From a bacterium (GTDB taxonomy: Bacteria; Patescibacteriota; Minisyncoccia; Phycocordibacterales; Phycocordibacteraceae): 64,000 nucleotides of DNA. Within the stretch, counting starts at the first letter, position 1. The number at the start of each line of letters is the position of its first letter. The notes beneath the pieces are model-generated. The model made no database searches, was not told where the DNA came from, and worked only from the letters and a program-made list of their open reading frames with translations. The stretch covers positions 190,356 to 254,355 of the forward strand of contig JAHFML010000001.1 of the NCBI GenBank assembly GCA_023269085.1, read 5' to 3'. Made by a program: the position numbers and the translations under genes. Below, one piece after another: positions 1 to 64,000 of the stretch.

Positions 1-143
1 ATGCCACCAATCCGTAGAAGAGATTCTGGAACGCTTGATTGAGCGTGTCCGCCCATGTAGTGAATACCATAAAGTAATTGTTTGCGGTTAGTAATGCGCA
101 CACCCATGCTCTAGCTAGGGCGTCTGTGGAAAGTATACCATTT

Positions 144-755
144 CTAGACCCCTATTTTGTCCATCAAGACGCGGTGGGGATAGTCGAAAATGTCGCGCAA
201 AAGGCGATCATAGACCCCGAGACGGTAGCGGAAGTCGGCCGTCGGGAAGGAGGCGTAGCGGATCTCGCGCCCGAGCTCGGCCTCGAGCGAGCGGATAGCG
301 TTCGCGAGCGCGCGCTCGTCGAGCGCATCGCCGACAATAAGAATATCGGCGGGCGTCTCCTGCTCGCTCATGAAGATCCCCGTGAGCGCGACGAAGCGCA
401 AGGACCCCGCGCGCTTCAGGAGCGCGAGGATGTCGGCGGGGCGGATGTTCGTTGTGTCGCGAATGAAGGCGTCGAGCGCGGCGAGATGCTCGAAGCGCGG
501 GTTGACCTGATACTTCGCGGCCGCGCGTGCGCCCTTCTTGCGCAGGAGGTCGGCGGCAAGGAGATCAGAGAGCTCGGCCTTGACCGCGTCGCTCGAGAGC
601 TTCGCGCGTGCGGCTATGTCGGCGAGCGTGAAGCCAGTGGTCTGATTATAGAGGAAGAGCCGGAGCATCTTGAGGCGTGCCGGCGTGCCGAATATCTTGG
701 CGAGGGGTTCCATAGGGGATGCCGGTAGTGTAGACGAGGGCGGGGCGAAATGCAA
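144..755 (-). CDS. hypothetical protein with winged-helix-like segment (possible transcriptional regulator)
   Basis: 203-aa ORF with balanced composition; segment GFTLADIAARAKLSSDAVKAELSDLLAADLL looks wHTH-like; the overlapping + strand ORF 78..728 is Arg/Glu/Gly-rich antisense-type. Confidence 0.4.
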   Translation of the reverse strand: MHFAPPSSTLPASPMEPLAKIFGTPARLKMLRLFLYNQTTGFTLADIAARAKLSSDAVKAELSDLLAADLLRKKGARAAAKYQVNPRFEHLAALDAFIRDTTNIRPADILALLKRAGSLRFVALTGIFMSEQETPADILIVGDALDERALANAIRSLEAELGREIRYASFPTADFRYRLGVYDRLLRDIFDYPHRVLMDKIGV

Positions 756-792
756 AGCGCGGCGCCGTAGGCGCCGCGCTTTGCATTTTTTG
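748..792. terminator. GC-rich hairpin (GCAAAGCGCGGCGCC-GTAG-GGCGCCGCGCTTTGC) flanked by A-run and T-run; likely bidirectional terminator downstream of rplL
   Basis: perfect inverted repeat with T-tract seen in sequence; a near-identical hairpin recurs at ~20243. Confidence 0.45.
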
Positions 793-813
793 AGTAAGGT
801 CGGACCTTACTCA
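791..813. repeat. REP-like palindrome TGAGTAAGGTCGGACCTTACTCA (copy 1 of 4)
   Basis: same 21-23 bp palindrome at ~8736, ~9353, ~13149, each just past the stop of a minus-strand gene. Confidence 0.6.
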
Positions 814-835
814 GCAAACAAATCGTAAGAACGAT

Positions 836-1201
836 TTATTTGAGGGTGACCTTCGCACCGGCATCCGTGAGCTTCTTGGCGAGCTCAGCGGCATCCTCCT
901 TCTTCATGCCCTGCTTGAGCATCGAAGGTGCGGCGTCGACGAGGTCCTTCGCCTCCTTGAGCCCGAGGGCGAGCGCCTCCTTGACCACCTTGATAACGGC
1001 GATCTTGGTCGCACCTGCCTCCGTCAATTCGACGTCGGCGGTCGACTTGGTCTCCTCTTCGGCGGCACCAGTGGCGGCCGGGCCAGCGGCTGCAACTGCC
1101 GTCGCCGAGACGCCCCACTTCTCTTCGATCGCCTTCACGAGCGTATTCAGCTCGAGCACGGTCATCTTCTCGACCGCCTCGATTATCTGTTCTTGAGTCA
1201 T
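836..1201 (-). CDS. rplL: 50S ribosomal protein L7/L12
   Basis: 121 aa; N-terminal dimerisation region, Ala-rich hinge, C-terminal KVTLK-type domain; sits downstream of rplJ. Confidence 0.95.
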
Positions 1202-1692
1202 GCTGTTTTCGTTTTAGCTACCTCCGCAAGCGCGATAGCGAATCGGCTCCGAGGTGAGTTGATAATAGTAGCGAACATGCCGCGCAAGACGGGCATCGGC
1301 GGGATAGTCGCAATTGCGACCGTTTGCCCCGCATCGATGAACGCCTGTTCGAAGACGCCACCGAGGAGCGTCAGTGCCCCCTTCAGCTTCTTGCCGAATT
1401 CGTACACACCGCGCGAGGGCGCCGTGACGTCCGTGGTTGTCCATGCGACGGCGACTTCACCCGGGAGCTCGGGGACCGAGCCCGCATAGGCACCCTTCTC
1501 GAGCGCCTTCTTGATAAGCGTCTTCTTCGCGACGAAGAACTGCACGCCCGCGCTGGCGAGCTCTTTGCGCATCTTCGACGATTGCGCGACGGTCAGCCGG
1601 GTGAAGCCGACGAACGCAATCGACGACGCTTCGCTAAAAGCGCTTTCGAGCTTCGCGATGATAGCGCGCTTCTTGTCTTTTGATATTGCCAT
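1198..1692 (-). CDS. rplJ: 50S ribosomal protein L10
   Basis: start taken at internal [16 protein letters not shown]; L10-like sequence; ATGA overlap with rplL. Confidence 0.9.
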
Positions 1693-1850
1693 ACGATTTA
1701 TTTCGTACGAACGAAATGAAGGAGATGGATCGACCCGCGATGATTCGCGTTGTCTCCTGCGTAGGGAATTAAGGCTTTCGCCTCCTACGGTCTTCGGTTC
1801 GTACTCTCGCACTCTACCAGAATTGCGCCGCGGCGCAACGTGGGACACGG
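1693..1850 (-). promoter_or_regulatory. putative rplJ (L10) leader / autoregulatory 5' UTR
   Basis: ~160-nt untranslated region upstream of rplJ with local hairpins (TTCGTACGAA palindrome); by analogy to the L10(L12)4 leader. Confidence 0.3.
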
Positions 1851-1996
1851 ATGTCCAAGGTTACTGCCCTGCGGCGGCAGAGGCGAAGTGGAGCGCGACG
1901 AGCGCGAGTGTGAGGATGACGACGAAGCCCGTCACGAACTTCACGAATTCGATGAGGAACGGGAGCATACGCCGTTCGGCCGTGCGCCGCGCTTCT

Positions 1997-4075
1997 TTAG
2001 TGCTGGGATTGTTCATAGGTTTTTATTTTTTCAAGATCACCTGCCGCCGCCGTGTTGCCGGGCTCGAGCCGCACGACTTCGGTCAAAAAGAATGCCGCAT
2101 TGGGGAGATCGCGCACCGTCTCATAATAGACCGCCGCGCGCTTCGCGGTCTCGAGGTCGCTCACATAGGCCGCCTTCCCTTTTGCCGCAGTCGTGGCGGC
2201 AGTCGCGGCATCTCCCGAAGCATATTCGAGCTGCGCCAAGACAAAATAAGGCTGGGCGAGCTTGGGCACGAGGCTGATGTACTTTGTGAGGATGTCATGC
2301 GCGGCAGCGTAGCCCGCCGCACGTTCGGGCGACTTCGCCGGGTACGCATTCGCCTGGCTTATCGAGAGATTCGCGAGCACATACCATGACTGATACCGTT
2401 TCGGCGAGAGGATGATAGCTCGCTCGAGCGCGGACGAGAGCACACCCTCGTCGATCGAGACGCCGCTCGGCGCAATCGAGAGAATCTGCGCGAGATAGAG
2501 CGCCGTGCGCGCGTCATACGGATAGCGATTGAAATTGTTGGTGAGGATCGAGCGCGCCGCTTGGTACGCGTTGACCTTCGCGGCCCCGGTGAGCGCGGCA
2601 TTCTGCACATTCGTATACATGTCATACGCCTCATAGCCATATTCGACATCAGCATAGGTTAGGAGCGCAACGCCGTGTGAGAGGTCGCTCACTTCCTTTG
2701 TTGGGTCAGTAAGCTGATATTTGTAGGCTTCCATCAAATCAGCGGCAGCAAGAGCAGGGCGGATGCTCGTCGTACCAATGAAAGTCAAAAGCATAAGCGC
2801 GACAAGATAGGAGAGGCCGCGCGTCCACAAGGGGAACGAGAGCGCTTCGGGCGCAACACTCTTTTGCGAGTGGGCAAGCAGAGCGGCAAGCACCGCGAGC
2901 AAGAGCCAGAAGGACGAAATAGTGTCGAAGACGAAGAAGTTCTGCACGGCGTAGGTAAGCGCAAGCAGGCCGATAAGAAGTGCACGCGACCGATCACCGC
3001 GGCGCGCTTCGCGCGCCGCGATATTGAAGAAGCTCCCAATAAGCGCAAGATAGAGCAAGAGCCCGCCGACGCCATACTGCGCCGCATAGTCGATGAAGGC
3101 GTTGTGCGAACGATCGAACCATTGCTCGCTAATTTGCATCGGATCGTAGAAGCGATTGAAGAGCACGTCGATGTGCTCGGCACCGATGCCAAGGAGCGAC
3201 GCCTTCTGTATCTCGCTCAGCATGTTCTTCCAAATGAAGAGGCGGCTCGCGACATCCGGATCGGCAGTCGAGATGGTCGCGATGCGCGCGATGGGCTCAA
3301 AGGGCACTTTCGCAAGCTCGGCGCGAAGAGCGAAAAAAGATGCGCCAAGAATAATAAGCAGACCGAGCGCGACCTGCGCTGCCTTTGATTTTTTGAATGA
3401 AAAATACGCGAGCGATGCGACAAGAGCGAGACCGAGTGCGAGGATAGTGCCGCGCGTCGCCGAGAGGATGACAGCGATGACTTGCAGAGCCGCGCCGCCA
3501 AGGGCGGCGCGCCGCCACCAGCCCGAGAGCCCCGCGGCCGCGAGCAGGGTCGCAAAGAGCGCAACGCCGAGATACCCAGCGAAGAAGGCGGCATTCCCGA
3601 GCAGGCCGCCGATGCGGCCGCCACTCATGAGCCACTCACCGACGCCAGACAGCGCGACGAAGCTCGCGACAACCGCGACCGCACGAAATAATCGTTGATA
3701 AAACTTTTCATCGGCCGAGAGAAGAATGAGATAGAAGCTCGCGACCGCGCAGGTGAGCATGAGCAAGCCGTCGCCGCGCACGAAGAGGCTCCAGAAGCTT
3801 CGATAGAAGTCGATGCCGCGCCAGCTCGCGACATAGGCAAGCACGAGGAGAGCGCCCGGCACCCACGCTTCCCACTGCGCGAGGCGCGTCCAAAAGAACT
3901 TTTTCCCGTGCGTGACAAGAATCACGAATACGGCAATAGCGAGAAGCGTGAGCGCGTAGAAAAGGAGCGTCTTCGGGACGAGGTACGGATAGATGAAGCC
4001 GCCCCAGATGACGACCGGCAAGATGACTGGCGCGATGAGGAGCCACGAGAAGGCGCGATCGAGAATCTTCATCAT
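1997..4075 (-). CDS. O-antigen ligase (Wzy_C) domain membrane protein fused to C-terminal TPR repeats
   Basis: ~12 TM helices; O-antigen-ligase-like motif ATRGTILAL...HNAFIDYAAQYGVGGLLLY; C-terminal ~280 aa TPR-like. Confidence 0.65.
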   Translation of the reverse strand: MMKILDRAFSWLLIAPVILPVVIWGGFIYPYLVPKTLLFYALTLLAIAVFVILVTHGKKFFWTRLAQWEAWVPGALLVLAYVASWRGIDFYRSFWSLFVRGDGLLMLTCAVASFYLILLSADEKFYQRLFRAVAVVASFVALSGVGEWLMSGGRIGGLLGNAAFFAGYLGVALFATLLAAAGLSGWWRRAALGGAALQVIAVILSATRGTILALGLALVASLAYFSFKKSKAAQVALGLLIILGASFFALRAELAKVPFEPIARIATISTADPDVASRLFIWKNMLSEIQKASLLGIGAEHIDVLFNRFYDPMQISEQWFDRSHNAFIDYAAQYGVGGLLLYLALIGSFFNIAAREARRGDRSRALLIGLLALTYAVQNFFVFDTISSFWLLLAVLAALLAHSQKSVAPEALSFPLWTRGLSYLVALMLLTFIGTTSIRPALAAADLMEAYKYQLTDPTKEVSDLSHGVALLTYADVEYGYEAYDMYTNVQNAALTGAAKVNAYQAARSILTNNFNRYPYDARTALYLAQILSIAPSGVSIDEGVLSSALERAIILSPKRYQSWYVLANLSISQANAYPAKSPERAAGYAAAHDILTKYISLVPKLAQPYFVLAQLEYASGDAATAATTAAKGKAAYVSDLETAKRAAVYYETVRDLPNAAFFLTEVVRLEPGNTAAAGDLEKIKTYEQSQH

Positions 4076-4869
4076 TTTGCTTTCAGGCGTGCTATCTCGG
4101 CATCAATCGCCGCCCTGTTCTGCTCCGGCGAGAGCGTCTCCACCGTCTGCCACGCCTTAATAGCGTCTGCGTAGCGCCCTTGGCTCGCGAGCCAACGCGC
4201 CTCGATAGTGAGGATAGCCGGCGTGTCGCCAAATTGCTTCGACGCATCCGCAAATGCGGCAGTAAGGCGCGAAGAGTCCTTGGGGAACTGCCGCATGAGA
4301 TATGTCAGGCGTTCGATATGATATTCGAGTATGCCCTGCTCGACCGCGACGGCTTTGGTGTAGGCATCGGCGGCCGTCTCGTAGGCACCGAGCTGGTCCA
4401 TGAGGTGCGCGAGGTTCGCGTAGGCGAGGCCTTTATTCGGATGCACGGCTATCGCAAGATTGTAATAGTGGTAGGCCATCTGCCCGTCGCCGAGCGAGCT
4501 GTAATCATTGGCGAGACCATTGTAGAGATCGTAGTCGTCATACTTCCCTCCCCCGACAAGGCCGGTCAGGTGCGCGATGTCGGCGTTCGCTTGTGCGATG
4601 AGTGTCGCGTTGCCGGCATACGAACCTTTGAAGCTCCACGTAAAAGTCGTGTCGGCCGAATTGACCGGGAACGACTTTGGCGCCGCCTCGTTTGTCGCTT
4701 GTGCTGCTTGTGCCGACACCGTGCTCGTCGCGGCAGTAGTCGTCGAAGTCGCGACTGAGAGGTCCGACGGCATCGGCGCCTTCGCGCGGTGCGTCCAGCC
4801 GAAAGCAACTCCTATCGCCACAACGAACCCGATACCGATTATTACCCAATGTCTCGTGGTTATCTGCAT
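4072..4869 (-). CDS. membrane-anchored TPR repeat protein
   Basis: N-terminal TM helix, Thr/Ala-rich linker, TPR-like repeats (YYNLAIA..., AYANLAHLMDQLG...). Confidence 0.5.
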   Translation of the reverse strand: MQITTRHWVIIGIGFVVAIGVAFGWTHRAKAPMPSDLSVATSTTTAATSTVSAQAAQATNEAAPKSFPVNSADTTFTWSFKGSYAGNATLIAQANADIAHLTGLVGGGKYDDYDLYNGLANDYSSLGDGQMAYHYYNLAIAVHPNKGLAYANLAHLMDQLGAYETAADAYTKAVAVEQGILEYHIERLTYLMRQFPKDSSRLTAAFADASKQFGDTPAILTIEARWLASQGRYADAIKAWQTVETLSPEQNRAAIDAEIARLKAK

Positions 4870-4916
4870 ATGCCCTCAGGATACCACAAAACCTTATCTT
4901 CGTTCCCCGGTGAAAA

Positions 4917-5366
4917 TCAGACGTTCACCGCCTTGGGAGAGTCCGACCTTCCCAAGAATCGTGCGGCGATGAATTTGTAAATGACGAGGATCGCGCTGAT
5001 GACGGTGAAGACTCCACCCATGAGGCGGGCGGCATCGTCACGATAGAAGCTGGAGAAGTTCAGCCCGATACCGCTCCAGCTCACCGGTGTCGTCGCGATA
5101 TATAAGAAGGCGAGCGGCAGAGCCCACACCGCGAACCGTAGCCACGACTTGAAGATCTCACGCGGGACGAAAATGAGGATGATGGTGATGGGGAGAATGT
5201 AGAGGGCGAAATAATAAAGTGGTTTGGTGATATCCAATGCTATTTGGTGTATCCATGTACCGTAGCAAGAAGAAACGGAGTTTATGCACCAAAGACTAAA
5301 ATATCGGAACCCTATAACAAGAAGAACGAGTACAGCCGGCACATATTGCATCATTCTTGATTTCAT
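4917..5366 (-). CDS. small polytopic membrane protein, paralog A
   Basis: 149 aa; C-terminal ~100 aa nearly identical to 5451..5894. Confidence 0.5.
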   Translation of the reverse strand: MKSRMMQYVPAVLVLLVIGFRYFSLWCINSVSSCYGTWIHQIALDITKPLYYFALYILPITIILIFVPREIFKSWLRFAVWALPLAFLYIATTPVSWSGIGLNFSSFYRDDAARLMGGVFTVISAILVIYKFIAARFLGRSDSPKAVNV

Positions 5367-5450
5367 ATTTTAGAAAAAGTTTATGAGAGCGACCCAGAGC
5401 CTATGCAGATTAGTATAAACCCCGCTCGCCACATTCTAATTTGTAGACAC

Positions 5451-5894
5451 CTAGTGTCCTACACTCCGGCGGGCGCGGGCGGCGATGAATTTGTAAATGA
5501 CGAGGAACGCGCTCACGACCGAGAAGACTCCGCCCATGAGGCGCGCGGCATCGTCGCGGTAGAAGCTGGAAAAGTTCAGCCCGATACCGCTCCAGCTCAC
5601 CGGTGTCGTCGCGATATACAGGAAGGCGAGCGGCAGTGCCCACACGGCGAACTTGAGCCACGATTTGAAGATCTCGCGCGGGACGAAAATGAGGATGATG
5701 GTGATGGGGAGAATGTAGAGGGCGAAATTGTAAAGAGGGTACCCTATGCCTTTTATACTATCGTCTAAACAACCCGTATGGTTGCTAAATTGATACATCG
5801 TACTGCATATATGAAAGGCGAGAGGATTACTCAGTACATAGCCAATCAAAGTAGCAAGCAAAACAACGGCTACCGGAAATATTCTTGATTTCAT
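5451..5894 (-). CDS. small polytopic membrane protein, paralog B
   Basis: 147 aa; tandem paralog of 4917..5366. Confidence 0.5.
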   Translation of the reverse strand: MKSRIFPVAVVLLATLIGYVLSNPLAFHICSTMYQFSNHTGCLDDSIKGIGYPLYNFALYILPITIILIFVPREIFKSWLKFAVWALPLAFLYIATTPVSWSGIGLNFSSFYRDDAARLMGGVFSVVSAFLVIYKFIAARARRSVGH

Positions 5895-5897
5895 AAT

Positions 5898-8705
5898 TTA
5901 GAAAAAGTTTACGAGAGCGACCCAGAGCCTATGTAGACCAGTATAAACCCCGCTCGCCAGATTATTGAGGATCGACGGTGGAGAAGATACGGCGACGGCG
6001 GCCAACTGCGGTGCTGATTGCGGCGTATTGACTTGCACTTTCTTCGCGACCGACGAGGTGCGTGCGTTATGCGGCGACGAAACAACCCCCATAGCTCGAG
6101 TCGTCGTTGCACTGCTCGCTGTTGTCGACGCTGGAGTTGCGAGCACCGTCACACTCGTACTCGCGACCGATTGGCGCACCACGGGTATCGAGATACTCCC
6201 CGCCGAGGCGACTTGTCGCTTCTCTACTGGGGCTGGCGCGGGTGGCGTATAACTCACCGTCTCGCCACTCTTGAACGCAACCGTAAACGTCTTCCCGTCG
6301 CCCTGCTCGTCGACCGTGAGCGGCGAAGCGGTGTCGACACCACCCGACACCGAGAGGCTCGCGAGCGTGCTCGATGTCGTGGGCACATCGGCGATAGTGC
6401 TCGTGGTGACAACCGTGCCACCCAAGCTCTCCTGCATATCGAGCGAGAAGGTGCCGGCCGCTTGGCCGTGCAGAGTGAGGCTGTAGCTGTTTCCCTCCGG
6501 GACGGTGACATACTTCACCTCGCCGAATTCGGCATAGCTCGACCCGGGGATACCCTCAGCAATCGAACCGTCGCTCGCTATGCCGGTCACATTCCCCGAT
6601 GCGTCACTAATCTGGAGCGTGAGCGGCGAATGGAGGAAGAAGGTGAGCTTCTTGGCACTAGAGGTTATTGGTGCCGTAGTAGAAATAGATTGAGGTAGAG
6701 AACCATTATTGTTTGTGAGAATATTTTTTAGAAAATCTCTTAAGTCAGAATTCTCAAATATATTGCCGTGAGCTACCGAGGAATTGGCTAAATCCACCCA
6801 ATACCTCTTCACCTTCGCGCTCTTGGACATCGCGAGCGCGCTCGGGACCGGGACCGTGCCATCGCCGTCCTCGACGAGGATAGGGCGATACTTACGATCG
6901 GGCGCGCCGAGGCCGAGCCTGCTCGCGAGATTCTCTTGGGTATAGAAGTCGATGCCGGCGACGGTCGTGTCCACGCCCCAGCCCGCTATCTGGTCGACCT
7001 CGATGCTCGCCGGCGGTACCCATGCGTCGAGCGTGTCGTGGGTGGCATTGGCGTAATCGACAAGCGATGCGTTCGCGATCTTCGGCGAGGCGAGATCCTT
7101 ATCGGCGGCTTGCGAGCGCCCGCCGTCTCTCGCGAGGATGAAGTCGTCGAGCGCTACGCGATTAGCGATGGTCGCACCATATGCCGCCCCCTCTTTGGCA
7201 TAGCCATCGCCCTCGAACTTCACGACCGGATGATCGGCGAGGCTCGGGAGTGTGCTCTCAAAATATTCTTCGGAGGGGAGCAGGTGGTAGGCCATCGGCG
7301 AATTCTGCGAGAGGGTGCGCGCCGCCTGATTCGAGATAATCTTAATTGAACCAAGAGGGACATTCTTGACCGAGATATTTTTATAAATGCCGGCGCCATA
7401 CCCCACCAAGAGCGACCCGACGTCTGATGGCGCGCCTGTCTGCGGCACCGCGACCATGATGACCTTGTCGACGAGGCTCGCCGCTTCGCTGTCGCCGAGC
7501 TCGTGGAGGAGCGCCTTCGCGACGAGGCCGCCGTTGCTGTGCGCTACGATAGTCACCTTCCCCGTTTTCGAGCTCGCGGCGAGCGCGCGAAGCGTCTGCT
7601 CGATATAGGGCGTGCTGGTCGCCTCTTCGTAGTAGATTTTGTTGTCGCGTTCGGTGCCCTTCGCGAGCAGGTCGTCGAGCGAGAGCCGCCAGTCATACGC
7701 GACCGGCTTCCAGTCGGCTATCGTGCCGCCTGCCTTCAAGCCTTGCATCTCCTCCATGACTGACTGGTAGAGATTGGTGCCCTGTACCGCATCGATGACG
7801 TCGCCGTCTTTGGTATAGATGTCCGCGCACTTGCTCTCGCCACTCACGTCGAGGCCGAGCTCGGCGACCTTTGCATCGCCCTTCTCGGCAACGACATTCC
7901 AACCCTCCGACCAGAACCCGTCATCGGTCGGGTCCCAGAGTTTCTCTTCTGCCGACTTGCCGCAACCAGTGCCCTCGTAGAGCCGACTGCCCTCGATCCC
8001 CGGCAAGAAGAGGACATTTGAGACACAGCCGCCCGCGGCGCAGGGGTCGGGCAGGGTGACGGTGAACGACACCATGCCGATGAAGTGATACACCGGATTG
8101 GTCCAACTCGAAGCACCACTTTCAAATTCGGCATGAAAATCACTGATTGGTGTCGGCGGGTTGCAGTCATCGGGAGTCAGACACATCGCGGCATAATCGC
8201 GAAGATTATCAGTGCCATACAAAACTGCCGAATAGGTACCCGGGGCGGAGAATGTAACGGTTGCGGCCGTCGTGAGCCGGGCGCTACTTGCGTTCAATTG
8301 TTCGCCCGAGACGAAGGTCGCATTGTGGAAAAGGTCGCCTTTATAGAAATCGAGATAGAAAGCGTTCGTGTATGTTTTGCTATCCGGCGTACCATCAAAC
8401 GCATCGGGAGTCGGCATATTGTAAATATGCTGATCCGTCCAATACGTAGACCAGTCGGCAAACCCGCCGGGCACGGGCAAAACGCTGACCGAGACCGGCA
8501 GGGTCGCGCCAACCGGCAATTCGATCGTACTACTAGCGACTATCGGGTGGCCATCGATAGCAAGCGTGAGATTGAGATCGGGTGCTGGCAGTGAAGGCGA
8601 CGAACCGATACCGCCGACTGTTTCTGCTTGCGCTGGCAGAACTGCGAATAACAACGAGGCGAACAGGACGAGAAAAAAGATTCGCGTGAGCCGGTTGGCT
8701 GACAT
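5898..8705 (-). CDS. large secreted alpha/beta-hydrolase, lipase/LCAT/PGAP1-like
   Basis: signal peptide MSANRLTRIFFLVLFASLLFAVLPAQA; lipase nucleophile motif VTIVAHSNGGLV (A-H-S-x-G); Thr/Ser-rich C-terminal region. Confidence 0.6.
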   Translation of the reverse strand: MSANRLTRIFFLVLFASLLFAVLPAQAETVGGIGSSPSLPAPDLNLTLAIDGHPIVASSTIELPVGATLPVSVSVLPVPGGFADWSTYWTDQHIYNMPTPDAFDGTPDSKTYTNAFYLDFYKGDLFHNATFVSGEQLNASSARLTTAATVTFSAPGTYSAVLYGTDNLRDYAAMCLTPDDCNPPTPISDFHAEFESGASSWTNPVYHFIGMVSFTVTLPDPCAAGGCVSNVLFLPGIEGSRLYEGTGCGKSAEEKLWDPTDDGFWSEGWNVVAEKGDAKVAELGLDVSGESKCADIYTKDGDVIDAVQGTNLYQSVMEEMQGLKAGGTIADWKPVAYDWRLSLDDLLAKGTERDNKIYYEEATSTPYIEQTLRALAASSKTGKVTIVAHSNGGLVAKALLHELGDSEAASLVDKVIMVAVPQTGAPSDVGSLLVGYGAGIYKNISVKNVPLGSIKIISNQAARTLSQNSPMAYHLLPSEEYFESTLPSLADHPVVKFEGDGYAKEGAAYGATIANRVALDDFILARDGGRSQAADKDLASPKIANASLVDYANATHDTLDAWVPPASIEVDQIAGWGVDTTVAGIDFYTQENLASRLGLGAPDRKYRPILVEDGDGTVPVPSALAMSKSAKVKRYWVDLANSSVAHGNIFENSDLRDFLKNILTNNNGSLPQSISTTAPITSSAKKLTFFLHSPLTLQISDASGNVTGIASDGSIAEGIPGSSYAEFGEVKYVTVPEGNSYSLTLHGQAAGTFSLDMQESLGGTVVTTSTIADVPTTSSTLASLSVSGGVDTASPLTVDEQGDGKTFTVAFKSGETVSYTPPAPAPVEKRQVASAGSISIPVVRQSVASTSVTVLATPASTTASSATTTRAMGVVSSPHNARTSSVAKKVQVNTPQSAPQLAAVAVSSPPSILNNLASGVYTGLHRLWVALVNFF

Positions 8706-8735
8706 TGCCACCACTATACACCCTACGTGCAACCT

Positions 8736-8757
8736 TGAGTAAGGTTCGACCTTACTC
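8736..8757. repeat. REP-like palindrome (copy 2) followed by CCTAAGAATTCACTGCT companion motif
   Basis: TGAGTAAGGTTCGACCTTACTC plus a 17-nt motif shared with ~9337. Confidence 0.55.
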
Positions 8758-8780
8758 CTAAGAATTCACTGCTATGTTTT

Positions 8781-9020
8781 TTATGCGAGCATCGGCGTTC
8801 CGCTGATAATCGAAACCGGGACGCTCATTCCTACGCTCCCCTTAAGTACATCCGCGAAATCTTCGCGCGCCGACGCGTTCAATATCTCGAAACCGAGAAT
8901 ATTGTCCTGCGCATCTTTATCGACGTATATTGTATCGTCAAGCTTCGCGCTCTGCGCGATTGCACCATTGGATATCCGCATATACACCGCGTCGGCAACC
9001 TTGTCGTATGTTATTTTCAT
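8781..9020 (-). CDS. DUF2283-family protein (antitoxin-like partner)
   Basis: 79 aa; MKITYDKVADAVYMRIS... matches DUF2283; 4-nt overlap with upstream DUF4258 gene. Confidence 0.6.
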   Translation of the reverse strand: MKITYDKVADAVYMRISNGAIAQSAKLDDTIYVDKDAQDNILGFEILNASAREDFADVLKGSVGMSVPVSIISGTPMLA

Positions 9021-9259
9021 GGTTTTAGATATATAGCGGTGATGATAATGATATCATTCGTATCACGAAATCCATCTTTGAAGTATACAACCTCTAATAC
9101 CCTCTTCTCGTCTATTTTCTTTCGAACTAGCACCCTACCCTGAAAAACTACTTTCTGCAAATCAGGTTCGTTGATGGCCTTTTTTATATGCTCTATCTGG
9201 AGAGAACGTTCTGCGATGCGTTCTTGGCAGTGCGGCGGGAACTTGATGCGAAGCGGCAT
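9017..9259 (-). CDS. DUF4258-family protein (toxin-like partner)
   Basis: 80 aa; gene pair layout typical of DUF4258/DUF2283 modules. Confidence 0.55.
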   Translation of the reverse strand: MPLRIKFPPHCQERIAERSLQIEHIKKAINEPDLQKVVFQGRVLVRKKIDEKRVLEVVYFKDGFRDTNDIIIITAIYLKP

Positions 9260-9304
9260 GAGTACATAATAGCATTTTCATAATTGAACAAGATGATAGC
9301 AAAC

Positions 9305-9334
9305 AAAAAACCACCCCGAGGGGTGGTTTTTTGT
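9305..9334. terminator. bidirectional rho-independent terminator (CCACCCCGAGGGGTGG hairpin between A-run and T-run)
   Basis: seen in sequence just downstream of the 9393..12758 gene. Confidence 0.6.
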
Positions 9335-9352
9335 TTCCTAAGAATTCACTGC

Positions 9353-9375
9353 TGAGTAAGGTCGAACCTTACTCA
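9353..9375. repeat. REP-like palindrome (copy 3)
   Basis: TGAGTAAGGTCGAACCTTACTCA. Confidence 0.55.
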
Positions 9376-9392
9376 CGGACAGACTACTTACC

Positions 9393-12300
9393 TTAGTAGG
9401 AGTAGCTGAACGCCGAGCTGGTGAAGTTCTTGAGGAGGTAGCCGTTCGTCCAGTCGCTCGAAGTGAGCGAATGACCTGTTGCTGAGCGATCAGACCACAC
9501 AACGTTGTTGTTCGAAGAGATTCGCGTTGCTGCTGCAGTCGTGCTAGTAGCCGTATTGTCAGACGCAAGCGAAATCGTGAGCGAAGCGCCTGTACTCCAA
9601 CCAGTGACCGTACCATAGAGGTCGTAGGTCTTGGTTTGGCCAGCAGCAACCTGCTGGTATGTCGGGGTACCGGTATTCGTCGTGAGGTTGAACTTTGCCT
9701 TGCTGCTTGCAACAGAGACCGTACCATCATTAATCGCGTTACCCGAAGCGTCATCCGTGAGGTAAAGACCGCTCACGCTTGCCACTGCCTGGTTCACGTT
9801 AAAGTTGATATTGCTCAACTCAATCGCACCTGCAGGGTCAGCAGTTACGCTGAACTTGTAGAGCGGCTGGCCCGTTGCTGGAACCGGCTTCGAGTTGTTC
9901 GGTTGCGGATTGATTGAAGCGAGCGTAGGGATTGACTTGCGGACGTAGAAGGTGCCATTGGAGGCAACATCCGTACCGCTGTTCACGATAGCAAGCGAGG
10001 AGCCTGCGCCATTGAGCGCACGGAAGGTGATACCACCCGTGTTGCCCGCGTCAAGCTTCACGTTGATCGCCGCACCCGAGACAGCACCCGAAGCGACGGT
10101 CGGCGTACCGACATACACATCGAGGTTAGCTGAATCGTTCGTCGGGACGTACATCGTGAGACCGGTGAAGGTCGCTGTCGCGAACGGCTTTGCAGCGTTC
10201 ACGGCAAGCGGCTGAGTCGCCGTCTGCGTTGCGCCAAGCTTGTCCTTGTAGGAGACCGTAACATTCGTGACCGAAGTTGCGGCACTGTTCGGAACGAGGA
10301 TAGCAAGGTTCTGCACCGTGTAGGCCGAGTTCTGGGCTGCGAAGTTGAATTCGCCGACCATCACCGAGCTTGCACCGGCGAGAACATTGTTGCTCACCGG
10401 ATCACCCGCGCCGCGCGATACCGAGAGGGTACCGGCGCCGAGCGAGATGCTCTGGAGATCGACTGACGAGCCGAGCGTTGCCGATGTGCCGGTCAGGTCA
10501 CCGGTACCCGTGGTACCTGTGCCAATCGAAGCAATGATCGTTCCATTACCTGCACTCGAGAGGATATTACCGTAGATGTCGATAGTCTTCGTTGAAGACA
10601 TCGGGACATCGAGGTTCACTGCGTACGAGTTGGAGGTCGACGGGGTCGTGATGACCGATCCAAGCACCGTGCCCGTCACACTGTCCTTGAGCGTCAAGTT
10701 GGTGATCGTCGAGGACACGGCTGCTGCGAAGGTAACGTTGATGGTGTTAACCAACACGCCTTCTGTCGAACCAGCCGAGAGGGTGAACGCGCCAAGCTTG
10801 GCGGCGTTCGCACCTGCGATGATCGTCTGAGCACCGTAGCCCGAGTACTTAGTCGCGGTAAGCGACGAAGCCGAGACTACAACCGCGTTCCCAACAACGA
10901 GAGATGCAGGGACATTTGCCGAGTTGAGCGAAGACTGGCCTTGCGCGTTCGCCGTCGCGGCACCAAGCGTCATTGTGACGCTCACGCCATCGAGGATATT
11001 CACGCTCGCCGTGTCCTTCGCATCAGCATAGACGCTGACCATCGTCGTCTGGCCTGCCGGAAGGATAAGCGAGGAACCGAACGAGAAGTCTGTCTGAGCA
11101 GAGACATCCTTGCCGATATCCTTCGTCGACCCAACCTGCACGCCATTAACCATGATCTTACCGTTCTTCAATCCGCCAACATGGCCGGATGAAACTGTGC
11201 TGTTGCCGTAAACATAAAGGTCGGTGACCTTCACATTCTCACCCGAAGCAAGCATGCTGAAGGTTGCCCAATTTTGATTGGACGCACCGACGGCAATAGT
11301 CTGATTCGGAGAAGAAGGATCCTTCGAGACCGAAACGCCACTCGAAGCATTCACCGAGTTGATTGTTATATCACCCGCGGTGATAGCCGAGAATGTCGCG
11401 CTACCGTTCTTCGGAGTAACTGGCTGACCGAGCTGATTGTCGACAAACATAGCGTCAGATGATCGCTGAACCGACATACGGATAGTGCGCGATGCACCAC
11501 CAGTAATGTTCGCGAAAACCTTGATCACGTGACTCTGTGTCGAAAGCATCACCGGAGCCGCCGAAACATCGAATGTTGCGGTGCGATCTGCGCTCATGCT
11601 CGGGAGCGCGGCACCGGCCTGGACGCCATCAACATAGAGGCGGAGGTTAGTGACGTACACCGAATCAATCGAACCGAGGTTCGTGAAGCGAACCGAAGAA
11701 AGCTTCACCGGGTTGGTGGAGACCGAAACGGTGTCCTGCCAAATCGGGTAGTCATTCTGCGGGCTGATCTGCGTACCGAGACCCGGAGTTACCGGCGAGC
11801 CGTAGCTAACCATCGCAAGGTGCGCGGCGGAGACCGTCTGGTAGCCACCCATGATCGGGAAGTGCACCGACGAGTCGAGCGTACCATTGCTGGTTGCCGA
11901 GACGAGGGAGACGCCGATCTGCTGACCCGAGGTTTCATCCATAATGTCCGAACGAACCGAGACCATGTAGGTCTGGCCTGCCGGCACCGTGAAGATTCCG
12001 GTCGGGCTCGAGAAGGTGAAGGCCGAAGAGTTCACCCCTGCCGAGTCCGTAAGGCGCGTACCCATATTGTAGAGGTACACGTTGGTCAAGGTCTGATCGT
12101 TGGAAACGCCGATACGGTTGAAGGTAAGGGCGGTTACATTGATCGGGGAAGCAGTCGGGTTGCTGAAGACGAAGTCTCCGAGATCACCGATGCCCTGACC
12201 CTGGACGAGGACCGTGCCGTTCGGGCTGGTCGGCGAGAGCATGACCTTGAGGCCAGTGCCCGTACCGAGGCTCACCGTACCGGTCGTACCGCCTGTCGAG

Positions 12301-12758
12301 GTGGACGAACCACCGAAGGCTGCACGGCTCTTGGCGCCGAAGTAGCCGGAGGCCGGCGTAACGCCTGCCGCCATCTGCCACTTGATCACCGCGGCCTTGG
12401 TCATGCTACCGAAGTAGCCAGTTGCCGAGCCAGAGAGATAACCCTTAGTGATAAGGGCACCCTGAAGCGTCGTCACATCTGCGCCAGTCGAACCGACCGT
12501 GAGGTCCTTCGTGATGGCGCCGGTTGCTGCCGGGGTCGTCACTACCGGCGTAGAGCCAGTGAGCGATGCCTGAACATTTGCGATTGTCGATGCGTCAGCA
12601 CCGAACGAAGAGAGGAGCGAGAGGATCGACTGAACCTGCGCGGAGGTCAGAGATGCCGCCTGCGCCATAGGCGCGAGCGAGAGCATCGAAGCTGCCATCG
12701 CGAGTCCTGCCGCCACTGCCGCGACCTTCGCAGTCGCTTTAGAAGTTACAGTTGTCAT
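9393..12758 (-). CDS. giant secreted/surface protein with N-terminal peptidoglycan-binding domain and Thr/Ser/Gly/Val-rich beta-repeat body
   Basis: 1121 aa; signal peptide ending APMAQA; PG_binding_1-like LTVGSTGADVTTLQGALITKGYLSG..FGSMTKAAVIKWQ; rest is low-complexity repeat. Confidence 0.6.
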   Translation of the reverse strand: MTTVTSKATAKVAAVAAGLAMAASMLSLAPMAQAASLTSAQVQSILSLLSSFGADASTIANVQASLTGSTPVVTTPAATGAITKDLTVGSTGADVTTLQGALITKGYLSGSATGYFGSMTKAAVIKWQMAAGVTPASGYFGAKSRAAFGGSSTSTGGTTGTVSLGTGTGLKVMLSPTSPNGTVLVQGQGIGDLGDFVFSNPTASPINVTALTFNRIGVSNDQTLTNVYLYNMGTRLTDSAGVNSSAFTFSSPTGIFTVPAGQTYMVSVRSDIMDETSGQQIGVSLVSATSNGTLDSSVHFPIMGGYQTVSAAHLAMVSYGSPVTPGLGTQISPQNDYPIWQDTVSVSTNPVKLSSVRFTNLGSIDSVYVTNLRLYVDGVQAGAALPSMSADRTATFDVSAAPVMLSTQSHVIKVFANITGGASRTIRMSVQRSSDAMFVDNQLGQPVTPKNGSATFSAITAGDITINSVNASSGVSVSKDPSSPNQTIAVGASNQNWATFSMLASGENVKVTDLYVYGNSTVSSGHVGGLKNGKIMVNGVQVGSTKDIGKDVSAQTDFSFGSSLILPAGQTTMVSVYADAKDTASVNILDGVSVTMTLGAATANAQGQSSLNSANVPASLVVGNAVVVSASSLTATKYSGYGAQTIIAGANAAKLGAFTLSAGSTEGVLVNTINVTFAAAVSSTITNLTLKDSVTGTVLGSVITTPSTSNSYAVNLDVPMSSTKTIDIYGNILSSAGNGTIIASIGTGTTGTGDLTGTSATLGSSVDLQSISLGAGTLSVSRGAGDPVSNNVLAGASSVMVGEFNFAAQNSAYTVQNLAILVPNSAATSVTNVTVSYKDKLGATQTATQPLAVNAAKPFATATFTGLTMYVPTNDSANLDVYVGTPTVASGAVSGAAINVKLDAGNTGGITFRALNGAGSSLAIVNSGTDVASNGTFYVRKSIPTLASINPQPNNSKPVPATGQPLYKFSVTADPAGAIELSNINFNVNQAVASVSGLYLTDDASGNAINDGTVSVASSKAKFNLTTNTGTPTYQQVAAGQTKTYDLYGTVTGWSTGASLTISLASDNTATSTTAAATRISSNNNVVWSDRSATGHSLTSSDWTNGYLLKNFTSSAFSYSY

Positions 12759-13148
12759 AACAATGATTAATTATTTTAGAGCACATAGTAAGCCAATAGA
12801 ATCGCACAATAGACGCACACATAACACGCGCACTTTCACTCTATCCCACAGCGCACAGTTTCGACCGGTGCGCCATGGATTAGTTAGCAAGATTCTGGTG
12901 ACTCCGTGAAGTCACTATTCAGTTTTCAAAGTACGCCCTTCCAAGAACAACAATCGTCCCTATAAGGGCTACCGCTAAGTATATAGCGGAACTGCGGTTC
13001 GCGGGTGCTGATGTGTGGATAACGACGAGAGAATAGGAACGCAGAAAAGGCCGTTGCCAGCCTGTGTCTCGCCCCTATGCCCTGATCGCTACCACAGGCA
13101 CCATACTAGCAGATACGCACGGGATAGTCAAAATCTTTCTGTGCCCGC

Positions 13149-13173
13149 TTGAGTAAGGTCGGACCTTACTCAA
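13149..13173. repeat. REP-like palindrome (copy 4)
   Basis: TTGAGTAAGGTCGGACCTTACTCAA directly after the stop codon of 13174..14046. Confidence 0.55.
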
Positions 13174-14046
13174 CTAGGCGAGGGAGTAGGTGCTCCAACG
13201 GCGCTCGCCGGTCTTCTCTACCGTGCCCGCCGCGACGAGGCTTGCGAGCTCGCGCTGGATGGTCTTCTCGGAGACGCCGCGGATCATCGTCGAGATGTCT
13301 TTGATGCTCACGCTCCCCTTCTGCCGTATCAGAGACAGCACCGTTTCGCTTCTGTCCTTTATCTGCGGGCGGTGTCCTTTATCTGTTTTCTGTTCATGTC
13401 CTTTATTCTGCATCTCCACTTTGCGCGTCGCCGGACGCGGCACGGCCGAACTGGTCGAGGCGGCGCGTGCGGTCGCCGACGCCTCTTGTCGTGGCATCTG
13501 CCTTGCGATGTCGGCGAGCGTCGGCGCGTCATCGAGGAAGAGGCGCGGCTCTTCGTAGGCCGCCACTTCTTGAAGTAAAACATGGGCTTCACGCGCAATG
13601 AGGTCGGCGTTCATCGCCGAGAGGAGACCGCCGGTGCGTGCGATAGCGAGCACGCTCGAGAGAGCGAGGAGCTCCCGCGAGAGTGCGAGCCGCGCACCAC
13701 CGGGTGGCAATACCGCAGCGTCGATGAGACCGATAGCGACCGCGTCGATCCGATCGCGGAGCGAAGGCGCTTCGATGAAGGCAGGGGCCACGAGATGGAG
13801 CGCTTTGGCGAGCCGCTCGGCCTTCTTGTAGATAAAGACGCGGCGTATGTCCTTTTCAAATATGTTATTGAATATGCTTTTTTCTAAGACAAAGTCTTCT
13901 TGTCGGGCTTGGCTCGCGGGAGTATGCGGGTTTCGCGCTTCAAGCTGGTGTCCTAGAGATGTTGCTTCGCGTCCCATACGTATATAGGACAGTATACGCG
14001 CGCGCGCTTGCTCTGCAACTGCGCTCTCCTCGCCCACCCCCCACAA
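13174..14046 (-). CDS. hypothetical protein with C-terminal winged-helix DNA-binding domain
   Basis: C-terminal SVSIKDISTMIRGVSEKTIQRELASLVAAGTVEKTGERRWSTYSL; internal KGHEQKTDKGHRPQIKD repeat; true start uncertain. Confidence 0.4.
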   Translation of the reverse strand: MWGVGEESAVAEQARARILSYIRMGREATSLGHQLEARNPHTPASQARQEDFVLEKSIFNNIFEKDIRRVFIYKKAERLAKALHLVAPAFIEAPSLRDRIDAVAIGLIDAAVLPPGGARLALSRELLALSSVLAIARTGGLLSAMNADLIAREAHVLLQEVAAYEEPRLFLDDAPTLADIARQMPRQEASATARAASTSSAVPRPATRKVEMQNKGHEQKTDKGHRPQIKDRSETVLSLIRQKGSVSIKDISTMIRGVSEKTIQRELASLVAAGTVEKTGERRWSTYSLA

Positions 14047-14078
14047 GAATTACGGCAAGTGCTACAATATACCTATAT

Positions 14079-16292
14079 ATGAGCCGAAAAAGTAACCCTA
14101 CGCGTGGCGGGCGCGCGCGCAAATCAGAAGTTCGTGAGTATAGTGCCGTACTTCGTTATGCCTCAGCTATCGCGCTCCTCGCGTGCGGCGTTATCCTCCT
14201 CCTCTCCTTCTTCGGTGCGGCGGGGCCCGTCGGCAGTATCGCCTTCAGCGCGAGCTATGCCGTCGTCGGCATCGGCTCTTTCGTCCTCCCGCTCGCGCTC
14301 ATCGGCCTCGGGCTCTTCGCGAGCTTCGGGCGGCCGCGCGTCGAGCCGCTCATCGCGAGCGGCTCGCTCCTTATCGCCGCATCGGTGCTCGCGCTCGCCG
14401 GGCTCTTCCCCGGGGCCGAGTTCGGCGGTGTGGCGGGCAGCTGGCTCGGCGGACTGCTCACGAGCTTCTTCGGCTTCTGGGGCTCGCTTGTCCTCCTCGT
14501 CGCGGCGGCGGCTATCGGCGTCGCTATCGTGAGCGATATCGAATCGCTCGTGATACTGCTCGGCGAGAATGTCTCGTCGCTCTGGACGCGTTTGCAAGAA
14601 CACCGCGCCGCACGAAACGCTGACGAAGCGTCTGAAGAAGAGTTCGATGATGTCGTCGGCGTCCCTGAAGAGAGCATGGATGAAGCCCTAGAAGACGATG
14701 TTGAAAAATCAGAGCAGGTCGAAGCCGAGCATGAGCCCGTCATCACGATGTTCGATCGCACGGCCACCAGAGACGCCGCCATCGCAAACTTCGATGCTGA
14801 ATACGACCCGCCGCCACTCTCTATCCTCGGCGCCGACAAGGGCAAGCCGGGCGTCGGCGATATCAAGGCGAACGCGAACATCATCAAGCGCACCTTCCAG
14901 AACTTCGGCATCAATCTCGAGATGGACGAGGTCTCGGTCGGCCCCACGGTCACCCGCTATGCCGTGAAGCCGGCCGAGGGCGTCCGCCTCTCCAAGATCG
15001 TCTCGCTCGCGAGCAATCTCGAGCTCGCCCTCGCGGCTCACCCCGTGCGCATCGAGGCGCCGATCCCGGGCAAGTCGCTCGTCGGCATCGAGGTACCGAA
15101 CTCGGTCAAGGCGATGGTCGGTCTCGGCGGTATCCTCTCCTCTCCCGCGTGGACCGAGAGTCAGAAGCCCCTCTTAGCCGCGCTCGGCCGCGATATCACC
15201 GGCACGCCGCACTACGCGAACATCGCGAAGATGCCCCACGGCCTCGTCGCCGGTGCGACTGGCTCAGGCAAGTCGGTCGCTATCCACGCTATCATCACCT
15301 CGCTCCTATATCGGAACGGCCCCAATCAGCTCCGCTTCATCATGATCGACCCGAAGCGCGTCGAGCTCACGGCCTACAACGGTATCCCGCATCTCCTCAC
15401 ACCGGTCATCACCGACCCGAAGAAGACCATCTTCTCCTTGAAGTGGGCGGCGAAGGAAATGGAACGCCGCTACAATATCCTCGAAGCGAATCATGTGCGC
15501 GACGTCGAGTCCTATCACACGACCATCTTTGAGCCGGCGAAGGAGAAACTGCGCGAGGGGGACACGATGCCCGAGGCGCTCCCGTATATCGTCATCGTCA
15601 TCGACGAGCTCGCGGATATCATGCAGAGCTACCCGCGCGAGCTCGAGAGCTCGATTGTCCGTCTCGCGCAGATGAGCCGCGCGGTCGGCATCCATCTCAT
15701 CCTCTCGACCCAACGCCCGAGCGTGAACGTCATCACCGGCCTCATCAAGGCGAATGTCCCGACCCGCATGGCACTCCAGGTCGCGTCGCAGATAGATTCG
15801 CGCACTATCCTCGACGGCGCGGGCGCAGAGACGCTGCTCGGCGCGGGCGATATGCTCTACCTCGCGAGCGATATGCAGAAGCCGGTGCGCATTCAGACCG
15901 CCTATATCAGCGAGAGCGAGGTCAAGAAGGTCGTGTCCTATATAAAAGGACATAACGCCGGCGATCTCTCGAGTATCGACTTCGGCGGGAGCGGGACGAG
16001 CATCCCGGGCGAGCCGAACGATGTTATCGGCCTCGTAAATGGCAGCTTCGACGACGAGGACGATGACGATCTCTACGACGAGGCCCGCGCCGCGGTCGAG
16101 GCTGCTGGCCGTGCCTCGACCTCCTATCTCCAGCGTAAGCTCAAGATAGGCTACTCGCGCGCGGCGCGGCTCATGGATGTCCTTGAGGCGAAGGGGGTTA
16201 TAGGACAAGCGGACGGGAGCAAACCCCGCGAGGTGCTCACCGTCGCGCCCCGCCATACTCACGATGCTGATGACGCTCACGAGGATTTCTAA
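14079..16292 (+). CDS. ftsK: DNA translocase FtsK/SpoIIIE
   Basis: start at MSRKSNPTRGG (in frame with ORF 13959..); N-terminal TM helices; motor domain with Walker A GATGSGKS, gamma domain at C-terminus. Confidence 0.9.
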   Translation: MSRKSNPTRGGRARKSEVREYSAVLRYASAIALLACGVILLLSFFGAAGPVGSIAFSASYAVVGIGSFVLPLALIGLGLFASFGRPRVEPLIASGSLLIAASVLALAGLFPGAEFGGVAGSWLGGLLTSFFGFWGSLVLLVAAAAIGVAIVSDIESLVILLGENVSSLWTRLQEHRAARNADEASEEEFDDVVGVPEESMDEALEDDVEKSEQVEAEHEPVITMFDRTATRDAAIANFDAEYDPPPLSILGADKGKPGVGDIKANANIIKRTFQNFGINLEMDEVSVGPTVTRYAVKPAEGVRLSKIVSLASNLELALAAHPVRIEAPIPGKSLVGIEVPNSVKAMVGLGGILSSPAWTESQKPLLAALGRDITGTPHYANIAKMPHGLVAGATGSGKSVAIHAIITSLLYRNGPNQLRFIMIDPKRVELTAYNGIPHLLTPVITDPKKTIFSLKWAAKEMERRYNILEANHVRDVESYHTTIFEPAKEKLREGDTMPEALPYIVIVIDELADIMQSYPRELESSIVRLAQMSRAVGIHLILSTQRPSVNVITGLIKANVPTRMALQVASQIDSRTILDGAGAETLLGAGDMLYLASDMQKPVRIQTAYISESEVKKVVSYIKGHNAGDLSSIDFGGSGTSIPGEPNDVIGLVNGSFDDEDDDDLYDEARAAVEAAGRASTSYLQRKLKIGYSRAARLMDVLEAKGVIGQADGSKPREVLTVAPRHTHDADDAHEDF

Positions 16293-16295
16293 TCC

Positions 16296-16622
16296 ATGCT
16301 TCGCTTCTTCATCGCCGGCATCCTCCTCCTCTTCGCCGGCTATGGCCTCATCGAAGGCTGGCCGCTCATCGCGGGCCCATCGCTCGTTGTCGTGACACCG
16401 GCAGAAGGCGCGACATCGCAAAACGGCATCATCGACGTGAGCGGCCGGGCGGCGCGCGTCGCTCTCCTCACGCTCGACGGCGCCAGCCTCCTGCACGATG
16501 AGGCAGGCAACTTCTCGGCGACCCTCACCTTCCCCCGCGGCGCGTCGATCCTCACCTTCTCGGCGACCGACCGCTTCGGGAGGAGGGTCAGTACCACTCG
16601 CAGTATTTTCGTATCAGAGTAA
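16296..16622 (+). CDS. small membrane-anchored hypothetical protein
   Basis: 108 aa; N-terminal TM; starts 4 nt after ftsK stop. Confidence 0.35.
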   Translation: MLRFFIAGILLLFAGYGLIEGWPLIAGPSLVVVTPAEGATSQNGIIDVSGRAARVALLTLDGASLLHDEAGNFSATLTFPRGASILTFSATDRFGRRVSTTRSIFVSE

Positions 16623-16632
16623 TATATAGAGT

Positions 16633-17679
16633 ATGGCATTCAAAAAACCCGCAAAAGAAAAAGTGTTGAAGACCGTCTCTGCCGCGAGTGATGATAAAGA
16701 CGAGCGGCAGAAGTCGATTGACCAAGCGCTCAAAGATATCCGTGCGAAGTTCGGCGATGAAGCGATCTCGGTCTTCGGCGCTGGCACCCCGAAGAAGATA
16801 CCGGCGATACCGACCGGCTCGATCGGCCTCGACGCCGCGCTTGGCATCGGCGGTCTCCCCCGCGGCCGGATCATCGAGATCTTCGGCCCCGAGAGCTCTG
16901 GCAAGACGACGCTCGCGCTCCACTCGATCGCCGAGGCGCAGCGGCTCGGCGGCATCGCGGCCTTCGTCGACGCCGAGCACGCGCTCGACCCCGAGTATGC
17001 GCGACGCATCGGCGTGAAGCTGACCGAGCTCCTCATATCTCAGCCCGACACCGGCGAGCAAGCGCTCGATATCGTCGAGAGCCTCGTGCGGAGCGGCAAT
17101 GTCGATATTATCGTCATCGACTCGGTCGCGGCGCTCACACCGAAGGATGAGATCGAGGGCGAGATGGGCCAACAACATGTCGGCAAGCAGGCACGCCTCA
17201 TGAGCCAAGCCCTACGCAAGCTCACCGCCATCGTCGCGCGATCGAAGACCATCGTCATCTTCATCAATCAGATCCGCATGCAGATTGGCGTCATGTTCGG
17301 CAACCCCGAGACCACGCCGGGCGGCAAGGCGCTCAAGTTCTACACTTCAGTGCGCCTCGACATTCGCCGTATCGCGAGTATCAAGAAGGGCGAAGAGGTC
17401 GTCGGTGGCCGCGTGCGGGTGAAGGTGGTCAAGAACAAAGTCGCCGCGCCCTTCAAGACGACCGAGTTCGACCTGCTCTACAACGAGGGCATCAGCAAGG
17501 AGGGCGAGCTTCTCGCGCTCGGCGAGAAGTATGAGCTCGTGCAGAAGAGCGGCGCCTCCTACAAGATGGGCGAAGTCGCGCTCGGTCGGGGCTATGACGC
17601 CGCACGCACCTTCCTCCGTGAGAACAAGCCCGTCGCCAAAGACCTCTTGAAGCAAATCGAGGCGAAGCTGGGGGAATAG
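16633..17679 (+). CDS. recA: recombinase RecA
   Basis: 348 aa; [12 protein letters not shown] Walker A and canonical RecA core. Confidence 0.97.
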
Positions 17680-17680
17680 A

Positions 17681-17710
17681 AAAGGCCGTCGCGTGGACGG
17701 CCTTTTTGTG
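17681..17710 (+). terminator. rho-independent terminator of recA
   Basis: GGCCGTC-GCGTG-GACGGCC hairpin followed by TTTTTG. Confidence 0.65.
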
Positions 17711-17722
17711 CCAAATGCTTGC

Positions 17723-17944
17723 TTACGCAAGGAGACCTCCAACGATGGCCTCGATGGTCGATTCGCGATCCTTCACATTTGCGGGGCAACATGTGTAAAT
17801 CGCATACATAACAAGTATGGTCGTGAGATTGTTCCTCACAATCTCGATGAGTCGCGCGCGACTTATTCCTGACGATTTGATTTCCGCAGGGTTATTTTCC
17901 TGCACCGTCCACTTGATAAAGTCCGTATCCAATTCCGTGGTCAT
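17723..17944 (-). CDS. hypothetical small protein
   Basis: 73-aa ORF, no recognisable domain. Confidence 0.2.
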   Translation of the reverse strand: MTTELDTDFIKWTVQENNPAEIKSSGISRARLIEIVRNNLTTILVMYAIYTCCPANVKDRESTIEAIVGGLLA

Positions 17945-18025
17945 TTGACTATCTCCTTGTGTACAAGCCGAGATGACTGTACCTCAAACAGTTGCCCAAA
18001 GCAACTTGGACATCCGATGTCCAAG

Positions 18026-18367
18026 TTACGGAATCGGATGTTTCGCGAGATACGCGACGAGAGGCGTCTTGAGTGTTGGCAGATCAGAGACAATGGTATT
18101 CCAAACGAGCGAGAGGACGATGTCATAATACTCGTGCGCGACGATGTTGCGGAAGCCGATGATCTTCTTCCACGGTACGTCGACCTCTTCTCTCGTCGCA
18201 TCAGAAACGCGCTTCGCCATCTCACCGATCTGTTGCATCTGCATCAGGACTGCGCTTTGCTTCTGCTCGTCTCTTTCAAAATCCTCGAACGATACGTCGC
18301 CAACAAAGCGCTGAACCTTGTCGATATTCTCGATCATTTGTGCGATGTAGGGGCTATCCTCTTTCAT
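18026..18367 (-). CDS. hepT: HepT-like (HEPN/DUF86) toxin
   Basis: 113 aa; HEPN Rx4-6H motif RNIVAHEY; paired with upstream MNT gene. Confidence 0.7.
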   Translation of the reverse strand: MKEDSPYIAQMIENIDKVQRFVGDVSFEDFERDEQKQSAVLMQMQQIGEMAKRVSDATREEVDVPWKKIIGFRNIVAHEYYDIVLSLVWNTIVSDLPTLKTPLVAYLAKHPIP

Positions 18368-18668
18368 AAATCGGCACGATCTCGGGGAGAATATAGGGAC
18401 GAAGAAATTTGTTCATGCTCCCTTCGGGGACGATATCGACCTCGCGGCCGAGCTCGTGCTCAAGCTGTTCCTGCATATCCATAAAAGCGAAAAGTCCCAT
18501 CTGCGGATCAAGACGGACCATGATATCGACATCGCTGTCCTGCTGCGCTTCCCCGCGCGCCTGACTACCGAAGAGTGCGGCGTAGCTGACGCCGTACTTC
18601 TCGAATACGGGTCGTGTCTTGTCTGAAATAGTCTGAATGTCTGCGCTCATGGGCGCATGATACCACAC
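18354..18668 (-). CDS. mntA: MntA-like minimal nucleotidyltransferase antitoxin
   Basis: GSQARGEAQQDSDVDIMV (GSx9-13DxD nucleotidyltransferase motif); overlaps hepT. Confidence 0.7.
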   Translation of the reverse strand: MWYHAPMSADIQTISDKTRPVFEKYGVSYAALFGSQARGEAQQDSDVDIMVRLDPQMGLFAFMDMQEQLEHELGREVDIVPEGSMNKFLRPYILPEIVPIYERG

Positions 18669-19022
18669 CTATGCCCGAGCAGGGGTGATGAAAAATTGAG
18701 CGAGGAGGCGGGCGGTCTCGCGGGCGAGGATGATGAGGGCGAGGAGCGTGGCGACGATGAGCGCCTCGACGAGGAAATGCGTGTGGAAGAAAGCGGAGAG
18801 CCAGAAGCTCGTCTGTGCCGAGAGGCTCGCGACCTGTGGCATGTTCGCGAAGACCTTCGCGACCCACACTTCCCTCCCGATGCCATAGAGCGCGGCCGCC
18901 GCAACGGCGGCCGCGAGAACCGTGTTCGAAGCAAGCGCCCGCAAGACACGCATGCGGTACACGCGCTTCATCACGACTCTTTCGATACTGGTAGGTTGTT
19001 CAGTCATAGTGTTGCTTATCAT
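18669..19022 (-). CDS. putative membrane anti-sigma factor
   Basis: 117 aa, one TM segment, overlaps the 3' end of the ECF sigma gene. Confidence 0.35.
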   Translation of the reverse strand: MISNTMTEQPTSIERVVMKRVYRMRVLRALASNTVLAAAVAAAALYGIGREVWVAKVFANMPQVASLSAQTSFWLSAFFHTHFLVEALIVATLLALIILARETARLLAQFFITPARA

Positions 19023-19596
19023 ACGCTTGTTTAAAAAGTTTTTTCGCCCGATGCACGCGCGTCTTCACGGCCGGGATCGAGAGCCGCTCGCTCGCAGCAA
19101 TCTCCTCCTGCGTCTTGCCCTCGATAAATTGTAACCGCAAGATACGCGACGCGGTTTCGGGAAGCTTCGCAAGTGCCATAACGACCTCGTCGCGAATCGT
19201 GAGATCCTCGATGAAGCCACCCCGCTCGTCGGGCAGAGATTCATAATGCTCCGGCTCGAGCTCGACGACCTTGCCCCAAAGCCGTCTCTGCCCCGCATAA
19301 CGCGTGTAGGCGACGCGATTGAGGATAGTGTACATCCACGAGGCGAAGGTCGCGCCCTCTTGCGGAACATACTTGTCGGCATAGAGATACATCTTGGTGA
19401 AGGCGTCCTGCACGACCTCTTCGGCATCCTCGGGGCTCCGCACTATCACCTTCGCACGGCGTAGAAGCGCGGCCTCGTGTCGCCGGACGAGAATGGCGAA
19501 GAGCTCCGGCTCCTGGCGGGAGCGCGCGAGCACCGTAGCGTCCCCGAGCGCCGCGAGATCCTCGGTAGTTGAAAAAGTCATGGTTGCCTGTATCAT
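19000..19596 (-). CDS. ECF-family RNA polymerase sigma factor (sigma-70 regions 2 and 4)
   Basis: 198 aa; region 2 (DAEEVVQDAFTKMY...) and region 4 HTH (EGKTQEEIAASERLSIPAVKTRVHRAKKL). Confidence 0.75.
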   Translation of the reverse strand: MIQATMTFSTTEDLAALGDATVLARSRQEPELFAILVRRHEAALLRRAKVIVRSPEDAEEVVQDAFTKMYLYADKYVPQEGATFASWMYTILNRVAYTRYAGQRRLWGKVVELEPEHYESLPDERGGFIEDLTIRDEVVMALAKLPETASRILRLQFIEGKTQEEIAASERLSIPAVKTRVHRAKKLFKQAYDKQHYD

Positions 19597-19660
19597 ACGC
19601 CTAACCCCTTAGGGGCGATACTTTTTATAACTTCGCTTATTATCCTTTAGTTTCAGACCT

Positions 19661-20236
19661 ATGGCCGTACTTGCCTACAACGAAATCCTCCCGAAGACTA
19701 TCATCGACTACAACGACGCGCCCTATGAGGTGCTCTCGGCGCACATATTCCGCATGCAGAAGCGAAAGCCGGTCAACCAGACGAAGCTTCGCAATCTCGT
19801 GACGGGCCAGGTGCTCGAGATCTCCTTCCATTCGAGCGAGACGATACAAGAGGCCGAGACCGATCGCCTGAACGCGGTCTATCTCTACAGCGACGGCAAG
19901 GCGAGCTGGTTCGCCGAGGAGGGCAACGCGAAGAATCGCTTCTCCTTCCCCGCTGATAGCGTGCACGATCAGGTGCAGTGGCTCGCGCCGAACTCCGTCG
20001 TCGAGGTGCTGACCTATGAGGAGAAGCCGATGACGATCAAGATACCCGTCAAGGTCGACCTCGTGGTGAAGGAGGCGCCACCCGCGGTCAAGGGCAACAC
20101 GGTCAGCGGCGGGACCAAGCTCGCCACGCTCTCGACCGGTGCGAAGGTGAATGTCCCGCTCTTCATCAACGAAGGCGACGTGGTGCGCATCAACACCGAC
20201 ACGGGCGACTACGCCGAGCGGATGGAGAAGGCGTAG
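19661..20236 (+). CDS. efp: elongation factor P
   Basis: 191 aa; canonical EF-P three-domain sequence. Confidence 0.95.
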   Translation: MAVLAYNEILPKTIIDYNDAPYEVLSAHIFRMQKRKPVNQTKLRNLVTGQVLEISFHSSETIQEAETDRLNAVYLYSDGKASWFAEEGNAKNRFSFPADSVHDQVQWLAPNSVVEVLTYEEKPMTIKIPVKVDLVVKEAPPAVKGNTVSGGTKLATLSTGAKVNVPLFINEGDVVRINTDTGDYAERMEKA

Positions 20237-20242
20237 GTGGAA

Positions 20243-20291
20243 GCAAATGCAAAACACGCGGCGCCGAAGGCGCCGCGTGTTTTGCATTTGC
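20243..20291. terminator. bidirectional GC-rich hairpin terminator between efp and rpsR
   Basis: GCAAATGCAAAACACGCGGCGCC-GAAG-GGCGCCGCGTGTTTTGCATTTGC; sequence family shared with the hairpin at ~748. Confidence 0.5.
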
Positions 20292-20304
20292 TCTCTGAAA
20301 TCGC

Positions 20305-20511
20305 TTACGCCACGAGGTACGGCATGAGCGCCATGAAGCGGGCGCGCTTGATAGCTTGGGTGATCTCGCGTTGCTTCAAGGCCGAGACGCCCGTGCGCTT
20401 CTTCGCGAGGATCTTCGCGTGCGGGCTCGTGAACTGCTTCAAGTAGGCGACATCCTTATAGTCGACAAACTTCTTAAGCTCTATCTCTTCTCTCTCAGAT
20501 TGGTATGCCAT
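20305..20511 (-). CDS. rpsR: 30S ribosomal protein S18
   Basis: 68 aa; S18 motif KRTGVSALKQREITQAIKRARFMALMPY. Confidence 0.9.
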   Translation of the reverse strand: MAYQSEREEIELKKFVDYKDVAYLKQFTSPHAKILAKKRTGVSALKQREITQAIKRARFMALMPYLVA

Positions 20512-20521
20512 AGTTCAATAA

Positions 20522-20971
20522 TTAAAAGGGAATGTCTTCCGGATTTATTTCTTCGTCGGGATACTTGATCTCGTCAGCTGGCGCCGGCTGTTCGTCGTGC
20601 GACGCACCGGAGGGCGCATACGAGCCCGCGCCGCCGGTCGCACCGCCCTTCGGGCCGAACTGGAAGGTGTCGATGACGATCTCGGTGCGGTACTGCTTCT
20701 TGCCGTCTTGACCATCCCACGAACGCGTCTGAAGGCGCCCTTCGATATAGATCGGCTGGCCCTTCTTCATGTACTGCCCGATGAGCTCTGCCGAACGCGC
20801 GAAGGCGACGATATTGTGGAACTCGGTCGTCTCCTGCTTCGCGCCGTTCTTATCCTTGTAGGTGCGATTGGTCGCCATGCCGAAATTGGCGACCTGTTGG
20901 CCCGAGGGGAGCGCCTTCAACTCCGGGTCGCGGGTGAGATTGCCGTAGAGGATGACTTTGTTGAGGTACAT
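20522..20971 (-). CDS. ssb: single-stranded DNA-binding protein
   Basis: start at MYLNKVILYGNL; OB fold; Gly-rich tail ending DIPF. Confidence 0.9.
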   Translation of the reverse strand: MYLNKVILYGNLTRDPELKALPSGQQVANFGMATNRTYKDKNGAKQETTEFHNIVAFARSAELIGQYMKKGQPIYIEGRLQTRSWDGQDGKKQYRTEIVIDTFQFGPKGGATGGAGSYAPSGASHDEQPAPADEIKYPDEEINPEDIPF

Positions 20972-20984
20972 AGTTGAGAAATAA

Positions 20985-21473
20985 TTATGCGGCGACACTC
21001 TCGAGCGCCGTGTCGAGCTCGGTGCTCACTACCTCGTCGGTCGGCTCTTCTTGCTCGGGCATCTTCGCGAGCATCTCGTGGACCTCGAGCGCATGGCGCG
21101 CGGCATCCTTGGTCGTGATGAGGTCGATAAAGCGAACGACGAACTTGTTCGCGTTCATTGCGGCGAGCACCTCGGCGTGATCGGTCGCGAGTGTCTCATA
21201 GACGATCCACGCGAAGTAGGCCGAGGAGAAGTCGCGGCGACCCGACACCTCTTGACGCGAGATGGTGTAGGCGAGCTGGATCTTGACGGGCTCGACCTCG
21301 GCGACGACGGTGCCCTTGCTGGCAATAGCGGCGTGGATAGCTTGATACTGCTTCTTCATCTCCTCGACCGGCAGATCGGGGTCGAGATGGAAACCGAGCT
21401 CGTAGACGCGAGCGTCAGCGCCCATGTCCTCGACCTCGTCGGCCTCCATGCTTTTGTCTTGATTCTTCGCCAT
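20985..21473 (-). CDS. rpsF: 30S ribosomal protein S6
   Basis: 162 aa; S6-like core (YELGFHLDPDL...) in rpsF-ssb-rpsR order; acidic C-terminal tail. Confidence 0.85.
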   Translation of the reverse strand: MAKNQDKSMEADEVEDMGADARVYELGFHLDPDLPVEEMKKQYQAIHAAIASKGTVVAEVEPVKIQLAYTISRQEVSGRRDFSSAYFAWIVYETLATDHAEVLAAMNANKFVVRFIDLITTKDAARHALEVHEMLAKMPEQEEPTDEVVSTELDTALESVAA

Positions 21474-21497
21474 AATTCCTGCATCCTAGCATCTTTG

Positions 21498-22298
21498 CTA
21501 CGAGAGTGCAAACACGCGGCGGGTGGTGGCGAGGAGGGTGGCGCGGACAGCCTCGGGGTCGTCGCCACGCACTTCGGCAATCTTCGTAGCCACATCGATA
21601 ACCGCGAGCGGGTCGTTCCTCTGCCCGCGGCGCGACGCGGGCGCGACATAGGGCGCGTCGGTCTCCGCGAGCATGCTCGTGAGCGGCACGGTGCGAATGA
21701 CCTCGTCGTAGTCGCGCGCGAAAGTGATGACCGCGGTGAAGGAGAGCGTGAAGCCGAGCGCGATGAATGCTTCTGCTTCGGGAACACCACCCGCGAAGAA
21801 GTGCATGTCCCCGCGCAGGTTTTGATGCGCCTGTTTCGCTTCAGCGAGCATGGTGATAATGTCGTGGTACGCGTCCATCGAACCTTTGCTCGGGCGGGCG
21901 TGGATGATGAGCGGCAGGTCGAGCTCGGCGGCGAGCGCGATGTGCTGCTTGAAAAGCTCTTTCTGCCCCTCCTTCGTCGTATCGTCGACAATAGTCGGTC
22001 TAAAATAATCGAGCCCGCACTCCCCTATCGCGACCACCTTCGATTGGTGTGCCAACTCCCGAATATTGGACATATCATGTCCAATATTCGGGAGTTCGTT
22101 CGGGTGGACACCGACGGCCGCATACAGGTGCTCATGCTTCTGCGCGAGCTCGACCGCCACCCGCGATGACGCGAGGTCGCACCCGACCACAATCGCGCCC
22201 ACACCCTGCTCAAGCATCTGTGCGACAATCATTTCTCTATCCGCATCGTACTGGGCGAATTGCAGGTGACAGTGCGCGTCGATGTAGCGAGGCGTCAT
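21498..22298 (-). CDS. tatD: TatD-family metal-dependent DNase/hydrolase
   Basis: 266 aa; IDAHCHL...VGVHP...AIGECGLDY motifs. Confidence 0.85.
   Translation of the reverse strand: MTPRYIDAHCHLQFAQYDADREMIVAQMLEQGVGAIVVGCDLASSRVAVELAQKHEHLYAAVGVHPNELPNIGHDMSNIRELAHQSKVVAIGECGLDYFRPTIVDDTTKEGQKELFKQHIALAAELDLPLIIHARPSKGSMDAYHDIITMLAEAKQAHQNLRGDMHFFAGGVPEAEAFIALGFTLSFTAVITFARDYDEVIRTVPLTSMLAETDAPYVAPASRRGQRNDPLAVIDVATKIAEVRGDDPEAVRATLLATTRRVFALS
22054..22096. repeat. 43-bp inverted repeat inside tatD CDS (19-nt arms AACTCCCGAATATTGGACA / TGTCCAATATTCGGGAGTT, 5-nt spacer)
   Basis: seen in sequence; core TTGGACAT-N3-ATGTCCAA also at ~18007. Confidence 0.7.
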
Positions 22299-23716
22299 GG
22301 GAGGCGCGGGAAAAGATTCTCGGGCTTTTTGTTCTTGAAGACAGCGGCTTTGATAGTGTCGCTCGTCGTGGGCATGAAGGGCGCGAGTAGCTGCCCAATC
22401 TGATACAACTCTGTCGCAAGTTCTGCAATCATCACGCGACCTTTTTTCTCGTCTTCTTTGACTACCGCAAATGGCTTCTCACTCGTGATGCGCTCGTCGA
22501 GCGCGCCCACCTTCGCCCAAATCATGTCCATCGCCTCGTTGAAGCGGAACGCGTCGATCGTCGCGCGATATTCTTGCGAGAACGGCATTGACTCTGGCTG
22601 TGCAACCGGTTCGATGAGATGCGTCTCCGCAAGCTTCATCACCCGCGCGACGAGATTGCCGAGGCCGTTGGTCAGATGGGCGGTGTAGTGTTCGCGAATC
22701 GCCTCACGCGTGAGGTCCGAATCTTCGAAGGGCGAGACGTGCCGCAAGAGGACATAGCGCACCGCGTCGGCGCCGTACTCCTCGACGAGATCGAGCGGGT
22801 TCACCACATTCCCCAAGCTCTTGCTCATCTTCTGGCCGCCCGAGGTGATGAAGCCGTGTATGAATATCTGCTTGGACGCCGGAATGTTCGCCGAGAGCAA
22901 CATCGCCTGCCACATCGCCGCCTGCTGGCGCAAATTATCCTTGCCGGCAAATTGGATCACCGGCCACCACTTCGCAAAGTGCGTCGCATCGGTCGGCCAT
23001 CCGATGGCAGAGACGTAGTTCACGAGCGCATCGAACCACACATACATGACGTGCTCTTCGTCGCCCGGGACAGGCACGCCCCACGAGAGCTTCTCCCGGC
23101 GACGCGAGATGCTGAAATCTTTGAGCCCGCCCGCGACGAATCTTGTAATCTCGTGCAACCGCCCTGCCGGCAGGACGAACGCAGGGTCCGCCGCGTAGTG
23201 CGCGAGGAGCGCGTCCTGATATTTTGAAAATCTGAAATAATAATTCTCTTCTTCGCGCGTCTCGATGTCTTGGTTTGGATGAAGCGGACAACGCCCACTC
23301 TCAAGCTCCGAGTCCGTCTTCTCGAGCTCACAGCCGACGCAATATTTGATCTGATAGGTCGCTTTGTAGATATCGCCCGCGGCCGCACAACGCTTCCAGA
23401 ACTCTTGCGCGGCGGCGACATGACGCGCATCGGTGGTACGAATGAACGAGTCGTGCGAAATGTCGAGGGCATCGGCAAATGCCTTGAACCGATCCGCATA
23501 CCGATCCGCATAGGCCTGCGGGCTCTCCCTTGCCTCTTCGGCTTTCTCTGCTATCTTCGCGCCATGTTCATCGGTGCCGATATTGAAGAATACGTCATCA
23601 CCCGCGAGTCGTGCGGCACGTGCATAACAATCCGCCTCGACAAATTCGAGTGCGTGCCCGAGATGCGGATCCGCATTCACATACGGAAGCGTTGTGGTGA
23701 TATAGCGAGCGTTCAT
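22295..23716 (-). CDS. metG: methionyl-tRNA synthetase
   Basis: start at MNARYITTTLPYVNADPHLGH; HLGH and KMSKS motifs. Confidence 0.92.
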   Translation of the reverse strand: MNARYITTTLPYVNADPHLGHALEFVEADCYARAARLAGDDVFFNIGTDEHGAKIAEKAEEARESPQAYADRYADRFKAFADALDISHDSFIRTTDARHVAAAQEFWKRCAAAGDIYKATYQIKYCVGCELEKTDSELESGRCPLHPNQDIETREEENYYFRFSKYQDALLAHYAADPAFVLPAGRLHEITRFVAGGLKDFSISRRREKLSWGVPVPGDEEHVMYVWFDALVNYVSAIGWPTDATHFAKWWPVIQFAGKDNLRQQAAMWQAMLLSANIPASKQIFIHGFITSGGQKMSKSLGNVVNPLDLVEEYGADAVRYVLLRHVSPFEDSDLTREAIREHYTAHLTNGLGNLVARVMKLAETHLIEPVAQPESMPFSQEYRATIDAFRFNEAMDMIWAKVGALDERITSEKPFAVVKEDEKKGRVMIAELATELYQIGQLLAPFMPTTSDTIKAAVFKNKKPENLFPRLP

Positions 23717-23717
23717 G

Positions 23718-24776
23718 TTAGGCGCCGCGCGTGAGGCGGCGCTTGCGTTTGTCGAAGTCGGTGATGAACTCGAGGAGAACCGCCGCGACCGGCACGGAGA
23801 GCAACGCACCCAAGAAGCCGGCGAGCGTGTAGCCCGCGACGAGAGCGATGATAACCATGAGCGGCGGGACGCCGACCACCTTCTTCACGATGAGCGGATA
23901 GATGAGGTTCGACTCGAACTGGTTTACCACCACATAGAGTCCGAGTGTGATCGCCGCGAGCGCGACGCCTCCGCTACTGAAAGCGATGATAACTGCAAGC
24001 GTCCCCGCCATGAGTGAGCCGAAGATGGGGATAAGCTCTGCCCCCGCAGTGAAGACGGCGAGCAGGAGTGCGTAGGGCACACCGATGATGAGCAGACCGA
24101 GATAGACCAGCACCGCGACCAAGAGCGAGAGCAGTATCTGCCCCTGCATCCAGAGGCCAATCTTCTTCTGCGCACGGCGCCAGAGATCGACCGAGTACTC
24201 CTCGTGCGCAACCGGCATCACGAGACGCAAGAAGTCTTCGACGCCGGTGTCCTGAAGGGCGAAATAGAAGGAGAGCACGATCACGAGCGAGAGCGAGATG
24301 ACGCCGCCGAAGAGGGTTGAGAAAATCTGCACCGCGCTCGACGAACCGGCCGAGAAGAGCGCCTCGACCGAAAAGAGTGTCTGGATGAATGCACGCAGAT
24401 CGTACGAACCACTTATGAGACCTGCTGTACTAGTAAACTGCGAGAGAGAACCCGTCAGATTGACCGCATCGAGATACCGCGGCAAAGCCGAAAGGAAGCC
24501 CGTCGTGTCACTGATAATCGGCGGAAGGAAGAGATAGAGAAGGAGGAAGAGCGAACCGAAGATGAGGATATAGACAAGAATCGCCGCGAAGAAGCGCGGA
24601 ATGCGATGGCGGATGAAGAAGGCAATCTCGGGCTCAATAGCCGAGGCGATGACGATAGCCGTGAGCACGAGGAGGGCGAGGTCGCGCAGGAGCCAGAAGA
24701 TATACGCACCCGCCGCGATAAGAATCGCGGTCATAAAGGTGCTCGGCGTTAGCGTAATGCGCAGGTGTTTGTCCAT
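23718..24776 (-). CDS. AI-2E family transporter (PerM/UPF0118-like)
   Basis: 352 aa, 8 TM helices, AI-2E-like profile. Confidence 0.75.
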   Translation of the reverse strand: MDKHLRITLTPSTFMTAILIAAGAYIFWLLRDLALLVLTAIVIASAIEPEIAFFIRHRIPRFFAAILVYILIFGSLFLLLYLFLPPIISDTTGFLSALPRYLDAVNLTGSLSQFTSTAGLISGSYDLRAFIQTLFSVEALFSAGSSSAVQIFSTLFGGVISLSLVIVLSFYFALQDTGVEDFLRLVMPVAHEEYSVDLWRRAQKKIGLWMQGQILLSLLVAVLVYLGLLIIGVPYALLLAVFTAGAELIPIFGSLMAGTLAVIIAFSSGGVALAAITLGLYVVVNQFESNLIYPLIVKKVVGVPPLMVIIALVAGYTLAGFLGALLSVPVAAVLLEFITDFDKRKRRLTRGA

Positions 24777-25234
24777 GTCAGAATCCTACCACGAAATCGC
24801 CGTATGAGAAGCGCGCCGCTTCGCGGCGCGCGAGAAAATGAAAAGGCCACCAAGTGGTGGCCGGGTGGTCTGCTGTTACCGCTGAACCAGTTGTCAGCCA
24901 GCCAGCACGCAGGCCAAAAAGACTCGTTTTCATCATGCGATGACTCCACCGGGAGTTGAATGATGCGGAACATGCCTTCGGTGTCGGCGCAGTCAGTCTC
25001 GCGCATCTTTCCGTCTGATGCCAACAATTTCAACCGGTGACAATTTGTCACCGCTTCACTCTCCTCGTCTCTCAATCTCTGCGCGAGTTTATTCCAATAT
25101 TTCCGGGCGGCATAATCATCAAGCTGATCAGTAAGCGCCTGCACCACATCAATCACCGAAAACCACCATTCGCCGTTATGCAGCGTCTTACGTATCTCCT
25201 TCTTCTTAAAAATCGCAATCTGGGTTGGTTCCAT
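24749..25234 (-). CDS. BRO-N / DinD-like domain protein
   Basis: start at MEPTQIAIFKKKEIRKTLHNGEWWFSVIDVVQALTD; Bro-N pattern F..IR....GE.WF...DV; C-terminal part poorly conserved and overlaps next gene. Confidence 0.5.
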   Translation of the reverse strand: MEPTQIAIFKKKEIRKTLHNGEWWFSVIDVVQALTDQLDDYAARKYWNKLAQRLRDEESEAVTNCHRLKLLASDGKMRETDCADTEGMFRIIQLPVESSHDENESFWPACWLADNWFSGNSRPPGHHLVAFSFSRAPRSGALLIRRFRGRILTWTNTCALR

Positions 25235-25253
25235 GGAGATTGCTAAAACTAAT

Positions 25254-26657
25254 TTACCGCAACTTCTCTGCGAGATAGGCCGGGAGGCTCGCGATAGCGA
25301 TGCGCTCCTGCGCGCCCGAGTCGCGGTGGCGGAGGGTGACGGTGTCAGTGAGCGCCGCATCATCACCATGGCCGATAGTGTCGAAGTCGATCGTGATGCA
25401 GAAGGGCGTGCCGATCTCGTCTTGGCGGCGGTAGCGCTTGCCGATGTTGCCGTTGTCGTCCCACGCAATAGCCGGGTGCACCTGTCTCAAGAGGGCGCGC
25501 ACCTCGCGCGCCTTCGCGACGAGCTCGGGCTTGTTCTTGAGCAAGGGCGAAACCATCGCTTTGACTGGTGCCACCTTGGGCGCGAGCGCGAGATAGGTGC
25601 GCACTTCCCCACCGAGCTCGTCTTCGCGGTAAGCGTCGGCGAGCACTGCGAGGAAGAGTCGCCCCATGCCCATCGAAGTCTCGAGGATCCACGGCACATA
25701 CTTCTCTGCGGTTTCCGGATCGGTATAGCGCAGATCGACACTTGAGAACTTTTGGTGCTGAGTGAGATCATAGTCGCTTCGATCGTGGATGCCCTCGAGC
25801 TCGTCAAAGCCCCACGGATAGTTATACTCGATATCCCACGCGTCCTTGGCGTAGAACACGAGATTCTCGTGTTGCTTGAAACGGAGATTCTCTTTATTGA
25901 GGCCGAGCGAAATGAACCAGTTCATTCGCTCTTCCTTCAGCGCTTCATATGCCTCTTTGTTTTCGTTCGGCCGTATGAAAAGCTGCGTGTCGGCCTGCTC
26001 GAATTCTCGGCAACGGAAGAGGAAGTTGCGTGGTGAGATCTCATTTCGGAAAGCCTTCCCTATTTGCGCCACGCCGAACGGGATTTTCGGCTGCATACTA
26101 TCTACGATATTCTTGTAATCGAGATAGATGCCTTGGCACGCCTCGCCCGGGAGATAGACCGGATTGTTCCCCTCTGAGGTGAAGTCGCCGAGATTCGACT
26201 GTACGAGAAGATTGAACTTGCGAACGCGTGAGAAGTCATGCGCACTGCACTTCTCGCATTTTATTTCTGCACGATGCGCGTCGAAGAGCGCGTTGATCTC
26301 TTCCTCCGTCATCTTCTCATCGGCAGTCACGCCAATCGCTCCAAGCACCTTATCGACGCGGATGCGCGCGTTGCACTTCTTGCATTCAGCCAGCGGGTCA
26401 GAGAAGCCGGTCGTGTGGCCGCTCGCCTCCCAGACGCGCGGGTTCTTGAACATACCCGAATCAATCGGATACCAATTCTCCCGACCATACACGACCGCGT
26501 CCCACCACGCTTTCTTAAGATTCGCGAGGAGCTCGAAACCGCGCGGGCCGAAGTCATAGATGCCCGCGAGGCCGCCATAGATCTCAGAGCCCGGGTAGAC
26601 GAAGCCGCGTCGCTTACAGAGCGAGACAATTTTTTCCATCAGATTCGCATCAGTCAT
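25254..26657 (-). CDS. glyS: glycyl-tRNA synthetase, alpha2 (eukaryotic/archaeal) type
   Basis: start at MTDANLMEKIVSLCKRRGFVYPGSEIYGGLAG...; class II motifs. Confidence 0.9.
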   Translation of the reverse strand: MTDANLMEKIVSLCKRRGFVYPGSEIYGGLAGIYDFGPRGFELLANLKKAWWDAVVYGRENWYPIDSGMFKNPRVWEASGHTTGFSDPLAECKKCNARIRVDKVLGAIGVTADEKMTEEEINALFDAHRAEIKCEKCSAHDFSRVRKFNLLVQSNLGDFTSEGNNPVYLPGEACQGIYLDYKNIVDSMQPKIPFGVAQIGKAFRNEISPRNFLFRCREFEQADTQLFIRPNENKEAYEALKEERMNWFISLGLNKENLRFKQHENLVFYAKDAWDIEYNYPWGFDELEGIHDRSDYDLTQHQKFSSVDLRYTDPETAEKYVPWILETSMGMGRLFLAVLADAYREDELGGEVRTYLALAPKVAPVKAMVSPLLKNKPELVAKAREVRALLRQVHPAIAWDDNGNIGKRYRRQDEIGTPFCITIDFDTIGHGDDAALTDTVTLRHRDSGAQERIAIASLPAYLAEKLR

Positions 26658-26667
26658 GGTGAGCGGA

Positions 26668-28533
26668 TTATTGCACGATTCCGTCCGTCTGCACATATCC
26701 CGGGTCGTCGGGCGTATCGGTTGTCGCCGGATTCGTGTTAGCTGAAATCTGCACTCCCGCGAATCGGTCATGCCCGGAGAATGTCGGTATTCCCGTGAGC
26801 TGAACTGCCGACCCTTTCTGTGAGGCTGAAGGCGTGAACGACACACGGAAGGTCCCTTCCGCATTCCCGTTCTGCGGGATATCGCCTGCCCGCCAGGTCA
26901 GCGTCCGCGCAGTACTGTCATAGGAGAACGAGCCTGCGCCAGTCGTCTGTCCGAGATACGTGACATAACTCGGCAGGGTAAGCGTCGTGGCGCCACCCGC
27001 GAGCGTACTGCCCTTGTTCTGTGCGGTGAGCGTGATGGCATAGATAGTCGCCTGTTCGACGCGGGGCGGGAGTGGCCCACTAACCCGCGATGTGCGCGTT
27101 GCGAGTGTCGCCATTGTCGAGACCTTAGCCTGATACTGCGCCGAGACGGTCACCTGCTCGGGGACATTGGTTTGGCCCGTACGTATACCCGAGGCCGATG
27201 TCGAGAAGATAATGGTGGGCGAAGGAGCTCCCGCCGGCAGAGTCGAGAAGCTGAACGAACCCTGACCCGAAGCGCCTGGAACGAGTGATGCCAGCTTCGA
27301 ATCGGTATCTCGACTGAAGACGATCGTATGGTCGATAGAATTATAGAAGCCGTTCATCGTCCGTATGCTGTCATAATTTATCGCGGTGCCCGAGAGAGCG
27401 ACCGAAATCGATGCGTTCATGATGGTCGTTGCAAGCGTGTTCTGATAATTGACGGAGATATTCTGCGCACTATTGGGCGTCATGACCGCATTCGCAAGCA
27501 CATTCCCGCCAAGCGTGAGTGTCGTCGTGATGAAGGGTTCAGCGATCTTCACTGTCGCGTCTTGGGTCATGTACGCGATAGCGAGCGTCGGATCCTTTAT
27601 CGAATTCGCCGTGCCGACGGAAAAATGAAAAACCCTTTGGTCATTATTCTGCCCGGTGAGCGTACCGGTCAACCGTATCTGGCGGCTCGCTCCCGGCGCG
27701 AGCGTGCCGATGACAAATGATCCGTTCGTAAGCGGAAGTGAAGATGACGCAACCGAAAAACCGAAGGGGAATGTCGTGGCGAGAACGATATTGCCGATCG
27801 GCACATTCGCATTCGAACGGACCGCCAGCGAGAAGGTTATCGCCTGACCTGAGGTGAGCTCGGTGAGCGCGTCGACCGAGATCGAGAGCGGCGTTGAAGA
27901 GATCGCGAGCGCATAGGTCGACTTCTTCTCGAAGACGGCGTTGGAGCTCGCCGTGCCATACGAGAACGAGACCGGAAGGGCAAGCGCCTGCCCTGCCCCG
28001 CCGAATACGATCGCCTTGACCGACCGCGTGACTGTCGCGCCGCTCGCTATCGTCCCAAGATTTTCAACATAGCGCGGATACGGACCGAGCACGTTGACTG
28101 CACTGCGCGTGCCCTCGGGAAAGTCGATCTCGATAATCGCGTGTTCAAGCGCAATTGGGTTCTTGTTCGTGATGGTAATCGAGAATGGCACCGTATCACC
28201 ACCAGCGATTGTCGTCGGCCCCTGTATATCGATTGAGACTTTATCTGTCGAGACAGAGTTGCCACCGAAATAAAAGAGGTAGCCCGCGATACCGAGCGCG
28301 CACAAGAAGAAGACGATAGTACCCGCGAGGAAGATACTCGCGCGGCGCAGATGCCGCGTCGTACCCGGCAAGCGAGGAGCGAGGCGTTCCTTCCACTCAT
28401 GTTGGAGCGACGGCTCGCGCGGCGCCGAGAGCGGCGCGCGTTCATATCGCAATGGCGTCGGGCTATAGAGCGCCTCGCGCGCTCGCTCGACCGGACTCAC
28501 CACATTTTCTTCTTGCCGCGATTCCATAGTCAT
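26668..28533 (-). CDS. membrane-anchored surface protein with repeated beta-domains (DUF11/CARDB-like)
   Basis: 621 aa; cytoplasmic N-terminus, single TM, long Ser/Thr/Gly/Val-rich ectodomain. Confidence 0.45.
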   Translation of the reverse strand: MTMESRQEENVVSPVERAREALYSPTPLRYERAPLSAPREPSLQHEWKERLAPRLPGTTRHLRRASIFLAGTIVFFLCALGIAGYLFYFGGNSVSTDKVSIDIQGPTTIAGGDTVPFSITITNKNPIALEHAIIEIDFPEGTRSAVNVLGPYPRYVENLGTIASGATVTRSVKAIVFGGAGQALALPVSFSYGTASSNAVFEKKSTYALAISSTPLSISVDALTELTSGQAITFSLAVRSNANVPIGNIVLATTFPFGFSVASSSLPLTNGSFVIGTLAPGASRQIRLTGTLTGQNNDQRVFHFSVGTANSIKDPTLAIAYMTQDATVKIAEPFITTTLTLGGNVLANAVMTPNSAQNISVNYQNTLATTIMNASISVALSGTAINYDSIRTMNGFYNSIDHTIVFSRDTDSKLASLVPGASGQGSFSFSTLPAGAPSPTIIFSTSASGIRTGQTNVPEQVTVSAQYQAKVSTMATLATRTSRVSGPLPPRVEQATIYAITLTAQNKGSTLAGGATTLTLPSYVTYLGQTTGAGSFSYDSTARTLTWRAGDIPQNGNAEGTFRVSFTPSASQKGSAVQLTGIPTFSGHDRFAGVQISANTNPATTDTPDDPGYVQTDGIVQ

Positions 28534-28545
28534 GAGTATACCGCG

Positions 28546-29115
28546 CTAGGGATGCTTCCTATTCTTTCTCAAGCTTGAAAAGATTTTATACACCTCGACG
28601 AACGAACCGCGCTTATTCATCCATTCTGGAGGATTGCCCGGCTTGAATCCTATCCACCATGTGTCATGTCCACGTTCGCCACCATGCTGATGCTTCAATT
28701 TCTTGAACGGAATATCCTTTTTGTTGAAAATCCATATTTGTGCGTCGAACGGCGAGATGCCGATACAAATAAGAAACTTATAGTTTTGATCTCGCAATTG
28801 CTGAAAGACATACTGGCCGTTTTCCCACTCGGTCGAAAATTTTATTTCCACTCGCTCGCCCTCGATGATACGGTCCGCATCACTATCCGGTGATCGCACC
28901 ACGTCGAACCCGCGCGCGGCGCACCATCCGGCGATCAACTGTTCGCCGATTTTGCCACGCTGGCGCGATGGTCGGTGTAGTATCCATTCGAACGGGCTCC
29001 CCTGCCAGCGCGCGGCATCTGCTTTTTCATATTCTCCACGAAGCCCGAGTGCAATGCTCGCAAGCAATTCAACGTCTTTATTTTTTAGGCGGCGTTCACT
29101 CATAGTAATTGGCAT
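28546..29115 (-). CDS. putative type II restriction endonuclease (PD-(D/E)xK)
   Basis: 189 aa; SPDSDAD...EGERVEIKFS fits PD...ExK; 16-bp overlap with upstream methyltransferase. Confidence 0.5.
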   Translation of the reverse strand: MPITMSERRLKNKDVELLASIALGLRGEYEKADAARWQGSPFEWILHRPSRQRGKIGEQLIAGWCAARGFDVVRSPDSDADRIIEGERVEIKFSTEWENGQYVFQQLRDQNYKFLICIGISPFDAQIWIFNKKDIPFKKLKHQHGGERGHDTWWIGFKPGNPPEWMNKRGSFVEVYKIFSSLRKNRKHP

Positions 29116-29984
29116 TGTGCTCGTTGCGGGACTCGTATCGGTGATGGTACGGCGCCCTGCGCAAAAGAAACTTCTTTATATTTTTCAAAGCGCTTCTTCA
29201 TTACCTCAATCGCTTCAGGGTTGCTGTCCACGAGGACAAACTCTCGCCCAAGCTCAAGCGCGGCTTCACCGAAGGTTCCGCTCCCGGCAAAAAAATCCAT
29301 GACCGTATCTCCCTCCTGCGAGGACGCGAGAACAATACGACGAATAATACCAAGTGGTTTTTGCGTCGGGTATCCGGTCTTTTCTTTTCCATTCGGACTC
29401 ACGATAGTGTGCCACCACGTGTCGGTCGGTGTCTTACCGAGCGCGGCTTTTTCAGGACCGACGAGCCCGGGTGCCATGTAGGGGATGCGATCGATCTCAT
29501 CATAATTGAAAATGTAATTCTCCGCGTCCTTCGCGTACCAGAATATCGAGTCGTGCTTCGCTGGCCATTTGTTTTTGCTCCGAGCGCCATAGTCATACGC
29601 CCAGATTATTTCATTCAAGAAATTCCCACGACCAAAGATGGTGTCGAGCAGAATTTTGCAGTAGTGCGCTTCGCGATAATCGATATGAAAATATATGCTG
29701 CCGTCTGCTGTCAAAATACGATGCGCTTCGTGTAATCGGGGTTCAAGAAATCCTAGGTAATCGTCAAATGCATCGTGATACGATTTTTCTCCAAGCACGG
29801 TCGTTCGATAGGTGTTTCCTTTAAATCCTATTCGGTCTCCTTGTTCATCGCGCGTTGTCTTGAGCTGTTTGCGAGATTGGACTTTGCCAGTATTAAACGG
29901 CGGATCGATATAGATAAGCGAAACCGATTCTGATGGCATCATGCGCAATGCCTCAAGATTATCGGCAAAAATGACCTTGTTCAT
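29100..29984 (-). CDS. DNA methyltransferase, beta-class (N6-adenine or N4-cytosine)
   Basis: N-terminal DPPF motif IV (LIYIDPPFNTG), C-terminal FxGxG motif I (FFAGSGTFGEAA). Confidence 0.85.
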   Translation of the reverse strand: MNKVIFADNLEALRMMPSESVSLIYIDPPFNTGKVQSRKQLKTTRDEQGDRIGFKGNTYRTTVLGEKSYHDAFDDYLGFLEPRLHEAHRILTADGSIYFHIDYREAHYCKILLDTIFGRGNFLNEIIWAYDYGARSKNKWPAKHDSIFWYAKDAENYIFNYDEIDRIPYMAPGLVGPEKAALGKTPTDTWWHTIVSPNGKEKTGYPTQKPLGIIRRIVLASSQEGDTVMDFFAGSGTFGEAALELGREFVLVDSNPEAIEVMKKRFEKYKEVSFAQGAVPSPIRVPQRAQCQLL

Positions 29985-30013
29985 GGGTTTGATTTTACCA
30001 CAAGAAATACCCC

Positions 30014-30583
30014 TTAGAGCCCCGAGGCAGTGATGCCGGTGTTGATGCGCGAGAGGTAGTGCGACCGACGGGCACGAACGGAGGCGAGCGCGGCCTCGTC
30101 GAAGGCGAGGTCGGTGCCCGGGATCTCGCCCGCGTCGAGGCCGAGGGCGGCGAGGAGGCGAAGTACCGCGAGAATCTCAATCGCTTCGTGCTCGCTCTCG
30201 GGCGATGCTGCGAGTGCGGCGAAGAATCCGCGCATGATCGGGAAGATCTGTACATCATGTGTCTCGCCCGCGATAAGACGCGTGACGAGGCCCGACACCT
30301 GCGCCGCGCGTACCCGCGCGGCGGGCGTCGCGAGCTTCTCGAACCACCGCTCCTCAAGCACCGCTCCCGCGACCCGCCAATACTCCTTCCCGCGCACGAG
30401 CACCACGCCACTCTCCGCGAAGGTCGCGAGCGCCGCAGCGAGCTTCGCGCCTGAAACGCGCACGCTCTGCGCGCGCGCATACACGAGACCGAGGTCTTCG
30501 GTCAGGATAGCGACTGACGCCGTCGCCTCGCCGACCGGCGTGCGAGAGAGAACGATGCCGCGTGTCTCGTACTTATGCCGCAT
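30014..30583 (-). CDS. recO: DNA repair protein RecO (short form)
   Basis: 189 aa; N-terminal OB-fold sequence RGIVLSRTPVGEATASVAILTEDLGLVYARAQSVR. Confidence 0.6.
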   Translation of the reverse strand: MRHKYETRGIVLSRTPVGEATASVAILTEDLGLVYARAQSVRVSGAKLAAALATFAESGVVLVRGKEYWRVAGAVLEERWFEKLATPAARVRAAQVSGLVTRLIAGETHDVQIFPIMRGFFAALAASPESEHEAIEILAVLRLLAALGLDAGEIPGTDLAFDEAALASVRARRSHYLSRINTGITASGL

Positions 30584-30684
30584 GATGTTCGGACGTATGT
30601 TCGGACTTACGAAGTCCCGCCATTGGGAGATTCTCTAGACTCAAGAGTTCAACAAACATCGCAATAATAGGACTTCGTAAGTCC

Positions 30685-33600
30685 CTACGCCCGAACAAGT
30701 TTGAATTGCACCGGACCAGTGGAGAGCGTCACGCTGTGAGGGCCCTCGCCTTGCACGACTTCGACCGCGTCGCCGGGCGCGAGCCCTTCGGCCTTGCGCG
30801 CCTGCGCAATCGCGCTCGCCATCTCGCGCTCGTCGCCTTCTCGAATAAGCTCAGGCGTGAGCGTCGTGTCGAGGGCGAGCTCATTGCCCACCAAAATCTC
30901 TTTCACATTCACTTCATCAGCGAGAACAGCCGAAAGCTCGCTCGTGAGCGGTTCAAAAATCGTGAGACTCGCGAGTGGCTGACGCACTTTGATGCCGGCC
31001 TTCTGTCGCAATTGTAATGCTTCTGACGCAAAGGCGCGCACGCGCGCCATGTCGGCGATCAGTGAGCTTACTTTGTCCGAAGAGTCGAGCGTGCCCCGCG
31101 AAGCCGCATCGGCGAAGTGGGACCAGTCGCACAGATGCACGCTCTCCGGCTCGCTTTCTTCTCGCACCGCGCGATACACTTCTTCGGCAATAAAGGGCAT
31201 CGCGGGCGCCATCACTTTCGACAGCTCTGCGAGCACGTGGCGCATCGTCGCGAGTGCATCCCGTTTGTCACCTCCTTCTTCTTTAAACCGATCGCGCGAG
31301 CGACGTACATACCACGCTGACAAATCATCGATGAAGAGCGCGAGCGGGCGCACCGCACGATCGAGCTCGTAGCTCTCATACCCTTCGGTCGATTCTTTCA
31401 GGAGCTCGGCGAGCCGCGCAAGAATCCATCGATCCAAGATATTCGTACTCGTCGCAGCACTCGGCGTGCCGTCGACATAGAGCTGATAAAAAGCGAGCAC
31501 ATTCATGAGCCGGCCGATGTTCTTCTTCGCGACCTCGTCGACGCCCTTCTCGGCGAAGGCGAGATTCTCTGCCTGCACGACTGGCGATACGAGGAGATAA
31601 TAGCGCAACGCATCCGCACCATACTTCTCGACGATGAGCAGGGGGTCGGGATAATTTTTCTTGCTCTTCGACAACTTCTTCCCATCTTCAGAAGAGACGA
31701 CGATGCCATTGACGATGACCTGCTCGAACGCCGGTTTGTTGAACAGGGCTCCGGCGAAGACGTGCAAATAATAGAACCATGCGCGGGTCTGATCGACGCC
31801 CTCGGCGATAAATTGTGCAGGGAACGTCTTCTCAAATTGTTCCTTGTTCTCAAACGGATAATGCCCTTGCGCATACGGCATCGCGCCCGAGTCGAACCAC
31901 GTGTCGAGCACGTCGCTCACGCGCGTGAGCGGCTCGCCCGCATCATTCACAAGCTGCACCTCGTCAATATACGGCAGATGCAGGTCGAGCTCATAGTCGC
32001 CGTTGTGCGGGAGTGGTGTGAAGTCGAGTGGATAGGGTGTCGCATATTCAATCGGATTGAACGCGTGCCGATATTCTTTCGTCTTTCCTGAAGCGATAAG
32101 CCGGAGTGATCTCACTGGATTCTTGTGCGAGACAATGAGGATGCGCGTATTCGTATACTGCTTCTCTAAATCGTAGAGCGCCGCACCAACCCTATGACGC
32201 ACTTGTTCTCCCGTTTCGCCGCCCTCTGGTGCAAGAGAGAATCGGTCGCTTGTCCCAGAAAAAAACATACTGTATTCGGCAATTGGCTTGCCGTCGAATA
32301 TACCTGCGCTTTTCTCGAAGAATCGCTCGTCGGTAATAATTGCGCTTCTTGCGAGACCGAGCTCATCCGCGACAATCTCTGCTGTCTCTTTCGTGCGTAA
32401 CAACGGCGAAGTGATTATGATATCGACACCGCCTGCTGTTACAAGCGTTTGTGCTCCTGCCTTTGCCTGCGCACGTCCAACTTCTGTAAGAGGATGCTTC
32501 ATTGCCGTCTTGGCCGTTGTGCTCATTACGTCTTCGACATTTGCAAGCGACTCGCCATGCCGCATCACAAAATACGTGTTGCCGCTTTTCTTCGTGTGCT
32601 TCTTCAACTCATCGACCGAGCCAATGACGGTGATCTCCCCCGCCGCATCCTTCCACAGAGGCATCACACTCGCCCAGAAGCGCTGGCGCGATATCGACCA
32701 GTCGCGCGCGCCTTCGAGCCACTTGCCGAAGCGACCCTCTTTAATATGCGCGGGCGACCACGCGATGCTCTCCGCATTCTTGAGCAAATCATCCTTCACC
32801 TTCGTCACTGCGACGAACCACGAAGTCGTCGCATAATTCAGAAGCGGCGTGTCGCAACGCCAGCAATGCGGATAGCTGTGCACAAGATTCTCCTTCGAGA
32901 AGAAGGTGCCATGTTCTTGCAGATATTTGATAACCTCAATGTCCGTGCCGAGCCGCACTTTGTCATCGTCGGACTTCGGCTTCACCTCCCTCCCCGCGAA
33001 GTCGGTCACCTCGCTCTTCATCGTGCCGTCTCCCTGCACATGCTGAATGAACGGGAGATTCTCTTTTTTGCCAAGCGCCATGTCGTCTTCGCCGAAGGCC
33101 GGTGCGATGTGCACGACACCCGTGCCCGTGTCGGTCGTGACGAAGTCGGCGGCGTAGACCTTCCAGCCGTTCTCGCGGTTCTTGAGCGTCGCGTCATTCT
33201 TATAATAATCAAACGGTGGTTCGTATTCGAGGCCGACGAGATCGCGGCCAACGAGGAGCCGCACCGGCCGCGAAGAAATAGTCTGGCCGAGCGGAGCGAG
33301 GAGATCCGAGGACTTTTCTGCAGTGGCCGGTGCGGCGACGATGTGGGTTTGTCCATCAACCTCGCGCACTTCGTATTCAATATTCTCCCCCACCGCGAGC
33401 GCGACGTTGCCGGGCAGTGTCCACGGCGTCGTCGTCCACGCGAGGAGATAGACCTCACCCGAGAGACCGAGCTTCTCTGGATTTTTTATTTTAAATTTCA
33501 CCGTGACCGAAATATCTTTGACATCCTTGTATCCCTCCGCGACCTCCTGTTGGGAGAGCGTTGTCTCACAGCGCGGGCAGATATGCATCGAGCGATAGTC

Positions 33601-34119
33601 CTCATAGACAAGCCCTTTGTCATAGACCTGCTTGAAGACCCACCAGACCGACTCCATGAAGGACGGGCTCATCGTCAAATAGGCGTGCTCCATATCGACC
33701 CAGCGCCCGATGCGCGGGATAATCTTCTTCCATTCGTCCGCATATTCAAACACGCTCGACCGACAGCGCTCATTGAACTTCTCCACGCCGTACGCCTTGA
33801 TATCCTTTTTATGTTTGAAGCCGAGCTCCTTCTCTATCATGTTCTCGATCGGGAGACCGTGCGTGTCCCAGCCCCACACCCGCGGGACATGATAGCCGCG
33901 CATCGTGAAGTAGCGCGGGACAGCGTCCTTGATAACGCTCGCGACAATGTGGCCATAGTGCGGCAGGCCGGTCGCGAAGGGCGGGCCATCGTAGAAAACA
34001 TATTCGCCCTTGGGCGCTTCCTTCGCGAGCGACTGCTCAAAAACCTTCTCGCGTTCCCAGAATGCGAGCGTCGCCTCCTCCCGCACGGCTGTTTCTGATT
34101 TTTCTGGCATAGACTCCAT
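30685..34119 (-). CDS. ileS: isoleucyl-tRNA synthetase (type 2) with embedded histidine-phosphatase (PGAM-like) domain
   Basis: start at MESMPEKSE; HYGH and KLSKS motifs; editing domain; ~195-aa insert with RHG and SH motifs (see findings). Confidence 0.9.
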   Translation of the reverse strand: MESMPEKSETAVREEATLAFWEREKVFEQSLAKEAPKGEYVFYDGPPFATGLPHYGHIVASVIKDAVPRYFTMRGYHVPRVWGWDTHGLPIENMIEKELGFKHKKDIKAYGVEKFNERCRSSVFEYADEWKKIIPRIGRWVDMEHAYLTMSPSFMESVWWVFKQVYDKGLVYEDYRSMHICPRCETTLSQQEVAEGYKDVKDISVTVKFKIKNPEKLGLSGEVYLLAWTTTPWTLPGNVALAVGENIEYEVREVDGQTHIVAAPATAEKSSDLLAPLGQTISSRPVRLLVGRDLVGLEYEPPFDYYKNDATLKNRENGWKVYAADFVTTDTGTGVVHIAPAFGEDDMALGKKENLPFIQHVQGDGTMKSEVTDFAGREVKPKSDDDKVRLGTDIEVIKYLQEHGTFFSKENLVHSYPHCWRCDTPLLNYATTSWFVAVTKVKDDLLKNAESIAWSPAHIKEGRFGKWLEGARDWSISRQRFWASVMPLWKDAAGEITVIGSVDELKKHTKKSGNTYFVMRHGESLANVEDVMSTTAKTAMKHPLTEVGRAQAKAGAQTLVTAGGVDIIITSPLLRTKETAEIVADELGLARSAIITDERFFEKSAGIFDGKPIAEYSMFFSGTSDRFSLAPEGGETGEQVRHRVGAALYDLEKQYTNTRILIVSHKNPVRSLRLIASGKTKEYRHAFNPIEYATPYPLDFTPLPHNGDYELDLHLPYIDEVQLVNDAGEPLTRVSDVLDTWFDSGAMPYAQGHYPFENKEQFEKTFPAQFIAEGVDQTRAWFYYLHVFAGALFNKPAFEQVIVNGIVVSSEDGKKLSKSKKNYPDPLLIVEKYGADALRYYLLVSPVVQAENLAFAEKGVDEVAKKNIGRLMNVLAFYQLYVDGTPSAATSTNILDRWILARLAELLKESTEGYESYELDRAVRPLALFIDDLSAWYVRRSRDRFKEEGGDKRDALATMRHVLAELSKVMAPAMPFIAEEVYRAVREESEPESVHLCDWSHFADAASRGTLDSSDKVSSLIADMARVRAFASEALQLRQKAGIKVRQPLASLTIFEPLTSELSAVLADEVNVKEILVGNELALDTTLTPELIREGDEREMASAIAQARKAEGLAPGDAVEVVQGEGPHSVTLSTGPVQFKLVRA

Positions 34120-34120
34120 A

Positions 34121-35788
34121 TTACATCCTCTCGGGTGCGCTGACGCCGAGGAGCGTGAGGCCATTCGTCATCGTGGTGGCGAAGGCGCGCGCGACGCGCT
34201 GTTTGTACGCCTCTTCGGGGCTCCCGAGCACTTGTTCGGATGCATAAAAAGAATTCCACGTGGCGGCAAGCGCGGTGAGGTAGGTGGTGAGAATATTCGG
34301 CGCGAGCTCCCGCGCGGCGCGCGCGACTACTTCAGGATAATGCAGGATGAGCCGCTCGATAGCATAGGGCTCGGATGGTTCTTCAATCCCGCCTTCTCCA
34401 TTCTCAGCATACGCGAGGATCTTCTTCGCCCGCACAAGCGCATACTGGAGATACGGCCCCGAATCGCCCTCGAGCGAGAGCGACTGCTCGGGGTCGAAGA
34501 TAATGTCCGAGCCCGGCGCTTGGCGCAGGATCATATATTTGATAGCACCAATAGCGACTTGCTCGGCCACATGCGGGTCCGGGTTCTTCACGAGCGCCTT
34601 GCCGATGATCTCGGTAATCAGGGCATCGGCCGTGATAACATTCCCCTCGCGCGAGCTCATCTTGCCCGAGGTGAGGCGCAAGAAGCCGTGCGGCACGTGC
34701 CGGGTCTTGGCCGCTATCGCCGGCGCGAGCTCGGCGAGCGCCGCGAGCACCACCTTGAAGTGTCCGATCTGCTCGGCTGCCGTCACGATAATCGAACGAT
34801 CATTCGGGACTCGCTCCTCTTTCAAAAAAGCGAGCCCGATGTCCTTGGCCTCATAGGTCGGCGTACCGCGACTTGTAACAAAAACGAGCGTGTGGAGCCC
34901 AACCTTCTCACCACGATAAATCACGGCGCCTTCGCTCTCTTCAAAAATTCCCTTTGCAATACCGTCATGCACCATGCGCGTACCTGGCTCGGCAGTCTCG
35001 CTCTCAAAAAAATACTGATCGAAATGTGTGCCGAGATGCTGATATATCTTCTCAAATGCTTCGAGTGATACAGCGCGCCCCTTCCGCCACAGATCCATGA
35101 CTGCCGTGTCGCTCGCCGTATAAATAACCGTGTTCAACGCATCGATTTCTGCCTTCGCTTCAGGCGAATCTTCATAGGCTTGGTTACCCGCAACATACGC
35201 CTCGCTCAATTCAAGCGTCGTGGTTGGTTCAACGATGCCGACTTTTTGCAATCCCCACAACGCCTTCGCGACATGCGGCCCGACATCGCCCTGATAATTT
35301 GCACGGATGACCGTCGCGCCTTCGTTCTCGATAAGCCGCGAGATTGATTCGCCAATCGTATTGCTCATCAAATGCCCAATATGCATTGCTTTGAATGGGT
35401 TCGGGTCGGTATACTCGATCACGACGCGCTGGCCTTCTTGCACATTCCCCTTCCCCCATCCTGTGCCTTGCGCAGAAGCCTCGGTGATGGCGCGCGCGAC
35501 GGCCGCGCGCGAAAGCGTGATGTTGATGAAGCCCGGGCCCGCGACCTCGATACTCTGTATCGAGGTCGGGCCGAGCACCGTCGAGACCCTGAGTTCTTTG
35601 ACCAGAAGCTCGGCCACCTCTTGTGGTCGTTTGCCAAGTTGCTTCGCCGCCGCTAGGGCCGCATTCGTCGCGTAGTCGCCATGCGTCATCTCGGTCGGCT
35701 GTTCGACGACAAAGGCGCCTGTCTGCCCGGCAGGCAGGCCAAGCTCCCGCAGGGCGCCAGCAACCGCTTCTCGAATCTTCTCTTCCAT
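34121..35788 (-). CDS. argS: arginyl-tRNA synthetase
   Basis: 555 aa; class I core with HVGH-type motif; C-terminal DALR anticodon-binding domain. Confidence 0.93.
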   Translation of the reverse strand: MEEKIREAVAGALRELGLPAGQTGAFVVEQPTEMTHGDYATNAALAAAKQLGKRPQEVAELLVKELRVSTVLGPTSIQSIEVAGPGFINITLSRAAVARAITEASAQGTGWGKGNVQEGQRVVIEYTDPNPFKAMHIGHLMSNTIGESISRLIENEGATVIRANYQGDVGPHVAKALWGLQKVGIVEPTTTLELSEAYVAGNQAYEDSPEAKAEIDALNTVIYTASDTAVMDLWRKGRAVSLEAFEKIYQHLGTHFDQYFFESETAEPGTRMVHDGIAKGIFEESEGAVIYRGEKVGLHTLVFVTSRGTPTYEAKDIGLAFLKEERVPNDRSIIVTAAEQIGHFKVVLAALAELAPAIAAKTRHVPHGFLRLTSGKMSSREGNVITADALITEIIGKALVKNPDPHVAEQVAIGAIKYMILRQAPGSDIIFDPEQSLSLEGDSGPYLQYALVRAKKILAYAENGEGGIEEPSEPYAIERLILHYPEVVARAARELAPNILTTYLTALAATWNSFYASEQVLGSPEEAYKQRVARAFATTMTNGLTLLGVSAPERM

Positions 35789-35830
35789 GCTGGTCTAGTG
35801 TAGCAGACCTCGCGACCTGATGAAATACGA

Positions 35831-35856
35831 AAAACGGCGCGCCAAAGGCGCGCCGC
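35831..35856. terminator. GC hairpin terminator (ACGGCGCGCC-AAA-GGCGCGCCG)
   Basis: between argS start and tmk stop. Confidence 0.4.
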
Positions 35857-35873
35857 TGGGTCTTAGATAAAAA

Positions 35874-36503
35874 TCATAGGGCAATACCTATAGTATACAG
35901 TATCGCCATAACTTCTCCGTGTATCTCCTCGGGAGTTCGTAGTGCGTTGACGAACTCAACACTTGCGAGCCGAGCGAAGTCGCGAAATCCTTCCCGCACC
36001 CGCTCGTAGTACGCAAGATCGCGAACGTCAAAATGATTCGGATTTCGTTTTGCGTCCCGTAATGCACGAGTACGCGCCACGTCTGCCGGCAGATCGAACA
36101 CGATGTACATATCCGGCTCGGGTAGAATGAGCTTTCGGGTCAAGACGAACAAATCCATCAGTTCATCCTTTCGCTCTTCGCCGCAAAGCTGGAACGCAAA
36201 GGTTGATGAATCGCCACGATCAGAGAACACATGCCTTCCATCTGCGAGAGCCGGTGCCACGAGACTGTAGCGAAGCTCTTCTCGTGCCGCCAAGAAGAGT
36301 AGTGCTTGAGCAAGTGCTGTTGTCTGACCAGCGAGCGGGTCATCGCGAACAAGTGTTCGTATCTTCTCCGCAAACGGGGTCCCGCCCGGCTCTCTGGTGA
36401 AGACCACTGCGCGATCACCGGGGAATTTCTTCCGAAGCAGCTCAATCTGCGTACCCTTTCCCGACCCGTCCATACCGTCGAATACAATGTACTTAGGTTC
36501 CAT
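35874..36503 (-). CDS. tmk: thymidylate kinase
   Basis: 209 aa; P-loop FDGMDGSGKGTQ; DRY-type motif region. Confidence 0.9.
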   Translation of the reverse strand: MEPKYIVFDGMDGSGKGTQIELLRKKFPGDRAVVFTREPGGTPFAEKIRTLVRDDPLAGQTTALAQALLFLAAREELRYSLVAPALADGRHVFSDRGDSSTFAFQLCGEERKDELMDLFVLTRKLILPEPDMYIVFDLPADVARTRALRDAKRNPNHFDVRDLAYYERVREGFRDFARLASVEFVNALRTPEEIHGEVMAILYTIGIAL

Positions 36504-36605
36504 GTGAGTCTCCTCATCAAGTTAGTCCTCACCCATCCTACATGAAATGTCTCGAAACAAAAGAACATCCCCGCTCCGGCTGACGCCGTTACAAAAATCA
36601 GACAA

Positions 36606-37340
36606 ATGTACTATAGTGCCCCCATGGCACTCTCAGATAGGAAAATCCTTGAACATAAGAAAAACGGCACGATTGTCATAAGCCCGTTCAAGCGCGAGAA
36701 TCTCGCGACCTCCAGCTATGATGTCTCGCTCGGCGAATGGTTCTTCCGTGAACAGCCGACCAAGTACAACCACAGTATCTATAACATTTGGAGCGAGGCG
36801 CACACGCGGTATGTGTGGGGAGCCGATGCGCCCGAACGCGCGATATCGGCAAAAGAAGCTTTCAAAAAATACAACTTCAAATGGGACGGCATCAGCCCAA
36901 ATGACAAAGTCATCATGCTTCGACCGGGCGAGACTATTCTCGCCCACACCAACGAGTTCATCGGCGGCCGCGACTCGGTAACCACCATGATGAAAGCGCG
37001 CTCATCGATGGGGCGCAATTTCATCGAGGTGTGCAAGTGCGCCGGATGGGGCGATGTCGGCTACGTCAATCGTTGGACGATGGAGATAACGAACAATTCA
37101 AAAAACTATATCATCCCGCTCGTCGTCGGGCGGCGCATCGCGCAGATTATCTTCTTTGACACCGGCCCGATTCTCGAAAAGGATTATGCCGTCTCTGGCA
37201 AATATCAGACTTCCCATGATATCGCCGAAATTAAGAAATCGTGGACGCCCGAGATGATGCTCCCGCGGCTCTGGACCGATCGCGACGCGAAGAAAAAGCA
37301 TCCTATCAAGACCAAGAGTAGTAAAAGCTCTCGGACATAA
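36606..37340 (+). CDS. dcd: dCTP deaminase-family protein (dUTPase superfamily) with C-terminal Lys-rich extension
   Basis: N-terminal LSDRKILE...GTIVISPF...SYDVSLG matches the dCTP deaminase signature; 244 aa is longer than typical. Confidence 0.65.
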   Translation: MYYSAPMALSDRKILEHKKNGTIVISPFKRENLATSSYDVSLGEWFFREQPTKYNHSIYNIWSEAHTRYVWGADAPERAISAKEAFKKYNFKWDGISPNDKVIMLRPGETILAHTNEFIGGRDSVTTMMKARSSMGRNFIEVCKCAGWGDVGYVNRWTMEITNNSKNYIIPLVVGRRIAQIIFFDTGPILEKDYAVSGKYQTSHDIAEIKKSWTPEMMLPRLWTDRDAKKKHPIKTKSSKSSRT

Positions 37341-37371
37341 AAAACGGCGGCTCGGGGCCGCCGTTTCGTTT
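37339..37371. terminator. bidirectional terminator (AACGGCGGC-TCGG-GGCCGCCGTT with flanking A/T runs)
   Basis: seen in sequence. Confidence 0.55.
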
Positions 37372-37377
37372 GCGATG

Positions 37378-37767
37378 TTATGCGATGTGCACCATCAATC
37401 CGGGACAACGAAGTTGGCACTCCGCCGCCAACAATCGACGATGGCACTGCGAGGGATCGTCTTCGATGCAAAGCACTGCGACATCGATTGAAAGAGCCAG
37501 ACTGATGAGCCGGCTGACCTGCTCCGTCTTACTTGGTTGTCGAATCTCGGCGAGATATCGCGCCACGTATTCATCCCACGAGATTTCGCGGTGATACCAC
37601 GCACCGACAAGCTTTGCTGACGGAGCAAGCTCTAACCAATGTTGGTCATATCTGCCCGCAAGTCTCAGGTCTGGCCTCTTGCCGTCAGCGAATGTATGTC
37701 GACTCATGGTTGAAATACGCAGTACGCCCGTCGGCGTTTCCTTCAAAATACAAGCGGTATAGAGCAT
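37378..37767 (-). CDS. DUF488 (YeaO-like) family protein
   Basis: 129 aa; LAPSAKLVGAWYH...YVARYLAEIRQ...DDPSQCHRRLLAAEC matches the DUF488 pattern. Confidence 0.6.
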   Translation of the reverse strand: MLYTACILKETPTGVLRISTMSRHTFADGKRPDLRLAGRYDQHWLELAPSAKLVGAWYHREISWDEYVARYLAEIRQPSKTEQVSRLISLALSIDVAVLCIEDDPSQCHRRLLAAECQLRCPGLMVHIA

Positions 37768-37835
37768 GGCCTATCTCCCAATGGTTGAATCTTGGCAAAC
37801 TGTACTGGTCGAAGCAAAAAAGCGCAACCGAATAG

Positions 37836-37866
37836 AAAAACGGCGACCGTGAGGTCGCCGTTTGCT
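37836..37866. terminator. hairpin terminator (AACGGCGACC-GTGA-GGTCGCCGTTT)
   Basis: seen in sequence downstream of thyA. Confidence 0.5.
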
Positions 37867-37877
37867 GCACAGAAGAG

Positions 37878-38792
37878 TCACAACAACTTGGCCTTGATGC
37901 GGCCCTGATGTTGATACCCTACCAACTTCACGTCATCCATGGTGAACTCGTCGATGTCGGTCACCTCGGGATTCAGCCACAGTTTCGATGCCGGGAGCGT
38001 ATCACGCACGAGCTGTTGCCGAACCGCCTTCAAGTGAGCGCTGTAGATGTGGCAATCGTTCAAGGTGATGACAAGCTCGCCCGGGACCATGCCGACACAT
38101 TGCGCGAACATATGCAAGAACACCGCATAGGACGCGATATTGAACGGCACGCCGAGGAACATGTCGCATGAACGCTGGTCCATCGCCAAATCGAGATACA
38201 ACTTCTTGTCGCGCCGGTGTGAGCGGCGAGCGAAGAGCTGGAACTTCATATGGCATGGCGGCAGACACATATCGCCGACCTTGAGTGGGTTCCACGCAGT
38301 AACGACATGATAGCGACTAAACGGATCCACCCTGAGCGCTTGCAACACCTTCGCGAGCTGGTCCACACCTTCGCCGTTGTAGGTACGCCACTGTGAGCCA
38401 TAGATTACGCCGCAGTCACCCTGGAATTGCGCCTTACCCTTACTGGCAAAATCTTCCTGGTTGAGCGACCACATGGGGTTGCGGGCATCTTCAGGAAGAC
38501 CGACGAGCTGGTTCAATCGGCCGATCGACAAACGATACGGGATTGGCGAATCTTTACCGCCCTCGATGAACCACAGCAATTCGGCAACGACCGACTTGAA
38601 GGCGAGTTGCTTCGTTGTCATGGCGGGGAAGCCTTTTTGCAGGTCGAAGCGGACTTGGCGAGCGAAGATTGCTCGCGTGTGTCCGTTCCGAGTGCTCCGC
38701 ACATCGCCGTGCGCCAGTGCATCACACAACGCTCCAAGATACACCGCTTCGTTAGGGTTCGCACCCCAGTCACCTAACAGAATTTCGTTCAT
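37878..38792 (-). CDS. thyA: thymidylate synthase ThyA
   Basis: start at MNEILLGDWG; ELLWFIEG, catalytic Cys region LPPCHMKFQLF, canonical ThyA throughout. Confidence 0.93.
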   Translation of the reverse strand: MNEILLGDWGANPNEAVYLGALCDALAHGDVRSTRNGHTRAIFARQVRFDLQKGFPAMTTKQLAFKSVVAELLWFIEGGKDSPIPYRLSIGRLNQLVGLPEDARNPMWSLNQEDFASKGKAQFQGDCGVIYGSQWRTYNGEGVDQLAKVLQALRVDPFSRYHVVTAWNPLKVGDMCLPPCHMKFQLFARRSHRRDKKLYLDLAMDQRSCDMFLGVPFNIASYAVFLHMFAQCVGMVPGELVITLNDCHIYSAHLKAVRQQLVRDTLPASKLWLNPEVTDIDEFTMDDVKLVGYQHQGRIKAKLL

Positions 38793-38906
38793 GATGCTCT
38801 CCTGCAAAGTTGAGGGAATGGACAGAACTACAATCCGCAGGAACTGTACGGGCAAAAGGGTCGGGGCGCAAGTTGACACCATTGCGGCGATAAGGAAAGA
38901 TAGTCG

Positions 38907-39464
38907 ATGGACCAACAACCGGAGTCAGACATGACCCACACCAAACTTGATCTTTCTCTCATCGTCGCGATGACGCCGAGGGGTGTCATCGGCCATAGCG
39001 ATGGCAATCCGCTTTGGCACCTACAGAGTCATCTGGACCTAGCTCGGCGAATCTCCAACAAGAGCGTTATTGTATCTGATATTCAGACTGTTAAATTTCT
39101 ACGCGACAATCAAATCGAGACATGGTTCTACCGCGTCGAATCGCCAATCGTTGTTGTGGCGAATGAGGTTGGGTTTGAAGCGGCACTGTCAGCTGCCATG
39201 GCCTACAAGAAATCGATCTTCGTGTTGGGGCGAGAAGTGTCGTGGCTCTACAAACTATTTATCCCCTATGCGAAGGTGATTCGTCAGACCATCGTGCATG
39301 ACGTCATGGACGGAGACGTTCTCTTCCCTACGCTTCACGCACAGGACTGGGCGGTTTCTGAAAACACCGGCATACCCCGCTTCCACCATGTGCATGACAG
39401 CCACAAGACAACGCAATGCGTCATGGAGCGAGTCCCCATTGAGGTGCAGTGCGTGCAAGACTGA
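38907..39464 (+). CDS. dihydrofolate reductase-like protein (divergent)
   Basis: N-terminal LSLIVAMTPRGVIGHSDGNPLWHL resembles the DHFR opening; divergent from thyA; rest is weakly conserved. Confidence 0.4.
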   Translation: MDQQPESDMTHTKLDLSLIVAMTPRGVIGHSDGNPLWHLQSHLDLARRISNKSVIVSDIQTVKFLRDNQIETWFYRVESPIVVVANEVGFEAALSAAMAYKKSIFVLGREVSWLYKLFIPYAKVIRQTIVHDVMDGDVLFPTLHAQDWAVSENTGIPRFHHVHDSHKTTQCVMERVPIEVQCVQD

Positions 39465-39478
39465 TCTCCGCAGAAATG

Positions 39479-39508
39479 CGAACGGCGCCAAAGGCGCCGT
39501 TTCTTTTT
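39479..39508. terminator. bidirectional terminator (GAACGGCGCC-AAA-GGCGCCGTTTCTTTTTC)
   Basis: seen in sequence between DHFR-like gene and rplK. Confidence 0.55.
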
Positions 39509-39526
39509 CTCTTTTTGTAAAGACTT

Positions 39527-39949
39527 CTACGCGACTTCAACGCCCATCGATTGCGCGGTGCCCGCGATAAGACGCGCGGCCGCTTCGGGGCTGTTCGCGT
39601 TCAAGTCTGGCATCTTCTCGGCGACGATAGCGTCGATCATCGCCTTGGTGAGCGTGCCCGCCTTGCGATCCTTCTTGGGCTTCAGCGACCCCTTCTCAAT
39701 ACCGAGCGCCTTCAAGATAAGGCGCGAAGCCGGCGGATTCTTCATGATGAAGGTGAAGGTGCGATCATCATAGACCGAAAGTTCGATCGGGATAATCGTC
39801 CCCATCTTGTCGCGTGTCGCGTCGTTGAACTGGGTCACGAACTGACCGATATTCACGCCGGCGGGGCCGAGCGCCGTGCCGACCGGCGGGGCCGGTGTCG
39901 CCTTCCCTCCCGGGATCTGCAATTTAATCTTTTTTACGATGGTTGCCAT
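39527..39949 (-). CDS. rplK: 50S ribosomal protein L11
   Basis: 140 aa; canonical L11 ([26 protein letters not shown]...). Confidence 0.95.
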
Positions 39950-39967
39950 AGGTGATGAGACTTTACC

Positions 39968-40612
39968 TTATAGTTTGCGGATTTGCAAAAAGTCGAGCTC
40001 GACCGGCGTCTCGCGGCCGAACATCGAGACCATGACCTTGACCTTGCCGCGACTCTCGTCGATCTCGCCGACCTTGCCCTCCAAGTCTTTGAAGGGGCCG
40101 TCCGCGATGACCACGGCGTCATCCTTCACGAGATCGATGTGGTGCTTCGGCGCCTCGGCTATCATGCGCTTCATGAGGCTGTCCACTTCGACCTGCTCCA
40201 TCGGCACCGGCGTGTTGCCGCTCCCGACGAAGCCCGTCACGCGCGGCGTGTTGCGCACGACGAACCACGAATCATCGTCGACGATCATGCGCACGAGGAT
40301 ATAGCCCGGATAGATCTTCTCCTCCTCGACGACGCGCTTGCCGCCCTTCACGCGTATCTTCTTCTCGGTCGGCACGACCACATCGAAGATCTTGTCCTCC
40401 ATGCCGAGGGACTCGATGCGTTGCTTCAAGTTGCGCTCGGCGGCGTTCTCATAGCCGGCGTAGGTGTGGATGGTATACCAGCGCGCATCTTCTTTATTCG
40501 ACTTCGTCTGATCGAGGATCATCTTCGGCACGCCGGGCGCGATGTCGGCCATGCCGATCTCTTCTGGTTCCGGCATCTCGATCGTCTCGTTATCGTATTG
40601 GTGTTCGTCCAT
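39968..40612 (-). CDS. nusG: transcription termination/antitermination factor NusG
   Basis: start at MDEHQYD; NGN domain (WYTIHTYAGYEN) and KOW domain. Confidence 0.9.
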   Translation of the reverse strand: MDEHQYDNETIEMPEPEEIGMADIAPGVPKMILDQTKSNKEDARWYTIHTYAGYENAAERNLKQRIESLGMEDKIFDVVVPTEKKIRVKGGKRVVEEEKIYPGYILVRMIVDDDSWFVVRNTPRVTGFVGSGNTPVPMEQVEVDSLMKRMIAEAPKHHIDLVKDDAVVIADGPFKDLEGKVGEIDESRGKVKVMVSMFGRETPVELDFLQIRKL

Positions 40613-40622
40613 GATAGAAGAG

Positions 40623-40808
40623 TTAGCCGCCGATAACATGATTCACCCCGAGACCGAAGACGTAGTCGAGGAGGCTCACGATGAGCGCGATGACCGCCGC
40701 GATGATGACGATGACGAGCGTGTGCGCGGTCGCGGTGCGGCTGGTCGGCCAGACGATATGCGTGAACTCTCCGCGGACATGTTTGAGATAGGTGAAGGGT
40801 GAGATCAT
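40623..40808 (-). CDS. secE: preprotein translocase subunit SecE
   Basis: start at MISPFTYLKHVRGEFTHIVWPT; single TM; secE-nusG-rplK order. Confidence 0.75.
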   Translation of the reverse strand: MISPFTYLKHVRGEFTHIVWPTSRTATAHTLVIVIIAAVIALIVSLLDYVFGLGVNHVIGG

Positions 40809-41004
40809 AGCGGAAAGGTGATTGGTAAATAAAAGAGCCCTGCGGGCTCTTGACTCTCGTAGTATACCTGACGCCAGAATTGCGTCAACTGGGGAAAGAA
40901 AAACGCCCACGACCGTTTGGAGGGGTCGGGGGCGTTGGTTGTTTGCCGGCGGGATTGCCGGGCTTTACCGGATTGTCGACACCTCCGGCAGGCGATCAGG
41001 GCGG

Positions 41005-41319
41005 TCAGGCGTTGGCGGGAGCCGTCCAGCTGTAGCCCAGGCCGCCGAGCAGGTCGCGGGCGAAGACTTCGGCCTCGTCGAGGCTGTAGGCCATCTTGGC
41101 GCCGTTGGCCTTCTGGATGATGATGGTGCCGCCGATCTGCGTGGAGCGCAGGGACATGACCTTGTTGCCATTGGCCGTGGTGCCGTGGTGGTCGGTCCAA
41201 TTCGCGCTCTTCAGCGTCTTGCCGGTCACCGTGACATCGTGGCCGTCGATGATGGCCGAACAGGCGAAGGACGGACGGCGATTGGTGCTCTTATTGCCTT
41301 GCGGTTGCTTGGACTGCAT
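41005..41319 (-). CDS. hypothetical small protein
   Basis: start at MQSKQPQGNK; ~104 aa; no recognisable domain. Confidence 0.3.
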   Translation of the reverse strand: MQSKQPQGNKSTNRRPSFACSAIIDGHDVTVTGKTLKSANWTDHHGTTANGNKVMSLRSTQIGGTIIIQKANGAKMAYSLDEAEVFARDLLGGLGYSWTAPANA

Positions 41320-41427
41320 GGGTATTCTCCTCGAAAGATCAACCGTTCCCGCTCTGGGAACAGGTCGTGCCGAATAGCGCGACAATTGCAACCCTAGCAA
41401 CCCTGATATTTTTTGTCAAGCAAAACG

Positions 41428-41512
41428 GAAAACGCGCGGCGCAGAGCGCCACGCGTTCCGACAAATCAAGGTTCGACCTTGAGGATTCGGGCGAAGGTCG
41501 AACCTTGTTTTT
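41428..41512. terminator. two tandem hairpins (AACGCGCGGCGC..GCGCCACGCGTT and CAAGGTTCGACCTT..AAGGTCGAACCTTG + TTTTT); terminator for 41516..42316, with a TTGACA promoter-like box for the downstream gene
   Basis: seen in sequence. Confidence 0.5.
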
Positions 41513-41515
41513 GTA

Positions 41516-42316
41516 CTACCGAATCTCGTAGGTAATAGAGACCGAGGCGGTGTAGGTGTTGTCGCCTGCAGGGAGTTCGGGCGTCGGTGCGCTTGCTGAA
41601 TCCGTAGCACCCATGCCCTTCGCGTACACCATCGACCGATACCCGCCACTAGACTCAGAGAAGTTCACAATCTTGCCCAAGTGCACGCCAAGCTGGTGCG
41701 CGAGAAGCGACGCTTGCGTCTGCGCCTTCCTTATCGCATCAGTACGCGCCGCGTCATAGCCAGCCGTCGCGTCATCAAGCCCGAAGTCCGGACCCGTCAC
41801 ATTCTGCACGCCGAGCCGGCCGAGACCCCCGACAAAAGCTCCGACCGTTGCGATATCGCGCACCTTAACCTGTATCGACTCCGAGACCTGATAGCCGGTA
41901 ATCTTCGGTGTGCCGCTATAGGCCGGGCAGAACGCGCCAGGCTGACACGGATTCGGATACGAATACTGCGGATAGATTGCGTACGAGCTGGTCATCACGT
42001 CCTTGTCGGCTATCCCCTGCCCCTTCACGAAGGTGAGGGCGGCATTCGCCTGCTTGGTCGTCGCGGCTTGCGCTTCGGCGACCGTCTTGGCCGTATTCTG
42101 CACCATGAACGAAATATTCGCGATGTCCGGCGCCATCGTCACCTGACCATCGCCATTGACCGTAATCGTGTATGCCGAAGGGACGCTCGAACGGCCGAAG
42201 TTCTCAAAAGCTGTTACCGTCTCCGCAACAAGAAAGAGGGCGAGGATAGCGAGCACCCCAATAAGCGCAACGCGCATCCCATCCGTCAGAAGCATCTCTT
42301 GTAGTGATTTGTTCAT
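41516..42316 (-). CDS. SIMPL-domain (DUF541) periplasmic/secreted protein
   Basis: 266 aa; N-terminal TM/signal; SIMPL-like body. Confidence 0.65.
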   Translation of the reverse strand: MNKSLQEMLLTDGMRVALIGVLAILALFLVAETVTAFENFGRSSVPSAYTITVNGDGQVTMAPDIANISFMVQNTAKTVAEAQAATTKQANAALTFVKGQGIADKDVMTSSYAIYPQYSYPNPCQPGAFCPAYSGTPKITGYQVSESIQVKVRDIATVGAFVGGLGRLGVQNVTGPDFGLDDATAGYDAARTDAIRKAQTQASLLAHQLGVHLGKIVNFSESSGGYRSMVYAKGMGATDSASAPTPELPAGDNTYTASVSITYEIR

Positions 42317-42340
42317 GGTAAATATATAAAGCTGATGCCC

Positions 42341-42991
42341 TTATTGTACCACCTGCAGAGTGGTAAGAAGCGTCGTGAGTGCGCGATGCGCCGGGAGCGT
42401 CGCGAGGTCGAGATTCATATCGATCCACTTCGCCACACCACTATCCTTAGCATCGAAGCGTAGGACATCGGTGCCGCGTACGAGATAATAGGCCGTGTCG
42501 ACGACACCTTCGAAGCGTTCGATCGCCGCGACGGTGTACCGGCGACCACCAAGCTCGACTGAAGAGAATGCGGTCACGGCGATCGGCGCGCCACTCGTGC
42601 CACTTATCGCGGTTTGCTGTATCACGGTAGAAGGCGTTGATGATGCCCCCACCGCATATTGCCGGATGACGATACTTGCTGTCGAAGACGCCGACGATGT
42701 AGCGGCAAGCGCATACGCTGCGATACTCGCACTGTCTGGAACCTCGACTGCCGAGAATCCGGCTGGCATGGCGAAGATGAGATGCGCGGCATCGAGTGAG
42801 ACATTTGGCGGCAGACACGGGGCGAAGGTGCACGAGGCGCCCTCGCGCGCGACGCTGGTGCCGTCGGGGCAGAGCTTCGCGTCGACGGGGCACGCGATCG
42901 GCTGATTAGGGTGCTCGACCGCGTTCCGATAGACGAACCCGCCGAAGCCGATGACCATAATGAATAAAATACCAAAAAAGAGTTCTTTCAT
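42341..42991 (-). CDS. membrane-anchored hypothetical protein
   Basis: 216 aa; N-terminal TM then Cys-containing ectodomain. Confidence 0.35.
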   Translation of the reverse strand: MKELFFGILFIMVIGFGGFVYRNAVEHPNQPIACPVDAKLCPDGTSVAREGASCTFAPCLPPNVSLDAAHLIFAMPAGFSAVEVPDSASIAAYALAATSSASSTASIVIRQYAVGASSTPSTVIQQTAISGTSGAPIAVTAFSSVELGGRRYTVAAIERFEGVVDTAYYLVRGTDVLRFDAKDSGVAKWIDMNLDLATLPAHRALTTLLTTLQVVQ

Positions 42992-43465
42992 GGGCGAATA
43001 GTATCACGCACATAGACAAACGTGCGCCCCCGAATGAACGGGGGCGTTTTCTTACCAGCGACGTTTTCGCTTCCCTTTCTGGGAATCCAGACTGAGGAGC
43101 GTTAGCCGGAATGGCGGGCCGATTTCTTGTGTAGCCGGCGTAGGCGGTACTCTCGTCGCCACCCAAGCCATCGAGCCGAGGCTGAGTACTGCACCCGTGG
43201 CGATTAAACCAAAAAACAACATTTCTGTCTTCATAGCATCCTCCTGACATGTTGAACCCAATGGAAGACTATCACAAAACTTGAGAAAAAACTTTGGGCG
43301 ACCTGTGGGGCTTGGTCACAGATAATTCACTCGCCGTCGCTCGTGAATTTCCGCGACCTCGCCTCGCGGTTTCGCCTGCTGGCGAAACATCGCTCCGGCC
43401 TTCAAGCCCCAAAGCACAGCGCCTTACGCTGTGCTTCCGGCGCCCTCTCATCGAGGACTCTTCAA

Positions 43466-43540
43466 GGGCGACCTGTGGGGCTTGAACCCACGACCCTCGG
43501 TACCACAAACCGATGCTCTACCAGCTGAGCTAAGGCCGCC
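43466..43540 (-). tRNA. tRNA-His (GTG)
   Basis: cloverleaf folded by hand: G-1 encoded and paired to C73; D-stem GCTC/GAGC; anticodon loop TTGTGGT; T-loop TTCAAGC. Confidence 0.85.
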
Positions 43541-43595
43541 ATGTTGCGCAGCTATCTGCGCTTATTTTTTATACCACACCTCGCACGATTATGCC

Positions 43596-44129
43596 CTAAT
43601 ACCGCGGCGACTCTTCGGCGATGCCGGCGCGGTGATTCGCGAGGCGCGCGAGCGCGAAGAGGAGCGAAGAGAGGCGGTTCAGATACGCTTTCGTCTCAGC
43701 GCTTGCTGAACAAGCCCCCGCTTCGGCGGCCGCGATGACGCGACGCTCGGCACGACGCGCGATGGTGCGCGCGACATCGAGAATAGCCGAGAGCTCGGTC
43801 CCGCCCGCGATCGAGAAGCCCTTGAGCGGGGGAATTTCTTTTTCTATCTCGTTCACTAGCGCTTCGACGCGCTGCACTTCACTCGTATCGACCGTCTTCT
43901 CGGCTCCCGCGAGCTCGGCCTGGATGATGAAGAGTGTCTCTTGCACGGCGCGAATCGCTGTCGCGATTCGCGCCTCCCCCACCGCCCGCACCTTCACGAA
44001 GCCGAGATACGCGTTCAGCTCGTCGAGCGCGCCGAGCGCCTCGGGCAGTTCAGACGACTTCGAGATCCGCTGTTGGTCACAGCCGAAGGCGGTCGTCGTC
44101 CCTGCGTCCCCTTTGCCAGTGTAGAGCAT
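43596..44129 (-). CDS. ATP:cob(I)alamin adenosyltransferase, PduO/MMAB type
   Basis: 177 aa; LYTGKGDAGTTTAFGCDQ...ALGALDELNAYLG matches PduO-type N-terminus. Confidence 0.8.
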   Translation of the reverse strand: MLYTGKGDAGTTTAFGCDQQRISKSSELPEALGALDELNAYLGFVKVRAVGEARIATAIRAVQETLFIIQAELAGAEKTVDTSEVQRVEALVNEIEKEIPPLKGFSIAGGTELSAILDVARTIARRAERRVIAAAEAGACSASAETKAYLNRLSSLLFALARLANHRAGIAEESPRY

Positions 44130-44220
44130 ACCGCCAGTATACCGCGCCCGCGCTGCCTCTTGACTTTTTTATCAAATATGAGAGACTATCTTTGGCAACT
44201 TTTAAAGAGGAGAGATTGCC

Positions 44221-44370
44221 ATGCTCTATGTGCCTTGGACCGAGAAGCCCTCGATCATCCCGCATGTAAGCCGCGGGGCATTCTGGATAGGAGTTGCGGT
44301 TGCCATTTTCATTCTGGCAATCCTCTCCTTACCAGTCATCTTCCCCTTTCCGCACGACCTCCCCTACTGA
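44221..44370 (+). CDS. possible 49-aa membrane peptide (MLYVPWTEKPSIIPHVSRGAFWIGVAVAIFILAILSLPVIFPFPHDLPY)
   Basis: AGGAG RBS 8 nt upstream; TTGACT box upstream; hairpin+T-run terminator ~44396-44424 downstream; below the ORF-track size cutoff. Confidence 0.3.
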   Translation: MLYVPWTEKPSIIPHVSRGAFWIGVAVAIFILAILSLPVIFPFPHDLPY

Positions 44371-44589
44371 ACTACAAAAAGAGGTCGTGCGTTCACCGGA
44401 CGCCTTGCGTCCGGTTTTCATTTTGTGCCCGGGAGGCTTGGCCACGCATAATTTCTTGCTAGAAATTTGCGCGAGCCCCGCCTCGCGCCGTCGCGCTCCG
44501 GCCTTCAAGTCCTTGCTCCTGTTTGCTCCGCAAACAGTTGCGCCTCCCGGCCAAAATGAAAAGCACCCTTTCGGGTGCTTTTCATTTTG

Positions 44590-44676
44590 TGCCCGGGAGA
44601 GGACTTGAACCTCCATTCCCATAACAGGAGCTACCACCTCAAGGTAGTGCGTCTATCCAATTTCGCCACCCGGGCA
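44590..44676 (-). tRNA. tRNA-Leu (GAG)
   Basis: 87 nt; long variable arm; anticodon loop TTGAGGT; acceptor GCCCGGG/CCCGGGC, discriminator A. Confidence 0.85.
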
Positions 44677-44683
44677 GGTGTCT

Positions 44684-45196
44684 CTACTCTACCACAACTT
44701 CTTCTGTTTTCACTTCCTCAACAACCACCGGCGCCGCGACTGCTTCAACTTCGATCGTCGCCTCTTCTGCAACTTCAACCGGAAGCGTCTCATCGCTCTT
44801 CACGTGCATCATGCGCGCTCCGCGGAGCTGGCGGCGGACTGCCTTCGCCGCCTTCTCGCGGATGAAGTAGAGCTTCGCGCGGCGCACCGTCGAGCGCTTC
44901 ACTATCTCTATTGAGTCTATCGCCGGCGTGTAGAGCGGATACGTCTTCTCGACGCCGACACCCGAGAGCGTGGTGCGGACGGTGAAGGTCGCCCCCGCCT
45001 CGGTGCCGTGCTTGACCGCGATGACGAGCCCCTCGAAGATCTGCTTGCGGACATTCTTCGTTATCTTCTCCTTCTTGTCCGCACCCTTACCCTTCTTCAA
45101 GTCGACGATGTTCTGGGTAACGCGCACGGTGTCGCCCGGGCGTACCCCGAGCGCGGCGCGTCCTGCGGCGTTGACTGGCGTGATGACCTTCTGCAT
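44684..45196 (-). CDS. rplS: 50S ribosomal protein L19 with acidic/Val-rich C-terminal extension
   Basis: 170 aa; L19 core (GDTVRV...FEGLVIAVKHG...TFTVR...SGVGVEKTYPLYTP...RRAKLYF). Confidence 0.9.
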   Translation of the reverse strand: MQKVITPVNAAGRAALGVRPGDTVRVTQNIVDLKKGKGADKKEKITKNVRKQIFEGLVIAVKHGTEAGATFTVRTTLSGVGVEKTYPLYTPAIDSIEIVKRSTVRRAKLYFIREKAAKAVRRQLRGARMMHVKSDETLPVEVAEEATIEVEAVAAPVVVEEVKTEEVVVE

Positions 45197-45223
45197 ATAG
45201 GGCGCACTGTAGCATGACCGGCG

Positions 45224-45961
45224 CTACGCCGCAAATCTCGCGGTCGCCGCGGCGAAATCCCCGGGCACGGGCGCTTCAAAGGTGCAACGCTCGCCCGAGG
45301 GGAGCATGAGAGAAAGTGAAAAAGCGTGGAGCGCTTGGCGCGAGAAGCCGAGGAGAGCTGGACGGCCATTCGCATACAGCTTATCGCCAACGACCGGATG
45401 GCCGAGATGCTTCAAGTGGACGCGGATCTGGTGCGTCCGACCGGTCTTCGGGTGCGCCTCTATGAGCGCGACCGTCTCATTCGTCGCCCCATCGCGGCCG
45501 CGCGCGAGCACGCGCCAGTCGGTAATCGCTACGCGCTGTTTCTTCTCCTCCCTCGCGCGCGCGACGCCCCAGCGCGGCGGCACCGCGCGAATGCGCACGA
45601 TCTCGGCCTCTATTGTGCCGCTGTCGTGCGCGGGATGCCCATAGACGAACGCGCGATACACCTTCTCGGTCGTGCGATTCTGGAATTGCTCTTTGAGCAT
45701 GGCATACGCCTCTTGCGTCTTCGCGAGAATAAGCACGCCCGAAGTGTCGCGATCGAGCCGGTGCACGATGCCCGGGCGCGGGATTATCTCGCCTTGTGGG
45801 CTCTCCCATGGCTCGCCCACCTCTGCCATCATTGGGTATCGCGCGAGCGCCCAGTCGGCCACAGTCGGCTCTTCGGTGCGGCCGTCGCTGTGGACAATCA
45901 GCCCTGCGGGCTTGTTGATCACGACGACATCGGCATCTTCGTAGAGAATGGAGGGTTCCAT
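45224..45961 (-). CDS. RluA-family pseudouridine synthase
   Basis: start at MEPSILYEDADVVVINKPAGL; catalytic HRLDRDTSGVLILAKT. Confidence 0.85.
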   Translation of the reverse strand: MEPSILYEDADVVVINKPAGLIVHSDGRTEEPTVADWALARYPMMAEVGEPWESPQGEIIPRPGIVHRLDRDTSGVLILAKTQEAYAMLKEQFQNRTTEKVYRAFVYGHPAHDSGTIEAEIVRIRAVPPRWGVARAREEKKQRVAITDWRVLARGRDGATNETVALIEAHPKTGRTHQIRVHLKHLGHPVVGDKLYANGRPALLGFSRQALHAFSLSLMLPSGERCTFEAPVPGDFAAATARFAA

Positions 45962-45972
45962 ATTATTTGATT

Positions 45973-46048
45973 TGGTGCATCCTGCAGGACTCGAACCTGC
46001 GACCTTCTCAGTGTAAATGAGTTGCTCTACCAACTGAGCTAAGGATGC
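45973..46048 (-). tRNA. tRNA-Val (TAC)
   Basis: 76 nt incl. encoded CCA; anticodon loop TTTACAC; T-loop TTCGAGT. Confidence 0.85.
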
Positions 46049-46068
46049 GTGGTCAGGATTAATCCCGG

Positions 46069-46152
46069 TGCCGCGAGGGAGACTTGAACTCCCAACCCCT
46101 TGCGAGGACTAGCTCCTGAAGCTAGCGTGTTTACCAATTTCACCACCGCGGC
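46069..46152 (-). tRNA. tRNA-Leu (CAG)
   Basis: 84 nt; long variable arm; anticodon loop TTCAGGA; acceptor GCCGCGG/CCGCGGC. Confidence 0.85.
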
Positions 46153-46159
46153 AAGACTT

Positions 46160-46637
46160 GATTATGCTCATACTTTGCTGAACTTTCAAATATTTCCTCT
46201 TCAGCAACGGTATGCCTTTTCTATAATACAGGTAATTACACAAAATGACCGCTTCTCTCTTGGCGAACCGAAGTTGAACATACGTCGTGCCGGCATACCG
46301 AGTTATATGACCTTTTACATGAACCATGTCACTTATTCGCTTTCGCAACCAATCGATGAAGGGCGGACTCGCCGATAAGAAACTCGCGAAATAAGACATC
46401 GCCAAACTGAATGCGATGGTAAAGGTTCCCTGTTCCAGAATGTTTAATCCCAATCTTTGTTTTGATACCGAAACATTTCTTGAAAGTTACGACTTGTTCA
46501 AGATCTTTTGAAGTGAAATCAATATGTCTGCCGTCATTCAACAGACAGCCATCTGCCGTTAATAATCCGATTGCGTACGCAAATTTTGGTGACCATTCGA
46601 TCTTTACTGCCCCTTTTGGCTTTGGTCCCCTCTTCAT
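46160..46637 (-). pseudogene. frameshifted LAGLIDADG homing-endonuclease remnant in an AT-rich insert
   Basis: ORF 46329..46637 carries a LAGLIDADG-like block FAYAIGLLTADGCL; a second half continues in another frame (ORF 46109..46453, ...YVQLRFAKREAVILCNYLYYRKGIPLLKRKYL); local GC ~40%. Confidence 0.6.
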
Positions 46638-46733
46638 TGCCTTTATTATAAACTGACCTATATAGCGTATACCAATTTATCCACTATGCCAGAAAAAACG
46701 GCCTGCCGCGAGGCAGACCGAATTGGCTTCCAA

Positions 46734-47663
46734 TTACTTCAAATCATCGAGGTACGTCTTGAGCGCAAACGCTCGCCACGAACCCGACTCGACCCCGCGC
46801 AAGACGAAACGACTCACCTCGATTCTGAACTCCTCTTGCCTCCCCTGTTTGATCAACAGGGCGAGCTTTCGGATATCCTTCTTCTTCGGGTTGTTGGCCC
46901 CTTTCGCAAGAAAGCCGATCAACTCCTCATAAAGATGACGATCGTTCAGCAGAATGGTGGCAAGCTTCTCGAGCCTGACGATGCACTTCAAATACGCTGA
47001 CCGATAATCAGCCAGCCGCACCAGCAAGCTCGCGACAAGGCGCACCACGCCTCGTTCGCTTACCACCTCATTTTCAAGCATGAACTGAATCGCTTCCGCG
47101 CTTCCCGCGAGACCAATGTCGACATGCGGTTCGAGACATTTCGACTTGAGGAATTCGCTTGAGATATGTTCTATCCCCCGCTCCCAAGCCTTAATTTCTC
47201 GTGCCACCGCTTCATACGGGAGGCTTGCCATGCCGACAATCTCATCGCCACCGTATCTCCCGAAGGAAACACAGGGAGCCTGGTCGGTCGTAGCACCAAT
47301 ACTGCTCAAGAGAGCATCACCGGCTTCGTGTGAAGCGTTGTTCACCAGACTCAAGAACGACACATCCCCGAACACGATCCAGAGGTCATTCTCGGCGCCG
47401 ATTGACTCACGCCCTTCGGACAACCGGTTATTCTCAATCTCCTCCGGCAAAAGAATACCCTTGACCTTTTCATTCAGGAACTGGAACCATTGCCCCCGAG
47501 TGAACAAACCGGTAACCATGTCGACACCGGCGTGCACCAATTCGTCTCGGGCGGACCGGAGCTCTGATTGCAATCCGACATTGTTCCTCTGTATCTCCTT
47601 ATGGAGTTTCGGGTATCGTCTGTCGAAGTCGGCTTTCAATATGTCTTGGCACTTCATGCACAC
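46734..47663 (-). CDS. GGDEF-domain protein (diguanylate-cyclase-like) with C-terminal domain of unknown function
   Basis: 309 aa; GGDEF-type motif RYGGDEI; lower-GC DNA. Confidence 0.6.
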   Translation of the reverse strand: MCMKCQDILKADFDRRYPKLHKEIQRNNVGLQSELRSARDELVHAGVDMVTGLFTRGQWFQFLNEKVKGILLPEEIENNRLSEGRESIGAENDLWIVFGDVSFLSLVNNASHEAGDALLSSIGATTDQAPCVSFGRYGGDEIVGMASLPYEAVAREIKAWERGIEHISSEFLKSKCLEPHVDIGLAGSAEAIQFMLENEVVSERGVVRLVASLLVRLADYRSAYLKCIVRLEKLATILLNDRHLYEELIGFLAKGANNPKKKDIRKLALLIKQGRQEEFRIEVSRFVLRGVESGSWRAFALKTYLDDLK

Positions 47664-48033
47664 TCTCCTTATGCAAGTTGGGCTCCGCGTATGCGGAGCC
47701 CGGGTTGAAGTTCATGCGGCGTCCTTTTTGAAAGGCCGCCCCCAGACCTCGTCGGGGTCAATCAGCGACGATGATGGCAGTGCTGCAAACGCGGCACTGC
47801 GATGCGCTTCTTCTTCGCGCGCATCGACTGCTACGATGCCGAGCGCAACGTTCTGGCGAGCAAGCCCGCGAAGTGACCCATCAGGGTCCCACTTGTTGAA
47901 AAAATCTTTCAGGCTCTCTCGAGCCAAGAGATTGTTTTTCATACCATGCTCCTTGGTTGGTTACGGGAACAACTTCCAGTTAAAAGTATACCAAAATACC
48001 AAAAATAATCAACTATCCCAAATTTCTGTCTGT

Positions 48034-48108
48034 TGGTGCCCCCGCGAGGAGTCGGACCTCGAATAGCGGCTTAGAAGTCCGCAGTTATATCCGTTTAACT
48101 ACAGGGGC
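48034..48108 (-). tRNA. tRNA-Arg (TCT)
   Basis: 75 nt incl. CCA; acceptor GCCCCTG/CGGGGGC; D-loop AACGGATA with A20; anticodon loop CTTCTAA; imperfect 31-39 pair. Confidence 0.7.
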
Positions 48109-48138
48109 GCTTCTCCTCTACCCTACTCTATTCGTGCG

Positions 48139-48450
48139 CTATTGCGAAGGGTCAGCGAAGCGGTACACGCCCGAGACATACTTCGCTTCTTCTTGTGCTC
48201 GAGTCGCGAATATCTCGTTGATCGTCGTGAGTGACGACTTATCGAAGATCGGCGCTTTCTCGATTGGGGCTGTCCCTATGGTGCCGCCGTTCGCGACCGT
48301 GTCGAATGCCCACGCGTTCCACACGATACCAACTCCGAATGCCATGCACGCGAGCGCGATGAGTGCTATCCAGTCGCGCGCCGGATCGATCCGAGAAAAA
48401 ATCCGCAGGCGATTGAGAAACGACGTAAAAAAGGGTTGTAGGGCAGTCAT
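48139..48450 (-). CDS. hypothetical small membrane protein downstream of pilO
   Basis: 103 aa; one TM; last gene of the pilMNO cluster. Confidence 0.3.
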   Translation of the reverse strand: MTALQPFFTSFLNRLRIFSRIDPARDWIALIALACMAFGVGIVWNAWAFDTVANGGTIGTAPIEKAPIFDKSSLTTINEIFATRAQEEAKYVSGVYRFADPSQ

Positions 48451-48452
48451 GG

Positions 48453-49001
48453 TTATTGGGTGGTACTCGTCGCCGCAGGTGCAGGGAGCGATCCTGCGAC
48501 AAGGCTAATATCGGCGCCCCATCTGGAGCCCGCCTCTTTGTCGGTAATATCATGGGTTACCGTGAGTGTCGAGATCTCAATATCGTAGGGCGCATACTCG
48601 ATCGCGCCGACGGTACGCATGACCGCATCGAATGTTCCCTTCACCGAGAGAGCGAGCTTGAGAATAGGTTGCCCTTCACGAGTGCTGGCCGAGACAGAGA
48701 GGACGCTCACCTCGGTCTTCTGCGCCGCACCGAGCGCTTCGAGCGCAGTAATGAACGAGACAATGTCCGCTTCAGATACGAAATAGCTCTGTATCGTCGC
48801 CTCATCGCCCTTGATCTCTGCCAATGCCGTACGAACTGATTCGGTGCGAGCAACCGATCTGGTTGCAGCAGTTATCTGTTCCCCGAGACTGACGACCGTG
48901 GCGCTTTTCTGTGAGATGGTGGCATACTCCGCCACATAACCCATAAGGAGAATGCTCCCTACCACAAGAGCAATGATGAGATGTGTGCCGGAAGATTTCA
49001 T
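48453..49001 (-). CDS. pilO: type IV pilus assembly protein PilO-like
   Basis: 182 aa; N-terminal TM, coiled-coil, PilO-like C-terminus; ATGA overlap with pilN. Confidence 0.55.
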   Translation of the reverse strand: MKSSGTHLIIALVVGSILLMGYVAEYATISQKSATVVSLGEQITAATRSVARTESVRTALAEIKGDEATIQSYFVSEADIVSFITALEALGAAQKTEVSVLSVSASTREGQPILKLALSVKGTFDAVMRTVGAIEYAPYDIEISTLTVTHDITDKEAGSRWGADISLVAGSLPAPAATSTTQ

Positions 49002-49552
49002 GGTGCGAGCGTTATGACGATTGAGAAATCAATATTCGCATCCTTCGCGTATGCCGAGACCGGTAATGCCGCCGATCGTGCGAACGGCGCACCTTGGAGA
49101 GCAAGCTGATAGGCACGGAGAACATCGCGCGTCGCCGCCGTACCAAAGACCGAAAGCGTCCCCGGCTTCCCAGTAGACTGCGGCGTGTACGAGAATTGAG
49201 AAATCTTCACACCTGGGCGCGGGAGCGCCAAGACATCCTTGATAACCGCACTTGCCATGCGTACATCTGAAAGAGCGCCGAGCACCGATGTCTCTCTTGA
49301 GAGCACCGCGAGCCGCTTCGAGAGCACCGCTTCATCAGAAGACGCTAGCGCAACTGCTATACTCGACAGCCGCGCGTTCTCTGTCTTCTGCGCATCTGAC
49401 AGGAACAGGTAGGTCGGCAAGAGGAGAACCGCGATGGCGACAAGAAGCGCACTCCCGAACCAAACCGCCACAACAATGAGACGCATGTGATACGCTCGAA
49501 ACAGCTCGTGGCGTCGATCTCGCGGAAGAAGATTGGTGAACTCGTCAGACAT
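48998..49552 (-). CDS. pilN: type IV pilus assembly protein PilN-like
   Basis: 184 aa; N-terminal NLLPRDRR motif then TM helix, typical of PilN. Confidence 0.6.
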   Translation of the reverse strand: MSDEFTNLLPRDRRHELFRAYHMRLIVVAVWFGSALLVAIAVLLLPTYLFLSDAQKTENARLSSIAVALASSDEAVLSKRLAVLSRETSVLGALSDVRMASAVIKDVLALPRPGVKISQFSYTPQSTGKPGTLSVFGTAATRDVLRAYQLALQGAPFARSAALPVSAYAKDANIDFSIVITLAP

Positions 49553-50639
49553 GGGGAATATGGTCGCGCAGGGCGAGGCCGATCGATGTTCCGTAGGCGA
49601 GCGACTCGTTGTAGCTCACCGGCGGTATCCATTCGTCGCGCGATACGAAATTGGTGAATACGTCTCCGGACACGACCGGGATCCGAAGCGCATTCTCGAG
49701 ATACTCGGGGAACCCACGCGTCGAAGCATTGCCGCCGACGAGGAACACCTTCGACACCGGCTCATGCTGGCCGCCTTCGATCGCGCGTTCCTGCCAATAG
49801 CCAAGCCGTTGCGCGATCTCCTCGCGAATAGCAGAGACCGTGGAGAGCATCGCCGCGAGATACTCTTCATTCCCGGGCGTCGAGACGATGCCGCGCTCGT
49901 ACTTCACCTTACGCGCCTCGGCCTCCGTCACGCCGAAATATTTCTGTACGGCGAGCGTGAGCGCGTGACCGCCGATGCTGATTGTCGTCGTGAAGCGCGG
50001 GATCCTTCGAGCGACGATGGACATCTTCGTGGTCGTCTTCCCAACGTCGATGATGAGAACCGTCGACTCGTCCCCTTTCGGGAGCAGTGCGCGCGCGCAA
50101 GCGAACATCTCGCCCTCAAGCGCGCGCACCTCGATACCCGCGTCGTCGAACACGGCGAGCGTGCTCTCGACAATGCGGCGGGCGAACCCGACACCGGCGA
50201 CATTCATATCGCCATCCTTCCCGCGTCCAAGAGTGACGAAATCGAAAACTGTTTCTGCCGGCGGGAGCGGGACCACTTCATCAAGATGCTGTTCGATCGC
50301 GGTGCGCCACTCGTCCTTGTCTGTGCCGGGAACCGCCATCTCAAAGAGATATGATTTTGATTCGGGCAATGAGACATTTGCGGCGGAGACGCCAATCGAT
50401 TCTGATGCCGCCACAAGCGCCTCGACAACAGCACCTCGATCAACAACCTCTCCAAAAGAGAACGCGCCGGGCGGGAGCCGTACTTCAGCATAGGCCGCGA
50501 GCCGAAGCCCGTCGACATCTTCAATCAGACGCACCGCCTTCACGCCGCTCGTCGACAAGTCAATCCCTGCGAGCGGGAGCGCGATATATTGCGGCGGCGC
50601 GAGAAGCGCACGAACGCGTTCGGTAAGAACGAAAGCCAT
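49545..50639 (-). CDS. pilM: type IV pilus assembly ATPase-fold protein PilM
   Basis: start at MAFVLTERVR; actin/FtsA-like fold (GIDLSTSGVKAVRL...). Confidence 0.85.
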   Translation of the reverse strand: MAFVLTERVRALLAPPQYIALPLAGIDLSTSGVKAVRLIEDVDGLRLAAYAEVRLPPGAFSFGEVVDRGAVVEALVAASESIGVSAANVSLPESKSYLFEMAVPGTDKDEWRTAIEQHLDEVVPLPPAETVFDFVTLGRGKDGDMNVAGVGFARRIVESTLAVFDDAGIEVRALEGEMFACARALLPKGDESTVLIIDVGKTTTKMSIVARRIPRFTTTISIGGHALTLAVQKYFGVTEAEARKVKYERGIVSTPGNEEYLAAMLSTVSAIREEIAQRLGYWQERAIEGGQHEPVSKVFLVGGNASTRGFPEYLENALRIPVVSGDVFTNFVSRDEWIPPVSYNESLAYGTSIGLALRDHIPHV

Positions 50640-50679
50640 GCTCGCAGTATACAATGCGCCGTCGTGAACGCAGATATGC

Positions 50680-51015
50680 TTAGTGTGCACTCGTGCCCGG
50701 CGGTACCGTGCGATCAGGGGAGAGAAAAGCAAATGATTCGTCAGAGCCGACGGCAAAGAGCATGCCGTCACTCTCGAGCCCGCGAATGGTACGCGGTTCG
50801 AGATTCGTGACGAACGCCAGCTGACGACCGATGAGCGCGTCGGGCTCGGTGTACGCCGCAATACCGGAGACAATCTGTCGCGGCCCCGCCTCCTCGCCAA
50901 AGTCGACCGTGAGCCGCAAGAGTTTATCCGTATCGGGTACGCGTTCGGCCGAACGAACCGTACCGACACTCACCTCTATTTTAGAGAACTCCTCTATTGA
51001 AATTTTTTCTTTCAT
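50680..51015 (-). CDS. tRNA-binding (EMAP/Myf-domain) protein, CsaA-like
   Basis: 111 aa; FSKIEVSVGTV...QIVSGIAAYTEPDALIGRQLAFVTNLEPRTIRGLESDGML matches the tRNA-binding OB-fold family. Confidence 0.8.
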   Translation of the reverse strand: MKEKISIEEFSKIEVSVGTVRSAERVPDTDKLLRLTVDFGEEAGPRQIVSGIAAYTEPDALIGRQLAFVTNLEPRTIRGLESDGMLFAVGSDESFAFLSPDRTVPPGTSAH

Positions 51016-51031
51016 GACTAAATCCTAGTGC

Positions 51032-51445
51032 CTAGCGCCTATTTTGCCTAGTTAGGTAACTCGTGAGGATGAGCGCCGCGGCTGAAGCGTCGACATTCGC
51101 GCGCGCCTTCGGCGCGCGCGTCTTCACCTCCTTCTCGGGCGCGCGGTGCGCCTCGGCGCTCGTGAAGACTTCATTCTCGAAATATACGGGCACATTCGTA
51201 CGCTCTGTAATCTGTTTACCGAGCATGACCGCACTTTTGGCGATCGGATTGTGCCCACCCGCGAGCGTCCGTGAGTCCCCGATGACGACGGCTCGCACCT
51301 GTTCTCGCGAAATGAGCGCGCAGAGATCCTCAATGAGTCGCGGCGAGTTCGTGACCACCGAATTCGGGAACCCCATCATCCCCATCTCATCCGAGAGCGC
51401 GAGGCCGACCTTCGAGCTCCCATAGTCAATGCCGAGGTGTCGCAT
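51032..51445 (-). CDS. ruvX: Holliday-junction resolvase-like RuvX/YqgF
   Basis: 137 aa; LGIDYGSSKVGLALSD N-terminus. Confidence 0.9.
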   Translation of the reverse strand: MRHLGIDYGSSKVGLALSDEMGMMGFPNSVVTNSPRLIEDLCALISREQVRAVVIGDSRTLAGGHNPIAKSAVMLGKQITERTNVPVYFENEVFTSAEAHRAPEKEVKTRAPKARANVDASAAALILTSYLTRQNRR

Positions 51446-51725
51446 ATATATGGTATACTACTCGCCTATGCCCCCTTTTGCACCCATGCCCGCATTCTTC
51501 GGCGTGTTCTTTCCTATCCTCATCGTCGTTATTCTCTGGACCATCGTCCTCAAAGGCTTCGCGCTCTGGCATGCCGCCCGCAACGATCAAAGGAATTGGT
51601 TCATCGCTCTCCTCGTCGTGAACACGCTTGGCATCCTCGAGATCGTCTATCTCATCTGGTTCCGCCCCGCATCTTCTGCTACTGTCTCCAAAGCGCCGGT
51701 GAGCGACTCATCACCGGCGGCGTAA
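51429..51725 (+). CDS. small two-TM membrane protein (true start probably an internal Met)
   Basis: FFPILIVVILWTIVLKGFALWHAARNDQRNWFIALLVVNTLGILEIVYLIWF is a small-membrane-protein pattern. Confidence 0.35.
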   Translation: MPRCRIYMVYYSPMPPFAPMPAFFGVFFPILIVVILWTIVLKGFALWHAARNDQRNWFIALLVVNTLGILEIVYLIWFRPASSATVSKAPVSDSSPAA

Positions 51726-51729
51726 GTTC

Positions 51730-51817
51730 GGATGGTTGGCCGAGAGGTCTAAGGCAGTTGACTTGAAATCAACCGTACCGCAAGGTACCGCAGGTTCGAA
51801 TCCTGCACCATCCGCCA
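51730..51817 (+). tRNA. tRNA-Ser (TGA)
   Basis: 88 nt incl. CCA; long variable arm; anticodon loop CTTGAAA; acceptor GGATGGT/ACCATCC, discriminator G. Confidence 0.85.
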
Positions 51818-51878
51818 ACTTCGTTTATCAGTGTGTATACGCACACCGTACAAATAGTCTGATGCTATACTTCCCTCA

Positions 51879-52352
51879 ATGGCTACGAACAGCATCGCCG
51901 AGTGGGAAGGAAAAGAATACGAGCACAACCCAAAGAGCGCCGACTGGTATTGGGTGCTCGGCATCGTTGCCGTCGCGGGCGCAACCGCTTCTCTCCTCTT
52001 CGGGAATTACCTTCTCACTGTTCTCATCATCATCGCGACAGCCGCCATCGCGCTTCACGCCGCGAAGGTTCCCTCTCTCCATCAGTTCCGTCTCGTCGAG
52101 CAGGGTCTGCTGATCGGCGACGTTCTCCACCCCTTCGAGCAGATGGAATCATTCACCGTGCTCGAAGATATCGAGGGCGAGCTCCCGCCGCTCCTCTCGA
52201 TAAAGACTGAGAATTGGCACTCCCCGCACCTCGTGATCCCGCTCGAGGGCGTCGACGCCGACATGGTCTACGCCTACTTCCTCCATCATGTCGACGAGAG
52301 CGAACATCACCACACCTTCTCTGACCTAGTGGCGGCGTGGCTCGGTTTCTGA
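51879..52352 (+). CDS. hypothetical membrane protein
   Basis: 157 aa; two TM helices; His-rich C-terminus. Confidence 0.35.
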   Translation: MATNSIAEWEGKEYEHNPKSADWYWVLGIVAVAGATASLLFGNYLLTVLIIIATAAIALHAAKVPSLHQFRLVEQGLLIGDVLHPFEQMESFTVLEDIEGELPPLLSIKTENWHSPHLVIPLEGVDADMVYAYFLHHVDESEHHHTFSDLVAAWLGF

Positions 52353-52367
52353 TATACCTACAGTATT

Positions 52368-52439
52368 GCTCTCGTCGTTCAACGGATAGGACACCAGCTT
52401 GCGGAGCTGGCAATCAAGGTTCGATTCCTTGCGAGAGCA
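52368..52439 (+). tRNA. tRNA-Arg (GCG)
   Basis: 72 nt, no CCA; shares 5' half GCTCTCGTCGTTCAACGGATAGGA and T-arm with tRNA-Arg(CCG) at 58150; anticodon loop TTGCGGA. Confidence 0.7.
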
Positions 52440-52735
52440 CAATAAAGCGAAGCGAATATTGTGCTCGAGAGCACGTCTGGGAGACGTGCGGCAAGGAATC
52501 GAAAACCTTGCGAGCATTTTATCGAGCTTTCTGAAGCGAAGAAAAAATCCGCAAGGTGTACGCTGAGATTTTAAAAGAGCGAAGCGACTATTAAAATCCA
52601 AGTGCAGTTTCGAAGAAAGCTGCCTGAACCTGTAAGGTTCGATAAGCGTACTCGCGGTCCTTGCAAGCGTACTTTTCATTCTGAACGATTTGCAGGAAGA
52701 CGTCTCGTAGTACTATAAATACTGAGAATTAACGT

Positions 52736-53290
52736 ATGTCTAAATCTACTAACCTTAAATACTACTATCTCGAACAATATCTTGAAACAGAGGTACGGCC
52801 TTATTTTGAAAAAGAACATCACCTTACATCCGAACAGTTTTTTGCGATTATCGAATGGAAGAATCCGAAGTTTGGAAAGACTAAACTCACACACCTCAAA
52901 CCAAAAGACATAGAAAAACTTTTTAAAACTATTTACGGCGAGTCTAGGGAAAAGCAACTGAAAATTCTAGTAGACATTAAAGGTCTAAAGCTAGCCACTG
53001 CTTCTGCAATCCTTACGATTCTATATCCAGAAAGGTTTACGGTTTATGATGTGCGTGTTCGAAAGCAATTAAGAAAGCGAGGTCTGTGGGAAGAAGAACC
53101 CGATGATATTACTTATTGTGTCGACGTGGTAAATAGATACTTTGATAAATATCTACCCCCGATAGAGAAACTGGCTACAGACAGCGGGCTATCACTTCGT
53201 GATTGCGATCGTGCCTTGTGGGCACAAGATTGGCATGAAGACCTGATGGACTTCATTATTGCAGGTTCGAGCGAAAACAACACGGTTTAA
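52736..53290 (+). CDS. hypothetical protein (possible HhH-like motif), low-GC
   Basis: 184 aa; IKGLKLATASAILTILYPERFTVYDVRV; ~40% GC. Confidence 0.3.
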   Translation: MSKSTNLKYYYLEQYLETEVRPYFEKEHHLTSEQFFAIIEWKNPKFGKTKLTHLKPKDIEKLFKTIYGESREKQLKILVDIKGLKLATASAILTILYPERFTVYDVRVRKQLRKRGLWEEEPDDITYCVDVVNRYFDKYLPPIEKLATDSGLSLRDCDRALWAQDWHEDLMDFIIAGSSENNTV

Positions 53291-53298
53291 AATAATAT

Positions 53299-53913
53299 AT
53301 GAACTACTTCAAACCGATCCTGTATAGCATCAGTGTCCTTCTACTGGTCGCGCTGGTGTCCATTCGGTATCAACACGCAACACAAAAGGTTGTTGTGCCG
53401 ACTGTCTCATCAGCAACCTCATCAAACGACGCACCCTCTGATATGAGTCCCAACTGTGCCGCCTATTACAACAACGCAGGGAACGGTACGGACCCAATTG
53501 ATACGGAGCTCGCCGACTTCACTAACTTACACCCACTTTCTGATTATCTCTGCGGATCATATTCAGATGTCCTGAAGACGACACTAGCTGACGGCAAGGT
53601 TCTCTATTTTGTAGATCCAATCGCTCAAGAATCGTGTGGTAGCGGCGGGTGTACATATTTCCCCATGATTGAGGAGAGGCCGGGCGCAATCCGCCGTATA
53701 CGCGGTTTTACGGGTGGTTCTGACGCAGGTGATGACTCAGTCTTTGGCTTCCTGTCTTTCCCAAAGAAAGGAGTGGTGGAGGTGTACTGGCACGAGTCGG
53801 CAACATGCGGCACGACGAACACTTACGGATTCACTGCTACCGATACTCCTTATCTAATCTCCACATCTGACAGCTGCTCACAAGAAGGAGGCGTACAGCC
53901 TCAAAGAAAATAG
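53299..53913 (+). CDS. secreted/membrane-anchored Cys-rich hypothetical protein
   Basis: 204 aa; N-terminal hydrophobic segment; 8+ Cys. Confidence 0.35.
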   Translation: MNYFKPILYSISVLLLVALVSIRYQHATQKVVVPTVSSATSSNDAPSDMSPNCAAYYNNAGNGTDPIDTELADFTNLHPLSDYLCGSYSDVLKTTLADGKVLYFVDPIAQESCGSGGCTYFPMIEERPGAIRRIRGFTGGSDAGDDSVFGFLSFPKKGVVEVYWHESATCGTTNTYGFTATDTPYLISTSDSCSQEGGVQPQRK

Positions 53914-53930
53914 GTGCTCGTATTTATCTC

Positions 53931-54002
53931 GCCTCCGTAAGCTAACGGATAAACTACCTCGCTTCTATCGAGGCCTTGGGGGTTCGAATCCTCTCGGAGG
54001 CA
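53931..54002 (+). tRNA. tRNA-Arg (TCT), second copy, island-associated
   Basis: 72 nt; acceptor GCCTCCG/CGGAGGC; D-loop AACGGATA; anticodon stem CCTCG/CGAGG, loop CTTCTAT; T-loop TTCGAAT. Confidence 0.65.
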
Positions 54003-54015
54003 CTGATGGTAAATC

Positions 54016-54154
54016 CTCGCCGCGATTTCGTTTCCCGCTTCGGCCGAATCAATCGACCATGCCGTAGCGGGCAACCCCGAGGCCATCATGGCGCAGGTCG
54101 GCGCCATGCACCTTACGCCGCTTTCCGATCAGGATGCGGCGCAGGTGCGAGGTG
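54016..54154 (+). repeat. leader-module repeat copy 1 (5'-truncated; starts 14 nt after the tRNA)
   Basis: 139 bp nearly identical to the 3' part of copies 2 and 3. Confidence 0.8.
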
Positions 54155-54393
54155 AGGGAATCTCTGTAGCCGTATTGATTGTCAACCTCAAGTGGCTTTA
54201 CAAAGTTTCCGCACCTTTCAGGCAATTCATGAGTGGCTACAGAGCGAGTCAGATATTTGGTTGGGAATGGGGCAGAGCGTTATCAATTGCCCAAGGCAAT
54301 CCAGATCCTGGGCAATTGTCTAGCCATTCGCTAGAAGCTACATTCATTTACTGGCTTGGTAATAACTGGACATATCAACTCTTTTACAAATAG
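54088..54393 (+). CDS. cassette 1: truncated secreted-peptide precursor (conserved leader remnant + unique AT-rich C-terminal part)
   Basis: MAQVGAMHLTPLSDQDAAQVRG then divergent 80 aa; in-frame upstream TAA removes the signal peptide, so possibly a pseudogene. Confidence 0.4.
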   Translation: MAQVGAMHLTPLSDQDAAQVRGEGISVAVLIVNLKWLYKVSAPFRQFMSGYRASQIFGWEWGRALSIAQGNPDPGQLSSHSLEATFIYWLGNNWTYQLFYK

Positions 54394-54495
54394 CACACAT
54401 GAAATATATGCGTGGCGCTCTGTAGAAACTGATGAGTCCAAAGAGGGTCTACAGACCCTCTTTTTATTTGTCATGATTGTGGTAGATTCCCTTAT

Positions 54496-54840
54496 ATGAA
54501 GAAACTACTAAACAAAATCCTGTTTGCACAATATCTCTTCGCGCCAGAGATTATTCCTTTATTGGCGATTCTTTACTTCTTCGCCATGGTCTTTTCGGTG
54601 CACTTTGTGTTGTCTCTTTTTGTAGAAATAAACACGACTATCTTGATTTGGGTCTTCGTTATTGCCATGGTGGTGTTTGCCGTAACATTTCTTCCCGTAA
54701 TGATGCGGTTTGCGAGTGGTTGGCCATCGGGAAAAGAGGAGGAAAATTTGATTGATAAGTCCAGTCCAAGTGATCGTATTATTTATACTCTACTGTTTCT
54801 CGCTTCTATCTTCGTATTTTATTATATCTATGTGAAATAA
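54496..54840 (+). CDS. small polytopic membrane protein (immunity-protein-like), AT-rich
   Basis: 114 aa; 3 TM helices; directly downstream of cassette 1. Confidence 0.35.
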   Translation: MKKLLNKILFAQYLFAPEIIPLLAILYFFAMVFSVHFVLSLFVEINTTILIWVFVIAMVVFAVTFLPVMMRFASGWPSGKEEENLIDKSSPSDRIIYTLLFLASIFVFYYIYVK

Positions 54841-54920
54841 GAAGCTGACGTGTTTGGGGTGAACAGATACGCAACCAAATGGCGTATGGTATGTTGAGAA
54901 GTGGACATAGTTCTTTTCCC

Positions 54921-55143
54921 GAAGAACATCCTGTCCGTTCCCTTCAAACTCTCAAGGAGTCTGCAATGCGTACAGCATTCACTGCAGTACTCGCGGCGAT
55001 ATCCCTCGCCGCGATTTCGTTTCCCGCTTCGGCCGAACCGATCGACCATGCCGTAGCGGGCAACCCCGAGGCCATCATGGCGCAGGTCGGCGCCATGCAC
55101 CTTACGCCGCTTTCCGATCAGGATGCGGCGCAGGTGCGAGGTG
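54921..55143 (+). repeat. leader-module repeat copy 2 (5' UTR + RBS + signal peptide + conserved leader)
   Basis: ~223 bp, ~98% identical to copy 3. Confidence 0.85.
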
Positions 55144-55331
55144 CAGCATGGATGATTCCTGGTTGGATGTACGCCATCGTTTCTAAATTTCTGAGTGCAG
55201 GACATCTGGTAAGCTCATTCGGCGCCAGTTACCTGAATCAGATGGCGGCCGAGTATGGCTGGAAAATAAACGGCATCCCAGTACGGTTCTCTCTCATGGA
55301 TGCAATCTTCGTAGCTCCACCTGCACGTTAA
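54966..55331 (+). CDS. cassette 2: secreted peptide precursor (Sec signal + conserved LSDQDAAQVRG leader + unique Trp/Tyr-rich C-terminal peptide)
   Basis: AAGGAG RBS; MRTAFTAVLAAISLAAISFPASA signal with AxA site; conserved 36-aa leader; unique 62-aa tail. Confidence 0.55.
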   Translation: MRTAFTAVLAAISLAAISFPASAEPIDHAVAGNPEAIMAQVGAMHLTPLSDQDAAQVRGAAWMIPGWMYAIVSKFLSAGHLVSSFGASYLNQMAAEYGWKINGIPVRFSLMDAIFVAPPAR

Positions 55332-55394
55332 ACAATACTCAAAGTACGGTTTGATGTGTATAACCGGACGCCCCCAATTGGGGGCGTTTTTATA

Positions 55395-56150
55395 TCATAG
55401 ACTTGTGATTAAGTTCCCAATAATGTCTGATTTTCGTATCGGTCCGAACGAGCGTGAGTCGGTGCTTGAAGCGCGATTATCACCAAGCACAAAATATTCA
55501 TCGGGACCGAGCGTGGTGACAGAATCCGGTGTTGTGCTCCCGAGTGAATAGGGTTCATTTAATGATAATCCGTTTGCGGACACTACTCCACCACGAATAT
55601 CGATACGCTCGCCAGGTAATCCGATAACTCGCTTAATGATAAATGCTGGTGCCGATACATCTTGTTCACGCGATACAACCACCTCTCCTCGCAGGAAATT
55701 GTGCGGGATTTCATTTACAATGAGGTACGCTCCGTTTTGATACGTTGGTATCATGGAGTCCCCACTCATCACAAATGGCGAAACGATAAACATCCTAATC
55801 ATCAGTGCCAAGGGCACTACTATTGCAATAGTTATACTGATTGATGCAAGATAGGCACTTGTTGCACGTAGAAAAGATACGGGGAATCTCCTCTTGAGGA
55901 GCCACGTGCAGATACCGATTGATACGATCGCGTCGAATACGAGCGGGATTGGCAATGCGACGATGCGCACCATTTCTCCCGCAAGTCCGCCCGCGATATT
56001 TGCCACGAGCACAGTGATAACGGCATACCCAAATGTCGGACGAGGGAATGCAAACCTTCTTTCGACCCACAGGAGAACAGCGGAGCTAAGTGTGAGAGAC
56101 AGAACGGCAACTACTGTCATAACAATGATGAGCACTGTTGAGATATTCAT
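55395..56150 (-). CDS. lepB: signal peptidase I (S26) with unusual ~120-aa, 4-TM N-terminal extension
   Basis: catalytic SGDSMIPT and GDNRASSTDSRSFG motifs; start taken at MNISTV. Confidence 0.8.
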   Translation of the reverse strand: MNISTVLIIVMTVVAVLSLTLSSAVLLWVERRFAFPRPTFGYAVITVLVANIAGGLAGEMVRIVALPIPLVFDAIVSIGICTWLLKRRFPVSFLRATSAYLASISITIAIVVPLALMIRMFIVSPFVMSGDSMIPTYQNGAYLIVNEIPHNFLRGEVVVSREQDVSAPAFIIKRVIGLPGERIDIRGGVVSANGLSLNEPYSLGSTTPDSVTTLGPDEYFVLGDNRASSTDSRSFGPIRKSDIIGNLITSL

Positions 56151-56207
56151 ATCTACTAAGAATACCACGTGTGGTGTTCGGTGATATTCGATTATTTCGA
56201 GTTAAGA

Positions 56208-56431
56208 AGAAGAACATCCTGTCCGTTCCCTTCAAACTCTCAAGGAGTCTGCAATGCGTAAAACATTCACGGCAGTACTCGCGGCGATATCCCTCGCCGC
56301 GATTTCGTTTCCCGCTTCGGCCGAACCAATCGACCATGCCGTAGCGGGCAACCCCGAGGCCATCATGGCGCAGGTCGGCGCCATGCACCTTACGCCGCTT
56401 TCCGATCAGGATGCGGCGCAGGTGCGAGGTG
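56208..56431 (+). repeat. leader-module repeat copy 3
   Basis: ~224 bp. Confidence 0.85.
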
Positions 56432-56595
56432 AGTTCTTGCCCGCTGCGATTATCCCAATGTTGAATTACATTTACTACTTGGGGGTGATGTATGGAATAC
56501 CTACCGCAGTTAATTACGCAGCGGAGATCGGCAGTAGCCCTTGGATTGCAAAGCAATATGTGAAGGACCAAGTCAAGAAGTATTTTGGCTGGTAA
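56254..56595 (+). CDS. cassette 3: secreted peptide precursor (same signal + leader, different C-terminal peptide ending KYFGW)
   Basis: MRKTFTAVLAAISLAAISFPASAEPIDHAVAGNPEAIMAQVGAMHLTPLSDQDAAQVRGE then a unique hydrophobic/aromatic 55 aa. Confidence 0.55.
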   Translation: MRKTFTAVLAAISLAAISFPASAEPIDHAVAGNPEAIMAQVGAMHLTPLSDQDAAQVRGEFLPAAIIPMLNYIYYLGVMYGIPTAVNYAAEIGSSPWIAKQYVKDQVKKYFGW

Positions 56596-56694
56596 GCAAT
56601 TCGATGAGTACTGAATAACTTCGGCATCAACAAAAAGTGCCATGCTGGATCAGCATGGCACTTTACTATATAAATCTGATACAATTTCACTATC

Positions 56695-57081
56695 ATGATC
56701 TTCTGGAAGATATTTGCTTGGACAAATGCAATTATAAATGTTCCGTTCGTTATAGCGGCTCTTTTCGTCACGCCAGTGTTCCACGCCCTCGATGTCGCCG
56801 TATGGTTATTCAACGACTTTCCATTACTGGCTGTCCCTTTCTTGTTTGCGTACAAAGTACACGGAAAGAGATATATTCCTGCACTCGGTGTTTTAAAAGC
56901 TATTTTTGTTTTCTCTATAACTTATAACACCATTCACACCATCTCCGATTTCAAAGTATACCACTTCACTAGTATGCCCGGATTCCTGTTCGATTTGTCT
57001 TTTTATATCCTCATCATTCTGTCATTAATTTCTTTTTTGTTCTACATAAAAATGGAACGCGGCCTACAAGCGCATCATTAG
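56695..57081 (+). CDS. small polytopic membrane protein (immunity-protein-like), AT-rich
   Basis: 128 aa; 4 TM helices; directly downstream of cassette 3. Confidence 0.35.
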   Translation: MIFWKIFAWTNAIINVPFVIAALFVTPVFHALDVAVWLFNDFPLLAVPFLFAYKVHGKRYIPALGVLKAIFVFSITYNTIHTISDFKVYHFTSMPGFLFDLSFYILIILSLISFLFYIKMERGLQAHH

Positions 57082-57433
57082 CGCAGATCATATTCCACTT
57101 CCAGCGGCAGAGTTCCATCGTGGTAGATTCACTATATATGAAAGACTGCAAAAAGACAGGAACAACCATATGATGCATACTATATGAAGGGAGATCTCTA
57201 ATATATGGAAATCACTTTTTTCTCTGCGCTTAAACTTATAGGAATTGTTCTCGGGCTTGTGGCCATTTTTGCGAGTTTTGCTTTCCCTCTATTTTCAAGC
57301 ACTCAATTTGATGACATGCCAATCTGGATAAAAATCCTCGTTCCCATGATTATTACGGCGATTTCATTTTGGGTTATACGATAATCCGCAAACGAATATT
57401 TTAAAAATATCCTGGATACCGTATTGTTATCGC

Positions 57434-57631
57434 ATGCAAAAAATACTGTTCGATATTCTTATTTTGATTGGTGTCGGTATTGGCATTTTGTCGATTACTG
57501 CCCAAATAGCCCATAGTCTGTTCTCGGGCGTATCTTTCGATTCTTTGTCATGGAAAGTCAAAATGGCCATGGCAGTTGTGGTGGCACTCATTTTCTCAAT
57601 TTTTGAATGGTACACGTATACTCTCCTGTAA
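57434..57631 (+). CDS. small 2-TM membrane peptide, AT-rich
   Basis: 65 aa; a second 59-aa membrane peptide ORF lies at ~57206-57385 (MEITFFSALKLIGIVLGLVAIFASF...). Confidence 0.25.
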   Translation: MQKILFDILILIGVGIGILSITAQIAHSLFSGVSFDSLSWKVKMAMAVVVALIFSIFEWYTYTLL

Positions 57632-57698
57632 CAAGACCTAATTACGGATACTAAGAAGTCCCGCGATTGGTAGTCGCGGGACTGTGGCGCATCGATAT

Positions 57699-58061
57699 TC
57701 ATGTTTCTCCTCCCGCTGAACAGACAACCCAAACGTCCCACGGCAAAATGTCTTTGTCGTTGATGCCCGACAACACGGCATTGGCGCCCTGACGAATGGC
57801 GTCCGGTACGAGGAAATGCTCGTGCGTGAGCATCTCGAGCGGGCAAGCGACCCGCACGATCTTGGTCGGTCGGCCGTAGGTGTCATAGGTGACCACCCGC
57901 GGACGTTCGTCCCAAAGGGACTGGAAGATGGAAATGGTCGGGGTGGGTTGAAGACTCACCTTCTGCAGATACGGATTCCCTCCCGGGTCGCCGCGTGCGA
58001 GAGGTATGAGGCCAAGTGCCGCAATAAGTGCGGCGAGTGCGATAAAGAGCTTGCGGTTCAT
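57699..58061 (-). CDS. secreted hypothetical protein
   Basis: start at MNRKLFIALAALIAALGLIPLARG (signal peptide); GC-rich. Confidence 0.35.
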   Translation of the reverse strand: MNRKLFIALAALIAALGLIPLARGDPGGNPYLQKVSLQPTPTISIFQSLWDERPRVVTYDTYGRPTKIVRVACPLEMLTHEHFLVPDAIRQGANAVLSGINDKDILPWDVWVVCSAGGET

Positions 58062-58149
58062 CGTGCCCTCCTTGTGGGTGATGAAGCAGGACATCCTGCA
58101 CCACCAAGTGTATACCTAATTTCAAAACTTGCTGTATGGTGAGTGCACA

Positions 58150-58224
58150 GCTCTCGTCGTTCAACGGATAGGATAGCCCCCTCCGAAGGGGCCGATGACG
58201 GTTCGATTCCGTCCGAGAGCACCA
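58150..58224 (+). tRNA. tRNA-Arg (CCG)
   Basis: 75 nt incl. CCA; anticodon stem GCCCC/GGGGC, loop CTCCGAA; 5' half identical to tRNA-Arg(GCG). Confidence 0.8.
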
Positions 58225-58271
58225 CTTCGCACTGTTCAGAAACAGCGCTCCGCGGTGCGCAGCACAAAAGA

Positions 58272-59393
58272 CTAGGCGCCCTTCCCTACCGCTTCGGAGA
58301 TATTCTTGAAGCCGTCGCGGGCGAGGAGGCGGGTGAGGCCGAGATTGATAGCCGCGACAACCTGCGGCCCTTCGTAGATGAGGCCAGACACCATCTGCAC
58401 GAGCGAGGCGCCGAGACGAATTTTGGTATACGCATCTTCGGCGGTGAAGACGCCCCCACAGCCGATGATGACGAGTTGTTTGCCATAGTTCTTATACGCG
58501 AGCGCGATGAGCTCGTTCGAACGCTTCTCGGTCGGCTTGCCGCTGAAGTTGCCCTTCGACGCATTTTTTATTTCTTCCGGATCAAACGACGGATCTTTGC
58601 GATTCTTCTGTAAGTTGCCGAAGATGACGCCAACGACCGGATGCTTCGCGACGATAGCGAGAAGCGCGAGCGCCTCAGCGTCGGTACGGTCGATCGGCAT
58701 CTTGATGAAGAGCGGCTTGCCGAGCTTCTCTGCGGTCACGGCGCGCAAGAGCGCGTCGAAGCTCTCGGGCGTATAAAAGCTAATCGGCGTGTGCAGATTC
58801 GGACAGCTGATGTTGAGCTCATAATAGCTGAACGGCACTTTCGACTGTTCTGCGGCGGTGAAAGCGGCGACAATGTCGGCGATGGCCGCCTCCTGCGTCG
58901 CGAGCTCTGCGGTGTTCGTCACACCGATACTGATGCCGACCGGATTCGTGAAGGGCTCTGCGCCGAGGTGTCCGAGCGTCGCGCTGACGCCCAGATTCTT
59001 GAAGCCTTTGTTGACGAGGAGCGAGCGCGATTTGATAAGCCTACCAAGGCGCGGCCGCTCGTTCCCTGCGTAGGGCTGGTTCGAGAGCGTGCCGACGGTG
59101 CTAAAGCCAAAGCCGACCGCGGGCAAGACTCGCGCTATCTTCGCCTCATAATCAAAGCCAGCCGCAAGGCCGATAGGATTATCAAAATGAATGCCCGCGA
59201 TCTCTTGTACGAGCGATGTGTCTTGTATGAGAAATATCTTCTTGCCGAGCCACACGAGCGGTGGCACGTGGCCGATGAGCCGGCCGAGCGAGGTGATGCT
59301 GTCGTGAACGTCTTCAGCATCGAAGCAGAAGAAGATCGGCTTCGCGACGCGCCGATAGAAGAATGAAGAGAGTGCGATAAAAGATTCACGCAT
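58272..59393 (-). CDS. pyrD: dihydroorotate dehydrogenase (quinone), class 2
   Basis: 373 aa; NPIGLAAGFD, GFGFSTVGT, PRLGRL, CGGVFTAEDA motifs. Confidence 0.85.
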   Translation of the reverse strand: MRESFIALSSFFYRRVAKPIFFCFDAEDVHDSITSLGRLIGHVPPLVWLGKKIFLIQDTSLVQEIAGIHFDNPIGLAAGFDYEAKIARVLPAVGFGFSTVGTLSNQPYAGNERPRLGRLIKSRSLLVNKGFKNLGVSATLGHLGAEPFTNPVGISIGVTNTAELATQEAAIADIVAAFTAAEQSKVPFSYYELNISCPNLHTPISFYTPESFDALLRAVTAEKLGKPLFIKMPIDRTDAEALALLAIVAKHPVVGVIFGNLQKNRKDPSFDPEEIKNASKGNFSGKPTEKRSNELIALAYKNYGKQLVIIGCGGVFTAEDAYTKIRLGASLVQMVSGLIYEGPQVVAAINLGLTRLLARDGFKNISEAVGKGA

Positions 59394-59420
59394 GATGCGC
59401 GAATTGTAGCACCTTTTTCT

Positions 59421-59687
59421 TTATGCTTTTGCCTTTGCGACGGCGAGCGCGAGACGCGATTTCTTCCGATCTGCCGTGTTTGCCTTGATGACCCCCGTCT
59501 TCTTTGCTTTGTCGATTGCCTTGTAGGCGATTGGGAGCAGTTTCTCTGCGCCCGTCACGTCCTTGGCGACGAGCGCCTTCGTGAGCGACTTGGTGGTATC
59601 GCGCAAGACATTCTTGCGACGCAGGTTGAAGACGCGCTTCTTGTCCGAAGAACGGATCGCCTTTTTTGCCGAGCTGGTTATTGCCAT
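59421..59687 (-). CDS. rpsT: 30S ribosomal protein S20
   Basis: start at MAITSSAKKAIRSSDKKR; canonical S20. Confidence 0.9.
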   Translation of the reverse strand: MAITSSAKKAIRSSDKKRVFNLRRKNVLRDTTKSLTKALVAKDVTGAEKLLPIAYKAIDKAKKTGVIKANTADRKKSRLALAVAKAKA

Positions 59688-59744
59688 GTGCGCCCACAAT
59701 ACTGCATGCGCTCGATACGCGCAAGAGGTTCGTTGTTGAAGCAA

Positions 59745-59771
59745 ACGGGTGGACACTAGGTGTCCACCCGT
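59745..59771. promoter_or_regulatory. 27-bp perfect palindrome ACGGGTGGACAC-TAG-GTGTCCACCCGT in the divergent rpsT/ruvA intergenic region; candidate operator
   Basis: seen in sequence; identical 23-bp core recurs at ~63183 and related half-sites elsewhere. Confidence 0.5.
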
Positions 59772-59804
59772 CAAACACACCAACTATCGTGATAGGATGT
59801 CCTC

Positions 59805-60350
59805 ATGATTCGGAACATCCGGGGCAACGTCCTTTCTATTGGCACCGCAAGCGCGGTTATCGAGGTCGCGGGCTTCGGTATCGAGGTACGCATGAACGCG
59901 CCCGAAGTGCTCGCGCTCGGCACTGAGGCCTCGCTCGCGACGCATCTCACCCTCAAGCAGGACGGCCTTGAGCTCTATGGCTTCATGAGCGAAGCCGATC
60001 GCGATTTCTTCGAGCTTATTCTCTCGGTCTCGGGGGTGGGGCCGAAGACAGCGCTTGGCGTCTTGCGCCGTTCCTCGCGAGAGGCGCTCGCAGGAGCTAT
60101 CGGCTCGCGCGATCTCACCTATCTCACCAAGGTGGTCGGGCTTGGTAAAAAGAGCGCCGAGAAGATGCTCGTCGAGCTCGCCGACAAGATTACCGCCACG
60201 ACTCATGACGATGCTGACGGCGAAGTCTTCGACACGCTCGTCGCGCTCGGCTACACCGAGCGCGAAGCGCGCGCGGCCTTACAAGCTGTTCCTGCCAGCA
60301 TTGTGGGGAAGGACGCCCGGCTCAAGGCCTCGCTCGGCGCGCGCGCCTAA
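59805..60350 (+). CDS. ruvA: Holliday junction DNA helicase RuvA
   Basis: 181 aa; OB domain + HhH pair (SVSGVGPKTALGVL) + C-terminal domain III. Confidence 0.9.
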   Translation: MIRNIRGNVLSIGTASAVIEVAGFGIEVRMNAPEVLALGTEASLATHLTLKQDGLELYGFMSEADRDFFELILSVSGVGPKTALGVLRRSSREALAGAIGSRDLTYLTKVVGLGKKSAEKMLVELADKITATTHDDADGEVFDTLVALGYTEREARAALQAVPASIVGKDARLKASLGARA

Positions 60351-60360
60351 CTATTTATTT

Positions 60361-61638
60361 ATGTACGAATTCATCAACCTTATCGTTCGTTTCTTGAAAA
60401 AGATTGTCCCCGAGCCGGTGGTCGGGCTCTTCCGCCCACTCTATCATCGCGCACTCGCCTTTGGCATGGCGCTCTCCTACGGATTCCCGGCTCGCCGCCT
60501 TGTCGTCATCGGCGTGACGGGCACCAAGGGCAAGTCGACCGTCGCCGAGATGCTCTTCGCTGTCCTACGCGCGGCAGGCTACAAGACCGCGCTCCTCTCG
60601 ACCATCCGCTTCGCTATCGAGGACGAGTCTGAACCGAACCGCTACAAGATGACACTCCAAGGCCGCGGCTTCGCGCAGGCCTTCATGAAGAGGGCGCTCG
60701 ACCGGGGCTGTACGCACGTGATTATCGAAGTGACGAGCGAGAGCGTCCTCCAATATCGCCACTGGTTCCTTGGCCTCGACGCACTCATCGTCACCAACAT
60801 CCAGCGCGAACATATCGAACATCATGGCTCGTTCGAGAAGTATGTCGCGGCAAAACGCGAAATCGCCCTCGCGCTCGCGCGCTCGCACAAGAAGACGCGC
60901 ACGCTCATCGCGAACAACGACATCGCCGAGACGCACGCTTTCTGCAAGATCCCTGTCTCGCGCGCAGTGTGCTTCAGTGCGCAGGAATTGTCTGATGTGG
61001 CAACGGACGCGCGGAGCGTTCGCTTCACGTATGCCCATACCGACTTCTCGCTCCCCCTCCCCGGTGCCTTCAACGCCCTGAACGCGCTTGCGACGGTGAA
61101 GCTCGGCGAGGTGCTCGGGATACCGCTCGCGACCGCGGCACGGGCGCTTGCGAAGCTTGCGCCCGTGCGTGGCCGTGTCGAACACATCGACGCGGGCCAA
61201 GACTTCATCGCCATTGTCGATTATGCGCATACCCCCGACTCGCTCCAAGCGTTGTACGGCGCCTTCTCGACGGAGCGCAAGATCTGCGTCCTCGGCAACA
61301 CGGGCGGCGGTCGCGACACATGGAAGCGCCGCGAGATGGGTGCGATCGCCGACGAACTCTGCGCTGAAATTATTCTCACCAATGAAGACCCCTATGACGA
61401 AGACCCCGATCAAATCGTCGCGGCAATGGCAGTAGGTATGCAGCGTGCGCCGACTATCATCATGGACCGACGCGAGGCGATACGCGCCGCGATACGCGCG
61501 GCACGCCCTGGCGACGCCGTCCTCATCTCGGGCAAGGGCACCGACCCCTACATCATGGGTGCGAAGGGTGCGAAGATGCCGTGGAGCGATGCCGATGTTG
61601 TTCGCGAAGAACTTGAGCGACTTCTCGCAGAAGTTTGA
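60361..61638 (+). CDS. murE: Mur ligase family protein, MurE-like
   Basis: start at MYEFINLIV (ATG 11 nt after ruvA stop); VIGVTGTKGKST P-loop; DYAHTPDSL; short N-terminal domain so exact substrate uncertain. Confidence 0.65.
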   Translation: MYEFINLIVRFLKKIVPEPVVGLFRPLYHRALAFGMALSYGFPARRLVVIGVTGTKGKSTVAEMLFAVLRAAGYKTALLSTIRFAIEDESEPNRYKMTLQGRGFAQAFMKRALDRGCTHVIIEVTSESVLQYRHWFLGLDALIVTNIQREHIEHHGSFEKYVAAKREIALALARSHKKTRTLIANNDIAETHAFCKIPVSRAVCFSAQELSDVATDARSVRFTYAHTDFSLPLPGAFNALNALATVKLGEVLGIPLATAARALAKLAPVRGRVEHIDAGQDFIAIVDYAHTPDSLQALYGAFSTERKICVLGNTGGGRDTWKRREMGAIADELCAEIILTNEDPYDEDPDQIVAAMAVGMQRAPTIIMDRREAIRAAIRAARPGDAVLISGKGTDPYIMGAKGAKMPWSDADVVREELERLLAEV

Positions 61639-61650
61639 TATTATGGCGCT

Positions 61651-62592
61651 ATGGAACACGAATCTTGGTTCTTCGTCGGCATCTTCGTCTTCATCTTCCT
61701 CTTCTGGATCATAACGGGCGGGCCGGTGCACCCAATCTCCTTCACGGGCCCTTCTCTTGCCCAGCCGCAAGAGCTCGGTGGCGGGACCTACCTCTCGCTC
61801 CCGCGCGCACTCTTCGGCATCGGCGGGTCAGCAGGTTCATCGTTCTCGCCAACCATTGGCGGAAGTAACACCAGCTCTGGATTCTTCTTGTCCTCTGGAT
61901 CAGCCGGTGCGGCGACCTCGCCCTATCACTCTCTCGTCTCGCTCAGTCATTATGTCTCGGGCGCCGGCTCGCTCGACCCGCGCAATGAATATCTTGAGCT
62001 CTCGGTCGCGTGGGGCGCAACCACGCCCGTTGACATCTCCGGCTGGACGCTTCAAAGCGACGCGACCGGCAACGCGAGTATTATCCCAAAAGGCACCGAG
62101 ATCCCCGCCTCGGGCACTATCAACGCCGCTCAAGATATCATCCTCACCGCCGGTACGCGCGCTATCCTCATCTCGGGCCAATCACCGATCGGCGCCTCCT
62201 TCCGCGAGAACAAATGCATCGGCTATTTCAGCACCTTCCAGTCCTTCACCCCATCCCTCCCGCAGAACTGTCCGGCACCCGCTGACGAGCTCGCCGCGAA
62301 CTACGGCACGAATTATATCCGCGACGCGGTCTGCATCGACTACGTGAACCGTCTCTCCCGCTGTCAGGTACAGCTCACGCCACCGCCTTCCGCAACGAGT
62401 GCTTGTCAGACCTTCCTCGTCAAATATCTGAACTACAACGGTTGCGTCACGGCGCATCAGAGCGACAGCGACTTCGAGGGATCGACGTGGCGGGTCTACC
62501 TCGGCCGCACCGATGCGATGTGGCGCACGCGGCACGAGGTCGTGAAGCTCCTCGACGCCTCCGGCGCTCTTGTCGATTCGTTCAGCTACTAG
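61651..62592 (+). CDS. membrane-anchored lamin-tail-domain (LTD) protein
   Basis: N-terminal TM; LTD signature NEYLELSVAWGATTPVDISGWTLQSDATGN... Confidence 0.6.
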   Translation: MEHESWFFVGIFVFIFLFWIITGGPVHPISFTGPSLAQPQELGGGTYLSLPRALFGIGGSAGSSFSPTIGGSNTSSGFFLSSGSAGAATSPYHSLVSLSHYVSGAGSLDPRNEYLELSVAWGATTPVDISGWTLQSDATGNASIIPKGTEIPASGTINAAQDIILTAGTRAILISGQSPIGASFRENKCIGYFSTFQSFTPSLPQNCPAPADELAANYGTNYIRDAVCIDYVNRLSRCQVQLTPPPSATSACQTFLVKYLNYNGCVTAHQSDSDFEGSTWRVYLGRTDAMWRTRHEVVKLLDASGALVDSFSY

Positions 62593-62654
62593 AAAAATCG
62601 CGACAAAAGAGGTACTTTGTAAAAGTGCGTCCCTATGTAGTTTTTTCTCATTTC

Positions 62655-62727
62655 GCGCCCATAGCTCAGCTGGTAGAGCAGCTCCCTTTTAAGGAGAAGG
62701 TCGCAGGATCGTACCCTGCTGGGCGCA
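62655..62727 (+). tRNA. tRNA-Lys (TTT)
   Basis: 73 nt; acceptor GCGCCCA/TGGGCGC; anticodon loop CTTTTAA; atypical T-loop ATCGTAC. Confidence 0.7.
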
Positions 62728-63453
62728 CTAGATTGAAAGAGAAAATTTCTCAAGCGCAAGCGGGAGGGCGAGGCCAGAGCGGCGGGAGGATTGGAGGAGA
62801 GCGATGAGGGCGAGCGAGAGCTCACGCGCTTCGGCGGGCGACCACGCCGACCCTCTTCCCTGCCTACCGGCAGGCAGGTCCATCAGGTCGCGCGCCTTCC
62901 AGTGCAAGAGGCCATGGAGCATCTCCGGTGCATCGCCGGCGACCAGAGCGCGATGGAGCTCGAGCCAGAGCCGCTCGCGGTTCTTCGCGCCAAGGGCGTC
63001 GACGAGAGCGGAGTTGAAGCCCCGCGCCGCTCCGCGGCGCGGGGTCGTCGTATCGAATTGATATCCGACCTTGGCGAGCACTGCAATCTTCTTCGCTTTC
63101 GCTGTCGCGAGAGCGGGCGCGAGGATGATGATGGCATTGTCCGATGCCGCGAGCGCGTCGAGATGCGCGTCGAGCACATTTTGGGTGGACACTAGGTGTC
63201 CACCCGCATCTTCTGTTTCTTCTTCGGTGTTTACACTACGTGCGAGCGGGTAGGGGTCGTCGATGAGCACGAGAAGCCGCGAGACGAAGAGCCCGCCCGA
63301 GAGCGCCGCATCAGTGAGCGCGGCGCCGGTCAGCTCTTCCCGCGCGAGGCGCGCATACGCGAGGTTCGGCTCCTTCGCGCGCGCCTTCGCGACCCACTCA
63401 AAGGCCTTCATGCGCACTTTCTCCGTGTCGGTGCCGTAGAAAAAGTAAATCAT
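62728..63453 (-). CDS. holA: DNA polymerase III delta subunit-like (HolA)
   Basis: 241 aa; N-terminal MIYFFYGTDTEKV... clamp-loader delta pattern; contains in-frame GGGTGGACACTAGGTGTCCACCC palindrome. Confidence 0.6.
   Translation of the reverse strand: MIYFFYGTDTEKVRMKAFEWVAKARAKEPNLAYARLAREELTGAALTDAALSGGLFVSRLLVLIDDPYPLARSVNTEEETEDAGGHLVSTQNVLDAHLDALAASDNAIIILAPALATAKAKKIAVLAKVGYQFDTTTPRRGAARGFNSALVDALGAKNRERLWLELHRALVAGDAPEMLHGLLHWKARDLMDLPAGRQGRGSAWSPAEARELSLALIALLQSSRRSGLALPLALEKFSLSI
63183..63205. repeat. second copy of the GTGGACAC-TAG-GTGTCCAC palindrome, inside holA coding sequence (encodes GGHLVST)
   Basis: 23 bp identical to the rpsT/ruvA intergenic palindrome. Confidence 0.7.
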
Positions 63454-64000
63454 GCGCGCATCGTGCCCCAGTCGGGGCCGCTCTTCACATCAACTTGTAT
63501 CGGCACGCCATGCGTCTGCTCGGGCGTAAGGATTGATTCCATAATTTTTTGAATATCAGCACTCAATGAACCAACGCGTTCGGTGCGGATCTCATACACA
63601 AGCTCGTCGTGCACTTGGAGGAGCAGGTGCGCATCGTCGCTTGCCTTCTCTCGCGTGAGCATCTCGTCGACGCGGACCATCGCGAGTTTGATAATGTCGG
63701 CCTCAGTGCCTTGAATAGGCGCATTGATCGCCATGCGCTCGGCCTGCGCGCGCACATACGGGAGAGCGGACTTCATCTCGGGGAATTGGCGACGGCGGCC
63801 GAAGAGCGTCTCGGTGTAGCCATGCGTCCGCGCGAAGCCCTTGGTGCTCTCGAGATATTCGCCGAGGGCGGTGAAGCGACCAAAGTAGTGCTCGTAGAAA
63901 GAATGCGTCTCGGCGGTCGTCGTGCCGAGCTGTGCGCGAAGCGCGTTTATCCCCATACCGTAGAGGATGCCGAAGTTTATTACTTTTGCCCGACGTCGCA
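63450..64000 (-). CDS. polA: DNA polymerase I, C-terminal polymerase domain (partial; continues past window end)
   Basis: motif B RRRAKVINFGILYGM (no stop before 64000) and motif C QVHDELV; stop overlaps holA start. Confidence 0.9.
   Translation of the reverse strand, partial: RRRAKVINFGILYGMGINALRAQLGTTTAETHSFYEHYFGRFTALGEYLESTKGFARTHGYTETLFGRRRQFPEMKSALPYVRAQAERMAINAPIQGTEADIIKLAMVRVDEMLTREKASDDAHLLLQVHDELVYEIRTERVGSLSADIQKIMESILTPEQTHGVPIQVDVKSGPDWGTMRA

Follow-up and report, generated by a model that had tools for sequence, protein, structure and literature searches.

A rare family of bacteriocin-like candidate precursors with a conserved secretion leader and unrelated C-terminal peptides on a low-GC island

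Within the 64,000-nt stretch of DNA analysed here (hereafter the window), composition profiles, per-gene GC and GC3 values and tRNA positions delimited a low-GC island at 52441–57650, whose genes have a GC content of 0.38–0.50 against about 0.58 in the flanks. The island is bounded by tRNA-Arg(GCG) on one side and, on the other, by a host-like gene for a secreted protein with tRNA-Arg(CCG) behind it. It bears on the forward strand a second tRNA-Arg(TCT) (53931–54003; ARAGORN, Rfam 49.7 bits) without an encoded CCA, which differs in alignment from the host copy at 48034–48108. Rfam at a permissive threshold returned tRNAs only, and when both ends of the island were examined for direct repeats of the att type, nothing turned up beyond a degenerate copy of the tRNA 3′-end at 52492–52516. 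This island is horizontally acquired and carries an array of three small-peptide cassettes, together with a signal peptidase gene and genes for small membrane proteins. As judged from the closest relatives of the signal peptidase, the host is probably a member of the CPR/Patescibacteria.

The three cassettes share a 5′ module, the sole long repeat within the island. Repeat search and self-BLAST found the reference copy in cassette 2 (54921–55143, forward strand) and the copy in cassette 3 (56209–56431, forward strand) to be 98.2% identical over 223 nt, and self-BLAST matched a partial copy in cassette 1 (54015–54156, forward strand) to 56292–56433 of cassette 3 (99.3% identity) and to 55004–55143 of cassette 2 (98.6%). 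The partial copy retains the last 140–142 nt, comprising the end of the signal and the entire pro-region, and its junction is present in Logan contig L011. The common module of about 224 bp described in the initial annotation was thus recovered, at full length in cassettes 2 and 3. It consists of a 45-nt 5′ UTR with an AAGGAG 6 nt upstream of the ATG, a Sec-type signal, MR(T/K)(A/T)FTAVLAAISLAAISFPASA, and an acidic pro-region of 36–37 aa, EPIDHAVAGNPEAIMAQVGAMHLTPLSDQDAAQVRG. From sequence and hydropathy, the signal is predicted to be of the Sec/SPase I type, with a positive n-region, a hydrophobic core of 15–20 aa and an A-S-A or S-S-A site. Its LAAIS-LAAIS codons form a GC hairpin with a 9-bp stem and a 6-nt loop (54991–55014, forward strand; second copy at 56279–56302), and the breakpoint of cassette 1 lies inside the loop of this hairpin. 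Cassette 1 adjoins the island tRNA-Arg(TCT), with homology starting 11 nt after it and not 14 nt as had been stated; its truncation by an in-frame stop was as described, since the start codon and N-terminal signal are gone and a TGA and a TAA stand in frame directly upstream.

At the other edge of the module, GGTG is the last shared stretch in cassette 2, and cassettes 1 and 3 have two further bases in common (GAG, Glu), in agreement with the earlier claim that it is lost at one codon after VRG. The module has a GC content of 0.63–0.64 and the payloads beyond it 0.44–0.50, with GC3 values of 0.68 and 0.46–0.58, respectively (0.37–0.58 in the remaining island genes); the GC contrast is due in part to amino-acid composition, and GC3 differs as well. 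Logan contigs from runs SRR14366760 and SRR14366756 reproduced 56404–58179 and 52631–54154, and they begin 28 nt before the 3′ edge of the module or end at that edge. Such breaks are the de Bruijn branching expected of a true repeat and therefore indicate one; the collapsed-repeat artefact that had been named as a refutation is excluded by these independent contigs and by the differences among the copies.

Beyond the module each cassette continues into a payload of its own. That of cassette 1 (54154–54393, forward strand) is an orphan of 79 aa with a pI of 9.2, five Trp and five Tyr. The cassette 2 coding sequence (54966–55331, forward strand) specifies 121 aa, with the signal at residues 1–23, the pro-region at 24–59 and a payload of 62 aa (pI 9.4), and its product is identical to database protein P0002. 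Cassette 3 (56254–56595, forward strand) encodes 113 aa with a payload of 54 aa, and its AlphaFold2 single-sequence model was of low confidence (pLDDT 52). The three payloads are Cys-free, aromatic-rich and cationic, and their pairwise similarity was no higher than that of shuffled sequences, so the unrelated C-terminal peptides initially proposed stand. When the payloads alone were searched against 5.8 billion protein clusters, the only matches were the window's own proteins and P0001 from a sister strain.

P0001 is 96% identical to cassette 3 and has the N-terminus of cassette 2 (MRTAF) joined to the payload of cassette 3, with different genes upstream, which is a mosaic pattern. An exhaustive HMMER search added just four distant relatives (P0130–P0133), each with a signal, the sequence M(H/N)LxxLSDxxAxx(I/V)RGE and an unrelated tail, and the signal-like N-terminus with its hydrophobic core and A-S-A is kept in all members. 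In contigs L008 and L009, the DNA is 84.5% identical from the upstream gene to codon 61 (RGE) and unrelated beyond. The combination of a secretion signal, a conserved leader and unrelated payloads was thereby borne out, and the leader proved constant while the payloads vary, which had been proposed as a check. In some 15 billion proteins, the family has about seven members, of 73–124 aa, with tails of 37–79 aa except in P0130, whose tail has 11 aa only. Leaders carry a charge of −2 to −6, and six of the seven payloads carry +1.8 to +2.8, that of P0133 not being cationic; aromatic residues make up 16–24% of the six payloads of at least 37 aa, and no payload contains Cys or a hydrophobic stretch of TM length.

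Searches of Pfam, NCBIfam, PHROG and PDB with the seven members identified no family, which agrees with the earlier view that the leader lies outside any described family. With E values as high as 10 admitted in Pfam and NCBIfam, there was only a sub-threshold BhsA match over the end of the signal peptide (best E 0.13). The leader, searched as a single sequence and then as a family profile, was not found in the representative genomes of GTDB or the metagenome contigs of JGI, and there was no match for the family profile in IMG/VR, for the P0132 leader among PLSDB plasmids or for the window leader among INPHARED phages. Long repetitive HMMER matches (P0127–P0129) were set aside as compositional, and a leader-like PLSD segment in the ORF at 53299–53913 was rejected at an hhalign probability of 1.4%. 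Most likely, these proteins form a very rare, previously undescribed precursor family.

A strong terminator stands at the 3′-end of each cassette: an intrinsic-terminator hairpin after cassette 1 (54440–54463, forward strand), a GC-rich hairpin common to cassette 2 and the convergent signal peptidase gene (55366–55389), and a 14-bp hairpin after cassette 3 (56634–56664). The signal peptidase I (S26) gene (55395–56168, reverse strand) contains the catalytic motifs SGDSM, KRV and GDNRxxSxDSR with the Ser/Lys dyad and matched PF10502 (E 3e-33; 115.5 bits, cut-off 22.9) and TIGR02227 (106 bits, cut-off 47). A hydropathy scan revealed four hydrophobic segments in total, about three extra N-terminal ones before the canonical anchor; the S26 assignment made at the outset therefore holds, whereas its extra 4-TM domain shrinks to about three segments. 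No such gene was present beside the distant relatives, and the sole close homologue, on a 1.3-kb contig (L004), is flanked by small 2-TM proteins with no cassette present. Cassettes of this family do not always come with the signal peptidase.

As initially described, two cassettes are followed by genes for small, hydrophobic, polytopic membrane proteins, which are candidate immunity proteins: one of 114 aa with about three TM segments and no family match (54496–54840, forward strand) and one of 128 aa with about four (56695–57081, forward strand). On the contig of the sister strain, the variant of cassette 3 likewise has a 128-aa gene on its 3′ side. Further downstream lie two paralogous 2-TM proteins of 59 aa (57205–57384, forward strand) and 65 aa (57434–57631, forward strand), which belong to one small family with a 61-aa protein of L004. 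Small membrane-protein genes also stand 3′ of the cassettes in L007 and L008, whereas the cassette of L010 has a 263-aa membrane-protein gene on its upstream side instead. Sequence searches of the membrane genes against Pfam, NCBIfam, PHROGs and PDB matched nothing, and the putative immunity proteins showed no homology to the N-terminal domain of the peptidase. A toxin/immunity reading is weakened by the absence of detectable homology among the putative immunity proteins themselves, by the terminator between each cassette and its supposed immunity gene, and by cassette 2, which is without a downstream membrane gene of its own.

The end of the pro-region resembles the double-glycine (GG) leaders, for which Leu-12, Glu-8, Leu-7, Val/Ile-4 and Gly-2 are the recognition determinants (PMC6363468). 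Its sequence, LSDQ(D/E)Axx(V/I)RG(E/A), fits the pattern in five of the six distinct leaders, with the site after G-X and with Ala at −7 where the determinant has Leu, and only two other matches occurred in the six frames of the window. The ending is Gly-Ala in cassette 2 only and Gly-Glu in cassettes 1 and 3, P0001 and P0130–P0133, so that six of the seven leaders have Glu at −1; to our knowledge, this is not a known C39 site. In every member, a hydrophobic signal-type segment of 23–26 aa ending in A-S-A precedes the leader, which is therefore not the extreme N-terminus, whereas double-glycine leaders form the first 15–30 aa of their precursors and have no Sec signal before them. No curated GG-leader or bacteriocin HMM in Pfam or NCBIfam matched any of the seven members. 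Thus, the double-glycine resemblance initially noted survives as a pattern, against which stand Glu at −1 and the missing HMM matches. The search for C39 and ABC exporter genes that had been advised detected neither among 46 window ORFs scanned against Pfam, and only the sister-strain contig (ENA ERZ27297709) has a 215-aa Peptidase_C39 gene (PF03412), two genes away from the variant of cassette 3. C39 domains are usually cytoplasmic and part of an ABC exporter, so that C39 processing fits poorly with a Sec signal.

Several known systems share parts of this organization. Sec-dependent class II bacteriocins, such as enterocin P, divergicin A, hiracin JM79 and lactococcin 972, likewise combine a signal peptide with an AxA site, a small, cationic, unmodified peptide and an adjoining immunity-like gene; in these, however, the mature peptide directly follows the signal, whereas an acidic pro-region intervenes in the cassettes, and their genes do not form arrays with a common leader. 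Polymorphic toxin systems with orphan modules (CdiA-CT/CdiI, Rhs, MafB) also have a conserved N-part, a hypervariable C-part, a short invariant border motif (RGE here, compared with VENN), a cognate-looking downstream gene, 5′-truncated orphans such as cassette 1, and recombination at the conserved part. Their characteristic demarcation was found here as a break at RG(E), both in the window and in the L008/L009 pair, alongside the truncated cassette 1. Whereas those systems have large delivery proteins that carry enzyme domains, the payloads here are peptides of 37–79 aa, the cassette proteins gave no match to a toxin domain, and the putative immunity proteins are of a polytopic membrane type. 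The eukaryotic precursors with a conserved prepro-region, namely frog preprodermaseptins, cathelicidins and conotoxins, similarly join a conserved signal and an acidic pro-piece to a hypervariable cationic mature peptide, but this is an analogy only, as they belong to another domain of life, have a dibasic processing site and lack immunity genes. In Bacillus subtilis, SipW is a dedicated type I signal peptidase encoded beside its substrates TasA and TapA; the island too has an extra S26 gene among secreted-substrate genes, although its product carries about three further TM segments, its substrate specificity is only putative and the distant members of the family lack a linked copy.

The closest parallel in arrangement is with class II double-glycine arrays, exemplified by the pneumococcal blp bacteriocin-immunity region, in which a conserved leader precedes divergent mature parts, several such genes share a locus, small membrane genes lie alongside (immunity genes in blp, candidate immunity genes here) and content varies extensively between strains (PMC7595303). 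The cassette leaders end with L-12, an acidic −8, hydrophobic −7/−4 and G-2, as in GG-leader bacteriocins, and the linked C39 gene of the sister strain may be a further likeness. The cassettes differ from such arrays in the Sec-type signal before the leader, in Glu instead of Gly, Ala or Ser at −1 (cassette 2, with Ala, excepted), in the absence of a GG-leader HMM match and of a C39-ABC exporter in the window, in the terminators between peptide and membrane genes, and, compared with blp, in the probable CPR host.

We consider it somewhat more probable than the opposite that the cassettes encode bacteriocin-like pre-pro-peptides of an undescribed rare family, with tails swapped behind a conserved leader. 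Each precursor would comprise a signal ending in (T/P)(A/S)SA, an acidic pro-region of about 37 aa ending in LSDxxAxx(I/V)RG(E/A), and a C-terminal peptide that is hypervariable and in most cases cationic, Cys-free and rich in aromatic residues; the product is most likely a membrane-directed, bacteriocin-like toxin. Export would proceed via Sec with removal of the signal by signal peptidase I. The anionic pro-piece would then keep the cationic peptide inactive until the precursor is cut again, at the RG(E/A) boundary. This second cut would fall to a C39-type peptidase or else to the signal peptidase of the island itself, a possible enzyme here because V-R-G fits the −3/−1 rule. Protection of the producer would come from the small polytopic membrane proteins whose genes lie 3′ of the terminators. 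Homologous recombination, for which the conserved module would serve as the 5′ handle, may have diversified the repertoire by exchanging new tails and downstream membrane genes behind the same leader, with cassette 1 as a 5′-truncated orphan copy. Counting against a toxin are the lack of any bacteriocin, immunity or toxin family match for any component in Pfam, NCBIfam and PHROG, the 11-aa tail of P0130, the non-cationic payload of P0133 and a hydrophobic moment not above that of shuffles.

A bolder extension, which we hold to be rather unlikely, is a new two-step route of Sec export followed by extracytoplasmic cleavage of a double-glycine-like pro-leader at R-G-E by a stand-alone C39 or multi-TM signal peptidase, in which a GG-leader bacteriocin would have acquired a Sec signal on a mobile island common to diderm bacteria and a CPR epibiont. 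A Met 16–17 residues ahead of the cleavage site is invariant, and it may be the former start codon of such a bacteriocin.

It is also improbable, to a similar degree, that the tails are secreted signalling or surface-active/adhesive peptides, for instance in epibiont–host contact, which share an export and processing module, the membrane proteins being receptors or unrelated cargo. The missing toxin and immunity families, the non-significant amphipathicity and the terminators parting cassettes from membrane genes would suit this reading, and pheromones such as CSP and BIP also use double-glycine-type leaders (PMC7595303). Nevertheless, the cognate sensor kinase or regulator usual at pheromone loci was not seen in the island, three unrelated tails in one array with strain-to-strain replacement suit diversifying antagonism better, and antimicrobial precursors typically pair, as here, an anionic pro-piece with a cationic mature part.

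Programmed switching, comparable to that of orphan CDI, Rhs and MafB modules or pilS, would require an expressed locus converted from silent 5′-truncated copies, perhaps with the GC hairpin as recombination site, and appears distinctly less plausible. Two of the three cassettes are not silent, because each has its own RBS, start codon and terminator. Cassette 1 does retain 140 nt of homology despite its 5′ truncation, and the breakpoint in a recombinase-core-like 9-bp/6-nt/9-bp inverted repeat and the mosaic sister-strain variant would fit switching; the hairpin, however, is accounted for by the LAAIS-LAAIS repeat codons, no recombinase gene was found in the island, and the only truncated copy coincides with a tRNA-bearing insertion and is more simply explained as a disruption. 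Very doubtful is the proposal that the cassettes are RiPP precursors, with the pro-region as recognition leader for enzymes encoded elsewhere and the tails as modified cores: a sharp leader–core boundary and a leader end resembling NHLP, Nif11 and GG leaders in pattern speak for it, but NHLP, Nif11 and other RiPP leader HMMs gave no match, modifying enzymes are absent from the island and the relatives' contigs, the tails are Cys-free and 37–79 aa long (P0130 excepted), and a Sec signal would take the substrate away from cytoplasmic modifying enzymes. Finally, an assembly artefact in the repeat or cassette order can practically be dismissed, for, although the source is a 307-kb contig of a metagenome-assembled genome in which mis-joins over the 223-nt repeat are possible and the sister-strain contig has the same cassette behind different upstream genes, both the flank–module and module–payload junctions recur in Logan contigs of two runs, the module copies differ at 1–4 positions and four unrelated metagenome contigs have the identical architecture; the existence of the cassettes is not in doubt, and their order could be wrong.

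If the preferred reading of bacteriocin-like pre-pro-peptides is true, the cassettes would represent a new family of small secreted toxin precursors that unites a Sec signal with a double-glycine-type leader, which are normally alternatives, and would offer a compact natural case of tail swapping anchored on the leader. A reduced-genome, probable CPR bacterium would then have acquired an arsenal of antagonistic peptides, and the conserved 60-aa module is a ready probe with which to mine new peptide payloads.

Combining direct reading of the region with a repeat search, MAFFT and self-BLAST of the whole window, we mapped the module (5′ UTR, Sec-type signal and acidic pro-region, or leader) of three neighbouring peptide genes, termed cassettes 1 (54088-54393, truncated), 2 (54966-55331) and 3 (56254-56595). 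The 223-nt module at 54921-55143 pairs with 56209-56431 at 98.2% identity, and a third copy, the 3′ portion alone (54015-54156, 140-142 nt), matched at 98.6-99.3%, which bears out the claim of the initial annotation that three genes have a common 5′ module. The module opens with a 45-nt 5′ UTR carrying AAGGAG six bases ahead of the ATG, and then encodes MR(T/K)(A/T)FTAVLAAISLAAISFPASA followed by EPIDHAVAGNPEAIMAQVGAMHLTPLSDQDAAQVRG. Homology is lost after GGTG in cassette 2 and runs two bases longer in cassettes 1 and 3 (GAG, Glu). The tails that follow (payloads; 79, 62 and 54 aa in cassettes 1, 2 and 3, respectively) are unrelated, with none of the three window pairs above shuffled-sequence similarity (best z 1.4); all three are Cys-free with a pI of 8.3-9.4, and no TM-length hydrophobic stretch was found in them. 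The contrast initially drawn between a GC-rich module and AT-rich tails is real, as shown by the GC and GC3 of the module (0.63-0.64 and 0.68), of the payloads (0.44-0.50 and 0.46-0.58) and the GC3 of flanking host genes (0.70-0.76), but is partly due to residue composition, the leader being Ala/Gly/Pro-rich and the tails aromatic-rich.

Cassette 1 starts 11 nt past a tRNA-Arg(TCT) (53931-54003) backed by ARAGORN and Rfam, with in-frame TGA and TAA codons upstream, and would be a disrupted orphan in the mechanism favoured below. Several further features of the module were observed. Within the signal-peptide codons (LAAIS-LAAIS), at 54991-55014 and 56279-56302, there is a GC-rich inverted repeat of 9 bp with a 6-nt loop and a T-rich run after it; the truncation point of cassette 1 falls inside this loop. 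Folding of the module mRNA over its first 140 nt is better than that of 200 of 200 shuffles (z -4.2). A few bases upstream of an internal ATG at 54088 (Met38 of the precursor) stands a GAGG, and a start at this codon would yield a 23-aa leader of the double-glycine (GG) type that lacks a Sec signal. Across the family, the residue corresponding to Met44 of the window precursor, which lies 16-17 residues ahead of the boundary, is invariant and may be left from an ancestral start codon.

Word-seeded searching across 5.8 billion clusters returned the cassette 2 protein itself and a sister-strain variant of cassette 3 (P0001, 96% identical), and nothing else; a payload-only query likewise returned these two alone. 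P0001, encoded on the 2,974-bp ENA contig ERZ27297709, joins the N-terminus of cassette 2 (MRTAF) to the tail of cassette 3; its upstream genes (a 268-aa gene and a 215-aa PF03412 Peptidase_C39 gene) differ from those of the window, and the downstream 128-aa gene is retained. HMMER, run exhaustively over 1.84 billion representatives with the 59-aa module as query, added four more small proteins (P0130-P0133), which have 42-51% identity over signal and leader. In all four, the signal ends in (T/S)(A/S)SA and is followed by an acidic region of 37 aa, ...(G/A)(N/D)P...M(H/N)L(T/P)xLSD(Q/A)xAxx(I/V)RGE; the tails (11-61 aa) are unrelated and usually aromatic-rich and cationic, that of P0130 (11 aa) having no aromatic residue. 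Leader charges range from -2 to -6, and payload charges from +1.8 to +2.8 in six of seven. The contigs of the relatives have 39-43% GC, and one carries a divergent upstream gene whose weak match to the outer-membrane beta-barrel family PF13557 (E 4.6e-4) suggests a diderm host. Small membrane-protein genes lie downstream of the peptide gene both in contig L007, past a terminator, and in L008 (a 128-aa 4-TM and a 66-aa 2-TM protein). DNA identity between L008 and L009, a contig from the same metagenome, is 84.5% over the stretch that runs from the upstream gene up to and including codon 61 (RGE), and past it the two have nothing in common. This indicates that the leader is conserved and the payload replaced, as the initial annotation had proposed to test, and the junction residue is the one seen in the window. 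The family is very rare. Searches of 185,579 GTDB representative genomes, JGI metagenome contigs, IMG/VR, PLSDB and INPHARED yielded no member.

The array sits in a low-GC island of ~5.2 kb (52441-57650), bordered by tRNA-Arg(GCG) on one side and by a host-like secreted-protein gene, then tRNA-Arg(CCG), on the other. Since the island tRNA-Arg(TCT) differs clearly from the host copy (48034-48108) and its CCA is not encoded, it probably arrived with the island. The leftmost island gene (52736-53290, + strand, 184 aa) matches phrog_24538 (E 8e-15), and its product shares 26% identity with a hypothetical protein from Haloarcula hispanica pleomorphic viruses 3 and 4, a hint that the left part of the island derives from a mobile element. 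The sequence CAAGGAATCGAAAACCTTGCGAGCA (52492-52516) is a degenerate copy of the T-arm and acceptor 3′ end of the neighbouring tRNA-Arg(GCG) (52368-52440) and may be left over from a former integration site; the opposite island end showed no matching repeat. A strong hairpin terminator ends each cassette. Cassettes 1 and 3 have polytopic membrane proteins downstream (54496-54840 and 56695-57081; 114 and 128 aa), and beyond these is a pair of 2-TM paralogues (57205-57384 and 57434-57631; 59 and 65 aa).

Between cassettes 2 and 3, on the opposite strand, lies an S26 signal peptidase (PF10502, 115 bits; TIGR02227, 106 bits) with intact Ser/Lys dyad motifs and about three hydrophobic segments preceding the canonical anchor. 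Its nearest relatives are Patescibacteria/Parcubacteria enzymes (~45% identity), an indirect sign, and the only one, by which the host is taken for a probable CPR bacterium. The sole close homologue with the extended N-terminus is P0008 (contig L004, 256-1011; 59% identity), which has small 2-TM proteins on its flanks, one being a homologue of the island pair. No cassette is present on this 1.3-kb contig, and the peptidase is therefore treated as island cargo of uncertain relevance, not as a defining partner. P0008 has Ala in place of the catalytic Ser (SGDAM vs SGDSM) and may be an inactive pseudo-peptidase. The 59-65-aa 2-TM family, including L004 1035-1220, carries the motif F(D/S)D/S.(P/L).W.K between its helices and stands beside the multi-TM signal peptidase in both loci where this enzyme was observed.

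On balance, we lean towards a mechanism in which the cassettes encode pre-pro-peptides exported by Sec; the anionic pro-piece would mask a cationic, aromatic-rich mature peptide, freed by a second cleavage at RG(E/A) and bacteriocin-like, adjacent small membrane proteins would confer immunity, and homologous recombination with the conserved module as its anchor would generate diversity. The data establish the architecture, the family, the breakpoint, the island and the repeat itself, and export, cleavages, toxicity and immunity are inferred from these. Its weak points are that no toxin or immunity domains were detected, that tail amphipathicity is not higher than in shuffles, that the AlphaFold2 model is poor, that terminators stand between the peptide and membrane genes, and that no membrane gene follows cassette 2. 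Non-toxic signalling or surface peptides are a less probable reading of the same genes, and a programmed cassette-switching system working through the hairpin of the module is more doubtful still.

No family member matched Pfam, NCBIfam, PHROG or PDB sequences. If the cleavage site is put after G-X, the leader terminates as L(-15), L(-12), S(-11), D(-10), D/E(-8), A(-7), I/V(-4), R(-3), G(-2) and E/A(-1), a relaxed GG-leader pattern with just two other occurrences in six frames of the window. The leader end matches the reported determinants of C39 substrates (Leu-12, Glu-8, Leu-7, Val-4 and a Gly-Gly, Gly-Ala or Gly-Ser site; PMC6363468), with Ala instead of Leu at -7. Unlike those substrates, however, all leaders except that of cassette 2 have Glu at -1; a Sec-type signal precedes the leader, whereas C39 domains are normally active in the cytoplasm as part of ABC exporters, and the 46 window ORFs scanned against Pfam yielded neither a C39 gene nor an exporter. 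Membership in the double-glycine family is therefore not established, and the likeness serves as a lead for the processing step, which could alternatively be a type I signal peptidase cut after V-R-G, fitting the -3/-1 rule. That the cassettes are RiPP precursors seems highly improbable.

The least credible explanation, also raised initially, is that the repeat is an assembly artefact, which is excluded by independent Logan contigs (runs SRR14366760 and SRR14366756) and by the 1-4 positions at which module copies differ. Contigs of two runs match 56404-58179 and 56404-57714 at 100% identity and each opens 28 nt ahead of the module 3′ end, and a further one (52631-54154) covers the tRNA-cassette 1 junction and halts at the last base of the module; such breaks are expected of a k-mer graph that branches at a true repeat. 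The existence of the cassettes is thus secure, and their order could still be mis-joined.

Elsewhere in the window, tandem paralogous membrane-protein genes (4917-5366 and 5451-5894, - strand; 149 and 147 aa) mirror the cassette pattern, with C-terminal ~100 aa 91% identical in DNA (4960-5222 vs 5476-5738) and diverging N-termini. A class I, IleRS-like tRNA synthetase (30685-34164, - strand, 1159 aa) is interrupted within its core by an insertion that forms a complete histidine-phosphatase domain (His_Phos_1, residues 532-702, E 1e-28). At 62728-63956 (- strand), the match of a 168-aa ORF to DNA polymerase family A is confined to the C-terminal end (profile positions 222-381), and the ORF ahead of it (241 aa) has no Pfam match; the two might represent a polA that is split or was called oddly.

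In their logic, with the leader shared, the peptide variable and a membrane gene adjacent, the cassettes follow class II bacteriocin arrays, for example the pneumococcal blp region (PMC7595303), and repeat in miniature that of polymorphic toxins. Three points are new, namely the leader family itself, its pre-pro arrangement, in which a Sec signal is joined to a GG-like leader ending in RGE, and its occurrence in a probable CPR genome, on an island that was acquired.

Follow-up and report, generated by a model that had tools for sequence, protein, structure and literature searches.

Why would a signal peptidase I with an enlarged membrane region be encoded among genes for small, leader-bearing peptides? 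Signal peptidase I (SPase) is normally a uniform and essential housekeeping enzyme. In the window, as we call the whole 64-kb stretch of Patescibacteria DNA analysed here, one SPase gene combines additional N-terminal helices with intact peptidase motifs, belongs to a family of similarly extended proteins, has a foreign base composition, and adjoins peptide cassettes that share a leader. The initial annotation had called a dedicated role of this enzyme in processing the cassette products plausible. To a different reading we give a probability of about one half, namely that the product is a type I SPase, intact and probably active, from a Patescibacteria-specific long-form lineage, and that the gene came in, most likely as an accessory paralogue, with an island of about 5 kb and foreign composition.

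The gene lies at 55395..56150 on the minus strand (251 amino acids plus stop), as defined by its open reading frame, Pfam S26, TIGR02227 and an alignment of homologues. The reading frame itself spans 55395-56168 and gives 257 aa from a GTG or 251 aa from the ATG at 56150; the ATG is the start favoured by the alignment with homologues. The public gene call (P0001, 241 aa, 100% identical, on a 307-kb NCBI/ENA contig) begins 10 codons later and is probably too short by these 10 codons; with it, the first helix would be cut into.

The assignment to family S26 rests on strong profile matches, both to Pfam Peptidase_S26 (PF10502; E 3e-33, 115.5 bits vs a cut-off of 22.9) and to the NCBIfam model for signal peptidase I (TIGR02227; 106.1 bits vs a cut-off of 47). 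The catalytic residues are Ser132 in SGDSM (codon 55755-55757, minus strand) and Lys173 in IKRVIGLPG (codon 55632-55634, minus strand), with box E (GDNRASSTDSR) starting at residue 223. Their counterparts in the alignment are the catalytic Ser and Lys and the box E of Staphylococcus aureus SpsB (4WVH) and Bacillus anthracis SPase I (4NV4). Thus, the S26 motifs that had been called intact (SGDSMIPT and GDNRASSTDSR) are borne out by both profiles and by the alignment to solved SPases. The minimal S26 catalytic domain covers residues 122-251 (55398..55787, minus strand), as delimited by alignment to 4NV4 and 4WVH and by Foldseek, for which the top matches of the predicted structure were SpsB (4WVG) and SipA (4N31). 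Two specialised S26 identities were considered and rejected, TraF (TIGR02771, 39 bits vs a cut-off of 100.25) and SodX (TIGR02754, 42.6 bits vs a cut-off of 63.25). Judging from its motifs, the protein is complete and probably active as an SPase I.

Upstream of this domain, the initial annotation had seen an extra membrane domain of about 120 aa with four helices. Four N-terminal helices are indeed present. Kyte-Doolittle hydropathy gives four hydrophobic segments, and the AlphaFold2 model (mean pLDDT 83, and >90 across the N-terminal part) has helices at residues 3-32, 40-64, 69-88 and 93-121, followed by the beta-rich S26 domain. However, the fourth helix (residues 93-121; 55788..55874, minus strand) is the canonical SPase membrane anchor, as indicated by the start of the Pfam S26 model and by AlphaFold2, and runs straight into box B, so that the true addition amounts to about 92 aa and three helices. 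This extra module (residues 1-92; 55875..56150, minus strand) was delimited by hydropathy, by AlphaFold2 and by a leave-out HMM, and contains two basic loops, ERRFAFPR and KRRF, which are predicted to be cytoplasmic. Hydropathy, loop charges and modelled helices are compatible with a protein that crosses the membrane four times with its N-terminus out, a predicted topology that would place the catalytic domain on the outer side of the membrane.

The cassettes around the gene are recognized by a leader segment present in three copies of 150-223 nt, only two of which, in cassettes 2 and 3, are complete. Cassette 2 (54966..55331, plus strand) encodes a precursor of 121 aa (P0122) with the Sec signal peptide MRTAFTAVLAAISLAAISFPASA↓EP, a 36-aa pro-region and a variable core; cassette 3 (56254..56595, plus strand) encodes a 113-aa precursor with the same type of signal peptide and pro-region, and a different core. 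Both are preceded by an AAGGAG Shine-Dalgarno ribosome-binding site, and their signal peptides follow the textbook pattern MR(T/K)..AISFPASA↓EP. The pro-region is conserved up to its end, LSDQDAAQVRG, and is followed by unrelated, hydrophobic and aromatic-rich cores of 55-62 aa. Cassette 1 (54004..54393, plus strand) is 5'-truncated: its leader homology starts right after a tRNA-Arg, which together with an in-frame TAA occupies the place of the start and of the signal peptide's first half, and its first ATG (54088) lies within the pro-region. An AxA cleavage site had been ascribed to all cassette precursors; it is present in two of the three (ASA in cassettes 2 and 3), while cassette 1 has lost the beginning of its signal peptide. 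Scans of the cassettes against Pfam and NCBIfam gave no match to a leader or bacteriocin family.

The SPase gene, the cassettes and several small membrane proteins are the content of a low-GC island of about 5.2 kb (52441..57690), which lies between tRNA-Arg(GCG) and tRNA-Arg(CCG) and has a GC content of 45.6%, vs 57.4% in the rest of the window. At third codon positions, the SPase gene (GC3 0.456) resembles the other island genes (0.36-0.47) and differs from RecA, DHODH, MetRS, ArgRS and PilM (0.68-0.82). A third tRNA, the tRNA-Arg(TCT) that abuts truncated cassette 1 (53931..54003, plus strand), is clearly unlike the chromosomal tRNA-Arg(TCT) located 6 kb away (48034-48108). A direct repeat of 223 nt, comprising 5'UTR and leader, occurs in two copies with 98% identity (copy A, 54921..55143, and copy B, 56209..56431, both on the plus strand), which bracket a module of the cassette 2 core and the SPase. 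Between cassette 2 and the SPase gene, which converge, lies a palindromic, GC-rich hairpin, ACGCCCCC-AATT-GGGGGCGT (55368-55387), with a T-run behind it, the two together covering 55368..55392; it was read from the sequence, is not listed by the consensus scan, and is likely a terminator shared by the two genes.

Small membrane proteins make up much of the remaining island. A 114-aa multi-TM protein follows cassette 1 (54496..54840, plus strand) and is immunity-like by position only. Another multi-TM protein, of 128 aa, follows cassette 3 (56695..57081, plus strand). Neither had a family match in Pfam or NCBIfam. Further downstream, two small proteins of 59 and 65 aa with two TM helices each share the motif SFDDxPxWxK (57205..57631, plus strand). 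Compared with these four membrane proteins, the N-terminal domain of the SPase showed no homology (E >= 0.5).

Because of its foreign GC3 and its location in the island, the SPase gene was probably acquired, and would be an accessory copy rather than the ancestral lepB. The opposite reading is that we are looking at the sole housekeeping signal peptidase I of this bacterium, that the long N-terminus is a peculiarity of the lineage, and that the position among the cassettes is incidental. Genomes of CPR bacteria are small and often hold few paralogues, which speaks for this reading, as does a six-frame hmmsearch of the 64-kb window, run with a profile made from 120 homologues, which found no second S26 gene. 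However, the window covers little of the genome, the contig by itself measuring 307 kb; the GC3 of 0.456 contrasts with the 0.68-0.82 of housekeeping genes in the window; and the surrounding island has a low GC content and a foreign tRNA. A sister strain is also informative. Its orthologue of cassette 3 (P0121, 96% identical, on the 2974-bp ENA contig ERZ27297709) is flanked at the position equivalent to the SPase by other genes: divergent from it are a 268-aa protein without a Pfam match and then a 215-aa Peptidase_C39 protein, the immediate neighbour not belonging to S26, whereas the downstream 128-aa gene is conserved. Together with evidence from the wider family, presented below, this leads us to consider the housekeeping explanation unlikely.

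Is the enzyme then dedicated to the cassettes? As had been stated initially, the SPase gene is the only gene between cassettes 2 and 3, which the positions of the reading frames confirm. It is intact, and it adjoins genes whose products carry canonical SPase I sites. However, it lies on the opposite strand, its long N-terminus is a trait of a whole family whose members are mostly non-catalytic, its nearest relative is catalytically dead, and in the sister strain a different protease, of type C39, occupies the corresponding place. The SPase is not co-transcribed with the cassettes, because it is convergent with cassette 2 and divergent from cassette 3, which begins about 100 bp away. Co-occurrence of the leader with long-form SPases across genomes, which had been put forward as a test, was not seen: a search with the cassette 3 precursor in 5.8 billion proteins gave two matches, cassette 2 on the same contig and P0121 in the sister strain, and the leader was absent from all of the approximately 30 other long-form loci sampled. 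The leader family is private to this species, and since it is limited in this way, co-occurrence across genomes cannot be demonstrated. Furthermore, the long N-terminus was found in more than 100 Patescibacteria S26 proteins without cassettes, one of two observations that the initial annotation had named as speaking against its proposal. What links enzyme and cassettes is adjacency and a shared residence in the island; a dedicated job is possible.

Some features of the locus recall a bacteriocin-like system, in which the SPase would have a protective or regulatory part, for example degrading or retaining membrane-active peptides at the membrane of the producer, while its N-terminal module would serve as a membrane domain of the immunity type. 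The cores are hydrophobic and aromatic-rich, with small multi-TM proteins encoded after each; one of the cassettes has lost its 5' end and resembles the "orphans" of polymorphic toxin/immunity arrays; and the SPase gene comes after cassette 2, a place taken by a membrane protein gene in the case of cassettes 1 and 3. We nevertheless regard this explanation as very improbable, given that the N-terminal domain is unlike the other membrane proteins of the island, that the NCBIfam scan gave no match for the cassettes, and that members of the family occur in many loci without toxin-like genes, such as SecDF, LGT and HisRS neighbourhoods.

The wider family was defined by the module itself. A profile of 100 aa, searched against 1.84 billion cluster representatives, gave 221 matches at E <= 1e-3 and 53 at E <= 1e-10. 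Among the 162 module proteins examined, 106 were fusions to S26, six were combined with other extracytoplasmic domains, and about 50 stood alone, the last number being an upper bound, as some of these (P0128 and P0125, for example) resemble frameshifted or truncated gene calls. In the 106 fusions, as in the window protein, the module is joined directly upstream of the S26 anchor helix. About 15 of the best protein matches likewise have some 250 aa and can be aligned along the entire N-terminus; KLFKIxNPxYKKS and KKYYxxxWKKSLGIY are among their common motifs. With an HMM from which the window protein and its nearest relative had been left out, residues 6-101 of the window protein align to positions 3-99 of the 100 in the profile (37.9 bits, E 2.3e-4 at Z = 1.84e9).

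No Pfam family corresponds to the N-terminal module, and no description of the long-form family was found in the literature searched. The long forms appear to be a lineage specific to Patescibacteria. A phage origin was rejected, as the N-terminal domain was not found on IMG/VR contigs and the viral S26 matches were of the short form only.

Most members of this family have lost the catalytic dyad. In an alignment of all sequences against a conventional short-SPase profile, Ser and/or Lys were missing in 78 of 105 long-form S26 proteins, compared with none of 100 conventional short-form relatives from the same search. The nucleophile Ser is kept in 52 of 106 long forms and replaced by Ala in 36; the general-base Lys is kept in 63 of 106; and just 28 of the 106 combine both residues, the window protein and the database entry duplicating it being counted among these 28. 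The same pattern of dyad loss was seen in an independent sample of 19 metagenome loci. In the dyad-dead proteins the flanking motifs persist, that is, the Met at +1 (78/78), the Pro (77/78), the box D Arg (74/77) and the box E Asp (68/70). Because these motifs are conserved, the dyad-dead long forms are maintained proteins and not decaying genes, and they look like pseudo-peptidases. Parsimony on a rough neighbour-joining tree required at least 23 changes of dyad state. Catalysis is therefore dispensable for the usual role of the family, given the 78 of 105 long forms without a dyad, and its core function is probably not proteolysis, because most members, the nearest relative of the window protein included, are without the dyad. 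All long forms now carry the label "signal peptidase I", a name that probably misdescribes about three quarters of them.

The window copy keeps both Ser and Lys, and so does not class with the SipA-type inactive S26-like proteins. In P0002, its nearest relative (59% identity), the nucleophile Ser is replaced by Ala, and on the rough neighbour-joining tree the window protein groups with P0002 and P0169, both of them Ser->Ala. This also weighs against a sole housekeeping enzyme, since the closest relatives are catalytically dead and hence not the sole SPases of their hosts.

Could the window protein, too, act mainly without catalysis? It would then be a membrane-embedded binder of signal peptides or pro-peptides, an escort, chaperone or receptor resembling SipA, whose dyad is ancestral and not essential in the island. 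The maintained-pseudoenzyme pattern of the family, with its 78 dyad-deficient members and conserved flanking motifs, is what this explanation would lead one to expect, and so are the at least 23 independent changes of dyad state on the rough tree. The nearest relative, with its Ser->Ala exchange, nevertheless has a neighbour gene from the same 2-TM family as the window. SipA of Streptococcus pyogenes, which was among the top structural matches, provides a precedent: it is built on the S26 fold, lacks Ser/Lys, and is indispensable for pilus assembly (PMC4049620). Against such a role, the window copy has every catalytic and structural motif of active SPases. The dyad, present in 100 of 100 canonical relatives, is kept only through use, so that its retention here is most simply explained by activity. 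On balance, a mainly non-catalytic window protein seems doubtful to us.

The genomic settings of other long forms vary. Some lie near LGT and MFS, with six T4SS-pilin genes at a distance of 5 kb; others near SecA, IleRS and RRF, near SecDF, a sigma factor and a TraG-like protein, near LytR, a short SPase and HisRS, or in islands of small hypothetical genes beside tRNAs. A conserved gene neighbourhood for the long forms was thus rejected, as contexts differ between loci. The one neighbour in common with the window is a small 2-TM protein at the locus of the nearest relative: on a short contig (L004), a gene for a 61-aa 2-TM protein directly follows P0002 and is homologous to the 59- and 65-aa proteins of the window (E 6e-8 and 4e-4).

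Two of these settings bear on whether a long form can be the housekeeping enzyme. The dyad-intact P0011 lies among SecA, IleRS, RRF and an M50 protease, a housekeeping setting, and this, like the widespread occurrence of the long N-terminus without cassettes, favours a sole signal peptidase I with a lineage-specific N-terminus. At another locus (L092/L093), a dead long form (KGAAM) stands in tandem with an intact short SPase of 209 aa (GASM/IKR), direct evidence that a canonical enzyme and a long-form paralogue can coexist.

Returning to the reading that we prefer, an accessory and probably active SPase brought in with the island, its mode of action might be pictured as follows. The three-helix module would lead into the usual anchor helix, and this into the minimal S26 domain, facing outside. 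With Ser132 and Lys173, the enzyme would cut Sec signal peptides at AxA sites, including the ASA↓EP sites of cassettes 2 and 3; a preference for the cassette peptides is a possibility. The module probably positions the S26 cleft by a membrane partner or a class of substrates rather than aiding catalysis, because it is also found anchoring many S26 domains that are dead, as well as a few extracytoplasmic domains of unrelated kinds.

Signal peptide removal would leave the pro-region in place, and a second cut after LSDQDAAQVRG[E/A], one not made by the SPase, would be needed to free the cores. A better candidate for this cut would be a C39-type peptidase, as found beside the cassette orthologue of the sister strain. 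The end of the pro-region can be read as a double-glycine leader of the class II bacteriocin type, which C39 peptidases process: LSDQDAAQVRG[E/A] fits LSxxELxxIxGG at -12, -11, -8, -4 and -2, and the C39 peptidase gene adjoins the cassette 3 orthologue in the sister strain. Unlike known double-glycine leaders, the cassettes have a Sec signal peptide before the motif and no leader HMM matched them, and Pfam scans of 50 ORFs found neither a C39 peptidase nor an ABC exporter in the window. The cassette sequence is a putative double-glycine motif.

A broader scenario, which we put forward tentatively, would bring the family and the island together. The long forms may be membrane-embedded pseudo-signal-peptidases found throughout the Patescibacteria, in which the three-helix module and a peptide-binding S26 cleft have given up catalysis repeatedly, and which receive or escort the signal-peptide or pro-peptide segments of secreted proteins. 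The window copy would then be a still catalytic member, captured by a mobile, bacteriocin-like island of polymorphic peptides, whose products would undergo a Sec-dependent maturation in two steps, with a C39-type protease as partner. The addition of a conserved membrane module in a CPR lineage, with many losses of the dyad while the fold is kept, is a hallmark of repurposing for binding. If true, this would be a second independent example, beside streptococcal SipA, of a non-catalytic signal-peptidase fold. Should members of the family deal with particular secreted peptides or surface structures, this would bear on the organisation of secretion and on antagonism between cells in ultra-small episymbiotic bacteria.

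Several known systems offer points of comparison. In Bacillus subtilis, SipW is a second, non-essential SPase encoded between the genes of its secreted substrates (tapA-sipW-tasA). It is an ER/archaeal-type enzyme (Ser-His), co-transcribed with these substrates, in contrast to the window enzyme, which is of the P-type (Ser-Lys) and encoded on the strand opposite to its putative substrates. SodX, from the maturation of Ni-SOD, and the conjugative TraF are S26 relatives specialised for one neighbouring substrate, and both gave the window protein weak, sub-threshold matches at box E. Their architecture differs, however, and neither sodN nor a T4SS pilin gene is found near the window SPase. The SipA/LepA-type proteins of the S. 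pyogenes pilus islands (4N31) resemble the window protein in having the S26 fold within an accessory cluster for secreted proteins. In contrast to it, SipA has a single anchor without the N-terminal module, belongs to Firmicutes and is associated with sortases and pilins, while the window copy retains Ser and Lys.

The closest correspondence is with the type I SPases of S26A (LepB, SipS and SpsB). The catalytic domain is homologous, with the box B Ser, the box D Lys, box E, and the anchor directly before the domain, and in the window protein it is minimal and of the Gram-positive type, with SpsB as best structural match. The differences lie in the four TM helices, three of them extra and conserved, compared with one or two in the known enzymes, in the location of the gene within a compositionally foreign island, and in a family that is mostly without the dyad. 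The enzyme class itself was therefore already known; what is absent from Pfam and from the literature searched is the three-helix module, the family that it defines, and the widespread dyad loss within that family.

Most long-form S26 proteins, which carry an additional N-terminal three-helix membrane module, have lost their catalytic dyad. Across the whole family (P0002-P0268, loci L002-L114), the catalytic serine and/or lysine is gone in 78 of the 105 long forms (approximately three quarters), while the flanking motifs are kept; both residues are retained in all 100 short-form relatives, the conventional signal peptidases. The dyad-dead long forms are nevertheless still labelled "signal peptidase I" in public annotation. 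The catalytic residues of the window peptidase (55395-56150, minus strand) are Ser132 (55755-55757) and Lys173 (55632-55634).

The N-terminal module is not restricted to peptidases. It is also joined to unrelated extracytoplasmic domains (P0173, P0181, P0186, P0247, P0251 and P0262), including one with a weak PsbP-like match and one rich in Cys, so its behaviour is that of a general module for anchoring or targeting. For the window peptidase, the public annotation (P0001, 241 aa) starts at Met11 and so leaves out 56121-56150, which would cost a third of helix 1; the alignment of homologues favours the ATG at 56150. Neither start has an obvious Shine-Dalgarno sequence ahead of it, unlike the peptide cassettes, which are preceded by AAGGAG.

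The neighbourhoods of the long-form genes differ. A family of ~60-aa proteins with two transmembrane helices and the motif SFDDxPxWxK accompanies the window peptidase (57205-57631) and its nearest relative, P0002 (locus L004, 1035-1220), and was not found at any other long-form locus. At L002, six tandem T4SS_pilin genes (PF18895; 2538-5338) lie 5-7 kb upstream of the dyad-dead long form P0006, and on L090, DUF8128 and a TraG/TrwB-like ATPase come after a dead long form. A link between long forms and the T4SS-like systems of CPR bacteria is possible. The contig L006 (ENA scaffold_4497) forms a perfect palindrome, with mirror-image halves that meet between two long-form gene copies; most likely this is an assembly artefact.

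Two tRNA-Arg(TCT) genes, substantially different in sequence, are found in the window (48034-48108 and 53931-54003). The location of the second within the low-GC island (52441-57690) suggests a foreign origin. Another stretch of lower GC (42-55%) lies between tRNA genes at 46100-48100. It contains a pair of long ORFs, 46734-47663 (minus) and 47116-48066 (plus), that overlap on opposite strands and have no Pfam match. Inside the island, two 223-nt direct repeats (54921-55143 and 56209-56431), which share 98% identity at a spacing of 1288 bp, flank the segment of the cassette 2 core and the peptidase on both sides. Through homologous recombination, this segment could be deleted or inserted as one unit.

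In a sister strain (2974-bp contig, ENA ERZ27297709), the orthologue of cassette 3 (56254-56595), P0121, is 96% identical, and the 128-aa gene downstream is conserved behind it. Divergently upstream of P0121 are genes for a 268-aa protein without a Pfam match and a 215-aa Peptidase_C39 protein; this position has no S26 gene. The cassette pro-region ends in LSDQDAAQVRG[E/A] (55080-55143 and 56368-56431), which in sequence resembles the end of a double-glycine, C39-processed leader. The cassette leader had no leader HMM match. Such an end behind a Sec signal peptide is an unusual combination.

Cassette 1 has lost its 5' part, with the break exactly at the 3' end of the island tRNA-Arg(TCT) (tRNA and cassette together span 53931-54393), and ~150 nt of leader homology are left. 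Read from the internal ATG at 54088, it would be predicted to yield a 22-aa leader of the double-glycine type without a signal peptide. Truncated but retaining leader homology, cassette 1 resembles the "orphan" modules in polymorphic toxin arrays.

What the first reader, a model, noticed from the sequence alone, without database searches (positions are those of the whole stretch)
59745..59771. Recurrent GGACAY-N3-RTGTCC inverted-repeat motif, including an identical 23-27 bp palindrome in the rpsT/ruvA promoter region and inside holA
ACGGGTGGACAC-TAG-GTGTCCACCCGT sits alone in the divergent rpsT/ruvA intergenic region, which is operator-like. ruvA is DNA-damage-regulated in many bacteria. The same 23-bp core GGGTGGACACTAGGTGTCCACCC occurs in frame inside holA (~63183-63205, coding GGHLVST). 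Related sites are:
- TTGGACAT-ATC-ATGTCCAA inside tatD (~22066-22084, centre of a 43-bp inverted repeat).
- TTGGACAT-CCG-ATGTCCAA at the hepT stop (~18007-18025).
- AGACAC-CTA-GTGTCC spanning the stop codon of 5451..5894.
That is five instances of one dyad family in 64 kb, three of them inside coding sequence. This suggests either a regulator operator (possibly the local damage-response box) or a small palindromic mobile repeat.
Basis: seen in the sequence. Interest (0 to 1): 0.6.

Follow-up and report, generated by a model that had tools for sequence, protein, structure and literature searches.

The report
Spreading DNA hairpin repeats, not operator
The motif is real and far beyond chance, but it is a family of short hairpin-forming DNA repeats that come and go between related Paceibacteria (CPR) genomes, sitting between genes and even in frame inside housekeeping genes, and not a conserved binding site for a DNA-damage regulator.

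Summary
All five sites exist as described: four exact GGACAY-N3-RTGTCC matches against 0 expected, plus one with a single mismatch. A 24-nt palindrome is identical in the rpsT/ruvA spacer and inside a clamp-loader-delta-like ("holA") ORF.

The operator reading fails its own test. In 24 of 28 related genomes with divergent ruvA and rpsT, the spacer is 53-68 bp and holds no palindrome. The window has a lineage-specific ~62-bp insert there. There is no site upstream of recA.

The same kind of palindrome appears sporadically in relatives, at the same tolerant spots of proteins:
- the HolA-like disordered linker (6 of 120 homologs);
- a TsaE loop (21 of 119);
- a TatD loop (7 of 120).

Copies within one genome share even the 3-nt loop. 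Window site 4 translates to the source genome's own TsaE loop (QLGHPMSKF). One arm is usually conserved native codons and the other its inverted copy, and stems covary.

Best reading (about 0.6): REP/RPE-like palindromic repeats that are copied between sites and then perfected or extended in place by template switching. They lack the GTAG/CGTC tags of classical REPs, and no transposase lies in the window. A selected RNA or DNA hairpin function is not excluded. This is a new variant of a known kind, of moderate interest.

The parts
59745..59771 (.). Site 1: perfect 12+3+12 palindrome ACGGGTGGACAC-TAG-GTGTCCACCCGT in the rpsT/ruvA spacer
   Evidence: As a DNA hairpin it folds at -14.6 kcal/mol, z = -7.4.
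59725..59789 (.). Lineage-specific ~62-bp net insert that carries site 1. It lies between the putative rpsT -35 (rc TTGCGC, 59719-59724) and the ruvA extended -10 (TGATAGGAT, 59790-59798).
   Evidence: Closest-type relatives (L025, L033, L064, L056) have only TAG between GCGCAA and TGATA(C/G)GAT. Their spacers are 53-68 bp against 117 bp here. The flanks of the insert have no other copy anywhere. The promoter hexamers are my reading of the alignment; the consensus scan found none.
63183..63206 (.). Site 2: 24 nt identical to site 1 (10+3+10 palindrome). It is in frame in the HolA-like ORF 62728..63453 (-) and codes G84-G-H-L-V-S-T90.
   Evidence: It lies in a hypervariable acidic linker, where homologs are mostly 228-233 aa against 241 here. 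The linker is modelled as unstructured, with pLDDT below 50 for residues 72-90.
22054..22096 (.). Site 3: perfect 20+3+20 palindrome inside tatD (21498..22298, -), coding ELPNIGHDMSNIREL
   Evidence: -21.7 kcal/mol. The loop has the same length as in homologs (21 aa), but NHxxDExFDxxxY is replaced. The right arm is the native I-R-E-L codons.
22100..22111 (-). Half-site GGTGTCCACCCG, the GVHP codons of TatD. It is 12 nt identical to the right arm of sites 1 and 2. Unexplained.
   Evidence: The sister genome uses GGCGTGCACCCG at this position.
18003..18027 (.). Site 4: perfect 11+3+11 palindrome AACTTGGACAT-CCG-ATGTCCAAGTT, directly after (and overlapping) the hepT stop and 58 nt upstream of small ORF 17723..17944 (-)
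   Evidence: The 25-mer is identical (as reverse complement) to the tsaE-loop palindrome of relative L069. In frame it translates to QLGHPMSK, which matches the TsaE loop of the source genome itself (P0360).
5443..5462 (.). Site 5: imperfect palindrome GTAGACAC-CTA-GTGTCCTAC (one bulge). Its loop is the TAG stop of ORF 5451..5894 (-).
   Evidence: -4.4 kcal/mol, z = -2.4. It has the same TAG/CTA loop as sites 1 and 2. The paralogous ORF 4917..5366 has a different C-terminus.

Best explanation
The five sites belong to a family of short hairpin-forming palindromic repeats in a Paceibacteria (Parcubacteria, CPR) genome. The core is GGACAY-NNN-RTGTCC, with perfect arms of 6-20 nt around a 3-nt loop. 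They resemble REP/RPE elements and are not regulator binding sites.

Shown:
- They are present or absent among related genomes.
- They occupy tolerant places: spacers, gene ends (where they can donate the stop codon), and disordered linkers or loops of housekeeping proteins, in frame.
- Identical copies occur at unrelated places in one genome.

Inferred mechanism, in two steps:
1. A core hairpin is copied to a new site. This may be done by a hairpin-specific single-strand DNA enzyme such as a Y1/HUH REP-associated transposase, which is found with its own flanking hairpins in a relative. It may instead happen by ectopic templated repair.
2. The palindrome is then kept perfect and grows outward in place by intrastrand template switching during replication. 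One arm (often conserved native codons) is copied in inverted form over the other, less constrained side.

Any effect on ruvA or rpsT expression would be a by-product of the insert separating the two back-to-back promoters.
For: (1) Not conserved where an operator should be. In 24 of 28 relatives with divergent ruvA/rpsT the spacer is 53-68 bp and holds no 3-nt-loop palindrome. The window has 117 bp, with a ~62-bp insert.

(2) Sporadic at the same protein spots.
- HolA-like linker: the base state is 40-41 residues of the extracted linker stretch without a palindrome in most of 65 loci, and longer linkers carry perfect palindromes of at least two unrelated sequence types. GH.[VM]S occurs in 6 of 120 homologs at one position.
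- TsaE loop: 21 of 119 homologs.
- TatD loop: 7 of 120 homologs.
- Turnover: the sister genome (82-86% aa identity) has a different palindrome in the holA linker and an imperfect version in tatD.

(3) Copying between sites.
- Sites 1 and 2 share 24 nt.
- Site 4 is the same 25-mer as in L069 tsaE, and it translates to the source genome's own TsaE loop. I predicted this before the search.
- In L010, tsaE and holA share a 17-mer with the same C.A mismatch.
- Loops are shared within a genome: window TAG x3, L010 CGG x3, L028 GGC x2.
- GGACAT-CCG-ATGTCC recurs in tsaE, holA, tatD and a spacer in different genomes.

(4) Growth in place. The right arms equal conserved native codons: (S)KF(K/A)R in TsaE, IREL in TatD, (Y)ILE in HolA. 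The left arms are their inverted copies.

(5) Concerted arms. In the TsaE hairpin, 6 of 12 pairs have compensatory changes. The covariation score is 0.365 against 0.187, reached by 0 of 500 shuffles.

(6) Genome-wide habit. Perfect palindromes with a 3-nt loop and arms of at least 8 nt number 21 in the window against 1.2 in shuffles.

(7) A Y1_Tnp gene sits in the ruvA-rpsT gap of relative L010. It scores 28.9 bits against a cut-off of 23, has HFH and YIHLNP motifs, and is flanked by inverted GTAGCAAGGG-TAG-CCCTTGCTAC hairpins.

(8) Literature. REPs occur inside replication and repair genes, form inverted dimers and supply TAG stops (PMC3733652). Template switching makes imperfect inverted repeats perfect (PMC7202029 and PMC5941160).
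Against: - No transposase or Y1_Tnp was found among the window ORFs scanned. The only Y1_Tnp seen in 97 loci is flanked by a different hairpin sequence.
- No target-site duplication or defined element ends were found. The flanks of site 1's insert have no other copy.
- The copy number seen is low (5 in 64 kb), and the rest of the source genome could not be read.
- The tatD case is a same-length replacement, not an insertion.
- Recurrence at the very same protein loops, stem covariation, and a 2:1 excess of G.U over A.C mismatches on the sense strand (18 vs 9; one-sided changes are G.U) could equally mean selection for a hairpin function.
- The TsaE identity for site 4 rests on a peptide. The source tsaE DNA was not seen.
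Confidence: 0.6

Rival explanations
1. Operator of a transcription factor, for example the local SOS/damage box. A dimer binds GGACAY-N3-RTGTCC in the ruvA/rpsT promoter region, and the other sites are regulon members or decoys.
For: - The core dyad recurs far beyond chance.
- Site 1 lies between two divergent promoters next to ruvA.
- Two other CPR genomes show paired adjacent sites in spacers: L001 upstream of mraZ, and L007.
Against: - 0 of 28 relatives have it in the ruvA/rpsT spacer.
- None lies upstream of recA, and most sites in relatives are inside coding sequence.
- Arms extend to 20 perfect nt with site-specific sequence.
- The tip changes to GGAGGT, GGAAGT or GGGGGT at the orthologous TsaE site.
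- The centre triplet is identical within a genome but differs between genomes.
- Site 1 lies upstream of the ruvA -10/-35 region rather than over it. This is my reading; no promoter was called.
Confidence: 0.06
2. Selected structural hairpins. The palindromes are kept because the hairpin itself does something: in mRNA (processing site, 3'-end stabiliser, terminator or pause signal within operons such as tsaE-polA-holA), or in DNA (cruciform or single-strand signal). Similar tips would then reflect a shared reader protein.
For: - Compensatory changes keep the TsaE stem paired, with 0 of 500 shuffles reaching the observed covariation score.
- The hairpin is widespread at that TsaE position.
- G.U outnumbers A.C mismatches on the sense strand, 18 to 9. 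The sister tatD hairpin continues with G.U pairs.
- Three window sites sit at gene ends, where REP-like hairpins are thought to act as RNA elements (PMC3733652).
- This genome's terminators are also perfect 3-nt-loop palindromes.
Against: - Site 1 lies between divergent promoters and is probably not transcribed.
- There is no T-run after any site.
- Most relatives lack the holA and tatD hairpins altogether.
- Stems are exact Watson-Crick complements up to 20-27 nt, which fits DNA-level copying better than RNA selection.
- Arm-to-arm conversion by template switching also produces covariation without function.
- The G.U excess is not significant and could reflect strand-biased deamination.
Confidence: 0.2
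3. Pure mutational by-product with no mobility. Each palindrome arose independently in place by template switching at chance short inverted repeats, and the shared GGACAY tip is convergence (for example from Gly-His...Ser codons).
For: - Arms contain native conserved codons, and the sister genome has an imperfect version.
- There is a general excess of perfect 3-nt-loop palindromes of many sequences.
- There is literature support for preferential perfection of inverted repeats.
Against: - Independent origin cannot give 24-25-nt identities between unrelated loci.
- It cannot explain the same mismatch in two L010 copies.
- It cannot explain genome-specific shared loops.
- It cannot explain the same 15-mer in three different genes of different genomes.
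- The pattern is about 80-fold over the uniform-base expectation in the relatives' DNA: 12 non-redundant sites in the holA-centred loci against ~0.15 expected (my arithmetic).
Confidence: 0.1
4. Pairs of DnaA boxes (GTGTCCAC resembles the high-GC box TTGTCCACA), marking an origin or a DnaA-regulated promoter.
For: In the Taylorbacteria locus L001 the palindrome TGTGGACAC-CTA-GTGTCCACA lies within 130 bp of two perfect TGTGGATAA boxes and one TATCCACA. The similarity to the actinobacterial box is from memory.
Against: - Canonical boxes are not enriched in the window (9 with at most 1 mismatch against 7.1 expected), and none is near the sites.
- The window arms read GTGTCCACC, which misses the conserved final A.
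- The TTGGACAT subfamily and the covarying tips do not fit a DnaA box.
- There is no skew turning point at 59-63 kb.
Confidence: 0.03

Closest known systems
REP / BIME elements (repetitive extragenic palindromes; GTAG- and CGTC-tagged super-families; mobilised by RAYT Y1 transposases)
   Same: - They are short (about 20-45 bp) stem-loop repeats that are dispersed and species-variable.
- Some lie inside genes for replication or repair proteins, some supply TAG stop codons, and some occur as inverted dimers. L010 and L095 have inverted pairs.
- A RAYT-like Y1_Tnp flanked by inverted hairpins exists in a relative.
- The literature features come from PMC3733652.
   Different: - There is no unpaired GTAG or CGTC tag.
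- Stems are perfect with a strict 3-nt loop.
- Most copies seen are intragenic and in frame, and the copy number seen is low.
- Arms are site-specific and include host codons.
- No RAYT is flanked by this sequence.
Rickettsia palindromic elements (RPE)
   Same: Palindromic repeats inserted in frame into functional protein-coding genes of a reduced genome. They are tolerated in surface loops or linkers (as summarised in PMC3733652).
   Different: RPEs are longer (on the order of 100-150 bp, from memory) and are defined sequence families in Rickettsia. The elements here have a core of 15 nt and total 23-57 bp. Part of each palindrome is made from the host gene's own sequence.
Quasipalindrome correction by replication template switching (Ripley model; E. 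coli thyA and lacZ reporters)
   Same: This process turns imperfect inverted repeats into perfect ones and can extend them. It explains the perfect arms, the native-codon arm with an inverted-copy arm, the imperfect sister-genome version, and arm covariation.
   Different: It is a mutational process, not an element. On its own it does not explain identical copies at unrelated loci or genome-specific shared loops.
LexA/SOS boxes and other palindromic operators
   Same: A dyad-symmetric 6-3-6 core. One copy lies in a promoter region next to a recombination-repair gene.
   Different: It is not conserved in position, it is mostly intragenic, its half-site is variable at orthologous sites, and its arms are far longer than a protein footprint needs. 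No similarity to any LexA motif I can recall. The Patescibacteria SOS paper (PMID 28618189) could not be read.

Membership tests
REP (GTAG/CGTC-tagged repetitive extragenic palindromes) | Short (about 20-40 bp) palindromic stem-loop unit | tested here: met
   Units are 23-43 bp and fold as hairpins at -10 to -22 kcal/mol.
REP (GTAG/CGTC-tagged repetitive extragenic palindromes) | Unpaired GTAG or CGTC tag at one end of the stem | tested here: not met
   The flanks of the 5 window sites and about 12 sites in relatives show no consistent tag. GTAG occurs only inside the stem of site 5 and of L028/L081. CGTC straddles the stem end of site 1 only.
REP (GTAG/CGTC-tagged repetitive extragenic palindromes) | Many dispersed copies per genome (tens to thousands) | tested here: inconclusive
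   There are 5 copies in 64 kb, plus one inferred in tsaE. The source contig (307 kb) could not be fetched, and the exact 17-mer is not recurrent in any GTDB representative genome.
REP (GTAG/CGTC-tagged repetitive extragenic palindromes) | Association with a RAYT (Y1 HUH transposase) flanked by the same repeats | tested here: inconclusive
   No Y1_Tnp was found in the window ORFs scanned. One Y1_Tnp in relative L010 is flanked by a different hairpin, GTAGCAAGGG-TAG-CCCTTGCTAC.
REP (GTAG/CGTC-tagged repetitive extragenic palindromes) | Predominantly extragenic, downstream of genes | tested here: not met
   In the window, 2 sites are in CDS, 2 are at stop codons and 1 is in a promoter spacer. 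In relatives, 12 of 14 non-redundant sites are in CDS. That sample is centred on holA and tatD, so it is biased.
RPE-type in-frame palindromic insertions | Inserted in frame in genes that remain intact, adding residues in tolerant regions | tested here: met
   HolA-like linker +3 to +15 aa, TsaE loop +2 to +15 aa, with the ORFs intact. The linker is modelled as disordered.
RPE-type in-frame palindromic insertions | Element of about 100-150 bp belonging to the Rickettsia RPE sequence families | tested here: not met
   Units are 23-57 bp and the organism is Paceibacteria. The RPE size is from memory, and no sequence comparison with RPEs was run.
Transcription-factor operator / SOS box | Positional conservation upstream of orthologous genes in related genomes | tested here: not met
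   0 of 28 ruvA/rpsT spacers in relatives carry it.
Transcription-factor operator / SOS box | Sites upstream of core damage-response genes (recA, lexA, uvr) | tested here: not met
   recA (16633..17679) and ssb have no site upstream. The nearest site, site 4, is 324 nt downstream of recA on the far side of a convergent gene. lexA and uvr genes are not in the window.
Transcription-factor operator / SOS box | Specific binding by a regulator | not testable with these tools
   This needs EMSA or DAP-seq. The only HTH-domain protein found among the window ORFs scanned is the DeoR-like 13174..14046. An ECF-type sigma factor (19000..19596) was also found.
Template-switch-perfected inverted repeat | One arm is pre-existing native sequence and the other its inverted copy; less perfect versions exist in close relatives | tested here: met
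   Seen in TsaE, TatD and HolA arms. The sister genome L094 has a perfect 6+3+6 core with outer arms only about 70% complementary.
DnaA-box cluster / origin | Local enrichment of TTATCCACA-type boxes | tested here: not met
   9 matches with at most 1 mismatch against 7.1 expected, and none near the sites.
Intrinsic terminator | GC-rich stem followed by a T-run | tested here: not met
   The scan of 59600-59900 does not call site 1. No T-run follows sites 2-5 on either strand, as read directly.
Known RNA family (Rfam) | Match to a curated covariance model | tested here: not met
   Only tRNAs were found in the window at gathering score. Nothing was found at the sites in L001-L007 at E of 1 or less.

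The most novel reading that the evidence does not exclude
GGACAY-N3-RTGTCC would be the recognition hairpin of a still unidentified sequence-specific single-strand DNA enzyme. Candidates are a tag-less relative of RAYT/IS200 Y1 transposases or another hairpin nickase. This enzyme would copy a minimal 15-nt hairpin into coding regions of replication, repair and tRNA-modification genes across Paceibacteria. The hairpin would then enlarge itself by fold-back synthesis. That would make it the smallest self-propagating palindromic element described, and a source of protein-loop variation in CPR bacteria. Alternatively, the hairpins would be host-selected RNA or DNA signals embedded in coding sequence.
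Probability: 0.2. Interest if true: 0.7.

Novelty: new variant of a known kind. Interest (0 to 1): 0.42.

Why it matters
- It removes a tempting but wrong annotation. Site 1 is not a damage-response operator for ruvA in a CPR bacterium.
- It shows that reduced Paceibacteria genomes carry tag-less, REP/RPE-like hairpin repeats that enter essential genes in frame at recurrent tolerant loops (TsaE, clamp-loader delta-like, TatD).
- Part of each palindrome is built from the host gene's own codons. That gives a natural case in which copying between sites and template-switch perfection can be told apart.
- I found no description of such repeats in CPR genomes in the searchable literature.
- Practical consequences: these palindromes create His/Met/Cys-containing inserts in otherwise acidic linkers, shift promoter spacing (ruvA/rpsT), donate stop codons, and can mislead motif discovery and alignment-based analysis of CPR proteins.

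Tried and rejected
**Collection scans**
- Exact 17-mer TGGACACTAGGTGTCCA against one genome per GTDB species. Only 7 scattered hits came back, and the source genome was absent.
  - Hits in Chlorobi, Acidimicrobiales, Terracidiphilus, a deltaproteobacterium and Vagococcus have extended palindromic arms.
  - These are what one expects when sampling the huge pool of natural hairpins with a fixed tip, so I do not read them as cross-phylum conservation.
  - Only L001 and L007 (both CPR) have a second adjacent site.
- Viral contigs: 0 hits for the TAG form and 2 uninformative hits for the CCG form.

**Readings rejected**
- DnaA boxes: rejected.
- LexA/SOS: the Patescibacteria SOS paper could not be read. 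The idea was rejected on positional grounds, not by motif comparison.
- Rfam: nothing at the sites.

**Searches that led nowhere**
- Transposase in the window: none in about 50 ORFs scanned with Pfam. A few small ORFs were not scanned.
- A longer element around site 1, or a target duplication: the flanks are unique.
- Source contig DNA beyond the window: not retrievable.

**Inconclusive or peripheral**
- RNA versus DNA level by mismatch type: G.U 18 against A.C 9, suggestive only.
- 'holA' identity by sequence: no Pfam or PDB hit. By fold there is weak support for clamp-loader delta.
Full report
**1. Observation**

All five sites are in the sequence as described, with minor coordinate corrections.
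- Site 1 is ACGGGTGGACAC-TAG-GTGTCCACCCGT at 59745-59771. It lies in the 117-bp spacer between rpsT (59421..59687, -; Ribosomal_S20p) and ruvA (59805..60350, +; RuvA_N/HHH_5/RuvA_C).
- Site 2 repeats the 23-mer exactly at 63183-63205, and the identity runs to 24 nt. It is in frame in ORF 62728..63453 (-) and codes GGHLVST.
- Site 3, inside tatD (21498..22298, -), is a perfect 20+3+20 palindrome at 22054-22096.
- Site 4 is AACTTGGACAT-CCG-ATGTCCAAGTT at 18003-18027. It follows and overlaps the hepT stop codon.
- Site 5 is AGACAC-CTA-GTGTCC at 5445-5459. Its loop is the TAG stop of ORF 5451..5894.

GGACAYNNNRTGTCC has 4 exact matches against 0.00 expected in shuffles. As DNA hairpins, sites 1-4 fold at -10 to -22 kcal/mol with z scores of -6 to -10.6.

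**2. Organism and setting**

Homologs of the window's proteins are named Paceibacterota, Minisyncoccia, Parcubacteria or Kaiserbacteria. The window is a CPR chromosome segment of about 57% GC with 10 tRNAs.

The 'holA' ORF has no Pfam or PDB sequence match. JGI calls one homolog a DNA polymerase III delta subunit. A modest AlphaFold model (pLDDT 65) has the B. subtilis clamp-loader delta protein as its best fold match, E 3.5e-4. The palindrome-coded residues 84-90 lie in a segment with no secondary structure and pLDDT below 50.

**3. The operator idea fails the positional test**

I fetched 80 loci around HolA-like homologs from metagenomes. Thirty contain ruvA, and in 28 of those rpsT is its divergent neighbour.
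- In 24 of the 28, the spacer is 53-68 bp and has no 3-nt-loop palindrome with arms of 6 nt or more.
- The other four have unrelated larger insertions.

Aligning the closest spacer type (L025, L033, L056, L064) shows that the window has about 62 extra bases. They lie between GCGCAA (which I read as the rpsT -35, TTGCGC, on the other strand) and the ruvA extended -10, TGATAGGAT. The palindrome sits in the middle of that insert. The promoter elements are my reading; the consensus scan called none.

There is no site upstream of recA (16633..17679) or ssb. Canonical DnaA boxes are not enriched. Rfam finds nothing.

**4. What the sites look like across relatives**

*HolA-like linker.* The linker is hypervariable and acidic. 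I extracted a stretch from the conserved [LI]xDDP motif to the [SD]NA motif. Most of 65 loci have a 40-41-residue stretch with no palindrome. Stretches of 43-55 residues mostly carry a perfect palindrome, of at least two unrelated types:
- the GGACAY type (window, L010 with two copies, L012, L028, L081);
- a type built on ...TTTCGTAAAYCCATCAT-CTG-ATGATGGRTTTACGAAA... (L008, L023, L025), which also occurs in polA of L010.

Six of 120 HolA-like proteins have GH.[VM]S, the in-frame translation of the core, at the same position.

*TsaE.* The loop between SPTF and HIDAYR is 27-29 residues at base and up to 43 with palindromes. GH.[VM]S occurs in 21 of 119 homologs.

*TatD.* The loop after GxHP is 20-21 residues (NHxxDExFDxxxYRELA) in 89 of the 93 homologs whose loop the pattern extracted. 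Seven of 120 homologs have palindrome-coded GH.MS or VGR.TS instead. The window's loop has the normal length, so here the palindrome replaced native sequence rather than adding to it.

*Turnover.* The sister genome GCA_023267715.1 (82-86% protein identity) has the other palindrome type in its holA linker. In tatD it has a perfect 6+3+6 core with only about 70% complementary outer arms. So these features turn over faster than the genes that hold them.

**5. Evidence for copying between sites**

- Sites 1 and 2 share 24 nt although their flanks are unrelated.
- Site 4's 25-mer is identical, as reverse complement, to the TsaE-loop palindrome of L069.
- I predicted that the source genome's own TsaE would carry it. 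The protein on the same 307-kb contig (P0360) has the loop QLGHPMSKF, which is exactly the in-frame translation of site 4. The DNA itself was not seen.
- In L010, the tsaE and holA copies share GGACACCGGATGTCCAC, including the same C.A mismatch.
- Loops are shared within a genome and differ between genomes: TAG three times in the window, CGG three times in L010, GGC twice in L028.
- The 15-mer GGACAT-CCG-ATGTCC turns up in tsaE, holA, tatD and a spacer in different genomes.
- Adjacent copies are often in inverted orientation (L010, L095), as in REP dimers.
- The pattern occurs at 12 non-redundant places in the ~646 kb of holA-centred loci from relatives, where about 0.15 would be expected from uniform base frequencies (my arithmetic). 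Three more lie in the two tatD loci L094 and L095.

**6. Evidence for growth and maintenance in place**

In each coding case, one arm consists of codons that are conserved in homologs without any palindrome, and the other arm is their exact inverted complement:
- TCC AAG TTC GCG CG for (S)KFAR in TsaE;
- ATT CGG GAG TT for IREL in TatD;
- TAC ATT CTC for YIL(E) in HolA.

The inverted arm overwrites or adds to the unconstrained side.

At the TsaE site the stem tip differs between genomes (GGAGGC/GCCTCC, GGGGGT/ACCCCC, GGAAGT/ACTTCC, GGACAT/ATGTCC, GGAGGT/ACCTCC, GTGGCGGT/ACCGCCAC) while staying paired. Six of 12 pairs have changes on both sides. The covariation score is 0.365 against 0.187, reached by 0 of 500 shuffles. 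The alignment has only ten sequences, so this is suggestive.

Perfect palindromes with exactly a 3-nt loop are a habit of this genome. There are 21 with arms of at least 8 nt, against 1.2 in shuffles, and they include its bidirectional terminators.

These properties are what template switching at quasipalindromes produces (PMC7202029; PMC5941160).

**7. Candidate machinery**

In relative L010, the gap between ruvA and rpsT holds a 220-aa Y1_Tnp protein. It scores 28.9 bits against a cut-off of 23 and has HFH and YIHLNP motifs. It is flanked by inverted hairpins GAGTAGCAAGGG-TAG-CCCTTGCTACTC and GTAGCAAGGG-CTA-CCCTTGCTAC, a REPtron-like arrangement.

So hairpin-specific single-strand transposases and 3-nt-loop hairpin repeats do exist in this clade. 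But that hairpin is a different sequence. No such gene is in the window, and it is the only one in 97 loci. The link to the GGACAY family is therefore inference.

**8. Comparison with known kinds**

REPs are 20-40-bp palindromes. They can lie inside replication and repair genes, form inverted dimers and supply TAG stops (PMC3733652), and all of this is seen here.

The defining unpaired GTAG or CGTC tag is absent, the copies seen are mostly intragenic, and no flanked transposase is known. I therefore do not file the family as a REP super-family member. RPEs share the in-frame habit but are longer and specific to Rickettsia.

The family works like a REP/RPE combined with template-switch perfection. 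I rate it a new variant of a known kind.

**9. What remains open**

A selected hairpin function is not excluded. In its favour:
- recurrence at the same loops;
- covariation;
- an 18:9 excess of G.U over A.C mismatches on the sense strand;
- G.U pairs extending the sister tatD stem;
- three sites at gene ends.

Against it:
- site 1 is probably untranscribed;
- most relatives lack the holA and tatD hairpins;
- the stems are exact complements.

Other open points:
- The 12-nt identity between the TatD GVHP codons and the arm of sites 1 and 2 is unexplained.
- The paired sites in L001 (next to canonical DnaA boxes, upstream of mraZ) and L007 hint that the core is older than this clade.
- The rest of the source genome could not be read, so copy number, strand bias and the presence of a transposase are unknown.

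**10. Verdict**

The operator or damage-box reading is not supported. The palindromic-repeat reading is supported in a refined form: copy between sites plus in-place perfection.

| Reading | Confidence |
|---|---|
| Copied and perfected palindromic repeats | about 0.6 |
| Selected structural hairpins | 0.2 |
| Purely local mutational origin | 0.1 |
| Operator | 0.06 |
| DnaA boxes | 0.03 |

Interest is moderate, 0.42.

Noticed in passing
window 791-813, 8737-8757, 9353-9375, 13149-13173: A second palindrome family, (T)GAGTAAGGT-YSR-ACCTTACTC(A), has four copies, all intergenic and next to terminators or gene ends. The copies at 8737 and 9353 adjoin a shared CCTAAGAATTCACTGC. The head GAGTAAGG resembles the GAGTAGCAAGGG hairpins that flank the Y1 transposase in L010, so these may be this genome's true REPs.
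   Followed up: partly
window 30603-30617 and 30670-30684: GGACTTACGAAGTCC and GGACTTCGTAAGTCC are each a 6+3+6 palindrome, and together they form an inverted pair 52 nt apart. They lie between the recO-like ORF and ileS. The same GGACTTCGTAA motif forms the arms of the 'type C' palindrome in the holA linker of L023.
   Followed up: partly
window 22100-22111 (- strand): The TatD GVHP codons GGTGTCCACCCG are 12 nt identical to the right arm of the site 1/2 palindrome. The sister genome encodes the same residues as GGCGTGCACCCG. This is either coincidence or a synonymous ectopic conversion.
   Followed up: partly
window 748-788, 9301-9336, 20242-20292, 44552-44589: The terminator-like hairpins of this genome are long perfect palindromes (17-24-nt arms, loops of 2-4 nt) that include the A-tract and T-tract, so they are symmetric on both strands.
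   Followed up: no
window 2998-3020, 3491-3511, 18891-18915, 51098-51120, 63020-63044: GC-rich perfect palindromes with 3-nt loops (for example CGCGGCGCGC-TTC-GCGCGCCGCG) lie inside coding sequences. The one at 63020 falls in a second variable region of the HolA-like ORF, and relatives have a similar one there (L010 10432).
   Followed up: no
L010 8530-8586 (polA), L012 1861-1897 (tsaE), L008 6874-6916 (holA linker): Very long palindromes lie in frame inside housekeeping genes of relatives: 27+3+27 perfect, 17+3+17 perfect, and 20+3+20 with one mismatch. They are seen in independent assemblies (L010/L011, L012/L013).
   Followed up: partly
L010 14271-14997: A Y1_Tnp (IS200-like/RAYT-like) gene with HFH and YIHLNP motifs is flanked by inverted GTAGCAAGGG-TAG-CCCTTGCTAC hairpins. 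It is inserted, together with two unknown ORFs, between ruvA and rpsT.
   Followed up: partly
L001 2360-2500 (Ca. Taylorbacteria, greA-mraZ spacer): TGTGGACAC-CTA-GTGTCCACA plus a second site, GGACAC-GGT-GTGTCT, lie within 130 bp of two perfect TGTGGATAA boxes and one TATCCACA. This may be an origin or a DnaA-regulated dcw promoter.
   Followed up: no
L002 2980-3270 (Chlorobi MAG): Three tandem units of about 130 bp each contain GAAGATRATTGCTTGGACAY-YAG-GTGTCCAAG in an intergenic region. This is an unrelated repeat array that happens to share the core.
   Followed up: no
L048, L063, L072, L089 ruvA-rpsT spacers; L021, L041 spacers: Other relatives carry different small insertions in the same spacer. 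Some have GTAG-rich repeats (AGGTTGTAGGGAGTAGGTTATAGGTTGTAG). Others have duplicated ACTTGGATTTTTATA...TTAAAAATCTC units. The spacer is a hot spot for small elements.
   Followed up: no
window 28546-29984: An N6/N4 DNA methyltransferase (29100..29984, -) sits beside an ORF with no family match (28546..29115, -). This may be a restriction-modification pair.
   Followed up: no
window 4917-5960: Two tandem paralogous membrane-protein ORFs (4917..5366 and 5451..5894) have near-identical ~65-bp upstream regions. They diverge at the C-terminus, where site 5 supplies the stop codon of one of them.
   Followed up: partly
window 30685-34164: The isoleucyl-tRNA synthetase ORF (1159 aa) has a histidine-phosphatase (His_Phos_1) domain inserted at residues 532-702.
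   Followed up: no
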